DNA from: Elsinoe ampelina
Lineage: Eukaryota
NCBI GenBank assembly: GCA_010093995.1
Contig: ML992504.1
Span: forward strand, 744,001-808,000
Reading direction: 5' to 3'
DNA: 64,000 nucleotides
Shown piece after piece: positions 1 to 64,000 of the stretch (position 1 is its first letter; the number at the start of each line of letters is the position of its first letter). The notes below the pieces were generated by a model. It was not told the origin of the DNA, made no database searches, and was given only the letters and a program-made list of their open reading frames with translations. A program made the position numbers and the translations under genes.

Positions 1-827
1 GCGTCTTGTCCGACTTCTCCCTCGCCGTATCCCTCTCCCCCCAAGGCCTACTCAAGACCCCCCTGGCCAACGGGGACCAGGGTATCAACCCCACCCCGGA
101 AAACTTACAATACGGAATCATCTCCCTCTCCTCCTCCCTGTATATCAAATTATGATAATTCTGCATCGAAACAAACCTACACCACCCATTCCGTTCCGCC
201 ACATGCTGCAAATGCATAAACTGCCACGTCGTCATCGAGCTCGCCCCGATATACCTCACCCACCCCTTCTCAACAACATCATTCAACGCCTTCATGATCT
301 CCTCGGCCGAACACCCATGATCCAACCTGTGAATCTGCAACACATCGATATACGTCCCCAACCTCCCCACCGACGCCTCCACCGCATCAAAGACATGCTT
401 CCGGCTCAACCCCACCCGATTCGCCATCGCCCCGTCGTTAGTCGCCACCGCCCCGATCGGCGTGCCCATGTCCTCCTCCGCGACCCCGAAGTGGCACTTG
501 CTGAGTATCACCACCCTCTCGCGCGGGATGGCGTATTCCTCCAGCGCGCACCGCACGATGCGCTCGGATTCGCCGTGCGAGTACACGTCCGCCGTGTCCC
601 ATGTGTTGATGCCCGAGTCGTAGGCGTGTTTTAGGATGGGCAGGGCGGTGGACGAGTCCAGCACCCAGGGCTGCCATTGAGGCGAGCCGAAGGACATGGC
701 GCCGAGGATGACGCGGGAGACTTTGAGGCCGGAGGAGCCGAGGCTGGGGAGGGGGGGTTAGTGGGGGAGGAGGGAAGGGGAAGGGGGGGGAAACGGACTA
801 GACGTATTGCATTTTGGGGGCGGTCAT
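1..827 (-). CDS. Aldo-keto reductase (aryl-alcohol dehydrogenase-like), 3' end truncated by the window edge
   Basis: ATG at 827, then MTAPKMQYV and intron 798-744 (GTCCGT..CTAAC..CAG). Continues YLGSSGLKVSRVILGAMSFG...GINTWDTADVYSHGESERIV...ILSK...IDVLQIHRLD...RYIGASS...SMQNYHNLIYREEEREMIP...PWSPLARG, showing the AKR D-Y-K-H tetrad. Not in the ORF track because it runs off the edge. Confidence 0.93.
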
Positions 828-1212
828 GGTGGGCGGATGTTGGTGGTGGGTTGAGAAGGGAAGGGAGGGAATGTTACACGGGTTTGATGTTGGCGGCGAT
901 GGGGGTTTATATATCGATGTTGCTCCCCGCTTTAGCCGGTCGATGAGGTGGCGGACTCCACACGCTTCTCCGCATTGTATTGGGTCAAGCGTAATTACGG
1001 TGTCATGTCCGGAAGAGCATCTGGGAGTCATGATTTTAGCAGAGATGATGGCGTGGTATCAGTACAGTGTGCACATTTTTGTATGTCTCGTTTCAGATAT
1101 GTACAGTGCCCGGGACTGCCGGACAGCAAAAGCTATAGGGTATCATCGTCAATCATGCGAGCTACAACGAGCCAATATTTGGCCACCTTTCAAGTGCTGC
1201 TACAACGGTCTC

Positions 1213-3333
1213 TCACGTCAACGCGATATGTACAACCGCTACAGCTGCCGCTAGGATGCCAGGCAACTTATCCCCGTGACCACCAGCAGCTCCAGAAGGA
1301 CTAGGAGTACTCGTCGCCGTGAACACCCCTGTCGGCGTACCAGATGTGGTCGTGCTCCGTGCACTCACTTGAGTCTGCACGTCCTCTTCTCTCGCATACC
1401 AGACGCCTTGTCGCACCACTCCTCGGCCTGCCTCGATGGCAGCCGCATCATCAGTGGTACAAGTCGAATCGATAGACCGGATCCAGCAGGTCGGAGAAGG
1501 CTGGGCTGCGAATTGGTTGTTGGTCTTGTTGGCAATGGCAGGACCCTGGGTAGAGTAGTTCGACAGGTTGACCAGGTTTCCAGTAGATATATCTGTGCCG
1601 GCAATGATACGACTGAAGATGGTAAAAGCTGTATCTGGTTGTGAGTATGGTGCAAAATGGGCTGCATCGTAGATTCGCGAGAAAGACAAGTTCCCAAATT
1701 GTCGGACAGCACCACCGATGTATGTGCTGTTCACAACAATGTCGGCGTAGCCACTTGCGGCAAAGGCTGATGCGTAGCTACCAGCTTGGCCGGAAGGCTC
1801 CGGTCGTACGGGCGGTGTTGGCACCGAGATGGCACTTGAAGCAGTCGGATTCGTGCCAGAATTGAAGGCCTCACCGATTAGGCTGGCAAGAGCAAGCGAT
1901 ATGGCTTCGCCTCCAAGCCAGTTGCAGATCCAGTCGGCATCACCATACATGAGTGCCACCCTCACACCTTTGCGCAACAATATGACTAGATCAGCAAGCG
2001 GATCTATCCTGATGGTATCGCCAGTTGCTAGAAAGGCACTCTGTACACGAACATTTGACTCTGTGTAGTTGATACGTGCACCAATAGATTGCTGTACGGT
2101 CGCGTTGTTGAGGTACTCCTGGTAAACTGCATCTGGTTCCGGCGAAGGATCTCTGACCCGTATATCATACACGTTGATACCGGATTGGAGGAAGGCGGCT
2201 GAGGAAGCATTGTAGCAGGCGAATTGAGCTTGATTACACTCTTGGTTCACTGTGTTCTCATCGCCTTCATTGTCAGGATCTTGACTGCTTGCAGCTTGCC
2301 GACATCTGTTGATAACAGGAACACAGGTGTCTTGGTAAGCACGAAGACCATTGATCTGCTCAAGCTGGGAAATCGCCTGTAACCCATAAGAATTATTGTA
2401 AGCGAATTGAATGCTGTAGTAGTTCTGAATCAGGTCCTCGATGATGCCGTTCACGATTCCAAGTGTCTCGACCCGGATCTCGATAGTATTGTTGGCTGTG
2501 ACATCCCCTCTCTGGATCCGGTCTGTCTGCTCGTCGAAATAGTTGGCAAAGGTGGGACCGTACTTGCCGCCATACGATTCGGCAAACAGATGCACACCTG
2601 CAGCCTTCTGCGCTTCCGTCGCCGACGATCTGCCAGGGTTGTACTGCGGAAACGAAGACAGCCACGCTTGGAGAAAATGCCAGGTCGCGCTAGCAGCAAT
2701 CTCAGTCGTGTTAGCGGTAGCGTCAGGGTCGCCAGATCCGAAGGTGCCGTTCAAGAATGTGTAGGCTGGTTGTCCTGGCGGTGCAGACGTTGGTGGGTAT
2801 ATCACCTGACCTCCATTCAGAAGATCTTTCGAGCCATTTCGCAAAGAGTCGTACGAGAAGCCTACTTGGGCGGGCTGATCGATGAAGAGCATGTTCGAGC
2901 TTCTGTCCCATCCCCAATTTCTTGCTTGTGTCCCATATGTGCCGTCGGGTAATGAAACTACCTCGCATGGGCCCACCTCTTCCCAGAACCCAAACATGCT
3001 GCTCGATCCCGGTCCTCCATTGAGCCATATCGTGAGAGGGGCGCTGTCAGACTGCTCTCGTGCTTCGACGAACCAGAAGAAAGTGTTGATGCTGTAGTTC
3101 TGTTGTATTGGAGCGAGTGAGAAGGGAGGAAGTGTTACGTAACCAGTATATTGTCTTTGCGTAGGGAAAACTGTGTTGCATGTCCCTGGATCGGGCGACT
3201 TGTAGGAGATGGTGATGTTGGGGTTGATAGGTGAGCTCAGTGTACTCGAGTATTGTGGTTCCCGAACGAATTGCGCGGCAGTGTAGCTGGTCAGCCAAAG
3301 CCATACTGTGAGGGATCCGCGCATGTTGGACAT
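1213..3333 (-). CDS. Secreted serine carboxypeptidase (S10 family), probably GPI-anchored
   Basis: Single 706-aa ORF with a signal peptide, WLNGGPGSSS, DQPAQVGFSY, catalytic ESYGG, GDADWICN and AAHFAP. S/T-rich stalk followed by a hydrophobic C-terminal tail. Confidence 0.93.
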   Translation of the reverse strand: MSNMRGSLTVWLWLTSYTAAQFVREPQYSSTLSSPINPNITISYKSPDPGTCNTVFPTQRQYTGYVTLPPFSLAPIQQNYSINTFFWFVEAREQSDSAPLTIWLNGGPGSSSMFGFWEEVGPCEVVSLPDGTYGTQARNWGWDRSSNMLFIDQPAQVGFSYDSLRNGSKDLLNGGQVIYPPTSAPPGQPAYTFLNGTFGSGDPDATANTTEIAASATWHFLQAWLSSFPQYNPGRSSATEAQKAAGVHLFAESYGGKYGPTFANYFDEQTDRIQRGDVTANNTIEIRVETLGIVNGIIEDLIQNYYSIQFAYNNSYGLQAISQLEQINGLRAYQDTCVPVINRCRQAASSQDPDNEGDENTVNQECNQAQFACYNASSAAFLQSGINVYDIRVRDPSPEPDAVYQEYLNNATVQQSIGARINYTESNVRVQSAFLATGDTIRIDPLADLVILLRKGVRVALMYGDADWICNWLGGEAISLALASLIGEAFNSGTNPTASSAISVPTPPVRPEPSGQAGSYASAFAASGYADIVVNSTYIGGAVRQFGNLSFSRIYDAAHFAPYSQPDTAFTIFSRIIAGTDISTGNLVNLSNYSTQGPAIANKTNNQFAAQPSPTCWIRSIDSTCTTDDAAAIEAGRGVVRQGVWYAREEDVQTQVSARSTTTSGTPTGVFTATSTPSPSGAAGGHGDKLPGILAAAVAVVHIALT

Positions 3334-3910
3334 GGGAGAATGATGAAGCTCAACCGAGCGTGAGGGGATGCGCTGAGTAGCTGAGGTGGATCTTGGTTGC
3401 GTGGTCCTCTCTGGGCGCTACTCTGCACTCGGCGATATCACCGTCGTCTTGTCAAAGCCCATGGTCGTCAAGATTTATGTAGCCATAGTCGCTGTTGCTT
3501 GCTGCGACCAACTTGCTGGCAAACAAGTCTGAAACTCGATCTGTGACGGAGTGGTTGTCGAATACGAAGCTGAGGTGAATTTGTTTGCTTTGCCCTGCCG
3601 ACGTCGTCACGCAAACCCCACACTTTTCAACGCCGTTTTAACAACGGGTAGGGCACTTTTTGCCGGGAACAGGGCCACGCAGCCCAGGCGGGCGGTGAGT
3701 CTCGGCCAAACCTTTGCAATTATGAGAGGTGATGTGCTACTCTTCGTCCTTCCACTAACTTAATCTTGCTGAATCTGACATTGCTAAACGAGATCCGGCG
3801 TCTCGATACTGGTTGTCCCAGTGCCGTGAACATCAAGACCGCGACCCAAGACTGGAACACAAGTACCTCGTCTTCAAGCCTCTGCACTTCATCTGAATCT
3901 CCTCACTCCC

Positions 3911-4615
3911 CTAAACACTCTCCCTCTCCCTCTCCATCTCCACCTCCTTCCTCGCCCTCCTCCCCTCCCTCCCCCTCCTCCTCCTCCCCCTCCTAACCAC
4001 AGCAACCAACGCACTCCCCACAACCCAAAGCAACACCACCAGCGTCGCCACCTGCAGCGCAACCGTAGCCCACTGCAACCGCCCCAACCTCTTCAACACC
4101 TCCCGCGCATCGCCACGCAAGTACCCCAACCCCTCCATCCTCCCAAACCTACCCCACAAAACCCCGTCGTGATCCATGCGTCTGACCTGCAAAGCCTCGA
4201 CGGGAACACCCGCAGTCTCGCCCTCTCCCTCTCCCTTGAGCGGGGGCGGGGGCGCCACCCCTCCCGTGCCGTCGTACAACATGACCAGTTTACACACCCG
4301 CGGGCCGTCCCAGCAGTACCTTGGCGGGGTGAACAAGCAAGGGCAATCGACCTTGGCTGGCCGCTTTGTGTCTCCTCCGGGATGGCCAGGTTCATCGCGC
4401 GGCTCGATGGGAGGGGGAGGGATCTCGCTGGCCGCCATGATGGATCGTGCCATGATTTCGCGCAAGCCAGGGGAGGTGGTGTAGCATTTCTCCCAGGCCT
4501 TCTTGCAGGCGGCCGAGTTGGGGTCGGTGAGGCAGGGTTGGCAGGGGTCTGGGACTGGGGGCTTGGTGGTGACGTGGAGGGTGTGGTCGTTGGGGGTGGA
4601 GGTGGGGATCGGCAT
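3911..4615 (-). CDS. Hypothetical Pro/Cys-rich protein with a C-terminal transmembrane helix
   Basis: 234-aa ATG ORF with two Cys clusters (CQPC..C..C and CPC..C..C) and a hydrophobic stretch WATVALQVATLVVLLWVVGSALVAVV followed by an Arg-rich tail. No recognisable family; start uncertain. Confidence 0.35.
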   Translation of the reverse strand: MPIPTSTPNDHTLHVTTKPPVPDPCQPCLTDPNSAACKKAWEKCYTTSPGLREIMARSIMAASEIPPPPIEPRDEPGHPGGDTKRPAKVDCPCLFTPPRYCWDGPRVCKLVMLYDGTGGVAPPPPLKGEGEGETAGVPVEALQVRRMDHDGVLWGRFGRMEGLGYLRGDAREVLKRLGRLQWATVALQVATLVVLLWVVGSALVAVVRRGRRRRGREGRRARKEVEMERERESV

Positions 4616-5707
4616 CGTGTCCTGTAGTTCTGGATGGGGCCGAGGGGAGGAGATGGCTGAGCGTTGGGATGTGAGGGAGTGAAAGGGGCTGGTGAGGGAA
4701 AGCAGGAGAAAGGGAAGTGGGAGGGGAGGGAGGGGATTATGGAAAGAGGCAGGGACATGGGGAGGTGGTGGGGAGGAAGATTCGTTGTAAGGTATTGGGG
4801 CAGACTAGAGGTGCTGTAGTGGGAGCAGTGTCGGAGCTATCGAAGCTTTGGACAGGATTGATGACAACAGCAGAGGTAGGTCGAGGGAAGTGTGGAGAGG
4901 TGAGTTCGGTAGTCCTCAATGTAAGACTGTGTGGAGCCGTGAGAGCAGAGGTAATAGGGCGAGCTGAATGAAAGATATGACAGAGCTGTAGCAAGGTGTA
5001 AACCAGCAGTCAAGCATACGCAAGTAGTCGACAGAAGAAAAGAGCACACCATCCCTCATATGCACACAATGTGCTCAGATCACCACATCTGCACACTCGA
5101 GAATCACCCCACCGACATGGACACCAAATGGATCAAACGTCTTCATTCATCCAATAGCACACCCGTGCTCCAGAGGCCTACAGAGTCTCATTTTCCTTCC
5201 CTGTTCTGTCCCACCGACCCTGTCCAATTCCCTCGGACCTTCCAACAAGGTCAATCCCTAAGTTTCTCATGAAAAAATGAATATCAAGAAAAAGAAATCT
5301 CACAGGCAAAAGCCTGGTCAGATCAAGCGCTACGCTGGCTCGTATGACATGCGCTCATTCTCGCTCATTCATCGTTCGTCAGCCGCCTTTTACCGGGAAG
5401 CGACGTAACGCAGCCGTGAAAATTGCGGTCAGGTTAATCGTAAAAAGTAAGGTCGTAAATTGTAATTGGTTCGTTGTCGAAGCGAAAGATGATGCGGCAG
5501 GTTGTATGGTTGGTCATTCAGTCTTGGTCGAATAAACGTTGATGTGCGGAGCGTATTGATAGTGCTGCATGATGTCGTGAAGGAATCAAATGCTGGTCGT
5601 GGATTTCGTGGATGATGCGGGTCCGATGCAAATTGCGAGGCCGTGAAATTGAGTTGAGTGTATGTTGCTTTTGTGTAATCCTGTAGATGGTTGAGTGGGG
5701 AGCGGGC

Positions 5708-8260
5708 TTAGTTGGCGCGGATAACGAGCTTGGAGAGGAATTTGTTGGACAAGCTGTCAAAGTCGTCACGGGTGAACTTGGTGTCGGGGCGCTTGCGGAG
5801 GTACTCCTCTGGTATAAGGTTAGTGTCATACAAGCCAAAGTGAGAGCGTTGTAGCTTACCATGCTCCTCTACGTGCGACCGCACCTCGGTCAAGGCGTCG
5901 CAGATAGGCTGGTCATTGTTGAGGGCTGCAGAGTGCTTTTTGCTGTCCCACTCCATAAAGCTGGGGAGCTTCTGGCTGATGGCCTGGAAGAGACCGACAA
6001 TGACACCGACGGGAGTGCTCTCCATGTCGCTGCAGAACTTCTCGACCTTCTTCTCATCGGGCTCCCTGTAGTGACAGTCGAACTGCATCAGCTCCCAGAC
6101 AGCAAGCAGGATAGACGCCACCATGAAGATGGTGGGCCAGTGACGAAGCTTGTCGCCTTGGTAGACCGACGAGTAGAGACTTGAGAGCTCCTCGAGAACA
6201 TCCTTCTGCAGCTCGCGCCACATCTTGGCGAGAGCACACTTGACCTCAAAGTTGATCATGACTGGAGCAATGGTCTTGCCAGAGAAGCGGGAGCTGTCAT
6301 CGTCGATGCGACCCATAGCTTGTTCCTCCTCGGTCATGCCGACTACCATTGTGATGTGGAGAGTGAGAGTGTAGGCGAGGATGAGCTTGAGAGCCTTGCG
6401 AATGACGGGTGTCTGAGTGCGGGTGTAGTACTTGTACGCAGTGTGCAGGATCTGGGTCAGGAATGGTGTGCCCTCAAAGTACTGGTCCACGAATTGGTCG
6501 AAGCCGTTGTCGAGATGCATGTCGATGTACTCGGACAGCTTGGCAGCAGAAACACCGGCAATGCCAGTTGAGAGCTTGGACGTGCTCGCCTCGTACTGAG
6601 TCATGTTGGCAGTCTCAATCCAGTCAACCTCGAAGCAGTTCTCATCGACAACGTATACCTCACGAGCAGCGATGGGGAGGTAGTAGCCGAAGCCGTGGGT
6701 GATGTAGAGTGTCCGCTCTGCTTGTGAGAAGCCCTTGACGTTGTTGACGGAGAAGCCGAGCGTGACGTGACGCTTGTAGTCGTACTCCCAGTCGTTGATG
6801 AAGAAGCCAATGTCCTTGATGTCGATACGAGTGCATGGGACCTGCCAGAGACGAGCATGGGAAGGACGGCAGCCGGCGCATGGATCGCCCTTGTCGCAAG
6901 TCTTCTTCAAGAATTTGCAACGCAAGCAAGCACGAAGCTTTCGAATCTCGTGAGCTTGTTGCCTCTGATCAGGACGAAGCGGACCACGACGGCGACCAAC
7001 GCGCTTCTCGGAGCCACCAGCAGCGGACTTGCGGACGTTTGGCTCGGCCTTTTTAATGGCAGACTTTGTTGTCTTTGCGATGGCAGATGATCCAGTCGGA
7101 CTACGACGACGCCTCATGGGCGGTGATGTACCGGTAGGCGAGGTAGATGCAGATGACGAGGAGAGCGGTCGAGAGCGGACATTGGCGACTGGCTTGACAT
7201 TGACCGAAGATGGGCTGACAGCAGGCGAGGTCTCATCAGGTGATTGAACAGCAGAGCAGTCGTGATCACAGTACCCATGTTGGTGGTGGTCAGTCATGAG
7301 ACGAGGAATGCCATAGCCACGTATCGAGTCAAAAGTGTTGTGCTCTGAGATGGGGGAGTGCATTGGGAACGGCATGTCCTCATAGCTGCCAGACAGTTGA
7401 TCGGCCTGAGATCCATCTGATGACGAATTGCTGTCGGCGCGGATGTGCAGGGTCTCGCCAGGGTTAAAGACGGCATGGGTGGTAGCGGCAGCTTGATCGC
7501 CGAAATTGTGCTGTGCATAATTGATCGCGTTCCAGCCATTGTCACTACTCGATAACGAGCAGACCTCGAATGTGGAGCTAGAGGGAGATCCGCCAGGGAT
7601 GATCGGGTTTGCCATACTGGTTACGGCCTGGGTCTGTGCGCTGAGCAAGCCACCCATGGTGGACATTGGAAACGACATGAGTCCTGTGCTGTAGTCATTG
7701 AGGGGATAGGCGAGGGCGCCCATCGACTCCATGGGACCTGCCATGGTCAAGTACTGGCCCATTGGATTAGTAGCAGTCGAGACTTGAAGTGGAAGCTGCA
7801 TCGCCCGTGTCGCCAACGGTACGCCACCGACGGGCGACGAGTTGAACGGTCCGACAAATGAGCAATCGTCATAGCTGCTATCCGAGAAGGCATCGTGCGA
7901 GTAGTTGTTTTGCGAGTGGGGTCGATACTGAAACTGCCATAGACTCGAGGGGTCGTTCATGTTCTGTGCCAAACCTAGCCCTACCCCGGTCGTCTGTTGT
8001 AACGTGATGGGGGATGTGGTCGGGGTGTTGTGTCGTCGTGGGATGGCGGCGGAATATGCCTGCTGCGCGGACGTTTGATGTCCGGAAGCATCGACAGCTC
8101 TGTGCATCTCTTCCTCCTCGTCGAGCACGTCGGCGGTCATGGGCCAGCCCGGTTGGAGATATGCTGGCATCGAGGACATGCCGTGAACCCTGTTGTCCAT
8201 GGTGTAGTCGGCGTTCATGGAGAAGAGGCCGTCCTGGGCTGAAAAGTCAAGGTTGTCCAT
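5708..8260 (-). CDS. Zn(II)2Cys6 (C6 zinc cluster) transcription factor with a central DNA-binding domain
   Basis: KRVGRRRGPLR...RACLRCKFLKKTCDKGDPCAGCRPSHARLWQVPC. Long S/P/Q-rich N-terminus and helical C-terminal domain. Intron 5859-5809 (GTAAGC..CTAAC..CAG). First in-frame ATG is 8260, but the frame stays open further upstream, so the start is uncertain. Confidence 0.9.
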   Translation of the reverse strand: MDNLDFSAQDGLFSMNADYTMDNRVHGMSSMPAYLQPGWPMTADVLDEEEEMHRAVDASGHQTSAQQAYSAAIPRRHNTPTTSPITLQQTTGVGLGLAQNMNDPSSLWQFQYRPHSQNNYSHDAFSDSSYDDCSFVGPFNSSPVGGVPLATRAMQLPLQVSTATNPMGQYLTMAGPMESMGALAYPLNDYSTGLMSFPMSTMGGLLSAQTQAVTSMANPIIPGGSPSSSTFEVCSLSSSDNGWNAINYAQHNFGDQAAATTHAVFNPGETLHIRADSNSSSDGSQADQLSGSYEDMPFPMHSPISEHNTFDSIRGYGIPRLMTDHHQHGYCDHDCSAVQSPDETSPAVSPSSVNVKPVANVRSRPLSSSSASTSPTGTSPPMRRRRSPTGSSAIAKTTKSAIKKAEPNVRKSAAGGSEKRVGRRRGPLRPDQRQQAHEIRKLRACLRCKFLKKTCDKGDPCAGCRPSHARLWQVPCTRIDIKDIGFFINDWEYDYKRHVTLGFSVNNVKGFSQAERTLYITHGFGYYLPIAAREVYVVDENCFEVDWIETANMTQYEASTSKLSTGIAGVSAAKLSEYIDMHLDNGFDQFVDQYFEGTPFLTQILHTAYKYYTRTQTPVIRKALKLILAYTLTLHITMVVGMTEEEQAMGRIDDDSSRFSGKTIAPVMINFEVKCALAKMWRELQKDVLEELSSLYSSVYQGDKLRHWPTIFMVASILLAVWELMQFDCHYREPDEKKVEKFCSDMESTPVGVIVGLFQAISQKLPSFMEWDSKKHSAALNNDQPICDALTEVRSHVEEHGKLQRSHFGLYDTNLIPEEYLRKRPDTKFTRDDFDSLSNKFLSKLVIRAN

Positions 8261-9948
8261 GGCGAGTGTTTGTGACCAGTCAGAAGCGGCGTCGTCGGTG
8301 TCGTAGAGGGCCTTGGGTCGCGGAAGAGGATCAGGTGGTCGTGAGAATCGTGATAGCGTTAGGATATTCGTGGAAGATGCCAACCTCTCGGGGATGGCGA
8401 AGACGAGCAAAAGGCGACTCTTCACCGCGACTTTGTGGGCCGACGGCTACGTGAAGAGGAAGAGGACGGCGGCCAAAGAGCGCAGAGAGCGCTCTCGACA
8501 CAGAGGACGGCGCCAACGAAAGAGCGGTCAGAGAGATGCGTCGAGTGGGCGTCCATATGCACCTCATGATCCGAAAGTTGTCTAGCGTCATGCAAGCCGC
8601 AAGTCTCTGTGGATCCCCAGCCATCCAGCCAGCGAACAAGCGAGTCAGGTGAGGGCCGTCGACCATGGGCAGATCAAGAGTATAAAGTGCGATGCTTGTC
8701 ATACGACGATATTGATGATCTTCCGGCACTTGTTGAAGCCATTGCAGACACATCACCAGTGAGACCAGCACATGTCGGTTTCATTCATCGTGAGATGTCT
8801 GGATGGCAGATCTAGGACAGCAGCGGGAACAGGCGACAAACTGAGAAAGCCACGACGCTTCCGAGCCCCAAGCTTCGAGCTGCAGCCCTCTTGGAGCTTT
8901 TCCCGTCGAGCTCGCCCGCTCGCTCTCGCTGGCGCCGGCAAAATTCAAGAAGGCAAAGTGGGGTGTTTTCTCCGGCTTGCGGCAGAGCCGTGAGCGTTTC
9001 GTTTCACGAACGGTGATTTCTTGTCGCTGGCTGCACTCCGGCTCGCTCCATCGCCCCGTGCGCGGTGCACACACACGAAATCTGGACCCTTTCGACCACG
9101 CTCGACATCACGCTCCCCCACGCTTTCGACGTAACATTATCCCGGGCACCATCCCACCTTTACAACTCTACAACTTCGCTCTGGAGTCTGGCGTCTGCAT
9201 GGGCGGGTAGCTTCGATAGGTCGAATCCTCCTCCCAGCATAACTTGCGAGGCATTAGTATGTCTCTTCCGACTCTCGCCGGTCATCTGAAGCACTCGCGC
9301 ATCACTCGCATACCTCGCGATTCCCTTACCCTTGTCGCAATATGCCTTGCATGCATGATACAGTACATATTGCTTTTGCTCGCCCCTCCTTCCCGCGCCC
9401 GCCCTCTTCGTTTCTGGCGTGTGCACCGCTCGAGCGTCCTGTCACACGACGTCCATGCTTGTGTCATGACATGCAAGGGACGGGTTTGTCTCGCCGAGGA
9501 ATGCGTGTGGCATCCACGGGGTACGCACGTTTGGTGTAGGGATCGGAAGGAGTACTGGTTTTTGCAGGTGCCACTTTTTGGTCTGCTGGTCTGGAGATGT
9601 CTCCGCATGTGTGATAGTTGCAATCTATCTGTATTTCCGGACTGTGCGTGATGGCCAGAGCAGCCTCGACGTCGCAGATTTACCAGCTGTATCGCCGTCT
9701 GCACGACATGCGTTGACTGCGCTATTGCTTGCATAAGCCTTCCACTGTAATCCTTCGGTCATTTGGGGCAGACCCACTGGCTTGAACCAAGGGTAGGCGC
9801 GGTCGTACTTCTTTATTCGTAGTTGTAGGTCTCGCCAGACCACCCATGCCCAGTGGATGCGGTATGCCCTGCACTGCCCTGATCCAGACCTGGTTCCCGG
9901 TTCATGACCCCTCACGCCATGTCGATACGATCCTTCCAGTGGCGCCTA

Positions 9949-11582
9949 TCAGAACCCAACAATGCCCGAGAATTGCGTTTTGCACCTGTCAACAACTTGA
10001 GGCGGCATGACGAAGATGGGATGGACCAAGCCGACCAAGTCCTCCTTATCGAAAGCCCACCAGTCTCTTTCCTCCTCGGTAGCCAGATGGCCTCTCCACT
10101 GAAACGGCGTCGGCAGATTCGTCATGTCTTCAGTCTCACTGACGAGCCTCTCGTGATATCTCCAGTGGTTTTGAGCAGCGCTGAGACCAGCCAGCGAGTA
10201 GTTCGTGTGGTAGCCATCTTGTCGCGTGCCTGGCTTGTCCCTCAGCCCGCCCTGCTTAGTCTGGCTGCAGCATAGCGTGTACCTGACCAGTGCCTCCCTA
10301 TTCCACAGGGTCTTCCTGCTGTCGTTGTCCCCGGGTCCATAAATCGCAGCCTCGAGCAAAGCCCAACAACCACCCACCCAATGAGAATAGCAGGCATCAA
10401 CAAGCTTGTTCGTCCTCCCAGAGAAGCCACCTTCCGGCGCTGGTTGCCGGGACACGAGCCAGTGCACCAATCGGTCAACATTCAAGTTTTGTGGTATAGA
10501 CCTGTGAGGGGCACCTATTATGCTCAGACAAGCTAGGCCACAAAACGCATATGCTCCATGCGCTTCGTTGTCTGGAGCGCCGCCGATGCCACCCTCAAAG
10601 GTCTGGCATCGTCCAACCCACTCGCCCAAGCGGTCAAGAAACGAAGTGAGGCCGGCTTTGCGGGCGGGTGCATCCGGGGGCAACTCCAGCGGTAGGTTCA
10701 GCAGTGAGACGACCACCATGCTGCAGTAAGCACCGCGGACATCGACTTCTCCATCTACAGCCATGGCGAAGCCGCCTGGAGGTTGCTTAAGGGAGCCAAG
10801 CCATTGCCACCTGTCAATCGTTAGTAGAAGCCGGCGAGCACACGTAGAAAGTAGATGTACATGGATCGGCGGTCAATGAGCTCTAGGCCTTCCACAAGGG
10901 CCAGACTAAGCGTCGCCGCATAAGTCGCTGCGCCATGAGACGTCTGGCCATGTCCGCCGCCGAATCCTCCATCCTTGTTCTGGAGCGGAGTGAAGGTTTG
11001 CATGCAGCGATCTCGGTAGATCGAGACATCTTCACCCATATGTGCTAGACCGGCCAATGCCCAATACAGAATCCAGGGTCGACTTGCATCCATGGCTTGA
11101 TAAGCAGGCGGGTACGTGCCTAGACTTTTGTGCATGAAGTTGATGTGCTTCTGTCGCTGCAGTTTGGGTATACCGTGGCTATTGAGGTCGTGTATCTCGC
11201 GCTCCTCTCCTGACATGAGCTGTCGACATAGCTCGGCGACGGCATCCTGCTTGACCGAGGTCTCGGTTTCGAGATCATCTTTGAGAATCGGCAGGGTCGA
11301 GTAGAGAGCAGGTGTGATCTTGAGTTTTCCCATCCAGCCGTGTACGTCGTATGGATTGTTCTGCTCTTCCTCGGCTGACTCTTCAGTCTCGTAGTCGCCT
11401 TCGTCCGCTTCTGCCTCGGCTTCCTCAGTGGTCACTTCTTGTATGCGATTCTCGCTCAGTAACAGTCGATCCAGTCTCTCTGAAGGAGGAAGGTCATCAT
11501 CCTGTGGAGTAGACATGCTTTTGCCGGACCTGTTAAAATTGACACGTCGACCGATGCGTCGCTTGGTATGCGCTTTGCGCAT
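9949..11582 (-). CDS. RAM1: Protein farnesyltransferase beta subunit
   Basis: MDASRPWILYW, GGFGGGHGQTSH, GEVDVRGAYC, EAHGAYAFC, GRTNKLVDACYSHW, GGLRDKP..DGYHTNYSLAGLS. The two ORFs are joined by intron 10860-10811 (GTACAT..CTAAC..CAG). Confidence 0.95.
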
Positions 11583-11938
11583 GAAATGGATTGCGCTGGT
11601 TTATGCCGTGCTGGTCTGGGCTTTGTCCTTGATATTGTTCTTGAGGCATGCTGCACGCGGAATTTGTCGCAGGTCGCAATGCGGTGATCTTTACCAGACA
11701 CGCTTGCCCATCTCACCCATGGAATGGCGCACAATCAGCAAGTATAAGGTCATAACATATTGCGGTGTTTCGATGCAAGAAGGATCAATTTTAGAGTAAG
11801 GTATTTGGAGGCGCTTCTGCTTCTGAGCCCCTTAATCCCGCAATCTCCGTTGTGTAACCCAGCGGCCTCCTATAGCAGCATGGACGACTGAGCCTGCATA
11901 CGTCCTTGCTGGCTCCTGACATGTCTACCTAGATCCGC

Positions 11939-12308
11939 TTATGATCCAACGACATTGTCCATGTAGACCATGAGAGGGGGAGCCTCGACCTTGCCCTTGA
12001 ACAAGCTCTTGATGTTGCTGTGTGCCTCATCCGCTTCGTCATAGTATTTCATATCCTCGAGACTGGCGAAGCTGGTGGACAAGCAAAGTGTATAGCCCTG
12101 GGCGCGTGGGTCACCTGCCGTTTGACCTGCCACTGCTCTGACCAAGTATGGTTTTCCATCCTGACCTCTTCTTAGGTGTGGTTCTTGCCGGAGCAATGTT
12201 CTTGCTCACCTTCTTAGCGTCCTGCTTCAGCGTACTGAGCTGCTCGAGCATTGAAGGAATGCTGTCAGTATCGGGAATCTTGAACAGGGTGACGCGGTTG
12301 ACGGGCAT
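11939..12308 (-). CDS. Stress-responsive A/B barrel (Dabb) domain protein
   Basis: MPVNRVTLFKIP...KQDAKK, intron 12209-12161, then DGKPYLV..DPRAQGYTL..F.SLEDMKYYDEADEAH. About 106 aa. Confidence 0.88.
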
Positions 12309-14508
12309 GTTGTTGTTTGATTCGGTTTGTCTGGATGGGGGTGTTTGATTGCTTATTTGTGAGAACGTCCTCGACTATGAGAGGTCTTTACGGTATTTGT
12401 ACAAACCTCCTCATACTCACCACCGAAAGTCCGAATGGGCTTGAATGCATTGTCCCCTCAATGTCCGAAGCCAAGTCTGTGTGTCCGGACTTTTTGACAG
12501 GATCCAGATATGTGAGCGCTAGATGGCATCTTCTCGTCGGAAGACCATACACATGCTAACCAAGTCGACGAAGATATGTCCACGAAGTGCATGGCATGAG
12601 CTCTTGAGACTACAGTAGCATGTCCCTCTGATGAGCAAAGGTCTCATAACTAAAAAGACGATCAGCACGATCGACCGCGGGGTTGGTTTATGCTCGGCTC
12701 AGTCCACGGATGAGCTAAACTCTATCCAGTAAAGCCTCCCTTTACCGCCTTTTCCCTCTCCTCCTACTCCGACGACCAGCCATCTCGTTCCCCTCTCGAC
12801 CATTGATCATTCAAGGTTGCTTTCTGATCCGCTGTCTCAACACGAATCGCTGATCACCTGGTTTGCCCAGCATTTGCAGCGCCGATTCTCCGCTGTGGAA
12901 ATGCACGACACACAGCCTCCCGCCCGCCAAAAGTGGAGGACAGATTACGAGACCGTGAGGATCTTCCGTTAGCTTTGATGTACAGACCCGCCTGCGAATT
13001 AGCGACTGCCACACCGCAGCCAAATCTCCATTGACTTTGATACTCTGGCTGGATCTTGTTGTCATCCCTGCACGCTTCCGAGAGGGTTGGCAGGCGTGCT
13101 ATCATCTCGCCCGGCATTGCTATCAATCTCAACCAGGATAGCGACCAACACCTTCAGCTCTGGTACCGAAATCCACAGGAAACGACAACCCTCAACAGCC
13201 GCGGTCTGTCTTGCACCTTGCTGAGTCAAGCACCCACGCTGGCGCCGCTGTCAGTGTGCGGTTCGTGGCGTCAAGCGTGCAGAGGACCGATGTTCAGGCG
13301 TCTCTGACAACACATCAGCCCGCCGATTTGTCCAGTTCCTGGGGACCTCATCTGCACGTAAAAAAGTCAATGCTCATGAGCAGAACACACACACATCCGC
13401 GCCATGCCCTCTTCCGTGTGGTTGTACACCCGCCGGAGTCAACGCCTTCAATGCTTGCTCGAAGACTCGGGTCTAGAGATGCCATAACTCACTTTGCCAT
13501 GAGTATCAGAATGATCTCGTCTCGCTGAACCATATAGTGTTTACCATGATAGCCGCTCCGTCCAATTTCCCCCTTGCATATGTCCTGACGACGGACAACT
13601 ATTTGCGGCGCTACCTAGTTCTAGAAGAGTTCGGTCCGCCGCCCTATTCGACAACATCGACCAGACTTCAACCATGGCATGGGGCCAAAGCTTCCATTCT
13701 ACCTTACCCCAATGCAAACGTGCCTCCTACCGAGATGACTGCCAGAACTCGGTCAACCCCAAAGCAGTCCGGCCCTCTTTCACGTGCTGCAAGGATCGAC
13801 GCTGTTGTCCACGGTCGTCTGCTGCAACCGTGGGTATCGACTGACGCCTGTGCGTTTTTCGTTACCATTTCTGTGGAGCTTTGACAAGATCAGAGCGCTT
13901 TTGCCTACTGTCTTCTGTGCGTCCTGCATCTGGGTCCAATGCACGCCAACACATCGTTCCCGACCTGCCAGAAAAGCAAATGAGTAATTCAATGTGCAGC
14001 AACTATGGATCACACGAGCCGAACCTGAGTGGCCGCCGCCGATGCTACCGCTGGCTAGTCCAGCGGACTACATGCTGCCATCCTCCGGTTCACAGCATAT
14101 TCTCCATACACTTGTCGGCTGTTTGTCCACCACTGCGATAAGTCAATCTCATCCAGTCGCCGCTACTGACTTGCCACTTTTTTTTTCTCCTCTTCCCTCG
14201 CTCTACTATTCAATAGTCTGCCTTCCTTGTGTTCACTTTCCGTTTGAAACAAAGAAACAAAATGACGTTTGTCTGAAGTCCCTTTCGGCGTCTAGCATCC
14301 AAGCATCGAAGCATCAGATACCCCAACCACTCCGTGTCGTCAACCAAAAACCACAAGAGAGTGTGTCCGTGGCACCCGAAGAGCGGCCTTATATCTACAC
14401 CTCACAGACCTACAATTCCAAATCATTAGAAGTCACAAGTCACCTGCACCTCCCGAGCCCAATCCCAAGCCCAACCACCGGGTACCAATCGCTCACGCCC
14501 ACGCCACC

Positions 14509-15234
14509 ATGTTCTACATAATGTATCTTACCAGTAAGCCCAACCAATCCCTCTTCCACCTCCTCTCCACCCCTCCCAATCACCCTCCAGCCCAACCATC
14601 CACAAGCATCCATCACCCTCCCTCCCCCCTCCCTCCCCATCTCCTCCACGGACCCCTCCCATCCTGACCCCAACCCCCAGGCCTCTGCACGCGCCGCTCC
14701 TGGCCCACGCCCCAATTCAGCTCCTTCCGCACCCGCACCGGCTACGGCTGCGTCGTCCGCGTCAACAACCGCGAATACACGACCGGCGACGTGTCGTACG
14801 CCACGGAAGAACTCGCCCGCAACGCCGCGGCCACCCAGGCCTACATGATCTGCCGCAACTTCAGCGTCAACGACGGCATGTTGCCCGGCCAGCGACCGGG
14901 CATGGCCGCCGCGGGGAACGCGGGCGGTACCCAGGGGTTGCCGGTCGCGATTGGCACGGGGAGGCACAGGAGGGCTACGGGCGGGTCCGGGGCCAGTGCG
15001 GGGAGTGGCGGGAGTGCTGGGGAGGGGAGCGTGGAGGAGGGCGCCAGTAGTGGGTCTTCTGCGGGAGGGGGGTGGAGGAGGGGGGTGGAGGAGGGGGTGA
15101 GGGGGATGGGAGCGGGGTTGGGGCATAGGGGTGGGGCGGAGAGGAGGGGGAGTGCGGTTTGTCCGTGTAGGAGGGCGCAGGTGGCCGGGTATGGGAGGTG
15201 TTTGTATTGTTTGAGGGAGGCGGGGTATGCGTAG
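14509..15234 (+). CDS. Small fungal protein with an N-terminal dsRBD-like domain and a C-terminal CxC..CxxC motif (192 aa, 2 exons)
   Basis: Exon 1 is 14509-14533 (MFYIMYLT). Intron 14534-14680 (GTAAGC..CTGAC..CAG). Exon 2 reads SLCTRRSWPTPQFSSFRTRTGYGCVVRVNNREYTTGDVSYATEELARNAAATQAYMICRNFSVNDGM and is in frame with track ORF 14791-15234. Confidence 0.8.
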
Positions 15235-15775
15235 GGAGGGCCTCGCGGTCCTGGTCAGGGAGGGATGAGGGGTTGTCTGCATCGGGTGGTTTACCGTGGT
15301 AAGGCAGGGAAGAGGTGGTTTCGGTTTGTTGAAGGCAGGAGGTGGCTCTAACGATAACGACTCACGACCCAAAGAGCATCTGCATGATGTTACGGCCGTT
15401 TACAACGACTTTCTCATTGAGCTGATCGACGTCTTTCGATCGAGGCATAGCACCAAAAAAACATAGACAGCATTGATGCCCTCATGTGGCTTGCCCAAGA
15501 AATTTCTCATCTAATTCACTCAACATCTCTCGCCTGGAGACTGTGTCCTTTCGTTGTTGTTGCCCACGACTGTTTGATACACGCTTGAGTATTGTCATGC
15601 CAGCAGTCTCAAGGCCACGTGGTCTCTCAATAAGTAATGCATTCCTGCCCATCCTGTACCTATCCATGTGCCCATCCACGCCAAGACACAAGCGCACCTG
15701 TCCCACCCACAATGCAAAGTGGTATCAACATATCCCCAACCACCCCGAACGCCCAAGATGCATACACATGCCCAC

Positions 15776-17860
15776 TCATCTCTTCCTCCCCTTCCCCCTC
15801 CTCCCCTTTTTCTCCCCCACCACAACCTCACCCCCCTCCACCTCCCCCTTTTCCAGTCCTTCCGCCTCCTCAATTTTCCTCAACTGCTCCCTCCCCTCGA
15901 CGAACATGGTCAAATCACGATTCAACTCCTTCAACTCCTCAATCTCCTCTTTCAACTTGCCTTCCCCTGCGCGCTTCTCCCCAACCTCTTTCTCCATAGC
16001 CTTGATACGCTCCAACAGACCCTCGTTGATCGTCTTCTCTTCTCGAACTTGGGACATACTGCTCCGCGCTAGCCCCTCGAATTTATCCGCGCGAAGCTTC
16101 AGTTTCTCGGTTTGTGACCTGAGGGAGTCGACTTCCTTGCCTAGAGCGTCGCGGTCTTGTTGCGCGGCCTGGATCTCGGCGAGGGTTTCTTCGAGGCGCT
16201 TCCCGGCTTCTTCGGCGCGGGTAGCGGCGGAGCTGGCCTTGTCGACCGCTCGTTGGACTTGTTCTTCAAAGTACCGTCGCTGACTTTCGAGTTGGCCGGT
16301 GAGGAGGTAAGTGTACTCGCTCGCCATGTTCTCCATTTTTTCACGCGGGACGCTGTCCCCGCCTTCGCTTCTGAAGGCTTCGTTGGGGTGGCCTCCGCGG
16401 CGGCCGTTGCCGACATCGATGAAGCCTCGTCCAGCGCTTGGGTCTTTGTTTTGGATTAGGCGGTGCACGTACCCGTCCCCGGCGTAGTCCCAGACGTGTT
16501 GGCTGGCAATATCCATGGCGTAGCAGTGGCTTGTCGCTTCCCAATGGGCGAAGGCATGGGCGCTATCGTAGCGGCCGCAGCCGACATTGCCGCAGATGAG
16601 ACATATCCAGAGGTTCTGGTCGGAGGAGCAGGTGGCGCAGATGGGCGCGGTGTCAGGGCCAGGAGTGTCTAGTGGCCGAGGATAGGGAAAGGTGCTGCTT
16701 GGAGACTGGGAGAAGCGACATACCGGACAACCTGAACCTCGCCATTTCTCAAGACAGGCGCAGTGAAATACGTGCTGGCAGAGGATGGTGAGAAGACCAG
16801 TGGTTTCGTCCATGCGTTCGAGGCAGACCGGACAGGTGGGTAGCTCGGTGAGGGCCGAAGTGGGCGGTGGAAGAGGCTTGAGCGGCAGAGAAGAGGTGAA
16901 AGGGTCAGTGGCAGAGTGGGGAAAGGATGAGGTCGGAGTGAGGAAGGTGACGGTTGAGATGAACACGACGTGACAGTTCTCTGGCTAAGATGGATCAGTG
17001 GTGGTCGAGCAGGGAAATGGGGGTTCACATACCTCCATAGCGCTAAAGAGCCGGCCGTTCCATGCCTTCTGCCATTCTCGTGCCTTCTTAGGGGAGCGAA
17101 ACTTCATGAGAACCATGTATTTGTTGGCTCGCCCGGTTCTGATGAGGCGGAAATGGCTAACGTCCTCTCTTGTCTGATCACCCACGAATCCGAGAAGATC
17201 GCTGGGCATCATCCAAGAGGGAACCGCCAGTATACATAGCGTAGAGCACTTGTCGATATCAAAACTCGCTTCCTCCTTGGTAACCAGGCTCTTTCTGCTC
17301 GATGTGCTGAGATCCGGTACCTCCTGTGACTCCTTGTACAATCGCACCACTCCCCATCCGACGTCCGTTGTCTTTGCATCGCTCGGCACATATACAGCTC
17401 TGGTATGCGAGGCTCCAGACGCCTTGACGGGATTCCCCTTCTCTTGCGCTTCCATGTCTATGCTCTCAATACTGACGGGGCCAAATCGCCAATCTTTGCT
17501 GGCGTGCTTGGAGGATGGTTTGGGTGAGGAAGGCACATGAGTCTGATTGTCTCTCAGTGCGGGATTACGCTCAGGTAGGAGGAGAGCATCTCCTGGCGTA
17601 TCCAGATGACCAGCAGAAGATGGGCGAGTCTCTGGAGTAAGAGCGCGTGTTGGTGGAGGTGAGATCAGATTATGCTTAGCTCTTGCTTGACTGAAGTCTG
17701 ACGTCCAAGGCGTTGATCTGTGAGTCGGTAGAGGCGCGGTGAATATATCAGTCTCTGCTGGTGGTACGAAGACGTGCTGCGTATGTGAATCATTACTTGC
17801 GGTCCTGGCTGGATTTCGAGGGTACAGCTCCAGCTTCAGATGGTAGAGATGGGTGGGCAT
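15776..17860 (-). CDS. ETP1: BRAP2/ETP1-type RING and UBP-zinc-finger E3 ubiquitin ligase
   Basis: BRAP2 RRM-like region (LCILAVPSWM..YMVLMKFR..WNGRLFSAME) and intron 17032-16985. Then RING CPVCLERMD..CQHVFHCAC..CPVCR, ZnF-UBP LWICLICGNVGCGRY..HAFAHW..VWDYAGDGYVHRL, and a coiled coil. Confidence 0.95.
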
Positions 17861-18176
17861 TTCATGAGGTAATTCCGCTCTGTAGTGGCCATCGCAGCAA
17901 ACACTTGGACAATCGCTTTTGGTACGTCGTTAGAAGAAGGTGTTCTGGAAAGTTCTTGTTTGTTACAGAGGGCTTGAAGTGCTGGAATGGCAGGTATTTC
18001 CCAACTCACAGTTTCACATGTCATAGTCACGTTGTTCGCACAATAGAAGCAATTTGAAGGTCAATCAATGTTTGATTCTCTCGAAAAGTGTGGTGGAAGC
18101 TATCTCAGCTGCGCCTTCGTAGACGCTCTCGTAACGCCGCGAAACCCTCGAAACCCGTCATAATCATCATCAACGC

Positions 18177-18925
<749 letters not shown>

Positions 18926-19265
18926 GGCTGCGGTAGGTGTGTTGTGAGTGCGAGTGTGGTGTGTGTAGTACTAACGGTGGTGAGGACTTGTTGTGAAAGG
19001 TGGTGATGTATTGTGGTGAAAGAGAGGAGGAGAGAAGTGGCGTGATGGTGTTTAAGAAGGAACGGCTGAGACTGAGGATGAGTAAGTCAAGAGGCGGGCG
19101 GTGTCTGGGGAGGCGTGTTGGAAGGCGGCAATCGTCTCAAAGTGGCTTAGACCCACCTAGAAGCTTCCTTGACGCAACACTCAACAGCATGTGAATCCCG
19201 ACCGCCCCCGCGCGTTTGTGGTTGTCTCACTCTGGCAGACACCGATCTCGGGCCGCGAAGGATGC

Positions 19266-19695
19266 AATCACGTGGGTACAGTTGCTTATTTTTGGAAGAA
19301 TATGTGTCTAATACCATGAGTGTTTATCCCATTTCAAGGTTATAGCAGTGTCTGTATCATCAGAAGTGCCCATCTGATTACGCGGAGGTCTTGCACGCTG
19401 CGTTGCGCGATCGAGATGGACAACGACGTCATCGAATCAGCTTATCGGTTGCCGGAGGCACGCGAGTCAGGGCTGGTGCATGAAGCATTTGGGCAAACAA
19501 TAGGTGATGATATACTGCGTGAGCTGGCATGCAGTGTAGCGGATTACTTCTCCGGCTTGAATATTTGTCGCATGGCAAGCGTTTGCCTGTACCATTCACC
19601 TATGCATACTTGCAGATGGGTAGGCAAGCGCGAATCGACACCGACAAGCACGGCCGAGACCATTCGTCATGGAACGAGGTGAACAAATCACGTGG
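19266..19695. promoter_or_regulatory. Two identical AATCACGTGG (bHLH E-box) sites upstream of polyubiquitin
   Basis: AATCACGTGG at 19266-19275 and 19686-19695. A two-unit GAAgcTTC HSE-like element lies at about 19160-19167. Confidence 0.3.
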
Positions 19696-19885
19696 AAGGC
19701 AGCATGATGCTCTTTGAAAGCTTCTTCAATCATTTCTTGCTAGCATCTTTGCTGCTACGTTGACTTCATATTATCTCGTGATGGCTCTGTCGCCATGAAC
19801 GTGTCGCCATGAAGGACTCCTGGTCGTCCCATCCCTGAACCTGTACCGTAAACGCCGAAAGGAAGCGCAGACTTTTCTTCGTGTC

Positions 19886-21382
19886 TCATAGTGCGGTGCC
19901 AGGAGGGACAGCCGTGTTGTCAGATCCAAAAGCCGAGGATGCTGCCTGCTGGACCTGTCCCCTGCGCTCGTTGTCGAAGGGTTTGCGGCCCCAAGCGACG
20001 GGCATGGGATAGTAGCCGTGGATCTTTTTGTCCTTGATGTCGTTGGAGACCTTGGCCACGAAGACGTCGACTTCCTCCTTGCGCCAACCGAGACCACGGG
20101 TAAGCAGAGCCAGACAGAAGCCTTCAAGCCCGTCGAGGATGTTTACCTGGTTCCAGCGGCCGAGCTCCTTCATGTATGGGTCCTTGGGCCATGCGTTGGA
20201 TGGCCACATGAAATGACGCTCCTCGATGTCGACAAACCCAATATCCTCCAACCACTTGCGGTAGTAAGCAGAGACATCGGTACCCATAGGACGACCGAGG
20301 GCACGAGCGGCCTCGCACAGCAGCTCGCCCCACTTCTTGAGATGAGTGTTGTCCAAGGTACCGTCAGCACACTTGAGAGGAAGGCCATAATCCTGGAATT
20401 CGATGTAACCGCCGGGAGCAAGGTGCCTGTGATGCTCATCAGTGTTCGATCACGACCATTATTTGTCAAGCAACTCACTCGAAGGCCTGACGGATGACCT
20501 TGACGGGATCGGCAAAGCATCCAGCCATCAAACGCAGGTGAATGTAGTCGAACTTCTGATCAGGATAAACCCATTCGTCTTCGGCGTCGTCGATGATGAA
20601 GCGGAGGTTTGGAGGGATGCTTTGGAATCGTTAGATGAGGATTTCCATCTCCGCAAGTAGTACATACAAAGAGGGCTGGCCGGGGCTGAGGTCAATGCCA
20701 ACGACCTGACACTCGGGGTATTGATCCGCAAAGTCAACTGCCCAGATGCCGGTACCGGTACCAATGTCGAGGGCATTCTTGGGGTTCTGGAGAGGAGCGA
20801 GATGAAGAGTGTTGTAGGTCAGGTTGAACATGTGATGCTGTAGGTCTGACAGGGCATTAGACGTTGTCACAAGATCTATGTTTGAGGTAGCCCACCCAAC
20901 CTGTCTGCCTCGCGCTGTAGACGTTAGGGATGCTATGTGAAGTCGAGCATGATGTGAACTTACGTCGTCGTTCGGGAAGACATATTGACCATCCTTGTAT
21001 GCTGATAATTGTCAGATATCAGCGCCGTTGTACAGATGAATGTTGCTGACCGTGATAGGTGCGGCCGTGTTCCTTGCGGTAGTTGTAGATCGACTCGCTC
21101 AACGAGGTAGTGGTACTGAAACTGCGCGAAATGTTAATTTTCTGCGCAGTCATTGTTAAGCAGCTACAAGCAGTCGCAGTCGCAGCAGCAGCAGCAGCAC
21201 GCACGCATCGTCACCGAGAGCAGAGTCGGCATCTTCAAAGTCCTGAGATGCAGTCAGTTTGTGATATCCGATTGGTGGAGCCGTGCAGGCGAATTGTGAC
21301 TGCTTTGTACCTCGGCCTCGAGATTCTGTTCGCGAGTCTGGTTGAAGATGGTGTCGTCAATTTGATCAGTGGTGGGATCCAT
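19886..21382 (-). CDS. SAM-dependent methyltransferase, LaeA-like (Methyltransf_23) family, about 8 exons
   Basis: Spliced reading: MDPTTDQID..; DADSALG; STTTSLSESIYNYRKEHGRTYH; YKDGQYVFPNDD; READRLDLQHH; LDIGTGTGIWA..VVGIDLSP; IPPNLRFIIDDAEDEW..FDYIHLR; LAPGGYIEFQD; WPSNAWPKDP..KELG. Introns have canonical donors and branch sites. Confidence 0.92.
21182..21207 (+). repeat. Short (GCA)n microsatellite running into GCAC repeats, mostly in methyltransferase intron 2
   Basis: gcagcagcagcagcagcacgcacgca, preceded by cagtcgcagtcg. Confidence 0.7.
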
Positions 21383-23638
21383 GTTGCCACGAAAAGGCTT
21401 GTGTTCAAAATGAGAGAGTGTGTGCGAAGTGAAGTGGTGGTGAAGTTGTGGAAGTTAGAAGCAGGCAATAAGTGGCCCTGCTCTGGTTCGTGAGGGAGTG
21501 CACGCGGCACCCGGCAGACTCTGCACGTCGATCTCGCAGTCTGCAGCTGTCAAATATAAGCGAGTTCAGGCAAATGACCAATTTCGAGGACGAAGCCGCA
21601 TATAAAATGAGACCATGCGGAAGAAAAGGCGACAGGTACTGAGTGGAAGAAACAAGAGGGTAGCGTTTCGTGTCAATCCGTGCCGGGTCAGAATGTGGGA
21701 TCGTGTGGAGCACGCCGAAAGTGGGCAAAGTCAAGCGCAGCATTTCATCGGTCACGGCTTTTCTCGCACAGAATGGACCTCCTCGGACGGCAGCGCGATT
21801 CTTCAGCGAGCCACAATCCTCGAGATCCTCTCGATCATGACTTCAAAGGCGGGTCGGGCGCTGGCGTCTCGCTCAAGCATCCCGCAATCAGAGACGAGGC
21901 GGTTGGGTGAGATGGCAGACTAAGTCATTCAGTGGTTGAAAGAAGGCTCTAACCGTCCCGACAACTGCAAGACGTGCATGGCTTCACTCGGTCCTTGACA
22001 ATAGCGTGTGACGATGTTGGCGAAGGAGTCACAAGGTTTCATGTTCTTGACCGGCGATCGCCATGGAAGGTCAACAGGTTCCTGTCGTTGTACAGGCCTC
22101 GTATGGGGATCATTCGGTATGCACAAGCCAAACCATATGGCATCTGTCGAGGCCACATGGCAGCCATGCGAGTGGCGCCAGGGGAGGCTCGATGGCCAGG
22201 CCTCTGACGGCAGAAGTGTGGCAGTACAAGGGCATCATGTGTGGATCGAGTGCGTGGGGGTTGAGCAGAGTGCGAGCTGTATGAAGACGGGACGGGAGAT
22301 GCTGCGTCGACATGGAGCACAACAGCAACCACATTGGGAGGACCGGCTGTGATAGCACAAGGCCTGTCATTGGCTGGGCCCAGCGCGGCGTCCAAAGACC
22401 GTGCCTCTTTGCCAATCGAAAGTCTACTGCGCGGTCGCTTGCGGTGCAGCTGCTTAGGCGAAGGTCGAGCAGCCACCGAGAGCTCACATGGCGACAACGG
22501 CTGTGCATACTCATTCCTGCCACGATGTCGCAAATATCAAGGTCGAGTTTAGGTGAGTATAGAAAGACTGCAGTGGCTGAAGTCGTTCGGGGCGGACGTC
22601 TGATGTGCTCATTTTTGTGCGCGTATTCCTGCCGGCAGCTATCCCTTGTGCCGATCGTCCCTCCATGCTCACGGACGCTTGAACGTTACAAGACTAGCGT
22701 CAGTTCTCAATGCGGAGACCAATTTTGTTCATGCAGCTGTGGTTGGGCCACCAGGGCAGACGTGCTTGGTCTGCAGGAAGGAGATGATGATCTGATGAGG
22801 AGGCAACTCCTCTATGCAAAATCTCCGCGTCTTTCATTTTCAACGCCGGACGGGACCCTGGTGGCGCCAGCGATTCATTGCGTAAGTTGGAGTCGCGAGC
22901 GGGGAGGGAGGATGATGGAAAAAATAGCACAGAGTTTAGTGGACAGAGGGTGTGGGCACTGACACGTAGATGCCACCTCCGAAGGAAATGCCCGAGAGAC
23001 GTGCGCATCCTTGCGGCCACCTCGTGGCCCTTGTGAGCTCTCGAGCTTTCACAAGCTCTTAGCGAGGGTGGGAGGGCTTCTGCTGTCGCCCGTTTTGCTA
23101 ACGTTTGTGTGACCATCGGCAGCGAATGGTTCATCAAAATGGATGAGACTCGGTCTTTACTGCATCATTCTCACAACTATGTACTCGCCAGTCCATTGGG
23201 TCGAGGGAGAGAAAGGAGCACTCAGAGGGTCAAAACGTCCCTGTTGACAGTCATCGAACGGGCTGGTCTAGGCAAGCAACCAGTAGTCTATCATGGTGGC
23301 TGTTAGTCTGTGCCTGTTCGGGCCATGGAGGCTCGGGAGTTTCACGCGAGAATAATCAAGGAGTTTATCCAGCTCCCCCATGCACGTTTTCTCGCCTGCT
23401 CACTATTCGTCTGTTCGCCCAGAGTCCGTCCGTATATACAGCCCTCAGGTCCCAGCAAATCTTCCATTCGAGTTCCAGCATTCTGGTTCACCCGGTCCCT
23501 GTTAGCCCGACAGACAACACACCGCTGTCGCTCCCACTCATCTCCTGACCTCTCTCCATTGGCCTCTTTCTCACGGACCATGCGCTGACCCTTGTCGCTT
23601 CTGCTTCGCTGGCCTGGTCTGGTCCGCCCATCTTCGTC

Positions 23639-25514
23639 ATGTTACCCGCTTTGGTCCTCGCCGTCGGTGTGCTTCTGCTCTACCGAATCATCCGGACTGT
23701 CAGACAATACTTTGCGCTGAGGGATTTTGGCGGTCACTGGACTGCAGGATGGACTCGATTATGGCTCCTTCGCGTCAACAGTTCTGGAAGGATGAACGAG
23801 TACTTTCGTGACATTAATGAGAAATATGGTAAGCACCTCTCACTTTATCCTGAAACATCCACAATCCTTGCACACACGGGAGCTTGCACGGACTGTGCCG
23901 CCTGCGGTCACTATGCATCTGTCAGGTATCAGGATAGACGATCATCATGCAATGGCAAACGTACATGAAATAAAAGCGCCAATATCGTCCGTCCGTCGTC
24001 TTCCCATATCACAGCATTCTTATCACTTACCAAAAATGCCTCGGCTGACCACGAACCACAGGAGCGACGGCACGGATAGCACCGCATATGCTAATCACGA
24101 CCGATCCCGAGCTCTACAAGCGCATGAACGCCGTCCGAAGTACCTTCACCAGAGCAGAATGGTACTTTGCACTCCGACTGCATCCCACGCGGGATAACAT
24201 TACCTCCGTAATCGACGAAGATGTCCACTCGAGCATCAGATCGCGCATGGCGCCAGGATATTCGGGCAAAGAAAACACCTCGATCGAAAGCGACGTCGAC
24301 TCCAAAGTCCACAACCTCTTCGCCCTGATCGACAAATCCTACCTATCAACCTCAACCACCTACCGCCCCATCGACCTCTCCCGCATCATCACCTTCTTCA
24401 CCCTCGACGTCATCTCCCAACTCGCCTTCGGCCACGAATTCGGTTTCATGGCCAAAGACTCGGACCCCTTCGGCTACCTCGCCAACCTGAAAGAGTTCCT
24501 CCCCGCCATCCTCGTCTTCGGCGCCTACACCGAACTGACCAAAATCCTCCGACTCCCCTTCATGAAAGCCGTCCTGCCCAAATCCACCGACAAGCGCGGC
24601 CTGGGCAAAGTCATGGGCTTCGCGGCCGAGCGCGTCGGGGAGCGCTTCGGCGACAAACCCATCGTGCGCAAGGACATGCTCGGGTCGTTCATCAAGCGCG
24701 GCCTCACGCAGGAAGAGCTCGAGTCTGAGACCCTGACCCAGATCACGGCCGGGTCCGACAGCACCGCCTCTGCGCTCCGCATGACGCTGCATTTCGTCTG
24801 CACCACGCCCAACGTGCAGGCGCGGCTGTTCAGTGAGGTCCACGCCGCCATCGCGGCGGGCAAGGTCTCCCGCCCCATCATCAAGGACTCGGAGGCGCGC
24901 CAGCTGCCGTATCTCCAGGCTTGCATCAAGGAGGGGCTGAGGATGTATCCGCCCGTCACGGGACTGTTGGCGAAGCAGGTCCCTCCTGATGGCGCGACGA
25001 TTGACGGCAAGTTCGCGCCTCCTGGCACGTGGATCGGGCAGAATTCGTGGGGCATGCAGAGGCGGAAGGACATTTATGGGGTTGACGTCGATGTGTTCCG
25101 GCCCGAGCGGTGGTTGCCTAAGGACAACAGCGAAGCGGAGAAGGTGAGGGTGGGTCGTATGACGGAGACGGTGGGGTTGGTGTTTGGGTATGGGAGGTTT
25201 GGGTGTCTCGGTCGGGGTGTGGCGACGATGGAGTTGAATAAGGGGCTGATTGAAGTGAGAATTTCCCCGTTTCTGCCTGATCGTGGCGAGGTTCCTTTTT
25301 GGAGGGCTCGTACTGACTCATCCTCCAGCTTCTCCTTCGGTACAACTTCCAGCCCGTTTCCCTCTCCAAGCCGTTCGACGAGCTGTGCGTCGGCTTCTTC
25401 GTCCACGAGAACATGTGGTTCCGCCTGACGAGGCGCGAAGATGACTTCGACCCAGCCGCTACGCCTGCGGAAGTGGGAGAGGCAGGAGCTCTGCCAGGTG
25501 CGCCAGAAGAGTGA
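23639..25514 (+). CDS. Cytochrome P450 monooxygenase (pisatin demethylase-like type), 3 exons
   Basis: N-terminal TM anchor; introns 23829-24061 and 25255-25328. I-helix AGSDST, EGLR (ExxR), PERW, heme motif FGYGRFGCLG. The last exon LLLRYNFQP..ENMWFRLTRR ends at TGA 25512-25514. Confidence 0.95.
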
Positions 25515-28500
25515 GGCGGCTCCTCACGCGGTACGGATCGGAGGTGGCTTTATCTTTCTCAACTTCGCGTTGACGACTGGACATGTAGCCCGGCAGGGCG
25601 GGAGGTTGAGATGTTATGCTCGCATATTTGCATTCGTGAGAAGGGGGCTTTGCTACAGGATGATATACCCCGGCGTTGTCTTGGATGGTAGGATAAAGAG
25701 AATCGCAGCGAGAATAACTTGAGCTTGGAATGGCTATAGGATCGATAACGCGCCATGTTCGTCTACTCGCACACTCACTTCTTGCTATCCAGCCGTGTTC
25801 CAAGCTGGTTACGCGTTCACGTTCTGCTCGGATACACCATCATGGCTCTATTCCCGTCGCGGCGTTTGATCACGTATCTACTGTACTGCATGAAAGCGGG
25901 TAGAAGATCCCCCTCCGCCCCCCCCGAGATCGTCGAGATACATCTCTTGCCGCTTCTGTTACCGTACATCTGCTCGTGATGGGATGAAGTGGAGAGTGCA
26001 GTGCTCACAAGCGAGTGGCGACAGCCCCTGATCTACTTGGGCCATCGCACATGACTCGGTGGGCTTCGATATCGTCTCATTCGTCCAGCGCAACCATCCG
26101 ATGAACAGGCGCGCTTTTCCCGACACCGCTCTTTGAGCCACGCTATGTTCTGGGGTCATGGCCATACGACAAAGAAAAGCTCGTTACAGTACCAAGCCGG
26201 CAAAGCAATAATGTTGCATCTTGCAGTAGCAAGTGGGTCTGCAGATCCGTGCCTGTTTCTCTGATTGTGGGGGAGTCGTCTGAAGTGGGAGATCGGTGTC
26301 CATATTTCCTCACTCGTGGGTGGGAAACACCCACGCTGATTCAGCATCCTTGCTTTTTGATGCAGCCAGAATGTATGTTTCGCCGAATGCCTGCCCGGTT
26401 TGCGTTCTAGGACCGTGCCATACTGCAATGATATGTAGGTGGAAGTGCGTGATGCAGATCGAATGATCACGTGCGGAATGTATCTCTATGTGGTGATGCC
26501 GAGATCCGTGAGTTTAACAAGTCTGCCGGCCGCTGATGATGAAGTGACTGAAAGCCGACATGGCTTAGACCCATGCAGAATGTGCTTCACCTGCCTGAAT
26601 TACAATCGATGAGCTCTAGCGGTACTTCGGGCTTTACAGCAAGGACAAGTTCGCGTCCGTTAGACCGCAACCTTCGCCCGTCATCTAGAGCGGAGGAGCG
26701 ATGATATTGTCTTCTCAGAGATGTCTCTAGATGAGTATGAGGTGGCTTGCGATGGTTGTTAGATGTCCACTTAATGTTGGTGACCAAGCTTTGACTAGCA
26801 TCTGAAGTCTGACCACAGTTAGCCACCCGTCGAACAATCCGAGCGAGCAGCTCGGAATAGTCTTCATGTCTCACTTCCATTGGTGAGGCCACGCGTGATA
26901 GTCTACAGTAGCTCTGACAATCACCAAATTGATCTTTCCAAGGGATTTCAGGTTGTCATCAGCTCTATACCCGGTGCAAGCGCCAGGAGGTGTTCACAAG
27001 ACGGGCAGACATGGCCGTGCGGACATCGCTCAAGTGTCGACGTTCCAGCGTCCTTGTTGTGCTTTAGGACAAGTCGTGACGGTCAGCAGGCCTAGACGGG
27101 GTGGACCACGTAGTCATGCCCACCGCCTTGTGCACTACATACGTTCGGTACCGACAGGCTGTGTAGAACGGAAGAAGTGCATGACCTTGTAGTGGTGCGG
27201 TTGACCCAGGAAAGTGCTCAAGGCTCAACGTCAATATGGTTGCGTCTTGTGCTTGATGTAACCGGTCGTGATCCATGGTGAAAGAAAGCAACACCTCCAT
27301 GCAGACAAGACCTGATTTCTATGGAGGAGGTGTAACGGTTAAAGTAAGGCTCTCTCTTCGATCGCCGCTAATCAGGTGCTGCGAACCCTCGCGACGACCT
27401 CCGGTGGGTGCGTAGAGGTCGAAGAGTGTTCCTTGGAACGTGGCGAACCAATTATCGGCATGTGCGACGGCTGCTCACGCTCACGTGGTAGAAACTCTAT
27501 GAAATAGCTTGTGAAGATGGGAATGCCGGTCCAAGATACGACCTACATGAGTTCCTGCAGCGGATAAAAGTCATTCTGGCCTGTAAAATTACACCGGAGC
27601 TTTGAGACCGAAAGCCAAAAACAACCAAGTCTCTTCCGGCCAACCACTCGTCGTCTCTATCATTCTGCCCGAGCAGGATCGACAGATGATCAAGCACAGC
27701 GGTAATCACCTTTTTGCTCTCGGACCTTGCTTGGACTTTTCTCGCAGTTTCGGTCTCCACATCCAATCACGTTCGATCGCCGAATCGCTGTTCGCTCCTT
27801 TAACAGCGCTTTCCTTGGGGGTTGGGGCATTCATAGACTTGGACCTACTGGGCACCGATGGCTCTCGATGTATGACATGGAATTGTCGAGCATCAAATGC
27901 AGCAGCGGTTGTTCAAAAGACAGATCTGACTGTCTCTTGCGATCTCCATCGCCGCCATCTCTGTGTTCTTGCATGGAGATCGACGCAGGGTATGCAGGCC
28001 TGCCGGCTTCTCAAGGGGCGCCACCAAGCTCTGGGTTGTTCGCTGCGAGACATCATACAGCCCCGAGTCGTGCGTACCGTGGGTGGCTGCGTCGGTCCGG
28101 CCTGAGCTCGCGGGTGTGACGGTTCATGGCGAGAAGTCTGCCTGCAGTAGCATCATGTTGCCCGAGCATGAGCGAGCCGGCCGTGCGTAGCCTTCTTTGC
28201 GGCCTTGGAAGCGCCTCTTGCTGCCCGTCAGTCCCTCAGGCGTACACGCGGTGTATCATCCGAACTCGTTATGCACAACCAGTCGAGATCAGTTCCTTAG
28301 CCGTCTTGGCGCACTAGAAACAATTCCCACAACCGATGGAGCCATGGGTGCTTTGCAACATGCTTTCTGACAAGCAAGCCACGCCCCACCGTCTTGCATC
28401 CTTCCAGCTTTCTACAGCCAGAGTACAATGCTCATTTGGCTCGAGTCCGCTGGCAGATCATCCCACCTGTCAAGCCTTTTCTCTCATCTCCATGATCCGC

Positions 28501-29157
28501 TCAATGGGTGTGATCGACCGGAGTTCGTGGTTGGTCTTGCCCGTAATGCTTCGTCACACTCACGTCGCTGTCTTCGCATGATCTGCAGCCATTCAGGATC
28601 TCTTGGTCTCCTTCATGAGCCGCGGTTCGGATCCCTGGTGGGACGTTTCGCTAGATCACCCACGCTGCATAGCTCACGTCCTATGCCGTCCGTGGTTGAG
28701 ATCCAACCAGGTTACCAAGGCAAGTCAAGCCTGGACATGACTAGGAGAACCGTTCGGCAAATCATCGTCAACCTGGCCATGTGCTTGGAATGCTTTTGCA
28801 GGGCAGGGCCGGTGCCCTGCACAACCACCAGAACACGCGAGCGAAGATTCAAGCCAAAGATCATCTCCCTTTCAATTTCTTTGCGCGCTGTCATCTTGGT
28901 AGCCGGCGGATCCACTGCTGTCCTAGGACCTTTCTGGTATCAAAGACTCTTGTTTTACTTCCAATTAATGAGGCCCCCCTGCTCGAGCAATACTTGAGCC
29001 GATTTGCGGGACGACAGAGCAGCCTGTCGCCCCGCTCGTCTTGCTGCGATCTCACATATCAAGTCTAGGTTCTTATGGAGATTCTACTTTCCACCATCGT
29101 GGCTCTTTTCCACGTCTAACGACCCGACCTTGCCTGCTCCCCCACCATCGCCGGAGC

Positions 29158-30003
29158 ATGCCTCCTCAAATTCCCATCCTCGCTCAGAGCGAGAACAAGT
29201 CAAAGTTTCTCGAACGCCTTGGTATTTCTGATCAGACAGAAGAAGGCAAGCGTATATATGCCATGATGAAGGTACATTTGCCATCTTTCACATAGCGACC
29301 AATCTACCAAACACAATCAGTCTCAAGTAGGTCCAATTGTGTTGGGGTCAGACACTGATCAATCATCTTGTATTTAGGAAGAAGCGATTGCTGGCCGAGC
29401 AAGAATGTCTGCTAGCGCGAACTCTCTGCTGCCTCATCTTCTTCATGATCCGACTGTGAAGCCACCTTACTCAAACACTCAAATTTCAGAATCCGCCATG
29501 CATCAAGAAACCATCTACATCTATAGAACGGCTCGTCCGGAAACCAGAGTCTTCTATGAACGTGGTCATTATATGGAAGGGGACGCCGAGGAGAATTGGA
29601 TCATCAAATGGTTGCTTTGGCACGTCTTCCGCTATCGAGACAATCGGAATCGTGGGAGAGCCATGCCTGCCTGGATAGCTCGATCTTCACAGGGTCCTGA
29701 GTCGCCAGGGAGTGCCAGCGTAGGGCCTCGGACCCCTCAACCACTTTCTGGGAATACGCCACCACCTTATTCTGTTTCACAACAACTTCCGCCAATTCAG
29801 TATGCAGGACAGAGTCAGCCGCCAATGCGATACTCATCCGAACCGCGAGGTAAGCGATACCTGCGGCGCGTCGTGTGCTGTTCTCTGTTCTCGACAGATG
29901 CTGATAAAGTCTGCCAGCTCAAGATCAATCAAGCGAACCACGCAGCCAATCGCAGGGTTATTGGGATCCAGTACGGGATGCTCAACGATCTAATCGCAAT
30001 TAG
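29158..30003 (+). CDS. Hypothetical protein (223 aa, 3 exons)
   Basis: Exons 29158-29271, 29378-29849 and 29918-30003 are joined by introns GTACAT..CTGAT..TAG and GTAAGC..CTGAT..CAG, giving one open frame. Contains ENWIIKWLLWHVFRYRDNRN and a C-terminal GYWDPVRD. Confidence 0.75.
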
Positions 30004-33000
30004 AGGGGTTTTCTGCAGTTCTGGACGACTTGCATGGCGTCCGATACAGAATCGCGCGAAAATGGCCCAAGACAAGTGAGCACTCCGAATTACGCGTGAT
30101 GGTTGGATCGGCTGAGTAGTTTCCCTGATGCGACGCTGGTGATTATCTCTCAATGAGGCCATGAGCGGGCCCCGTCACTGTCCCCCGGTGTGGCGCAACC
30201 GAGTGGACAGCTGCGTGCCGTGTCAGCGTTCGAGTCGAGCATGCATACTCGCACTAAAGCCCGAGGCTATAGCTCTGCAAATTTGCAACCACACATACGT
30301 TCTCGGCCCTGCTAACTTGATTGAGTCAAGACCCAGCCGGACAAGGATCGCCAACAGCCTCCGTCACACGATATCCTGCAGGGCCCATTCCTTCTGATCA
30401 CACGAGAGAAGTCTGCATCGCCTCATCCGGACAATGGGCTCAAAGAAGAACAATGGTCCTAGTGGCGGGCTCCAGACGCGGTCAGCTACTTTGCTAATGA
30501 ATCGCGTCGCGATCACAAACGCACCAGACTACACTTGCGATGAGGAATGACAGAGGTCACAGCGAGGGTATTATCGGCAGGAATGAATGTATATATTCCA
30601 CGACCGCCCCCAAACGTCTTTCCCATGGTGGCTGATTTCGCTCGGTCCAGGCCATGCCATGTCAAGCTCTCGGAGGTGTCCAAGAGGCCACGAGCCAGTC
30701 CTCTCACACGATTTCACAAGTGAGGTTCGATGACGGGACGGGTGTTGAGCAACCGAGCCCATCCTGTCGGCTTTCAAAAACAAACTTCGTGGCAGCGTGG
30801 CTCCAACCGTGTTCGCAGCAGGTCAGAAGGCGGCACAATGGATGAGAGACGGCAGGGTTGGTGGTAAGCCTTCACGCCAACCACTGGGCAGAAAATCCAA
30901 AGTCAAACGTCGCCGTCGCCCTCACAATTTCCAAAAGTCTTTCACCGCTTCACCACGACTTCTAGAACCAAAAGCATGTCAGCACTCGGTCATCCTTTGG
31001 TCCTTTTCCCCCCAAAGCACACATGGCCCAGCGCGTAATAGCCCATAACGCGCAAGCGGTCATCCCCTGTGATCGCCCGCTAGCGATGTAGGGGCCACGC
31101 TGTCGTCTCTTCGCAGCTAGCCTGCATTCTTCTCAAATGCCGACCACTTGGCCATCTCGAATCGCGCTTGCCTGGGACGTTTGATAATCGTACTACTAAT
31201 CACGATGCCACCGGCGATCATATGAGATGAAAGTTTCACCAAGCCAAAGAAGCCAACCTTTGGTACAGGCGAATGTCGGCCGAATCTAGGCGTGTGGCTT
31301 GAACCGTAAACGCCCAGGTTACCATCAAGACTCCTGGGCGCCTGCTGTCCAAAAAGTTACGGGTGTGGGTGCTCGGCTTCACGAGGAAAGTGCACCGTGA
31401 ACACGAGGGATATAAAACCAGGCCCTCAGGTCATCTGAGCGTCGACATCTGTTACATCCAATTCGAAGCTGAAGAATCATCCAAGGCGGAGAAGCGCTAC
31501 TTTACCAGCGACCCCTTCCACACCCCGTGGCTGACGAAGGCACAAGACACCATTTCTTGGTCGACACGCTTTGGGTCGGCTGGCCGTCGCCGCTCATCAA
31601 AATTGTCTGCTCAACGTTCATTGATCCGTATATTGGCCCCTGGATGACAGTTGTGATTATGCAAAGATCGCCACTCGCGCGCCAGATCGCCTAATGATCT
31701 TTTTGGATCTTCGATACCACTGTATCCATGCGCCCTTCCTTGGCGAATCGAAGCTCTAGCTTCTGCCTTGCTTGCAGGAGGATCGACCGAGGAACAACCC
31801 CCACAAACCGCATGGCAATTTTAGCTTCGCGACCGCGCCGGATCTCTGGCCCTACCAAAGTCAAACCCTGCGTGGGCATTTCTTTCCTTGACCGCCACAG
31901 AAGATTCCATCAGCAGAAATTCTACAGTCTCAGCGCGTTGGTAGTATTTGGCAACACTCGCGTGAACGACTGACGTCCGACTCGGGCAAGTGTCGGCACG
32001 CCTGTGTATTTTATGCTATTGGCAAGTCAGCATTTGAGCTCACCACCAAACCTTTTATAACCGAGCCGCATGACGAACCCCCCGATCCTGCGCATCTCGA
32101 CTGCTCTTCGAAACCAGAGGGCAACGAATCTGCTCGTGCCCAAACCACAGACATTAGCTGCGACATTAGCACACCATCCATGCATGTCTCAAACATTTCC
32201 GATGAGACCGACGATGAAGAATGCCAGTTGATCCAAATTGGGGTCGGTGGAACAGCCCGCGCCTAGGATCGAGATCGTTCATCCTGCAAGACCGATCAGA
32301 ACCCGAACCTCGCGCGAAGATTGATATGACAAGATCTCGATTTCACACATGCGGCACGCAGTATACCATGTTCAGGAACTCGATTCGAGCATAAGCGACA
32401 CCTGGCAGCTTCGCTGTGTCTTACGTTCCGCCACAAAGACAACACCGATGTAGTCCGGGAACACCCCTTGGGAAATCCTGCCATCGTACTTGGTGGCGCA
32501 CCCTAGATGCAAGACACCCATCAGCCTTACACCGACTCCGTCAGTACACCGTACTATTGCTTCAACCATCCTTTTATGGAAGTCGTGGCTTTCAGCTGAC
32601 CGTCTGGCCACGTCACCTGCAACGAGGCAGTCTCCCTTCGTAAATGGTTGACCTCGCTTTCCAGCCGACCTTTCTCAACCTCAATCACATGCAGATCTAC
32701 GCATGCAGGACGATATTGCGATCGAGGCCACAGACGTGCAAGTATCGTATCGACTCACGGTGACCTCGAACAAGCGCGATCGTCACACAGGATGCTGGAA
32801 AGAGAGCGAACATACGTGGCTCCATGTCGAAAGCGGCGATGTTGTCCTTCTGACCCTGCGGCAGATGGGTGGGACACTGCATGGCATCAATAGTCCGTCA
32901 GCATACCAGGGACTGCAGGGTGTGCCACGTCAAGTCTTCACTGGACGCAAGGTGAGTTGTCTCTGACACATGTTGTGCTACATTAGGTGGGTACCGTATC

Positions 33001-33867
33001 GTATTGTCATCTCAACGTGTCAACAAGGTAGGTCTTCCACAGCGCAACCGAAGCCAGCCGAGCAGTACATGGCGACGACAACAACAGCGAGGGATGAAGC
33101 GTGTCTCCTACAGAACAGGAGACCAGGCCGACCAACCGGTACACAGTCTTCCAACCGACGTGAATCTCCAGCGAATCAGCAAGTACAAGCGGACTCCCAA
33201 AGCTGGTCGCACACCAGGTAGACGACCGCGACGGCTGCATTCACCACCTATACTTGAGAAAACACCGACTCCCGTCGGTCAATCCGCGACTGAAGCGAGG
33301 TTTCCCTGCCGCAGCCACAGCGCTGTCCTCGAAACGCGTCCTCCGCTTTGTCAGTACGACGGTAACCAAAAGTTGAGGGTGGCCGTGGTTCTGGCGTGGC
33401 GGACACCTCGAGGCAGAGTCCATGTATCACCCACCACGCTGCCTTGGCCGCGCGTGTTGGCTACCAGAATAGTCCGCCGCCGCTCTATCCCCTATTTTGG
33501 CAGGTAGATGCATGCAGGGTATCTTTTCGGTCTCTTCCAACAACGCTTGGAGTCCACGGTGTAGACATCGGGGATGGTCTTCGAACGAGATTTACCGGTA
33601 CGAAAGGCCAGATAAGTCGACAACCAAGCACGCGATGGACTTCTACAGGTACAACGCTGTGCGGAGCAGTCGAAATTGCAGCAGCGATCGTGACGGAGCC
33701 AGCGAGAATGGAGGCAAAGCAAACGTACATCGAAAACCACATCGTGTGCTTTATCATCTCTCATATATCATCTACCATACTCTCTAGCTTCCTCCCACCT
33801 CCTACCCCCACGGTCTCCCAACCCATCACCATCTCCTCCCCTCCCCTTCCCCTTTCCCTTCCCAACC

Positions 33868-35553
33868 CTACTCCCTAGCAAATAAATCCCTCCAAAACTC
33901 CCTAAACCCATACCTCGGCCTCCTCTCATCGTACACCTTCGCGCCTTTCCCCGCAAAACGTTCCATCACACCCCCTTCCCGATGTCCAATCTCCTCCACC
34001 CTCCTCGTCGGCCGCGCCGCTCGCGCCCGTATCTCGCCCGCCACCAACGGCGCCACGTCGGCGTAGCAAGCCCGTAGTTCGCGCTCGAGAGCGAAGTAGG
34101 GCTTTTTGGCGAGGTTGGGTGCCATGAGGTTGTAGCTTCGGGTTAGGGCGTTGAGGGAGTCGATCGCGAGGCGGTGGTAGGAGAGTTCGGTGGCGAGGTA
34201 GGAGGGGTCGCGGAAGGGGGGGAGGAGGGGGCGGGGAGAGGGAGTGGGGGAGGGGGCGGAGGAGGAGGAGCTGGAGGGGGAGGGGGAGGTTGTTGGAGGG
34301 AAAAGGTCCGCGGTGGAAGGAGGGGAGATGGTGGTGGTCGTTGGAAGGGATGAAGGGGTGTTGGTTGCATCGACTGCTTGGGTGGTGATGGTTATGGGGG
34401 ACTCGAGGGTAGGGCCGGAAGAGTTTGGGGAGAGCTCGCCGGAGAGGCTGATCTGGGAGACCTGCCCGTCAGGGCTGACGGTGTTGATGTGCTCTTCTTT
34501 GGACTTTGGTGGATTCTCGATGGCTTCGGCGCGGGCGTACTCTTCTGCTAGAGATATCTGGTACTGGAGACCGCCGCCTTTGCTGGATATGGTCCTGGCA
34601 ACATGGCGCTTCCAGTCTGATCGCAAGCGGGCACGGAACCGGTTGGCTGTGCTGACGAGTTCTTGTTGCTTCTCGATCCAGGGTGGGACGATCTCTTGCC
34701 GTTGGATGATCTTGTTCATGAAGTACTCGGTGGTGTCGAGGAAGGGCGAGCTGGCATTGTAGTCCCGTTCGATCTTCTTGCCTCGGGGGAGGTTCTTGAA
34801 TTGTCCTCGAGCAATGGCATCCTCTATTCTCTCATTGGCCAAAGACGCAAGCCCTTGTATGGTAGCAGGTACTGCTCTTGCACCGGGCGTAAATCGTTCT
34901 TTCAACTCTTTCCTCATCTGCTCCCGTTCTTCCTCGGTCATGCTCGAGTCCTTCAGGGATGAATAGATGCTCGTCTTGTCCCTTGCATTTGCAATCCGTG
35001 TACCACTGCCTGCTCCTTTGGTCCTCGACCGACCTGTGTCTACCTTTGTCGGCATACGTATCCCAGGTGGTCGAGCAGGTCTCTTCAGCGGCTTGTGGGC
35101 GTCATTGAGCATTCGTAGAGCAGCATCTTCGACACTCTCAGTCCCGGCCCAAGGAGCTGCGCCTGCGATGTCTCTTGTTCCAGCTCCGGCACTCGGTCGT
35201 AGCTCAGCCTGAGCAAAGGCCGAGGCGTTCTCCGAGCGAAATCCGGCATTCGCGATTCGTTCCTCGAGCTGTTTCTTCAAGTCTTCGCTGAAACCGGCCT
35301 CATCGACTGCCTTGCGAGCACTTCTGCCGCCAGTTTCCAACGACTCAGAGGTGAGTTCCGCCAGCCTACGTGACATTGCGCCTTGCTCTTTCTCAGATCC
35401 TCCATCTTTGACGGCATGCTGCGTTTCCCGATGTGGTGGCGAGGGGCGGTATCCCCGCCTTGTAGTGATCAGAGGCGCATTTCGAGTTTGAGGTGCAGCA
35501 GCTTGCAGGCAGCTCGAGCAGATGTATGGCACTAGTTCTGATCTTCCTCGCAT
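33868..35553 (-). CDS. DUF1992 / DNAJC28-conserved-domain protein, probably mitochondrial
   Basis: Core LASLANERIEDAIARGQFKNLPRGK..DTTEYFMNKIIQRQEIVPPWIEKQQE, and RSYNLMAP. Likely start ATG 35553 (MRGRSELVPYICSSC..RRGY, presequence-like). The track's 35685 start is a GTG. Confidence 0.88.
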   Translation of the reverse strand: MRGRSELVPYICSSCLQAAAPQTRNAPLITTRRGYRPSPPHRETQHAVKDGGSEKEQGAMSRRLAELTSESLETGGRSARKAVDEAGFSEDLKKQLEERIANAGFRSENASAFAQAELRPSAGAGTRDIAGAAPWAGTESVEDAALRMLNDAHKPLKRPARPPGIRMPTKVDTGRSRTKGAGSGTRIANARDKTSIYSSLKDSSMTEEEREQMRKELKERFTPGARAVPATIQGLASLANERIEDAIARGQFKNLPRGKKIERDYNASSPFLDTTEYFMNKIIQRQEIVPPWIEKQQELVSTANRFRARLRSDWKRHVARTISSKGGGLQYQISLAEEYARAEAIENPPKSKEEHINTVSPDGQVSQISLSGELSPNSSGPTLESPITITTQAVDATNTPSSLPTTTTISPPSTADLFPPTTSPSPSSSSSSAPSPTPSPRPLLPPFRDPSYLATELSYHRLAIDSLNALTRSYNLMAPNLAKKPYFALERELRACYADVAPLVAGEIRARAARPTRRVEEIGHREGGVMERFAGKGAKVYDERRPRYGFREFWRDLFARE

Positions 35554-35721
35554 CCAGTGAAATACTCCAGTAGTTGATGAAGGGGTAGGAAGAGAGGAGC
35601 AAGTATCAAGATCTCTGTAGATCTTCATGGTAAGTCCGAAGCTCCTTAAATCCGAAGCCATCATTTCTTGCACATGTTTCTGCACACCTATCGTCTCGTC
35701 TACACAAGCTTACCATGGACG

Positions 35722-36742
35722 ATGCCCAACGATGACACTTCCACCACCGAAACTGGGTCTTCCAGACCCGTTCAGGTCTCGCGTAAGTCCCACGGGAGCT
35801 GGACCGACATCTTCGCGCTCCCGCGCCCCTTGAGAGAGCTCTTCTCCAAATTTCCTCTCATCACCTACGCAGCCAACGAGCTCCCATCGCGAAGCCCTAA
35901 ACATCAAGACAAGCATGCGCTGTACATCTTCGCGACTCCCGAAGGTGCGAAGAACAACGAGCCCTCCTATAACCCGACCTGCCTGAAATGGCAAACCTAC
36001 CTCAAGCTCCGCGGCATCGACTTTGTCCCCATCGCATCCAACAACCACGCCTCACCGAGCGGATCCCTGCCGTTCATCCTACCAGCGCCTTCCCAATCGC
36101 AAGGCAGCAAGACCTTCTCCTCTTCGCCCGTCCCAGCATCCAAGATCCGGCGCTGGGTCGACGACCAGGTCCCTTCTTCCACAGCCCAAAGCAGCATGAA
36201 AGAAGACATCTACCTCTCCCTGCTAGACCATCGCCTCCGTCGCGCATGGGTACGTCTCCTTCTCCCCCCTCCCCCGTCCCCGTCTGCATACTAACCCTTC
36301 CCAGCTGCACCAACTCTACCTCTCCCCCCCCAACACCCCCCTCCTCACACACCTCTACTGCCACACCTCCCTCTCCCCGCTCATCACCCGCTCCACCCTC
36401 GCCTCCCTGCGCGCCGCCGCCTCCGACGAAATCAGCAAATCCTCCCCCACCGCGTCCGTCTCCGAAATCGCCCTGCAAGAAGAAGGCTACGCTGCGCTCG
36501 ACGCACTGGATGAGTTATTGGGGAAGGACGAGTGGTTCTTCGGCGCAAAGGAGCCGGGGGTGTTTGATGCGGCGGTGTTTGCTTATACGCATTTGTTGCT
36601 TGAGGAGGAGTTGGGTGGGGGAGGGGAGGGAGGGGTGGGGCAGGGGTGGGGTTGGAATGGGCTTGGGGGACATCTGAAGGGGAAAAGGGGGTTGGTGGGG
36701 CATAGGAGGAGGGTGTGGAGGAGGGCGTTTGGAGGGAGGTGA
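35722..36742 (+). CDS. SAM35: Sam35/metaxin-like mitochondrial outer membrane protein (GST-like fold)
   Basis: LFSKFPLITY.NELP.R, PSYNPTCLKWQTYLK..SNNHASPSGSLPFI, intron 36250-36304, then EWFFGAKEPGVFDAAVFAYTHLLL. Confidence 0.88.
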
Positions 36743-36981
36743 TGAGGGGGAGGAGAGGGGCATGGCAGGGGAGGTATAGGGAGGGTGGAAGTAGAAGAAG
36801 AAGAAGGGAGAAGAGACAGGGAGAGAGCAAGCAGGAGAGCAGGACAGGTTGGGTACAGGATACGCATTCACACCACCAGGTTTGATCGTGTACATCGTCA
36901 TCGTCAGCAAGACACTCCCATCCCCCTCTCGTCAACACCTCGCTATGCTCCCCTTCCCCTCGCCCTCCACGCATGAACACC

Positions 36982-37708
36982 CTACTGCTCCACAGCAAAA
37001 ACATCAAACTTCCTCCCCCTCACATCCTCCTCCTCCTCCCCATCCAAAGTCTCCAACTTGCCCTGCTTCAAATCGTAAATCAACCCATGCAGCTGCAGCC
37101 CCCTCTTCCTCACCGCCTCAATCACCGTGGGGTTCATCTTGAGCACCTCCAGACTATTCAACACATTCAACTCGCTCAACTTCCTCACCTTGTCCTCCCC
37201 CGCCGCCTCGAGCTCCTTCCCGTGCTCGAACCGCAGCTGCTTGATAGGCTGCAACCACATGTCCAACACGCCCAGGCTCTTGTTCGCCAGAGCGGCCTGC
37301 ACGCCGCCGCAGCTCGTGTGCCCGCAGACGACGGCGTGTTCGACCTTGAGGTGCGCGACGGCGAACTCGATGACGGAGAGGGACGAGAGGTCCGAGGGGG
37401 AGAGGACGTTGGCGATGTTGCGGTGCACGAAGACGTCGCCGGGTTTCAGGTTGAGGATTTGTTCGGCGGGGATGCGGGAGTCGGAGCACCCGATCCAGAG
37501 GATCTTGGGGGATTGGCCTTTGGAGAGGTTCTCGAAGATGTGGGGGTCGTTCTTTTGTTGGATGGCGCGCCATTCGGCGTGGCCGGCTAGGGCGCGGGTG
37601 AAGGCGTCTGGGAGGGAGAGGGTTAGGTGGAGGGAATGGGGCAGAGGGGAGGAGGAGTGTACCGTTGTTGGAGCCTGAGGTCATTCTGGCGAGGGTGCGG
37701 CGGAACAT
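36982..37708 (-). CDS. Beta-class carbonic anhydrase (223 aa from the first ATG)
   Basis: Exon 1 is 37708-37663, intron 37662-37608. Then GQSPKILWIGCSDSRIP..PGDVFVHRNIAN..VVCGHTSCGGV, giving the Cys/His/Cys zinc ligands. Confidence 0.95.
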
Positions 37709-38703
37709 GCGAGGTGGGAGGGACAGTGGTGTGGCGGGGTTTGTACTTGTACGGGGAATTGGTCGCGGGGTGGAAGATGGGGATTGGCTGGTGACGGTCA
37801 ATTGAGTGGTAGGTAGTCGGTGAAAAGACAAATTGAAGAGATAGAAATGCGACCTCGAACCCCAAGGCCGGTGCGAGGCTTGGTGGGACTGTCTGTCGAG
37901 CTCCAACCACGCTGGGCTAGCTTGGCCGGATCTTGTGTGATGAGCGTGATCAGTTGTGCTTGATTGCTTGCGATCGGCTGAATGGCTGCACAGGACTGGT
38001 GGACTTGTCAGGGAAGCTTACGTTTCTCAATCGTTCCTGTAGATCGCGCTGGTTGTGATAAGCAAAGAAAAGTTGAGAGCTGTGGTGGGACCGCGAGGGG
38101 GAGCTTGGACGGTGGTTGTTGAGAAAGGCTTCGGCTGGCAGGTGGCCCCGGGAAGTTTATCGCATTGCATCGTAAGGAAGACGCTGTCGTTCGACGATAG
38201 CATCCATCTGCATACTCGATACTGCTATCACTCTTGGTCAGTGAGCTCTGGAAGTTGACATGATTTCTCCGCGGAGCTAATCGCCATCCACGCTCGAGCA
38301 GAGGAGAAGACACGCTCATGCCACGATGACGGCACAGGTCGGTAAAGGTCCGAGTGCCGAATTCACTCAACCAGGGCTGGGTCGTTTAAACAAAACCCTG
38401 GGCCCGGTTCGGCCTGTGGTTGGTCAAGCATTCCAAGTCCTTGGGTCCAAATTTTTGACCATCTCCGCATCGATTGTGGAGCGGTCGGAAATCAAGGCAT
38501 CCAACGCATCGGTCCAGGTTCAGGACTTTCTCTCGGTTCAAAGACATACACATTGATCGTTCTGGTTGCTAGTCTTGCTTCATCAATCGTGCGCCAGCCC
38601 ATGACTTCGTGACACCGTCTCTCGGCGTGTGCTGTTGACCGCCAAAGACGTGATATCTGACCTATCCGAAATGCAACGCCTCTCAACCCGCTGCTGCTAT
38701 CCA

Positions 38704-41389
38704 TCAATCCGTCTCGGTGAAGAACTTGCTCGCTTCAATCAGATCCTCATCCCCATTCGCAAAGTCCCATCCAACAATGACTTTGTTCTGTGAACAGCAC
38801 ACTATACGACGTGTGTCGAATTGCAGCTTGAATACCCTGTTGCTGCTTTCCTCCGCTCCTTGATTCATCCTTCGCATGCCATGCTGCTGCTGTTGTAGAT
38901 TTTGATGCTGTAGAAGCTGCCGCTGTTGAGCGATTTGTTGCGCATGTATTGCCACATTGCCTGCGTGTCCGGCCTGTGGGACATGGTGGTGGTGATGGTG
39001 GACATGTTGACCTTGTTGAAGTCGAGGGTGTACGTGAACTGGAGGAGGCTGGCCGCCCATGCCCCCAGCAGCTGCTTGTCCTTGATTCTGAACCTGCCCC
39101 TGAGCCCGACCTTGTGCCTGATTTTGCTGCTGGTTGGCTGCGCCGCCACCCTGTGGGGCTGCTTGTTGCGCTGGCTGCTGGTGCTGGCCTGCATTGGCGT
39201 GACCATGTCCACCTCCTGGCGGCACAGGTCCTCGTTGCTGGCGATTGTTTCGGTGACGCTGAAGCGCGAGGACTTCGTCCTGGTGCAATCGTCTGCTTGC
39301 AATCCATTTGCCGTCCGAGTCCTTCTTCCAGATGATGACTGTTTCATCGTAAGAACCTGACACAATACGACTCCAGCGACTGCCACCGCCTCCATGTGGG
39401 ATTTTAGCATTCAGTGATCGAAGATTGGACATGGTGTCAAGCCCATTGCGGGCCAGAGAAGTACCCGCTCGGTTGTGCATATCATCAACCTGGCGCAGCA
39501 TCCTATCCTGCGTCTGTCTCGCCAACGCCTCCAGCTCATCGTCCGTGACCTGCCTGTCACCAAAGCGAGCCTGCAGGGTTCGCACCAGATTAGAGTGACC
39601 GTGTAGGCATGCAACCTCTCCCTTTGTTGAAGCATCAAAGATTCTGACCGTGTTGTCACTACTTCCGCTGACGACTCTTCGACCATCAAATTGTACGCAG
39701 GCAATACCTTTGACGTGTCCATTGATCTCGCGAATGCACTCTCCGGTCTTGATGTTCCACATCCGAATGGTGCGGTCGCCAGACGCAGATACAATTGTGT
39801 CCTCGTAGATTTGAATAGCGTTGACTGCCGCACCATGACCTCTCAACGAGCTCAGCAGACTGAACGGTTCAAGGTCCACTTTGGCATCTGGTGGAAACTG
39901 CTGATGTGCCATGTTTGGGACGATCGGGTCGTCAGACCTCAATTTACGCCGGTTCCAGATCTTGATCGTCTTGTCCTTGGAGCAAGTGATCAGGTAGCGA
40001 CTATCAAAGCGCAGATTCAGAACAGATTCGCGATGCGCCGTAGTCATTTTGTGAACCACTTCACCCGTCGAGAACTTCCAGATCACCACGTACGAGTCTG
40101 AGCCGCCAGAGACAACGATATCTTCACTCGGATCAGGGTCGAACTGCAGACACAGTACCGATTGCTCATGCTGCTTGTCCAGTGTGCGCTCACATCGCAG
40201 AGTGTCCAGATTCCAGATCTTTATTGACTTGTCGCGACTGCCACTGACGAGATAATTCTTGACAAATTGAATTGTGTAAACGCATTCCTCGTGCATCTCG
40301 TCAGGGTATGAAGGATGAGGCAGCTGGAAGTTCTTGTATCGGCCTTCGTTCCAGTTGCTTTCGAGCTTTCTACGCTGCTTGTAGAGGTAGTGCCAATTTA
40401 TTGACTTGTGGCCGGGTAGTCCCACAGTTACTGGCGGTGTTAGTGGAGGGTTTAGCTCGTAATTACTCCGGTGTGCTTCGAGATTGTCTTCTTGCAGGGG
40501 AGGTCCGTCGTAGGGCGTCCTTGATCCGCTCGATGCTGGTGACAAACTGGCGAGATCCTCCATGTCTGCAAGCGTCGACCGACCGACTGTGCTGCTTTCC
40601 ACTCCCTCCATCTGATTGTCATCATCGGTCTCGGGGCGACCGTGTTGCTCATTCCATGTCTGTGTATCGCGGACATCATCTGACGCCTGGCGAGAAGAAC
40701 TTGCATCTCTTTGTCGTTTCCTGCTCTTTCTCGCATCCGCTGAAGCATCAAACTTTCTGCGATGACTCCGTAGGCTGTCGTCTGAAATTCTGTTGTCCAG
40801 CTTCAGGCGCGCCTGAATAGCGTCCAGGTCGACCATCCATCCCTCACGCAGAAACAGAGCTTTCCAGAGAGGAGTGTCAAGAGCCATCATCCTCCACTTG
40901 CGCGATGTCATAGAGCAGTGGACGACGTCCAGAGCCCCAAGATTCATCATGATCAATTCATTGAGCTCAGCAGGTAGCTTGTCCGCGGGATTGATGTGAA
41001 GGCGGTACCGCATGGCTTCGAAGATGTGCGCAATAGCTGAGGTCGGAAGCGATTCGAGAGCATTTTTTATAACATCTCTGTGTGTCAGTGGAGGATAGTG
41101 TGCTGTGATGGACTCGCTCACCCGCTTTGTGTTCAGCTGCTAAGCTGTCCGTCAATTGAGAAAATACCTTGAATCGCTCAACATCCGACAGTGACTTGAC
41201 CAGACCAGCCAGATCCGAGTCGCGCTGTGGCCCTGACATGGCGATAAGCTGTGTCTGCCCTTGTGAAATTCCATCGTCGGTATCTTCATCATCCAGCTGC
41301 ATTTGCCCATCGCTCTCGTGAGAAGGGTCAGGGCCCTCAGAATAACCTTCGTCTGGACGCGGACGCGTGTGTTGTGGTATCGATTCCAT
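38704..41389 (-). CDS. fwd-1: F-box/WD40 protein, FWD-1/beta-TrCP type SCF substrate receptor
   Basis: F-box LPAELNELIMMNL..SRKW, NWHYLYKQRRKLESNWNEGRYKNFQLP, WD repeats (HEECVYTIQF, SVLCLQFD, GHGAAVNAIQ, GHVKGIACVQFD) and a terminal RVFKLQFDTRRIVCCSQ. The N-terminal exon from ATG 41389 joins through an intron near 41121-41076 whose acceptor is ambiguous. Confidence 0.9.
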
Positions 41390-42520
41390 GATGTCTCACC
41401 AAGCTAGCAGTGCTTGTAAGCTAGTGAAGTGATCGTCCAACGTGAATTCGCTGTTGATCTTCAGGCAGATGTGAAGATGTAATGATGACCGCGTCGAGCT
41501 TCCCATTCACTTCAGCTGATTCCAGCTCCTGTCAGGTCTTTGCAAAGATTCAGCCAGCATCAGACACAGTATGGCTCTTCCAGCTCTTAGTTGCTACGCG
41601 TCGACGAGCGTGAGTAAGCTACCCCACTGACGTCGTTGAGGATGTTTCGCTTCTGCGTATCCCCGCGTAGAGCTGACCAGTGACGTTGGGTTGAGGGTAC
41701 AGAATAGCCTTTTGTCCTTCTGTGAAAGCGCTGTAATGTTGCAACGGTAGGCGAACGGTTCGTCCTGAAATCGTAGAATGTTCCAGATAAGGCGAGACAA
41801 ATGGTGGGATGTGTGTAGGATGGCTGATGTTGTTGATGGCTGTAGAGCTTTATAGATTACGATGCGACGGGCACCTGAAGGGTAAAGTCGCACGCGTGCT
41901 GCTCTCATCAAGATGAGCTTGTGACGACGGGCGCGGATGGACAAACAATTGCTGTTTAGAGTAAAAGAGGCAGCTTCTCAGCAAATGTCAGCTCTGCTGG
42001 AGGCCAGTGAGGGCCAACTGATCGCACTAGCAGCCGTTGACGGATGGCTCGTGCAGCCTCGAGAAGCTCAATGCAGGGCCCGATCGGGCACTAGCCCGAA
42101 TGTTTCCTCGATGGCGATTGGCCCAGATCGTTTTCTCTGGCTGCTTCGACTGCTTCCGTGCGTTCTCTTGCTTCTGCGCTTCTCAAACAACCGCCCATAC
42201 ACTCTTGGGCGCAACACCCTGCATCAACCTTCACTCTGCGTTGCATACACACCGCCGTCCACCACCTCCCGTCATCACCGACTCCCGCAGACGACCACCA
42301 CTTTCGCTTCATTTGCCTGGTGCGGTTGGGTTCTCAGATGCCCGGCTCTTGACACCCCTGTCATTTCGCTGAGCGCGACCCGCTGCGCGGAGTTGGCGTT
42401 TCCAGCCCACAATCCACCCCAGCACCCACCCTATTTCGATCCGCGCCAAGTCGTCGCAGCGCTTCCTATCGGTCGCATCTGTCCCGCTCTGTTGAGTCTC
42501 GAGAGCAGAAAGAGTAGAAG

Positions 42521-45500
42521 ATGGATGGAGGAGGAGTACATGTTCCAGTAGCAAGAGCATTCAACACACACTCGCCAATGTCGTTTGGAAACTCAAGGCT
42601 TCACTCGGCCGGGGGGGCTTCCCTCGTCCACCAGCAGGCGCATACGAGCTCATCCTACTCAATTCAATCGCACCAGTCTTCGAGACTGTCAGATGCAACC
42701 ACTTTGACTCAGCAGACATCGGCCTCGACTTTGTTTCACCCTCCCTCGGCCCCGACCCCGGAACCGAGCAATGTGCGACCGGGCCAGAATGTCATGAATG
42801 CGGTCGGAGAAAAGGAGCAATCACTCTTTCAAATATGTCTTATCCTTCGACAACGATTGAGCGGCGTACCTGGTTTTGACGCCATTCTAGAAGAGGAAGA
42901 GCAGAGTGCGGATGAAGACACAGATCCCGTGACTCTGCTATGGAGGACTTTCCGGAGGGGTTACCCTCTTATGGCTATCTACAACGTGTTGCGACCGGAC
43001 AAGCCTCTCCAGCCGGACGTCACAAATATGAACGATGTGAAAAAGGCCAAAAGCATGACATTCAAGTTCATCAATGCCTGTTTGAACGAGCTTGGCTTCA
43101 AAGTAGAGAACTGCTTCATTTTGCTGGATCTGTTTGGAGACGATACTACTGGATTTGTCCGTGTGACCCGGATGGTGACCCGTCTGCTGGATATGGGAGT
43201 CGAGCGAAACGTCATCGAAGACACCCGACGGGATAGTGCTGAGCCATATGAAGGCAGCACAGCCGGGAAACGAAGTCAAAGACAGCACATTGTTGACGAA
43301 CTCGTCAATACCGAGCGAACGTACGTCCAGCATCTCGAGATGCTCCAGGACTTCCAATCACAATGCCAGAAGACTGGAGTCATTCCAGGAGACGTCATCC
43401 ACCAGATCTTCCTCAACCTCAACGCTCTTCTCGATTTCCAGCGCAGATTCCTCATTCGGGTAGAACAGATCAACGCACAGCCCGAGAATGAGCAGAACTG
43501 GGGCAAGCTGTTCGTGCTCTACAATGATGCCTTTTCAATTTACGAGCCATACATCACGAATCAAAAGCAGTGCGAGGCTACCGTCATGCGCGAATTTGAC
43601 AAGCTGAAGATGGCTGGAGGTTCAGCGACTCTTCAAGGAATCGTGGCCAACCCGTCGACTCTCTATAGTTTCCTCATGAAGCCATTCCAGCGACTGTCAA
43701 AATACCCGCTTCTCCTCAACGAACTCTATAAGAAGGGTGATCTGGACGAGGAGCGAAAGGCAGATCTTCTCATCGGTAAAGACTGCGCGACAGCTGTCCT
43801 CTCACGCACAAACGCTGCCATGGAAAGGGAAGATAGATTTGCTATCGTAGATGAGCTGAGTGGCCGTGTCGAAGATTGGAAGGGACACAAGGTTGAGCAA
43901 TTTGGCGAGCTTCTTCTTTTCGGGACTTTCACGGTGATCAAGAGCGACAGTGGAGTGTCAAAGGATTCAGAACGAGAGGTTCGTTTACTACTGAAATGCT
44001 AAGATGCAGTCCGCTAACCAGTGATAGTACCATGTGTACTTCTTCGAGTCGATACTTCTCTGCTGCAAAGACATTGACCCTAACAAGGCCAAAAACAAGA
44101 TGAAGGGCAAACCGCTTGTGGACAAGAAAGGGAAGCCCAAATTACAGCTCAAGGGCCGGATTTTCATGCAGAATGTGACCGATGTTGTCAGCGCGACCAA
44201 GCAAGGTATGCAGTCTCTTGTCTGCTCCGGTGGTTCAGCAACTTACACCTCACTAGGTTCACACGCATGTCAGATCTTCTGGAAGGGCGATCCCGGCATC
44301 GAGAACTTCACCATTCGGTTCTTAACCGAAGATCTTATGCAGAAGTGGTATCAGAAGCTGGTCGAGCAGAAGAAGCTTTTGCACGATCTGCACTCGAGCC
44401 AAAACAATCACCGACACACGACCACATCTCAAACAGAGTTCATCTCGATGCAAGGTCAAGGTCAAATCGAGAACCCATACAAACAAGATGAGGACGACGA
44501 GGAGGGTGACGACCTTGATCTTAACGCCATGCTCACGAACGAATCGTACAACAAGAACCATCCGACCATGTCCGAGTTCTTCTCGGGCTCGAATCAATCC
44601 CAAACGAGCATTCGGTCAAGATCAGCTACCGGTGAGAGCCAAAATGGAGGACATGGACGTATGCCACCACCCCGACTACCGCCGGGATCGATCCAAAACT
44701 CGGCACTATCTCTCAGAACTCAGCACATGTCCGGTACAATGTCTCCATCGGAACGCTTCGCCGGTGATTCATACTTCTCCCCGGTCGAGGAATCACCCAT
44801 GTCATCTCGCGCTAGCAATGCCTCTGGCATGTACTTTCCTCGACAAGGACATCAATCAGAAGGCGGATTCCATCACGCTCCATACCGGTCGTCTTCTCGT
44901 GAAGGTATGAACCAAGGCTACCCATCAAGTGCCCGCCAGCGCCCGCAATACACCTCTGGACCCGCTCCGAGCATGCCTGGTGGATTCGCCCCGACTGCTG
45001 GTAGAAACCGGTCGATCTCGAGTCCTTCGATCAACGAGGCGCAGCGACGTGCCATGGAAAACAACAGACCGCCACTGCCAGAAGGCGGAATTCCAGCACA
45101 TCTTCAACAGCCACCGCAGATTCACCGCACACAGTCGAATTCACCTCATATGGCCGGTGGTATTGATGATCGGATGGGTGCGCCATCACCTTCAATTCGT
45201 GGCTATTCCAATTCACCATCGATCGGTGGTTATCCATCACGGAACGCCACTCCTACACAATATGGCTCGAGTACACCGTCTTTGGGACCATCGACGCCGA
45301 CAATGTCTCATGACAGTACACCACCATCACAGCTCAAGGTCAAGGTACACGCGACTGCTGCCGGTCAAGTACTGACACTGGTCGTACCGAGCAACATTGC
45401 ATATCAGTCACTCAAGGACCGTATTGATGCCAAGCTGCAGCGAAGCACAAACATCAGTCTCACGGACCGGGGCGCAGGCAACCACGTCAAGTTAAAATAC

Positions 45501-45626
45501 TTGGACGAGGACGACTACGTAAATATCGGAAGCGACGAAGACGTCCAAACCGCCTTCGAAACATGGCGAGAACAAAGAGGAGAGGGTGTGAACGGGCTTG
45601 GGGAGATCGAGCTCTTCTGCCAATAA
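42521..45626 (+). CDS. CDC24: Cdc42 guanine nucleotide exchange factor (CH-DH-PH-PB1)
   Basis: CH region DPVTLLWRTFRRGYPL, DH region ELVNTERTYVQHLE..LMKPFQRLSKYPLLL, PH region LQLKGRIFMQNV, PB1 region LKVKV..KLKYLDEDDYVNIGSDEDVQTAF. Introns 43979-44027 and 44206-44256. Confidence 0.96.
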
Positions 45627-46133
45627 GGCAGGGCATACATTCATAGCACGGAGACCGATGGACACACATCACTACCACACAACCATTCATATCCAAACAA
45701 ACACAATTGGAGAACATCAAGCGGCACAGCCTGCTCATTGCATTGGATGGAGCTCAGGATCACCGGCGCAGAACGAGGCGTTCTATGGAGAGAACATTGG
45801 AAACTCCCGTTTTCTGCTTTTTTTTTTTACGAAAGTCATGAATCTTGGGATGGCGTTGTGTCGGCGTTCTATATTTACAAAGAAGATGGGGGCATACTTA
45901 GACTTTCTTGCTTTGACAAGCTTTGATTGATTGGCGATGATGGGATGAGGGTCGAGGGAATAGTAGGTGGATGTATGAAGGCAGAGCAATCTATCTTCGT
46001 ATCATAAGTGTCTGTGTCTATGCTGTGTATATATATTTGTGCCTTTGACATGCTGCTGGCAAACACGAGCACAGACAGTACTCCCTTTGTGAACATATGG
46101 CTGGTCATGTGAGCACTTCTTGACCCTCCCTTG

Positions 46134-47696
46134 TCATGAGAAGTCTTCGTCTTCGTCTGTTGCGTCTTGTTGTGCCTCTGCCGCTTTCGCAGCAGTATCA
46201 TCTCCCGTGTTCATGGCTGCTAGGTATTTCGTCACGACCTCGCTGACTGCCAGCTTCTCCTTTTCCTCCTCAAAAAACGCGTACGCTTTCTCTAGTAAAT
46301 TCCCCTCCAGCTCCCTCAGCTTCATTGCCATGTTCCTCACGTCCTCTGGAATGTCCGTACCCTCACCGTAGTCCATACCATTGACTTCATCCTCGCACCC
46401 ATACAATTCGGCCAACTGCTCCTCCACCCTCCCCTGCAAGACCGACACCGCCCTCAACCTCCACAGATCCCACCTCTCATCCCCCTCCAACCTCCCCTTC
46501 AACTCCACCGCCCCCTTTATCTCCTCCCCCTTCCAAAAGCCCCTCAACTCTTCCTCCCCCTCCACCGTCCTCTGAACCATAAACTCCAACCCATCCTCCT
46601 CATTCACCACCACCAACCAAACCCACTCCCCCTCCCACCTCACCCCCTCCTCCCCCAGACAATCCACAATCTTCACCCCCGGCGCCACGCCCGCCACCGC
46701 CCTCTTCGCCTCCCCCAACGGATCCTCCCCCGTCCCCAAATCCAAAAACAATTCCCCCGCACTTTCCCTCCCCTCCTCCAAAAACCCATACGAAAACACC
46801 ATCTCGCACGCCCCCTTTCCATCCCCGTACGTGATCGTCACCTCCTCCCCTCCCCCTACCTCCTTCCCCGCGCGGAGAAGCAACACCCCGTCCCCCGCCC
46901 CGTCAACCTCGTAGATGGCCTTGGTGCCCTCCCCGCCGCAATGGTTCGCCATATCGATCCCGGGCGCCATGCACGGCCCTACGCCCGGGAACTCGAGGGC
47001 GCGAGAGCGGTACATGCCGTCTACTGCGATCCAGTCGGGGAAGGTGAAGAGGCCGTCGGCGTCGGAGAAGAGGTCGGTTGTCCAGGGGAGGAGGGCGGAG
47101 AGGGTTTGCAGGGTGGTGAAGTCGCGGTTGAGAGAGGTGAGTTTGGCGCGGAGGGCGGGGAGGAGGGTCGTGCCGCGCAGGAGGGGGAGGAGGGTGGGGG
47201 GCCAGAGGGTGGGGAGAGGGGGGAGGGGGAGGAGGCGGAGGTAGGTTGTTAAGGGGGTGTGGGTGAAGTGGGGGGAGGGAGGGGAGGGGTGGAGGAGGTA
47301 GGATTGGGTGAGGAGGAAGAGGGGGATGAGGGTGCGGGGGTTCTGATGGGGGTTAGGAATGGATAGATGATGGGATCCGAGGGGAAGGGGTTGGCTTACC
47401 TGGCCGAACTCACCGAGGGTGGAGAGCAGATCGCGGAAGTCCCTGTCGACTTTGGCGTGTTGCTCTATGCGCTCTTTCGATAATATCAGGTCCCGAGGGA
47501 CGGTCATGAGAGTGGTGTGGCTGTCGGAAGGGCATGATAGTGGTTTTTGAGCGAAGATGCCCGCACCACGCTCGGGATGGACTGGGTCAACGCCGACTTT
47601 GATGTCGTGGAGCTTGATGTTGTTTAGAGCAGCCCATGGTGGTAGAGCCTCTGATGGTAGCTGTAGCCATCCTTCTTCCTTGCCTTCACGGATCAT
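46134..47696 (-). CDS. SET-domain protein lysine methyltransferase (Rubisco-LSMT/RKM-like)
   Basis: RGAGIFA, LMTVPRDLIL, YRSRALEFP..MAPGIDMANH, EEVTITYGDGK..EMVFSYGF. In-frame intron 47399-47343. Confidence 0.9.
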   Translation of the reverse strand: MIREGKEEGWLQLPSEALPPWAALNNIKLHDIKVGVDPVHPERGAGIFAQKPLSCPSDSHTTLMTVPRDLILSKERIEQHAKVDRDFRDLLSTLGEFGQVSQPLPLGSHHLSIPNPHQNPRTLIPLFLLTQSYLLHPSPPSPHFTHTPLTTYLRLLPLPPLPTLWPPTLLPLLRGTTLLPALRAKLTSLNRDFTTLQTLSALLPWTTDLFSDADGLFTFPDWIAVDGMYRSRALEFPGVGPCMAPGIDMANHCGGEGTKAIYEVDGAGDGVLLLRAGKEVGGGEEVTITYGDGKGACEMVFSYGFLEEGRESAGELFLDLGTGEDPLGEAKRAVAGVAPGVKIVDCLGEEGVRWEGEWVWLVVVNEEDGLEFMVQRTVEGEEELRGFWKGEEIKGAVELKGRLEGDERWDLWRLRAVSVLQGRVEEQLAELYGCEDEVNGMDYGEGTDIPEDVRNMAMKLRELEGNLLEKAYAFFEEEKEKLAVSEVVTKYLAAMNTGDDTAAKAAEAQQDATDEDEDFS

Positions 47697-48670
47697 GTTC
47701 GGTGGTTTGTGGCGTGTTCAGAGAGGGGCTTGAATCTGTGCACAGGGTTTCAATGGTGGGGGAGACGGGAGAGCTCAGACTGCGATCGCTTGGCTGCTCG
47801 GACTCTCCCGTCGTCTTTGTTTTGACCTGGAGTCTGCATGCAACTTTGCTTGTTCCGATGCATCGAAATGTCTGGAGACAGACTGAACGAGTGTCGTCAG
47901 TCGTATACTGTTCCTACATATACTGTGAAACACAGATCACGAGTTATATGGCAGATCTGACAGCGTGCGACAATCTGCTTCTGCGGGGCCTTTTAACCAA
48001 ATATTCCCCCAACATCAACAACGGGTCGGGCGGCAAACGCCCGAACTGCCGGCAAAAAAAAGAACGAACAGGCCCTCGTTAAAGGCGTACAACTCCGACC
48101 ACGCCCACAGTGGACTGCAGATATAGCTTGAAGTAATATTCGGATAACAATTGTCTAGTACACCGCCAGATGTGATTGACTCGTTCTTCCGTGCACTAAT
48201 CTTTGTTGTGATGCCAAAAGAGGCATGATGAAAAAGAACTAGTCGTGGTAGATCATTGCTGTCGTCAAGCTTCCCGTTTGTTTTCACACTGCGCACAGAC
48301 CCAAAACATGGAAACTGGTTGCCAACCTCGACGCTCGACATCGCCCATAGTGACGGCCAACCAAGTCCAGACAATCCAAAAGCACAGGGTCCTGCCGGCA
48401 CTGATCATGTTGTTTCGACCATACATCATCACTGCATCCGTCATGTCATAACGTCCGGGACTGCCTCTCATCAAGCACTTCCCTTGCTTCTTCATTCTTC
48501 ACCCTCGTATTCTTCACTGAGCAGGGCACGAGAGGGCAGTATAGACAGCAGCGATCGCACGCCATAGTCGACAGCCATTTGATCAGCATCTTGTCGTCGG
48601 CTGGATCTTCGGACGTGCAGCGGGACCATCTAAAGCTTCTCGAGATCCAACACAACATACCTCGCCTCTA

Positions 48671-50656
48671 ATGCCTCACCAACCCAAGTCGTCCATCGCA
48701 GGCATGACTACCAGCTATGGACAGGTCATAGAGTACATTCCAGGTCAGTCGCGCTTGTCCACCATGCGCATTGCCCAGGACTAATCGCGTATAGAGCGCA
48801 TCTTCCTCGCCTCATATACCCACCCTCCAAACGAACACACGCCTTTCCCATGGCCCAAGTCGCAGAAGTCGCCGTCAAAGCGCTCGAAGCACTCAAGTAC
48901 TACAGCAGTGGAGGAGGAAATGGTTGATCTCGCACCTGTATACTTCTCCATTGACAAGTACCTCGTCTACAACGCATTCCACGCCGACTTTGGTCCTCTC
49001 CACATCGGACACCTCTACAGATATGCTGTCATGCTCCACGATCTGCTGGGCTCAGCAGAGGCAGAGAAGAGACCCATCGTCTTCTGGTCAGGTGCGGACT
49101 CGAGGAGAAGAGCGAACGCGGCATGCTTACTGGCATGCTACATGATCATCATCCAAAACTGGCCACCTCACTTGGCGCTGGCGCCGATTGCACAGATGGA
49201 TCCGCCTTGCATGCCGTTCCGTGATGCTGGGTACAGTCAAGCAGACTACGGACTGACCGTGCAGGATATTGTGTACGGTGTGTGGAAGGCAAAGGAGGAG
49301 AAGCTCTGCACCGTCACCGGCTTCAACCTCGAAGAGTAAGATCACCTTTTTGTCGGTCACGCGAGCTCGAGCTAACACTCGTCTAGGTATGAGACATTTG
49401 AGCGAGTCGATATGGGTGACTTCAACTGGGTAACACCCTCATTCGTCGCTTTCGCTTCGCCACAATCAAAGGCCCGACATGTCATCACTCATGGTGACCC
49501 GCTCTACAAGACTCTCCCGCGCACGCTCGAGGCAGTGGAGAAGTCAGACCTCTCGAATCCTTTCAAGAACGTCCTAACCCACTTCTCCGAACGCAACGTC
49601 GGTCTCGTGGTCCGCCTCAACTCCGAACTCTACTCGCCATCATACTTCACTGCCCTCGGGATCAAGCACTTGGACATGATCTTCGATGACGGTACTTGCC
49701 CTGCTCTAAGCATTGTCCGCAAATTCATCAACCTCGCACACGAGATGATCACAGTCAAGAAGAAGGGCATCGCAGTCCACTGCAAAGCCGGCCTGGGTCG
49801 CACAGGTTGCCTCATTGGTGCCTACCTGATCTACCGTCATGGATTTACAGCAAACGAAGTTATTGCCTTCATGCGCTTCATGAGACCGGGCATGGTTGTT
49901 GGACCTCAACAACATTGGCTGCACCTGAACCAAGGCACATTCCGCGAGTGGTGGTTCGAGGACACCGTCAAGGAGAAGCTCATTGCCACTATCGCGCCAT
50001 CGACACCCACAAAGTCAACTTCCCGCCATCGCATCTCTAGTAATGGTCAAACATTCACTCCTCCACAGCAAAACAGCGCCTACCGCCGTTCTGCCCTCGG
50101 TGAGATCACTCACAACGAGCAGTCGAACGGACATCTCTCGGCTTCTTGCGGCGTACAAGACGAGAATCTCCCGGCGCCCACACCGGGTCAACCACGCAAG
50201 ACCAACAAGTTGTATGGTGCAGGCTCACCCATTCGTCGTTCGAACGAGAGCACATCATTACAAAGATCTGTCCTGGTAGAGGACGAGAGCGAAGATGACG
50301 TCGCCATGCAATTACTTTCCTCAACTGCCCGCCACAATTCGCGATCACCAGTTTCGCGATCGGGCAAGAGGCGAGCTGTCAGCTGCACCACCACAACAAT
50401 GACCACGACCAAGTGGGATGTCGAGGGTAGTGATATCGAGAACCAAGATGTGCTTATGGAGCAAGAGATCGACATCTCCGCCGGCAAGGAGAGGCGCAAC
50501 AAGACTCCGACAGCCAAACCAGGTAGCGGTATCGGTTCACTCATGGGCAAGCGAAACTCACCCGCTCGACGAAGCACAGAAGGCAAAACCAGCGTACGGA
50601 AGACGAGTGGTCGCGTGGGGTCAGTCGGCACACGAGAGGTCAGGAGAGCGGCATAG
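48671..50656 (+). CDS. CDC14: Dual-specificity protein phosphatase Cdc14
   Basis: YNAFHADFGPLHIGHLYRY, PFRDAGY, GDFNWV, catalytic VHCKAGLGRTG, RPGMVVGPQQ. Introns 48744-48794 and 49336-49386. ATG at 48671 or the in-frame 48704. Confidence 0.96.
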
Positions 50657-50786
50657 GGTGTTGCATCTCAAGAAAAGGAGAACTTCAGCGTCAAGCGCAG
50701 GAAGAGCTGAGACTTGTACAAATGGCATGACTTTCATGTATGCTCGAGGGTGGCTTGCATGACCTAGACGACGGAAAAGTACGGTA

Positions 50787-50821
50787 CATGGCATGGCATA
50801 GCATGGCGTGGTGTGGCATGG
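50787..50821 (+). repeat. Degenerate (CATGG)n pentamer array in the CDC14 3' region
   Basis: catggcatggcatagcatggcgtggtgtggcatgg, 7 units. Confidence 0.6.
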
Positions 50822-51166
50822 TTGGCGTTGGAGGGGAGAGGCGTTGACTGAGTGCTTTGTATTTCTACTTGTCGTCTTCAATAAGCTGGGCGTTCGGTGG
50901 CTAGAACGAATGAAGACGACTCACTTCAAGATACTGATCCTTCCTCTTCCATCGTCAGATTGCTGCACTTGACACCTGTGTGGGTTGACATCGTATGCTC
51001 TTCGTGATAGCCCGGACATAACACGGGGATAACCCGGTCCGATATTTTGAAGCAAGGAGAAGCTCCCGCAACCTCACGACTTCGTCCAGCACAACACCCA
51101 CCATGGATCGATAGTATTGACCCTTTCAAGTCGTCACGACACATCAGCAGTGTTCTAATTATCACA

Positions 51167-51952
51167 ATGGCACCAAAAGACGCCCCAGCAGCGCCTGCCA
51201 GCCCTGCTACGGCATCGAAGAGCAAGACCCCTCCCACCACATCACCGATTGAGATCCTCGACAACCCGCTCTCTAAAGCCTACACCCATATCCACACTTT
51301 GAGCACCCTCTCGATCTTCACGTATACTTTCCCCTCTCTCGTCGCCGATCCCATCGCAACCATGGCTGGCTCCCTCCTCCCCCTCGCCCTGTTTCAGGGT
51401 ATCTACTGTGCCATCTGCCTCCCCGGCACAACCAGCAACACGAGCACAAAGGGCAAGAAGAAAGGCACACAAGAGCTTACCATCGGCTTCCGGATAGTGG
51501 TACGTCCTCTCTCCCCCCCAATGCTCCTTTAAGCTAACCCCTCTCAGCCCGCTCTCCTCTCCCTCGCCCTGACACTCACCCTCGGCACCCCCCTCCTCAC
51601 CCTTCTTCTCCTCCTTTTTGGTGCCCCCTTCACGACGCACCAGCTTCACACCCTCCTCTGCGCCGCTCACATCGCCCTTCTCGCCGCCCCTCAGCTGATC
51701 TACGTCCACGGCGTGGTGGCGGAGAAATGGCTCGCCATTGCCAGCTTGAACGTGCCGGTGGATGAGGTTTTTGGTGCGAGCTTGGGGGCTGCGGTGGGCG
51801 CGTGGGTGGGCGCGGTGCCGATTCCGTTGGATTGGGATCGGGAATGGCAGAAATGGCCGGTCACGATATTGGCGGGGGCGTACGCGGGGTGGGCGGTGGG
51901 AAGGACAGTCGGGGGAACGGTGGGGAGAGGGATGAGGGTGAAGTTGGAATGA
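51167..51952 (+). CDS. GPI11: GPI ethanolamine-phosphate transferase subunit PIG-F/Gpi11
   Basis: Exon 1 is 51167-51499, intron 51500-51547. Exon 2 carries LLFGAPFTTH..TLLCAAH..GAWVGAVPIPLDWDREWQKWP, the PIG-F signature. Confidence 0.94.
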
Positions 51953-52934
51953 GCTTGGGAAAGACGAGATGTTTGTTGAAGATTGGATGACATTAGGCAG
52001 GAGTAGGATCGCTACAGCGGGACGCTTGGAATATTGCCACGCAATGTCTGCCATAGCATCAGCCTTCCGAGCAGTAAGGCCCATGATAAGCCCTTGCTAG
52101 TTCATCACATCTGGCACGATGTCAACTCATTCACGGCAAGTCGAATGGGAGTGACGACGTACAGCAGGACCACTAGCAGATGCCACTGGTCTGGTACGAC
52201 GACCACTTGTAGACGTCAGTAGCAGATTACTGATCTCCTCGCAACTCATTCATTGCACAAGAGACACAATGACAACCAAACCACCAAGCCCTAAACCTCA
52301 AATCCAAATCTCGCTCCAACCCCCACTTACGCAAACCACCATGACGACCACAACCTCCCATCAGCCTCGTCATCAATCACCTTCTCTCCTCCAAACTATG
52401 AACTGCAATCGATACCAACCCCCACGAACGTCTTTTCCATGCCACAGACCTACGCGCAGATCCCCATCTCCCCCCCCTTCTGCGTCTGACGTACGTGGCT
52501 TCCCCGTTCCTATCCCATGACAAGGAGAGCGGTAGATAGCAGAGATAATGGCCACTGCTCAGCCCACTCCAAAGTGAAAGTGACGTTTCGTTCCTGCCCA
52601 ACGGTCATGGCTCGCAAGGTGGACCCCACTCGTGCGGAGGCAGCATAACAGTGGACAATATGCGAGGGAAACAACGCTCAGTAATCCCCCTCTCGCACTG
52701 TCGGATTGTTCCTCGTGGCAGTCAGATCGCAAGACTGGGAAATCAGCAGCCGTGCCTGCCCGTCAGGGAATGGCCACTCATCTCCCAGACCGACGGCCGG
52801 TGGAAGGGCCAAGGGCCAACGGGCGATGGAAACGGGCGGGTCCCCCCGGGTGTCTTTGCTCACTTGTACCTTGCATACTGGGGCCTTCAATGCGAGGGAG
52901 GACCAGACAGGGCGTGGTGCCGAGTGCGTCACTC

Positions 52935-52961
52935 GCGGGCAAGGCGGGCAAGGCGGGCAGG
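52935..52961 (+). repeat. 3x 9-bp tandem repeat GCGGGCA(A/G)G, with a G10 run about 20 bp downstream
   Basis: gcgggcaag gcgggcaag gcgggcagg; poly-G at 52983-52992. Confidence 0.6.
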
Positions 52962-55710
52962 GCTGATGTCGCGGGTGCTGCCGGGGGGGGGGCTTGACAT
53001 GTGTCTGTCGTTGTTGATGGTGGGACGTGGGAATGGTTCTTTGAGCGGTGGACCTGCTGTTTTGGGACTAGGGGGGTGGTGGGTAAGGTGTGTTGGATTG
53101 GGGGGAGAGACATGGTGAGAGGATGTGGTGATGGGATGGGAAGGAGCGGCGGGTAGGAGAGACTTTGGAGGTGGGTGGGTGGGGATTTGAATTGATGATG
53201 GAAGGGTAAGGCTGAGGTTTGTATTGCTTGGTGTGGCTTGAGAGGTATGGGGATTGTTGGAGGGATAGTGTCACGATATGCGGATGGCACGTGGCATGCA
53301 TGCTGTTCGTAGTATACTTCTGGTCATTGAAGCGACGGCGCTTGATGAATTCGTACTTACTGCTGGGCTTCACGCTCAACGAGAGTGGTTTCCTCGATGT
53401 GGGAAGTGTATCACAAGGCTGACAAAAGGACTATGCTATAGCCTCAGGGTTTGAGTCTTGTAGCCTTACCAGTATCCGATCGGGTCCATGTCACGATGCC
53501 ATGAGATCTCTCAATGAGCCTCTTTCAATACAGGCAGGTCAGACAATTGCTCGTCAGCCTTGCAGACGATAACCGACAGAGCAATATCGACACCGCCCGG
53601 CGCTGCCGCCCATAGCTCACGTTGCAAAAGTCTCGGCAAGATCTCGAACCAGATCTCCACAAAAAAGAAGATATCGAAGCCACAGCCGGGACTGGACCAA
53701 GAGTCTTGCGAGCAGGAAGAAAGACATGCAACGCCCGCTCACGTGGGAAGCGACTTGGACAGCGAGGTTAAATCGGCGGTGGCGGGGATTGATTGGCCGC
53801 CCTGTGGTCAACGGGTGCATTGAAACAATAACGGGGATAGAAAAGCAAAAGCAGCTAGAAAAGAAGGTGTGTTTCGGGTACTGACCGCAATTGTCTTGGG
53901 CAGTAAAAGTGTGCTGGATTGACGTTGATTGGTGTCGGGAGATGTATCTTGTACTGAAATGCAAGAGGTGAGGTTTAGCGGTCGAGGATGAGAGGCGGTG
54001 GATGTGTTGGCGGTGCAAAAGAGTGGAGACAGTCCCGACGTGTGACGCTGTTCCTTCCTCGGCTGCAGCTTCAGATTCAGATCCAGAGCTTCCCGACCAT
54101 TCAGGGTCGAGCATTATCGATTGTGAATTGTCCAGACGAACGCGTCCCCTTCGCGGGCTGAGCAAGGGATGACGAGGACGCCAATCGCAATCAATTACCA
54201 GTAATCAATTATCGCTGTGGAATTGAAGCAAAATAGGATCAGCATTCCTTTATCGACAACGGATGGGCCGTCAATCTGCCCCTGGCCAGGCGGAGCGAGA
54301 GCGAGAGTTTGCGTGCAGCAGAGCCTCCTCGAGGTCTTGGGTCCAAGGACGCAATCGGCGACTGTTGGATGCTTGTGGCGCCGGGCCCACGCTTGAAAGA
54401 GACGAGAATCAGAGAAATGCTGTCGAGCGTCAACGGGCGGCTGTGGGGCCTGCAGCTGTTTCTTCTGGCCTCTACCAATGCAAGACAGGAATGGAATGCC
54501 AATGCCCGGCCAGGTGTCCAAAAACGGTCGAAACAACGCGCCCGCAATCATCACTCTGAAGAGTCTGAAGGGACTCTGGGCGGCAGATGACGCTGTTTGT
54601 CCCTCAAATGGACCTTGAAACAATGTCGACGTCCAAGGAGAGGCGGTCACCAGCGCGTGGAAGAGATCTGGTGGCCTCTGCAGGCGTCTGTCCTTCTGAC
54701 CTCAAAAATAGAGTGTGCATGGACTGGGCCGGGGGCCTCTGTGCCTGCTTGCAGGGCGCGTCGAGTCTATTCGCAAAAAGATGCATGAAACATTCTTCGC
54801 AGAAGCCATCTGACCAGGACCGGGCGCGCCGCGTGATTGGCTGCGACCGGGACTTGCAGCGCTGCCCGCAAAGTAACGTGAGCCTATCACCTGCGACTCC
54901 CTCTCCTTCTCTCAATCCAAGCAACAACACCGTCCACCTTGGTCCGCATCCCTGGAGCGCGAGCATTCTAGAGGCAAGGCCCATAAAGAATGCTCGCCGC
55001 TCCAGGGCAGCCATGCATACTCCAGAACAAAGCACATTAATCCCGTTTCCTTACCCCCATATACTTCTCTACTATCCCCCCTTCTCTCACGCCTCCTACC
55101 CTCCCCAAGCTCCAATACAGTCGTACTCTCAATCAAATCAACCCGCCGTCTATCATTTCGCTTCTCCAACGGCCTCGTCCAATTTCGTACCGACTCAGTT
55201 CAGGTCTTCCTTCGTCACCGGCCGTTGTCACGCTCGCACCTGATTTCTCCTAACACGGCCTAACGACTGTCAACGACGACGCAACGGCCGACACACTATC
55301 CGGAATAGTTCATCTGCCCCCAACCAGGCGACACAACCCACCTGCCGCAAGCCCTGCCATTGGAACGACTGCTCTGCCGGCCAGAGAGTCACCCGTTACC
55401 ATTGTCTAATACTCTATTTCACCTGCCACTCCTCGAGTCCACATATAGACAAAAGCTCGACCCCTCTGCATTCATTCTTCTTTCTTGATATCTGTCGATC
55501 CATTCTCGATCAGTATCAATACCTCTCCACCATTGTCGGGTCTATTGTATTCCAGACTTGACTGAATATCTCTATTGTCACTGCCTGCTGTACAGCCTGC
55601 ACTGACCAACCTATTGTTGCCGGGTATCAATAGAAGCCTAGCAATTTATAACCACACCACCCCGTCGAACACCTTTACTGGACTGTTCGACCACACACAC
55701 TTCACCAGCA

Positions 55711-56760
55711 ATGGCTTCATCATTCCCCACCAACGAGCAGAATGCTGCCGCCCTCAACCACTTCATCTACCTTCCCGTCTCCCAGGATATGATCTCATAC
55801 CTCGCCGTCAAGGCAACGCAGGTCATCAGGTGTGAGGGCAACAAGGACCAGAGTCTCCCACCGACGCCTCCCGCCACTCCTCCCCCGGGATCTTCCTTCG
55901 AGGCTTCCCTTCCCACGGTCGAGGAGTTCATCACCTCCCTTGTCGAGCGCTCTTCCGTCCAGGTCCCGACTCTCATGACTTCCCTCGTCTACCTCAGCCG
56001 CCTGCAACAAAGACTCCCGCCTGTCGCCAAGGGCATGCGATGCACTGTCCACCGTATCTTCCTCGCCTCTCTCATTCTCGCAGCCAAGTCCCTCAACGAC
56101 TCTTCGCCAAAGAACAAGCATTGGGCACGGTACACAGTGGTCAAGGGTTACGAGGGTTTCGGCTTCAGCTTGACTGAGGTCAACCTCATGGAGAAGCAGC
56201 TTCTCAACCTCCTCCAGTGGGACTTGATCGTCCGTGAGCAGGATCTCTACACTCACCTCGAGCCTTTCCTCGCTCCCATCCGATCATGGCAAACACGCCA
56301 GGCCGAGAAGGCCAAGCAGGCTATGCTCCGTGAGAGACTTCTCGAAGAGCAGCGTCAATTGTCCGAGCGTATGCGCCAGCGATCAGTCAAGGGTGATGCC
56401 GTCTACGAATCTCCTCGCAGCTACCGCTCGCCAAGTGGCCAGGAGTCGCGTCAAGCATCAGTCTCCCGTTCCATCGCTCGCATTCCCTCAAGAACGCCTT
56501 CTCTCTCTCCACCATCCCGCAGCAACTCAGCACTGACTGTTGACTCTTGCGAGACATCTCCATCCAACTCGGTCAGCTCACCAGCACACAGCGAGGTTGC
56601 CGTCCGCATCCAGCGCATGCCTTCGATCGTCGACATTACCATGTCCAAGCTTCGTAGCCGCCAGCCATCGATGGAGCAGCTCTCGCAAGAGCCCCAGAAG
56701 AAGCTCAAGACTGGTAACATCTTCTCACGCCTCATCTCGGGTTCGTCGATTGCGCACTAG
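55711..56760 (+). CDS. PCL1: Pho85-type G1 cyclin (Pcl1/Pcl2, PclA-like)
   Basis: VSQDMISYLA..VIRC, LPTVEEFITSLVERSSVQVPTLM..LPPVAKGMRCTVHRIFLASLILAAK.LNDSSPKNKHWARY..EVNLMEKQLL. Ser/Pro-rich tail; no introns. Confidence 0.93.
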   Translation: MASSFPTNEQNAAALNHFIYLPVSQDMISYLAVKATQVIRCEGNKDQSLPPTPPATPPPGSSFEASLPTVEEFITSLVERSSVQVPTLMTSLVYLSRLQQRLPPVAKGMRCTVHRIFLASLILAAKSLNDSSPKNKHWARYTVVKGYEGFGFSLTEVNLMEKQLLNLLQWDLIVREQDLYTHLEPFLAPIRSWQTRQAEKAKQAMLRERLLEEQRQLSERMRQRSVKGDAVYESPRSYRSPSGQESRQASVSRSIARIPSRTPSLSPPSRSNSALTVDSCETSPSNSVSSPAHSEVAVRIQRMPSIVDITMSKLRSRQPSMEQLSQEPQKKLKTGNIFSRLISGSSIAH

Positions 56761-58117
56761 ATTGTTCATCACCACATCAACCACCACTTTCAACGGGGAC
56801 GATCGCACTAATACGGCGCGACTAGGCGGTGCCAGTCATGTCGACCGCGGGCTTGGAGACCACTTTACATCATCATCGCATCACTTCAATTCTACCACAC
56901 CACCATTTGTGCTTCATCCAAAAGCATTGCGAGCGGCGTTTCTTCAGGCAAGGGCAAAGCATTTTTCAGCGGGGCGGAGGCATCTAGGAGATGGTTGCCA
57001 AGTGCATTGAGTTGCATACCATGGCATTTTGAGCGAGGGAGCAGAGGGTAATCTAGCCAGCACAGGCAGATTGGGTGTTTGGAGTAGAACTGTTCGAGAC
57101 AGAACAGCACTTCGTTTGTAGAATAGCCTTGACCTGAGCTGGGCATACTGGCCAGGTCCACAATACAATTTGCAGATCGCAGTCTATTCTGCGCTGTCTT
57201 CCACACCATTACACTTTCCACAACTTGCTCGGTGATCATCTTCTCTCATCTGACCGGATCTTCGGAAAAGGCTCTGACGGCCATGTTCGCATGACAATTA
57301 TCGACGCACAGATGTCATGCAGAGAGGTACACAAATATCACACCTCGCATCAGCATCAGCCACTATCGAGCCCAAGCAAGCCCGCACAGTGCCCATTGCC
57401 ATGCGACATAATTCCCTAATCCTCGACGGTCGCTGATCCCCCAGCCTGGACGGCGCTGCACGTCCATGCACCAAATCTTGGAATGCATCGCGCCGTCCAA
57501 CGGCCTTGCATGACACTCTCCACAGGGGCTGGCTGCAGCGTTTGCAGATCCACAAAGCTGGAATGCTGATCCAGAGACCTGGGCCTGCCTTGTTTAGAGG
57601 GGGTGAGATGAGCTCGACGACCGGATCGGGGGAGCAGTCATGCTTGTGGAGACCAGATATGGCAGTCCCAGTCCCAAGTAATGCACGATCAGGTTACCCA
57701 CCAAGCAAGAGTTCGCTACTGCACTGATCACGCATCCCATCCTGCAGGTACATGCATGCACCTCGGCATCCCCCTTCTTCTCTCCACACCTGTACAGTGG
57801 TACGGTCATCACGCCCTCGCTAACTTACCCTTCATTCAAACAAGTGACACCAGAAGTCCCTCACAACCGACCGGGATAGCCGATCTTCTCTGGCGAACGA
57901 GCCTTTTGGCGAGAATCTTCTGATGCGAGCGGCCATTTGATAGACACCCAACGGTGAAATTGGCAGCAGACTGGACCTGGTATCGCGGGCGGCCGAGAAA
58001 CAATCGGCGGGAAGGCGAGCGGCGGTTGAAACGGTCGGGGTGTGATGCAGGTACGTAAGGTGAGGATCTGCGAGGGGAGAGGCGAGGAACCGACTTCGAG
58101 AGTGAGATGGGATGTCG

Positions 58118-58127
58118 GTCACGTGAC
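58118..58127. promoter_or_regulatory. Perfect GTCACGTGAC (Cbf1-type bHLH) palindrome about 195 bp upstream of NCS6
   Basis: GTCACGTGAC at 58118-58127. Confidence 0.4.
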
Positions 58128-58322
58128 TCTGTTCGAACAGCGAGTCATGGCGGACAAACACTCGAGTCAACCTCCGAAATTTCGCTTGCCCCTCCATGAC
58201 ACGCCATACCCTAGACGTTCAATACCACTACAATTAGGTCCTCAAGACTCTCGACCACACCTATTAATCACCCATTCTAACATGTTATAACACCCATCGT
58301 AACACCAATCCAGCCCGAAACC

Positions 58323-59657
58323 ATGGCTCCCACCTGCGCCCTCTGCCCCTCCCGCCCCATCATCCTCCGCCCCTCCAACCACCAACGCCTCTGCGCCCCC
58401 TGCTTCCTCCGCACCTTCGAAGACCTCGTCCACCACACCATCACCACCTCCTCCCTTTTCCGCCCCGGCGAACGCATCGCCATCGGCGCCTCCGGCGGCA
58501 AAGACTCGTGCGTCCTCGCCTCGGTCCTCTCGACGCTCAACAAGCGCCACTCCCTCGGCCTCGAGCTCATCCTCCTCTCCATCGACGAAGGCATCACGGG
58601 CTACCGCGACCACAGCCTCGACGCCGTACGCCGCAACGCCGCCGCCCTCGACCTGCCCCTGCATATCCTCAGCTACGCAGAGCTCTACGGCTGGTCCATG
58701 GACCAAGTCGTCGCGCAGATCGGCAAGAAGGGCAATTGCACCTACTGCGGCGTCTTCCGCCGGCAAGCGCTAGATCGGGGCGCGAGTCGGCTGGGCGTGA
58801 GGCATGTAGTGACGGGGCACAACGCGGACGACGTCGCGGAGACTGTGGTGATGAATTTGCTGCGCGGGGACGTGGCGCGGTTGGGGAGGGGCACGAGTAT
58901 ACTGACGCAGACGGCGGGTGGGGTGGAGAAGAGCGAGACGGGAGAGGTCGAGGTGACGGATGTGAAGCGGAGTAAGCCGCTCATGTATGCGTATGAGAAG
59001 GAAATTGTGCTGTATGCCCATCATAAGAAGCTGGATTACTTTTCGACAGAGTGTATTTACTCGCCGGAAGCGTTTAGGGGGTCGGCGAGGACATTGATTA
59101 AGAATTTGGAGAGAATTAGGCCGGAGAGTATATTGGATATTGTGAGGAGTGGGGTGGATATGGCGGCTTTGGTGCCGGATGGGGAGGGGATGTGTGCTGG
59201 AGCTTGTGCGGACAAGGGAGGGAAGAAGGCGGGGCCGAGGATAGCGGTGGACGAGGAGGATGACGGGAATGGAGGCTGCGGGAATGGTCCTGGGGCAGGG
59301 ACGGGTGGGCAGATGAGAGAGATGGAGAAGAGGCTTGTAGAGGAGGAGAGGGCGAGGGAGCTTGGAATCGAGGTGGATGTGTCGAGTCGGCCAGCCAATG
59401 GAAGTGCTCCGGTGCTGGTCGACGGACACGAGAAGGGGAATGGTAATGCAACAATCACGACGGTACCCATACGGCCTAAGAAGAAGAGGCAGACGGCCGA
59501 CACGGCTTCACTGGCTTCAGTGCCGGAAAGGAAACTTGGCAAATGCGAACGCTGTGGATATCTTTCCTCGCAGCGGATATGCAAAGCCTGCGTCCTCCTC
59601 GAAGGACTCAACAAGGCACGGCCAAAAGCCCCAATAGCCGTAGAGCTCAATGGATAA
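58323..59657 (+). CDS. NCS6: Cytoplasmic tRNA 2-thiolation protein 1
   Basis: N-terminal CxxC..CxxC, PP-loop [50 protein letters not shown], and C-terminal CERCGY..CKAC. Confidence 0.96.
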
Positions 59658-59716
59658 AACCATACTGTCTCCGGACGCCTCGCTATAAACCCTCTCCCTA
59701 TTCCCATTCCTCCCCT

Positions 59717-60358
59717 CTACCCCGCCGCCTCCTTCACCTTCCCCTGCTCCGGCGGCTCATCGATAAACTGCGGCGGCGCGCCCTCTGTCAGAAAACTCGG
59801 CACCGCGCCCTCACTCTCAAACTCGCCCCCCAACTCCACCTCCTCCCCCAACGCCTCCAGTTCCGCATCCAGCTCCGCCTCATCCACCTCTTCCGGCAGA
59901 TCATAACTCCGACTTATACTCTCCTGGATCTCATTCCCCACCTCCATGAGATCCGCCATCTCATCCTGCAGCTTATCAATCTTGTCGATATCCACCTTGC
60001 CATACTGCTTCTTCAGCTCTTTCGTCGTCGTCTTCAGCGCGTCCACCGTCGCCATCGTGTTGCGCAGGTTATCCTGCATCATCCCCGCTTGCTCCATGTT
60101 CCAGGACTGCGACATGAGTTGGTCTTTCTGGGCTTCGTATTGGCGGCGTCGTTCGAGGAGGCCGCGCGCCCGTTGTTTGATGGCGTTTTTGCCGGGTCCG
60201 TCGCGCATGCGCGAGAGTTTTTGTTGGTAGGTGGAGAGTTCGGCGTTGAGTTTGCTGATTTGTACGTCGATGCTGTCGAGGCGGGTTTGGACGTTGGTGA
60301 TGGCGTCGTTGAGGGAGGGTTTGGGGGCGGTGGAGCGGGCGCCGAAGAGGCGGTTCAT
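59717..60358 (-). CDS. VPS60: ESCRT-III subunit Vps60/CHMP5
   Basis: MNRLFG..PKPSLNDAI..KLNAELS.Y..QSWNMEQA..NTMATVDALK..EIQESISRSY..DEAELDAELEAL. Confidence 0.95.
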   Translation of the reverse strand: MNRLFGARSTAPKPSLNDAITNVQTRLDSIDVQISKLNAELSTYQQKLSRMRDGPGKNAIKQRARGLLERRRQYEAQKDQLMSQSWNMEQAGMMQDNLRNTMATVDALKTTTKELKKQYGKVDIDKIDKLQDEMADLMEVGNEIQESISRSYDLPEEVDEAELDAELEALGEEVELGGEFESEGAVPSFLTEGAPPQFIDEPPEQGKVKEAAG

Positions 60359-60722
60359 GGTGGGTGGTCAGAATAGGGTTGGCAGGGCGAGGATGAAGGA
60401 GGTGATATGAGAGATTTGACTGCTTGTGGGAGGCTCAAGCTTCAGGCTGGCACGTCTGGATTATTTGGACCTGGAGAGTGGATGCCTGTAGAGCATCAGG
60501 AGGAGAGTTCACATGCGACTGACGTCGGTTGTGACCCTAACCCTAGTAACCAGCATTGCCCCTCACCTCACATGGTCTTGCTTCCGGTAACAACAGTACT
60601 CACAATTAAACATTATGTAGCATATTGAGATGAACCCAATCTAAGAAGCTCATACATCCGAGTCGTTCGAAGAGGTACGGGTTGGACAGCAAGAAGAACA
60701 TTTTTCTTCAAAGTTGCTCAAC

Positions 60723-61723
60723 ATGGCGTCGACCTCTATCATCCGGCGAGCATTGCTCTACGGTAAACACATCATGATAGCCATTGATATCCGCCGCTGA
60801 CACGCTTGACAGTCCCAGGTAGTTCCATGAGATTCCTCGACAAATCCCGAACCCTCAGCGTAGACAACGTCACCTACGACCTCGAAGACTCCGTCACCCC
60901 TGGCAAGAAGCCCGAAGCCCGATCCAACGTCCAAAAGTTCCTCTCACAAGACCGTCCCTCTTCAATCAAAGAACTCGCCGTCCGCATCAACAGTGTCGAT
61001 TCCGGCTTTGCTCTCGACGATCTGACTTCCGTTCTGAAAGCCAAGAACCTCGATGCACTGGTGATCCCCAAGGTAAACTCGGCATCAGATCTGCATTTCG
61101 CCACAGATGTCATACGGCATGCTTTGCCAGAACGACATGGGCCGAGCTCCAAGAATCCGCTGCGGCTTATTGCACTGATCGAATCTGCGAGGTCGATCAT
61201 GGACCTTAATGCCATCTGCAAGGCCTCGCCGTATCTCTCAGGCTTGATCTTCGCGGCGGAAGACTTTGCTCTCGACCTCAGTATCATCCGACAGCCAGAT
61301 CTGAAGGAGTTTCTGTACGCTCGAAGTGCAATCGCCACAGCTGCTACAGCGCATAATCTACCAAGCACGATCGATCTTGTGACAACGGCGTTCAGGGGCG
61401 AAGAAGGTCAGCGAACGCTCGAGGCCGAGAGCTTAGACGGGAAACGACTAGGCTTCAACGGCAAGCAATGTATCCATCCAAGCCAGGTCGAGATCGTGCA
61501 GAGAGTATTCGCACCCAGCGAAGAAGAAGTCGACTGGGCAGTCCGAGTCGTCATCGCCGACGAAAAGGCAGACAAACAAGGCCGAGGAGCCTGGACCTTG
61601 GACGGAAAAATGATCGACGTCCCCGTGGTGGGCAAAGCAAAAGCCCTCGTGAAGAAAGCCGAGCTCGCAGGCTTTGACATCCCCCAGATCAAGACCAAGT
61701 GGAAAGATCAAGAACCCGAATAG
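60723..61723 (+). CDS. Citrate lyase beta-like (CitE/CLYBL, HpcH/HpaI fold) protein; citramalyl-CoA lyase candidate
   Basis: Exon 1 MASTSIIRRALLY (60723-60762), intron 60763-60812, then VPGSS..YDLEDSV..AVRINS..IPKV..ALIESA..LIFAAEDF..GFNGKQCIHPSQV..GKMIDVP. Confidence 0.92.
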
Positions 61724-61776
61724 ATCCTCCCCCTTTCCCTCACCCGTCCACAATCCATAGATCTGCACTTCCACCC

Positions 61777-62916
61777 TCACGCCGCCTCCACCCCCGTATC
61801 CCGCCTGTACTCCACCGCCCTATGCCCCCTCTCCTGCCCAGGCCCCACCCCATGCCCATCCTTCCAACAGCCCGCACAGTACAGATCCCCCTCACACCCG
61901 AGACACTTTACCGTCGCGTCTTCGTTACAGATACAGCACCACGAATCAATGTCTTCGTCCGTGTACACAGGCAGATTCGACTTCTTCACCAGCCCGACCA
62001 CCTTCGGGGGCTTCTTGGAGGGGCTAAACTTTGGAGTATCAGGCAGTCCGAGACCGAGGTTGGCGAAGCGGGCCGAGAGGGCATCGTCCATGGCCGTAAG
62101 GTCAGCGGGGAGAGTAGGCAGGGCAGAAGGCGCGGAGGGGAGGTCGAGGGGGTCTTTGGCGGGGCTAGTGGAGGAGTCGTCTGGCTCCGAGGGTGTGATA
62201 GGCTCGTCGTACTTCCCCTCGATCTCTAGCTCGGCGAGGACGCGCGCGATGTAGTCTTCTGCGTCGCGCGAGTCTTGGTCGTCTTGCCGGCCGTCGTCTT
62301 CTTTCTCTTCGTCTTTGAGGCGGGCGTGGAAGTCGTCGAAGATGCCGTTGTTCGGGCCAGCGGGCTGCTCTGCGCCTGACGCGCTCTCTAGTCCTTCTTC
62401 CCCTTGCTGCACCTGGTCTGCCTTATCCGCTACGCTCTCCCCTGGTTCTACCCTGCCATCTCCATGTAGCGCTTGCCAGTCCTCTGGGAGAGCTTCCTTT
62501 GCTTCCCTCAACAGCCCCTCTACGTCCTTTGCTTCGTCCTTGCCTACGTCCCAGGTCGATTCTTCCCCGCCAAGCTCTTGTAGTAGCTCCTCCAAGGTGC
62601 GGTCATCTTCTTCGTTATGTGGGGTGTTTTCATGAGTAGCGTCTGGGAGACGGATAGAGCGATTGCCAGCGGCAGGGGAAGAAGTCGCGGAGGCTGGGTT
62701 TAATGCACGGAAGCGGGCGGCCAGATCATCTGAATTCGTGCCGTTGGATGCAGTCGACGGAGCTGTAGTGGAGAAGATGTCTGGCTGAGTGGGATCGGGT
62801 GAGGGCGGAGCTTTGGATATTGATGCTGGAGGAGAGAGAGAACGGGCCGTCGAGAGGTTGACGGAACTTGGTTTCAGAGCATTGAGGCGAGCAAGAAGAT
62901 CATCGTCTCTCGGCAT
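61777..62916 (-). CDS. ANCHR/ZFYVE19-like protein with a C-terminal B-box-type zinc finger and no FYVE domain
   Basis: C-terminal WCCICNEDATVKCLGCEGDLYCAGCWKDGH, acidic disordered body, and three D-x-L-x-A-R-(L/F)-x-x-L repeats. Confidence 0.8.
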   Translation of the reverse strand: MPRDDDLLARLNALKPSSVNLSTARSLSPPASISKAPPSPDPTQPDIFSTTAPSTASNGTNSDDLAARFRALNPASATSSPAAGNRSIRLPDATHENTPHNEEDDRTLEELLQELGGEESTWDVGKDEAKDVEGLLREAKEALPEDWQALHGDGRVEPGESVADKADQVQQGEEGLESASGAEQPAGPNNGIFDDFHARLKDEEKEDDGRQDDQDSRDAEDYIARVLAELEIEGKYDEPITPSEPDDSSTSPAKDPLDLPSAPSALPTLPADLTAMDDALSARFANLGLGLPDTPKFSPSKKPPKVVGLVKKSNLPVYTDEDIDSWCCICNEDATVKCLGCEGDLYCAGCWKDGHGVGPGQERGHRAVEYRRDTGVEAA

Positions 62917-63117
62917 AGTGATTTAGATGTCATGGTGAGGTGACCATTGTTGTGATTGGGAGACGGAAAATGGGAAGTCTATGGAGGGGCATGAGGCAGG
63001 TGCCCCGCTATCACAACCATGGAGGTTGATAGAACGGGTTTCACATCAAGTATCTTCAAGAACTGGGTTAGAAATGTCAGCGACGAAGGGAAATTCATTC
63101 ATTATCTGACGATCACA

Positions 63118-64000
63118 TTAATACACTCTCCACAGCCAGATAAACCATGCAAGTGCCGGACATGCAACCCAAAGCATGTCCTTCCTAAATGTGGCCAGGA
63201 AATGCATAGCAAAACCCCTCCTTCTCTTTTGTACAGGCTTCATTTCAAAGTCGAGCTCATCAATCCATGCGTCCTCGTCCTTTCGCTTGCCATAGTATCC
63301 AGCTTTGCTTATGAGCGGAACGCCTTGAAGCTCTACGTTGGTGGGTAGACCATAGTGACCGAGGGATCCATTGCCCGGGCTTACGCTTCTCGCTCTCGCA
63401 TTGTCTGATCGAGCCACCAGGAAACCATTGCCTTCTGAGTTTGCGGTACCATTGGCAGATCCGTTGCCGAGAGAATCGGCCCGGGATCGAGGCTTGTCCT
63501 TCTTCTTGTAGGCCTCCTGCTCCGTGACAGGTAAGACCGAGTCGATAGGCGTCCAGATGGGCTTGTTGCGTTCTCGCATCGTGATGATCGTAGAATGCAC
63601 AAGAAGTGTGAGAACCGTGACGGCAAAGTAGAACCCATACTGGATAAGGATAGCAAGCTGATCTGGCATCAAGCACAAATGAGTCTGCAGTGTTGGCATC
63701 CTGATCGCTTGTGGCGAGCCAGGTAAGGGATCTGCAAACTGGTTCACTGGGTTCCAGAGGCTGACCATCTGGAATCCTGGGCGACGAACACCCATAGCGA
63801 AGCTGATGCTCTTGACCGTGATTTCCTTGATACCACTTCCTGCTGAAGGATATCCTCGATGGACGAGTTCGCAGTAGTCGTGGTCGTCGCCGGAGAAGAT
63901 GTATGCGATGTTGCCTACTCGATCTGCAATCGTTTTGGACAATCCTTTGGAGAGCACGTTCTGGTACTGATACCCAGCAGCAACTCTGATAGCATTTCTC
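63118..64000 (-). CDS. CDC1: Cdc1/MPPE1-type metallophosphoesterase (GPI remodelling), 5' part outside the window
   Basis: GYQYQNVL..FSGDDHDYCELVH..EITVKSISFAMGVRRPGFQMVSLWNP..LCLMPDQL, then a TM helix and a hydrophobic C-terminus. Confidence 0.9.
   Translation of the reverse strand, partial: RNAIRVAAGYQYQNVLSKGLSKTIADRVGNIAYIFSGDDHDYCELVHRGYPSAGSGIKEITVKSISFAMGVRRPGFQMVSLWNPVNQFADPLPGSPQAIRMPTLQTHLCLMPDQLAILIQYGFYFAVTVLTLLVHSTIITMRERNKPIWTPIDSVLPVTEQEAYKKKDKPRSRADSLGNGSANGTANSEGNGFLVARSDNARARSVSPGNGSLGHYGLPTNVELQGVPLISKAGYYGKRKDEDAWIDELDFEMKPVQKRRRGFAMHFLATFRKDMLWVACPALAWFIWLWRVY

Follow-up and report, generated by a model that had tools for sequence, protein, structure and literature searches.

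Gene-phased C-to-G skew domains in a 64,000-base window of the Elsinoe ampelina genome

The genes of fungi have been described by McLean and Tirosh 2011 (PMC3315797) as having "opposite GC skews at the 5' and 3' ends of genes". In that account, a C-bias at gene 5' ends and a G-bias at 3' ends are seen at 4-fold degenerate sites, in UTRs and in amino-acid usage, and the species set includes Dothideomycetes. A bias of the same sign was reported by Fujimori et al. 2005 (PMC555766) at the transcript 5' ends of filamentous ascomycetes, with mean C>G skews of 0.13-0.18. The window considered here, the whole stretch of 64,000 bases analysed in the grapevine anthracnose pathogen Elsinoe ampelina, contains recurrent domains that run from C-rich to G-rich and that very probably belong to this known gene-polar skew, phased with transcription units.

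Extent and composition of the skew domains

Skew was calculated as (G-C)/(G+C) on the + strand in 100-bp windows for three example domains. It climbs from -0.89 (33750-33899) to +0.87 (34200-34299), from -0.85 (36300-36399) to +0.88 (36600-36699) and from -0.79 (36950-37049) to +0.67 (37750-37849), with a G+C content of 0.68-0.72 at the switch points. For the whole window, blocks were defined by |skew|>0.5 in 150-bp windows over at least 50 positions. This procedure detected 32 blocks but none in any of 50 first-order Markov simulations, which confirms the skew and excludes chance by a wide margin; a yardstick set of 80 metagenome loci (752,913 bases) holds 15. Two other studies (X3, X4) supply spliced RNA contigs that match the arms with 0 differing letters, for example at 33300-34211, 36304-36605 and 36775-37607; the skew is therefore not an assembly artefact.

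Neighbouring blocks alternate almost strictly (13 C-to-G, 13 G-to-C, 3 G-G and 2 C-C successions), the gaps being 138-840 bp for C-to-G (median 355) and 102-8775 bp for G-to-C (median 1828). Where domains abut, the G-to-C switch takes 102-422 bp and is at least as sharp as the C-to-G one. The skew reaches at most ~0.6 kb on either side of a switch point, and the domain units measure 0.45-1.25 kb irrespective of gene length. The two arms are near-perfect mirrors of each other (C 0.52/G 0.10 versus G 0.50/C 0.09) and A and T are exchangeable between them (Fisher P=0.93), a situation that fits a single process on opposite strands better than two regimes. The features are collected in Table 1. A preliminary description had listed 13 such intervals, 12 of which indeed hold a C-block/G-block pair; the remaining one, 61720-62340, is weaker, with a right arm that peaks at +0.56 and is partly driven by amino acids, since its 4-fold sites are not G-biased. 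One pair, in the BRAP2 gene, lies outside that list.

Table 1. Skew blocks, switches and C-to-G domains of the window, with the genes that carry them
Feature	Position	Strand	Remarks
DnaJC28-like 3' G-block (coding strand)	33768..33985	-	skew block; Pfam DJC28_CD
DnaJC28-like C-block (coding strand)	34143..34417	-	4-fold skew -0.8 to -1.0 in bins
SAM35/metaxin-like C-block	36245..36421	+	skew block; Pfam GST_N_4/SAM35/GST_C_6
SAM35 G-block	36559..36827	+	skew block; spliced model; +0.81/+0.79 around stop
G-to-C switch, convergent SAM35/carbonic anhydrase 3' ends	36828..36928	.	sharp; midpoint intergenic
beta-carbonic anhydrase 3' G-block (coding strand)	36929..37158	-	includes stop (36982-36984) and 3'UTR
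carbonic anhydrase 5' C-block (coding strand)	37566..37793	-	skew block; intron by RNA joints
aldo/keto reductase gene, 5' part, C-to-G domain	151..886	-	gene extends beyond window
small ORF-only gene (3911-4615), entire, C-to-G domain	3874..4929	-	no Pfam family
ORF-only gene (14668-15234), C-to-G domain	14458..15288	+	no Pfam family
BRAP2/RING/zf-UBP gene, 3' 1.25 kb, C-to-G domain	15710..16963	-	absent from the preliminary list
unpaired coding-strand C-block	18939..19089	-	just upstream of polyubiquitin coding sequence (18177-18899)
cytochrome P450 gene, internal C-to-G domain	24328..25236	+	G-block ends ~190 bp before stop
SET-domain gene, internal C-to-G domain	46322..47388	-	G-block ends ~190 bp before stop
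GPI11-named gene, presumed last exon, C-to-G domain	51529..51982	+	plus ~30 bp past stop
C-block/G-block pair, no assigned gene	52275..53266	.	
NCS6/Ctu1 gene, C-to-G domain	58226..59381	+	5'UTR and first ~1.06 kb
Snf7-family (VPS60-like) gene, entire, C-to-G domain	59669..60435	-	
B-box zinc-finger gene, 3' G-block (coding strand)	61739..61888	-	

Codon endings change from C to G inside genes, as had been proposed. At 4-fold sites, C stands at 0.75 and G at 0.06 in C-blocks (n=362), and G at 0.74 and C at 0.07 in G-blocks (n=378). The skews in C- and G-blocks are respectively -0.84 and +0.83 at 4-fold sites, -0.51 and +0.70 at codon position 1, and -0.68 and +0.43 at position 2, and amino-acid content shifts likewise, Pro/Leu/Thr/Ser being replaced downstream by Gly/Glu/Val/Arg. 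The skew extends to 3'UTRs, where G-blocks continue past the stop codon, and to the three introns found within C-blocks (-0.66, -0.83 and -0.68; -0.28 in the fwd-1 intron outside blocks). Because it is strongest at 4-fold sites and in introns, a nucleotide-level, strand-asymmetric effect is supported rather than a protein-level one, and this part of the preliminary interpretation stands.

The blocks accompany a high G+C content at silent sites. GC4 is 0.60-0.96 across the block-bearing coding segments (at least 0.72 in 11 of 15), many bins inside domains being near saturation (0.8-1.0), and it correlates with |skew4| (Spearman rho 0.38, P=9e-9, 220 bins). It is 0.48-0.52 in fwd-1, CDC24, CDC14 and the S10 peptidase; the first three were correctly described beforehand as devoid of skew blocks.

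Phase of the domains with genes

The domains had been said to ignore gene strand, their polarity being equal on + and - genes. This equality is mathematically necessary and uninformative: read on the other strand, a C-to-G block still runs from C to G, and any gene beneath it reads from a C-rich 5' side to a G-rich 3' side. The blocks are in fact phased with gene bodies. The midpoints of 12 of the 13 C-to-G switches fall within one assigned gene, compared with the 50% of the window that assigned genes occupy (binomial P=0.0018). These 12 domains overlap exactly one gene each, none covers two, and three of the four abutting G-to-C switches are intergenic. Several of the gene models are ORF-based only.

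The same phase is observed at gene ends. At stop codons, coding-strand skew is positive in 13 of 19 genes (Wilcoxon P=0.014); it exceeds +0.5 in eight, where G-blocks straddle the stop codon and 3'UTR, and falls below -0.5 in none. At the nine placed start codons, it is below -0.5 in four and above +0.5 in none. When the coding sequence is divided into thirds, skew is higher in the last than in the first for 20 of 22 genes if all sites are counted (P=1.2e-4). For 4-fold sites alone this holds for 16 of 22 (P=0.05; median rise +0.63), on either strand (7/9 + genes, 9/13 - genes). The remaining six genes lack such a rise at 4-fold sites, and long genes are nearly without one, their 4-fold sites being C-biased along most of the length with a short G-biased end. 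G-blocks reach ~100-150 bp beyond the stop codon and 200-550 bp into the coding sequence. When domains are oriented by gene, the 3' block is the longer of the two in 10 of 12, versus 7 of 12 when read on the + strand.

The examples illustrate this phase. In the - strand DnaJC28-like gene, the G-block (C-rich on the + strand) spans the final codons, the stop (33868-33870) and ~100 bp of 3'UTR, with coding-strand skews of +0.69 and +0.90 at 50 bp before and after the stop. The SAM35 C-block runs from a 55-nt intron (36249-36303; RNA contig joints; skew -0.66) into the last exon, and the G-block extends from ~180 bp before the end of the coding sequence, across the stop (36740-36742), into the 3'UTR. 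Beyond it, skew drops from +0.75 to -0.63 over ~150 bp towards the carbonic anhydrase gene, whose spliced model (37684-37663 joined to 37607-36982) encodes exactly the annotated protein P0001 of E. ampelina. Its C-block covers the proximal 5'UTR, the start codon (37684-37682), the intron (37608-37662, skew -0.83) and early codons of exon 2. Tight convergent pairs are common among block-bearing genes: stops are ~60 bp apart in NCS6/VPS60, ~54 bp in HpcH/B-box and ~240 bp in SAM35/carbonic anhydrase, where one RNA contig bridges both genes. The B-box G-block overlaps the 3' end of the convergent HpcH/citrate-lyase-like gene.

This phase comes close to an outcome that the preliminary description had counted against its own reading, switch points that follow gene ends, with the reservation that some C-blocks begin mid-gene. 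Such a mid-gene start is seen in DnaJC28, SAM35, SET, BRAP2 and P450; the DnaJC28-like C-block lies in a Pro/Ser/Thr-rich linker, at a distance of ~0.3-0.55 kb from the downstream stop and away from the 5' end. The C-block starts at an intron in SAM35 and in SET (57 nt, in frame, 47343-47399), and at an intron inferred from sequence only in the putative GPI11 gene, named so in the preliminary description; an opposite-strand ORF at this locus (51242-52096) matches no Pfam family. In addition, the G-block stops 190-270 bp before the stop codon in SET, NCS6 and P450, that of NCS6 ending ~270 bp short, where the convergent VPS60 3' end begins. Neither these early-ending G-blocks nor the mid-gene C-blocks are predicted by a pure 'initiation versus termination' picture.

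Skew in related fungi

The skew appears stronger in Elsinoaceae than in other Dothideomycetes, as judged from three proteins. In the SET C-block columns, the skew implied by amino acids (codon positions 1-2) is -0.67 in E. ampelina, -0.53 in E. fawcettii, -0.45 in E. australis and -0.53 in Sphaceloma murrayae, versus -0.24 in Myriangium and -0.03 to -0.27 in 15 other Dothideomycetes. The G-block columns give respectively +0.55, +0.45, +0.40 and +0.40, versus +0.15 and +0.14 to +0.33. At outgroup-conserved columns, the inferred changes are 18 to C versus 3 from C and 16 from G versus 1 to G in the C-block, and 12 to G versus 4 from G in the G-block. Replacements in the C-block cover a broad spectrum (G>C 6, T>C 6, A>C 6, G>A 5, G>T 5), as would be expected from composition selection or biased fixation but seldom from one mutational mechanism alone; they affect 25 of 58 conserved residues. 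The NCS6 C-block gives -0.21 in Elsinoaceae versus -0.02 +/- 0.05 in 15 others, and carbonic anhydrase shows little lineage shift at the amino-acid level. For the latter gene, the first-to-last-third rise is +1.02 in the window, +0.49, +0.90, +0.26 and +0.75 in the four closest metagenome loci, and -0.07 to +0.30 in the other 26 examined.

Origin of the skew

The preliminary description had offered bidirectional replication origins at the C-to-G switch points as one possibility. The sign of the jump is that of bacterial origins and mammalian skew jumps, C-rich on the left and G-rich on the right according to the background given in PMC3315797. Position and scale contradict this view, which is hardly conceivable here: 13 pairs would share 64 kb, each with its short reach of skew, 12 of the 13 switch points lie inside the coding sequence of single genes, the reverse switches of abutting domains are equally sharp or sharper, and block strength follows how G+C-rich the silent sites of each gene are. 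Long-range pairing between C-rich and G-rich mRNA segments, or G-quadruplex/i-motif structures, had also been put forward as targets of selection; this is extremely improbable. Composition alone permits strong arm pairing (cofold -112 to -219 kcal/mol for two arms of at most 200 nt), no better than in arm-shuffled controls in 10 of 10 domains (z -2.0 to +1.7, mean -0.4), and introns are skewed although absent from mature mRNA. Blocks contain 31 of the window's 35 G-quadruplex motifs, versus 29.7 +/- 4.1 expected from composition, and G-runs of at least 5 are rarer than expected (86 versus 116). Neither excess arm pairing nor excess G-quadruplex motifs being present, there is no sequence-specific signal. 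Footprints of recurrent recombination or double-strand breaks would combine G+C-biased gene conversion, lifting silent-site G+C, with strand-specific resection and resynthesis flanking breaks at gene borders and yielding opposite skews. The near-saturated silent-site G+C of the domains (~0.5 in block-free genes) and the mirror symmetry of the arms agree with this, as do block lengths of 0.2-0.5 kb, which lie in the range of resection and conversion tracts. This origin is nevertheless very improbable: known G+C-biased conversion is strand-symmetric and yields no skew, mid-gene block edges lie away from nucleosome-free gene borders, and the asymmetry of block length follows gene direction.

Two further explanations relate the skew to transcripts. 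Each C-to-G pair could mark convergent starts, with sense or internal sense initiation on one side and antisense initiation near the gene 3' end on the other, so that each block would be a C-rich, 5'-proximal transcript zone with the same C>G bias on opposite strands. The mirrored arms, the five mid-gene C-blocks and the constant unit size at any gene length are in line with such starts, and C>G skew near start sites is documented in fungi (PMC555766). This arrangement is improbable, however: antisense and internal starts are hypothetical, the RNA contigs being strandless, and a symmetric model predicts neither the longer 3' blocks of gene-oriented domains nor the asymmetric 4-fold bias of long genes. 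Alternatively, a gene-phased skew could be adaptive through selection on DNA or nascent RNA, an hypothesis laid out in PMC3315797. The G-rich 3' part would favour RNA:DNA hybrids, polymerase pausing and termination in a very compact genome, or C-rich then C-poor transcripts would pace RNA polymerase II, in the manner of the C-avoidance of McLean and Tirosh. The breadth of the replacement spectrum, with every route to C and away from G, fits composition selection; G-blocks end soon after the stop codon, and their genes often form tight convergent pairs. Adaptation is still judged unlikely, as an aid to termination would be costly in coding sequence and in conserved SET residues, HpcH, CDC24 and CDC14 are closely neighboured yet without a 3' G-block, and G-quadruplex motifs match composition.

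The blocks would best be explained as the C-rich and the G-rich half of one polar GC skew that is phased with genes. Within a single transcription unit, the coding strand has hardly any G upstream and hardly any C over the final 0.1-0.9 kb of coding sequence and the 3'UTR. As the cause of this skew we favour a substitution bias (through mutation, repair or biased fixation) that is tied to transcription and asymmetric between strands, the sign of which would differ between the early and the late part of the unit; the link with transcription in E. ampelina is one of position only. This bias would be superimposed on a strong pressure for G+C at silent sites, leaving only the choice between C and G, so that the asymmetry would become visible almost undiluted. 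Between an adaptive mechanism and one of mutational or fixation bias, the latter is put forward tentatively, at slightly less than even chances; as a compromise covering both phenomenon and mechanism, the whole explanation is considered reasonably probable.

With the fungal skew described in PMC3315797, E. ampelina shares the polarity and the effects on 4-fold sites, UTRs and amino acids. It differs in that the skew is very strong, is confined to genes with G+C-rich silent sites (mostly short ones) and seems intensified in the Elsinoaceae lineage. The strong skew of E. ampelina would thus be an extreme case of a known fungal strand bias, and not the mark of replication origins.

Extent of the skew domains

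The C-to-G skew pattern is real and striking, with swings of the plus-strand skew (100-bp windows) across single domains such as the three listed in the table, whose switch points have a G+C content of 0.68-0.72. Using 150-bp windows and a threshold of |skew|>0.5, 32 blocks were detected in the window, as against none in 50 first-order Markov simulations. As a yardstick, 80 unrelated or distant metagenome loci, amounting to 752,913 bases, contained 15 blocks in total. The blocks are 103-547 bp long and alternate almost perfectly: 13 C-blocks are followed by a G-block after a gap of 138-840 bp (median 355), the G-to-C gaps being of 102-8775 bp (median 1828). A domain, that is one such pair, does not exceed about 1.25 kb, and its centre contains 11 CpG per 100 bp versus 6.7 in the window. 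Every statistic on the window is drawn from its 64 kb alone. In the preliminary description, 13 C-to-G intervals had been listed; a block pair is present in 12 of them, the thirteenth is weaker, and one additional pair was found (table).

Spliced RNA contigs from two other studies reproduce both arms (the C-rich and G-rich halves of a domain) without any difference, and the skew is therefore not an assembly artefact. The contigs of sequencing runs X3 and X4 were taken as RNA because they are spliced; they give sequence and splicing, and neither strand, start, end nor level. Transcript contigs of highly skewed genes are fragmented, and two low-complexity stretches, the most skewed, interrupt the RNA assemblies (table). 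A DNA run labelled as another organism (X12) provided seven short pieces at low depth, which match non-skewed stretches of the window at 95-99% identity and of which none lies on an arm; this would fit a close relative or another strain in that sample. Two pieces of about 20 bases matched the window in a further DNA run from another organism (X13).

Coordinates of the features discussed (window positions, except for the last two lines)
Feature	Position	Strand	Observation
C-to-G domain	33750-34299	+	skew -0.89 to +0.87
C-to-G domain	36300-36699	+	skew -0.85 to +0.88
C-to-G domain	36950-37849	+	skew -0.79 to +0.67
Additional block pair	15710-16963		absent from the preliminary list
Block pair	52275-53266		no assigned gene
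ORF	3911-4804		no Pfam family matched
ORF	14668-15231		no Pfam family matched
ORF	52155-53118		no Pfam family matched
Polyubiquitin gene	18177-19089	-	three ubiquitin repeats (Pfam)
Region of about 8 kb	~25500-33700		no skew block; no Pfam match for the nine ORFs (>=100 aa) searched
Most skewed, low-complexity stretches	33827-33870, 34212-34298		RNA assemblies break; skipped as 'repeats' in read placement
Pieces of run X12	34038-36133		seven pieces
RNA contig, X4	to 38021		starts inside the SAM35 3' end
RNA contig, X3	36617-38372		starts inside the SAM35 3' end
Carbonic anhydrase, spliced model	37684-37663 + 37607-36982	-	identical to the annotated E. ampelina protein
5' edge of carbonic-anhydrase C-block	~37793
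SET intron	47343-47399	-	57 nt, GT..AG
NCS6/Ctu1	58323-59654		best database protein from Elsinoe batatas, 95%
NCS6/VPS60 stops	59657-59717		convergent, ~60 bp apart
HpcH/B-box stops	61723-61777		convergent, ~54 bp apart
Metagenome homologue L002	900-1700 of its contig		skew -0.45 to +0.57
Metagenome homologue L004	500-2500 of its contig		skew -0.4 to +0.69

Phase of the domains with genes

The preliminary description had taken the same polarity over plus- and minus-strand genes as a sign of independence from gene strand. This argument is uninformative, because a stretch with C on the left and G on the right is its own reverse complement; in any gene lying beneath it, the coding strand is therefore C-rich at the 5' side and G-rich at the 3' side. 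The informative question is whether the domains keep phase with the genes, about 17 of which were placed in the window by Pfam, and they do. The midpoints of the C-to-G switches fall within an assigned gene in 12 cases out of 13, when assigned genes occupy 50% of the window (P=0.0018). These 12 domains overlap one gene apiece, and none spans two. Three of the four G-to-C switches between abutting domains are intergenic, and the fourth is located in the end of NCS6, where the 3' end of the convergent VPS60 begins.

The same phase is observed at gene boundaries and along coding sequences. In coding orientation, 8 of 19 genes have a skew above +0.5 around the stop codon and none has one below -0.5; 13 of the 19 are positive (Wilcoxon P=0.014), and the skew is still positive at 50 bp beyond the stop and close to 0 at 150 bp. 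Around the start codon it is negative for 8 of the 9 placed starts, below -0.5 for 4 and above +0.5 for none, 3 of the 9 start coordinates used being 6 to 60 bases off. Compared with the first third of the coding sequence, the last third has the higher skew in 20 of 22 genes when all sites are considered (P=1.2e-4) and in 16 of 22 at 4-fold degenerate sites (P=0.05, median rise +0.63), namely 7 of 9 plus-strand and 9 of 13 minus-strand genes. The 4-fold skew of the first third is negative in 20 genes and 0.00 in the remaining two. The six genes lacking the 4-fold rise are g5708, BRAP2 (both exons), DnaJC28, fwd-1, CDC14 and HpcH.

The presence of blocks depends on silent-site composition. The G+C content at 4-fold sites (GC4) is 0.60-0.96 in block-bearing coding segments, and at least 0.72 in 11 of 15, versus 0.48-0.52 in fwd-1, CDC24, CDC14 and the S10 peptidase gene, which carry no block; the first three had correctly been described as large genes free of the pattern. 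Over 220 bins of 40 codons, GC4 correlates with |skew| (rho 0.38, P=9e-9). In short genes (carbonic anhydrase, VPS60 and two small ORFs, at 3911 and 14668), the domain takes up the entire gene. In longer genes, the G-block occupies the 3' end or its vicinity, and the C-block begins mid-gene, 0.3-0.8 kb upstream. SAM35 and SET have an intron at this point, the gene named GPI11 in the preliminary description has one inferred from sequence, and DnaJC28 has a disordered linker. The 4-fold sites of long genes mostly show a mild C bias, the last 40-80 codons being G-biased (BRAP2, B-box, S10, DnaJC28). We also considered whether a domain might correspond to the final exon, delimited by the preceding intron, which cDNA-mediated conversion would predict. 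This reading fits SAM35 and the inferred models of SET, BRAP2 and the GPI11-named gene, but was dropped since the intron is itself skewed and DnaJC28 has no intron at its block edge.

Several individual loci deserve mention. In both convergent pairs of the table, the distance between stops implies that the 3'UTRs must overlap, and the 3' G-block of one gene confers on the last codons of its partner a 'wrong' 4-fold skew (-0.4 in one pair, -0.6 to -0.8 in the other). The polyubiquitin gene has a strong C-block just upstream of its coding sequence and a 4-fold skew by thirds of -1.0, -0.92 and -0.37, C being almost exclusive among G and C, with no G-rich 3' block. The SET intron is absent from the annotated SET protein (P0121); it is in frame and stop-free, so that the genomic ORF reads through it and gains 19 residues. 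The E. ampelina database entry is 96% identical to the unspliced ORF and identical after removal of the intron. For NCS6/Ctu1, no identical E. ampelina entry was found among the matches listed, unlike carbonic anhydrase (100%) and SET, and the annotated E. ampelina model may differ or be missing. The RNA contigs that leave the SAM35 3' end cross the whole carbonic-anhydrase gene and end 230-580 bp past the 5' edge of its C-block; this suggests that convergent transcripts overlap, and that either the 5' leader is long or another transcript lies upstream.

Affected sites and direction of change

The skew affects 4-fold sites, first and second codon positions and introns. At 4-fold sites, C-blocks contain 75% C and 6% G (n=362, skew -0.84) and G-blocks 74% G and 7% C (n=378, skew +0.83), that is a C:G ratio passing from about 12:1 to about 1:11. 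The corresponding values are -0.51 and +0.70 at codon position 1, and -0.68 and +0.43 at position 2; only the ranking of these site classes is informative, because the blocks were picked by skew. Introns located within C-blocks follow the same trend (SAM35 -0.66, carbonic anhydrase -0.83, SET -0.68), and the fwd-1 intron, outside any block, has a skew of -0.28. Amino-acid usage shifts between C-blocks and G-blocks, from 14.9% to 1.7% for Pro, 14.1 to 2.7% for Thr, 1.8 to 16.6% for Gly and 0.8 to 13.7% for Glu. The preliminary claims of a skew at synonymous and intronic positions and of an amino-acid shift along genes are thus borne out. This combination of 4-fold, intron and amino-acid patterns means that the force acts on DNA or on the unspliced transcript, and not on the protein or the mature mRNA. 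In the 12 domains, A and T are nearly equal in both kinds of block (0.18/0.19 and 0.21/0.20).

The direction of the change was followed in the proteins of relatives, using as a proxy the G or C forced by each amino acid at codon positions 1 and 2. In the C-block columns of SET, this proxy is -0.67 in E. ampelina, -0.53 in E. fawcettii, -0.45 in E. australis and -0.53 in Sphaceloma murrayae, versus -0.24 in Myriangium duriaei and -0.03 to -0.27 in 15 other Dothideomycetes. In the G-block columns, the values are +0.55, +0.45, +0.40 and +0.40 for the same four species, +0.15 for M. duriaei and +0.14 to +0.33 for the 15 others. At conserved SET columns, defined by the agreement of at least 9 of 15 outgroups, E. 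ampelina differs at 25 of 58 C-block positions, 20 of 102 G-block positions and 38 of 129 of the rest. The base changes inferred in the C-block comprise 18 to C versus 3 from C, and 16 from G versus 1 to G; those in the G-block comprise 12 to G versus 4 from G. The changes come in similar numbers from all other bases. For NCS6, five Elsinoaceae have a C-block proxy of -0.21 versus -0.02 +/- 0.05 in 15 others, and the two groups are about one standard deviation apart in the G-block. Carbonic anhydrase is highly conserved, and nearly all of its shift is synonymous. In these three genes, the same positions have therefore been pushed the same way along the Elsinoaceae, and furthest in E. ampelina. 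Such skew-driven replacements at conserved positions constitute a compositional artefact for phylogeny and selection tests.

The polarity is not peculiar to Elsinoe. The window carbonic anhydrase, whose orthologues are 95% (E. fawcettii) and 92% (E. australis) identical, was used as an alignment to scan metagenomes; no close relative was found there, the best match being 55% identical. The four closest loci (45-55% identical, apparently eukaryotic) display a 5'-C to 3'-G rise of +0.49, +0.90, +0.26 and +0.75, compared with -0.07 to +0.30 in the other 26 loci examined and +1.02 in the window gene. Block strength is reached in two of these homologues, L002 and L004, on short, apparently fungal metagenome contigs (table).

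Possible causes and known systems

What the results establish is a strand-specific bias at the nucleotide level; it keeps phase with individual transcription units, goes with G+C-rich silent sites and has had a direction over evolution. Several explanations can be confronted with it. The bidirectional replication origins proposed in the preliminary description would place an origin at each C-to-G switch, and four observations count against them: 13 pairs in 64 kb is too dense, the blocks are far from replicon scale, all but one of the 13 switch points fall within the coding sequence of a single gene, and where domains abut the reverse G-to-C switches are as sharp or sharper. Selection for pairing between mRNA 5' and 3' arms finds no support either: in all 10 domains, arm-arm cofolds are no more stable than controls in which both arms were shuffled separately (z -2.0 to +1.7), which leaves no complementarity beyond composition. 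Selection for G-quadruplexes, also advanced there, would enrich such motifs; 31 were counted versus 29.7 +/- 4.1 expected by composition, and long G-runs are fewer than expected. Recombination with G+C-biased gene conversion does fit the raised silent-site G+C of the blocks compared with the block-free genes, but it predicts a strand-symmetric outcome and does not explain the choice of strand reflected by the inverted C:G ratios.

The explanation that we favour is a link of the bias with transcription. Opposite strand-asymmetric substitution or fixation biases may operate in the early and late parts of a transcription unit, and a strong silent-site G+C pressure would leave only the choice between C and G free, bringing the asymmetry close to saturation. 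This transcription-linked bias does not account for the fact that some C-blocks start mid-gene, nor for arms that mirror each other or replacements of so broad a spectrum, and for these reasons two other readings stay alive: an adaptive origin of the gene-polar skew, and a symmetric model of convergent sense and antisense starts. The latter agrees with arms that are mirror images (C 0.52/G 0.10 versus G 0.50/C 0.09, A and T being exchangeable, Fisher P=0.93), but not with the 3' block being the longer one in 10 of 12 domains by gene direction, versus 7 of 12 on the plus strand. A more ambitious proposal, which we hold to be rather unlikely, is that a strand-polar bias of fixation or mutation, tied to transcription units, has run away specifically in the Elsinoaceae lineage, advancing from Myriangium by way of E. 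australis and E. fawcettii up to E. ampelina, with saturated silent sites (GC4 0.9-1.0, and the C:G ratio inverted within one gene) and conserved residues replaced, as in the SET C-block. If this runaway were true, a single altered trans-acting factor, belonging to transcription-coupled repair or to transcription-linked recombination, may underlie the skew, and Elsinoe would be a natural system for finding the cause of fungal gene-polar GC skew. In practical terms, the skew fills both strands with long spurious ORFs and causes short-read RNA assemblies to break where it is strongest.

Bacterial oriC and the skew N-domains of mammals also switch from C-rich to G-rich, at the scale of kb to Mb. 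The sign is the same in Elsinoe, but the scale (at most 0.6 kb per side), the density, the in-gene position and the dependence on codon composition differ. GC-skewed, R-loop-forming CpG-island promoters and terminators of mammals have reportedly been described by Ginno and colleagues in 2012 and 2013. Elsinoe shares with them, in composition only, a G-rich non-template strand at gene 3' ends and a CpG-rich, G+C-rich centre; however, the coding strand of mammalian promoters is G-rich downstream of the start, the opposite sign to the Elsinoe 5' blocks, and mammalian skews are much weaker. In the high-GC3 genes of grasses, the available excerpts of Tatarinova et al. 2010 (BMC Genomics, PMC2895627) describe a short, intron-poor class in which the preference for C3 or G3 changes along the coding sequence. 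Two gene classes separated by silent-site G+C, and these traits of the G+C-rich class, are common to both systems, but in that text the CG3 skew of these plants, members of another kingdom, is about 0.05-0.1 and does not switch to a G-saturated 3' half. Closer to Elsinoe, the excerpts of Fujimori et al. 2005 (BMC Genomics, PMC555766) report a C>G skew around the start sites of plants and fungi, with a mean of 0.13-0.18 at transcript 5' ends of filamentous ascomycetes, and suspect G-to-C transversions. The coding-strand C excess at transcript 5' ends and just upstream of the start codon is shared; that account, as excerpted, concerns the 5' end only, with no G-rich 3' half and no coding-sequence effect of the size seen in Elsinoe.

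Among the matches listed, the literature on GC skew in Dothideomycetes deals mostly with mitochondrial genomes, with some nuclear genome reports and none on gene-polar skew; no description of such a skew in Elsinoe, or in the nucleus of Dothideomycetes, was found there beyond McLean and Tirosh 2011 (BMC Genomics, PMC3315797). According to the available excerpts of that paper, the majority of the roughly 64 fungi compared, among them Pyrenophora and Stagonospora of the Dothideomycetes, have a coding strand that is C-biased at the 5' side and G-biased at the 3' side; Elsinoe was outside the set. The bias concerns 4-fold sites, extends into promoters and 3'UTRs and shifts amino-acid usage. Its cause was left open, the candidates being mutational regimes that differ between phases of transcription or an adaptive avoidance of C, and has stayed open since 2011 with little follow-up literature. 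All these traits, from 5' C and 3' G bias to 4-fold sites, UTRs and amino acids, recur in Elsinoe, and the mild C bias with a G-biased end of its long genes is the very shape the excerpts give for most fungi. The differences are those of degree and outline: genome-wide gene averages there, single genes reaching -0.9/+0.9 in 100-bp windows here; discrete blocks, found only in genes with G+C-rich silent sites and sometimes starting mid-gene at an intron or linker; and an AT skew that is positive and uniform there but near zero in the Elsinoe blocks (12 domains, blocks only and not gene-wide). With an effect that is near saturation, varies by degrees between sequenced sister species and can be seen in individual genes, the cause becomes testable. 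The pattern is a strong new instance of the known fungal gene-polar skew, being neither gene-independent nor the signature of an origin.
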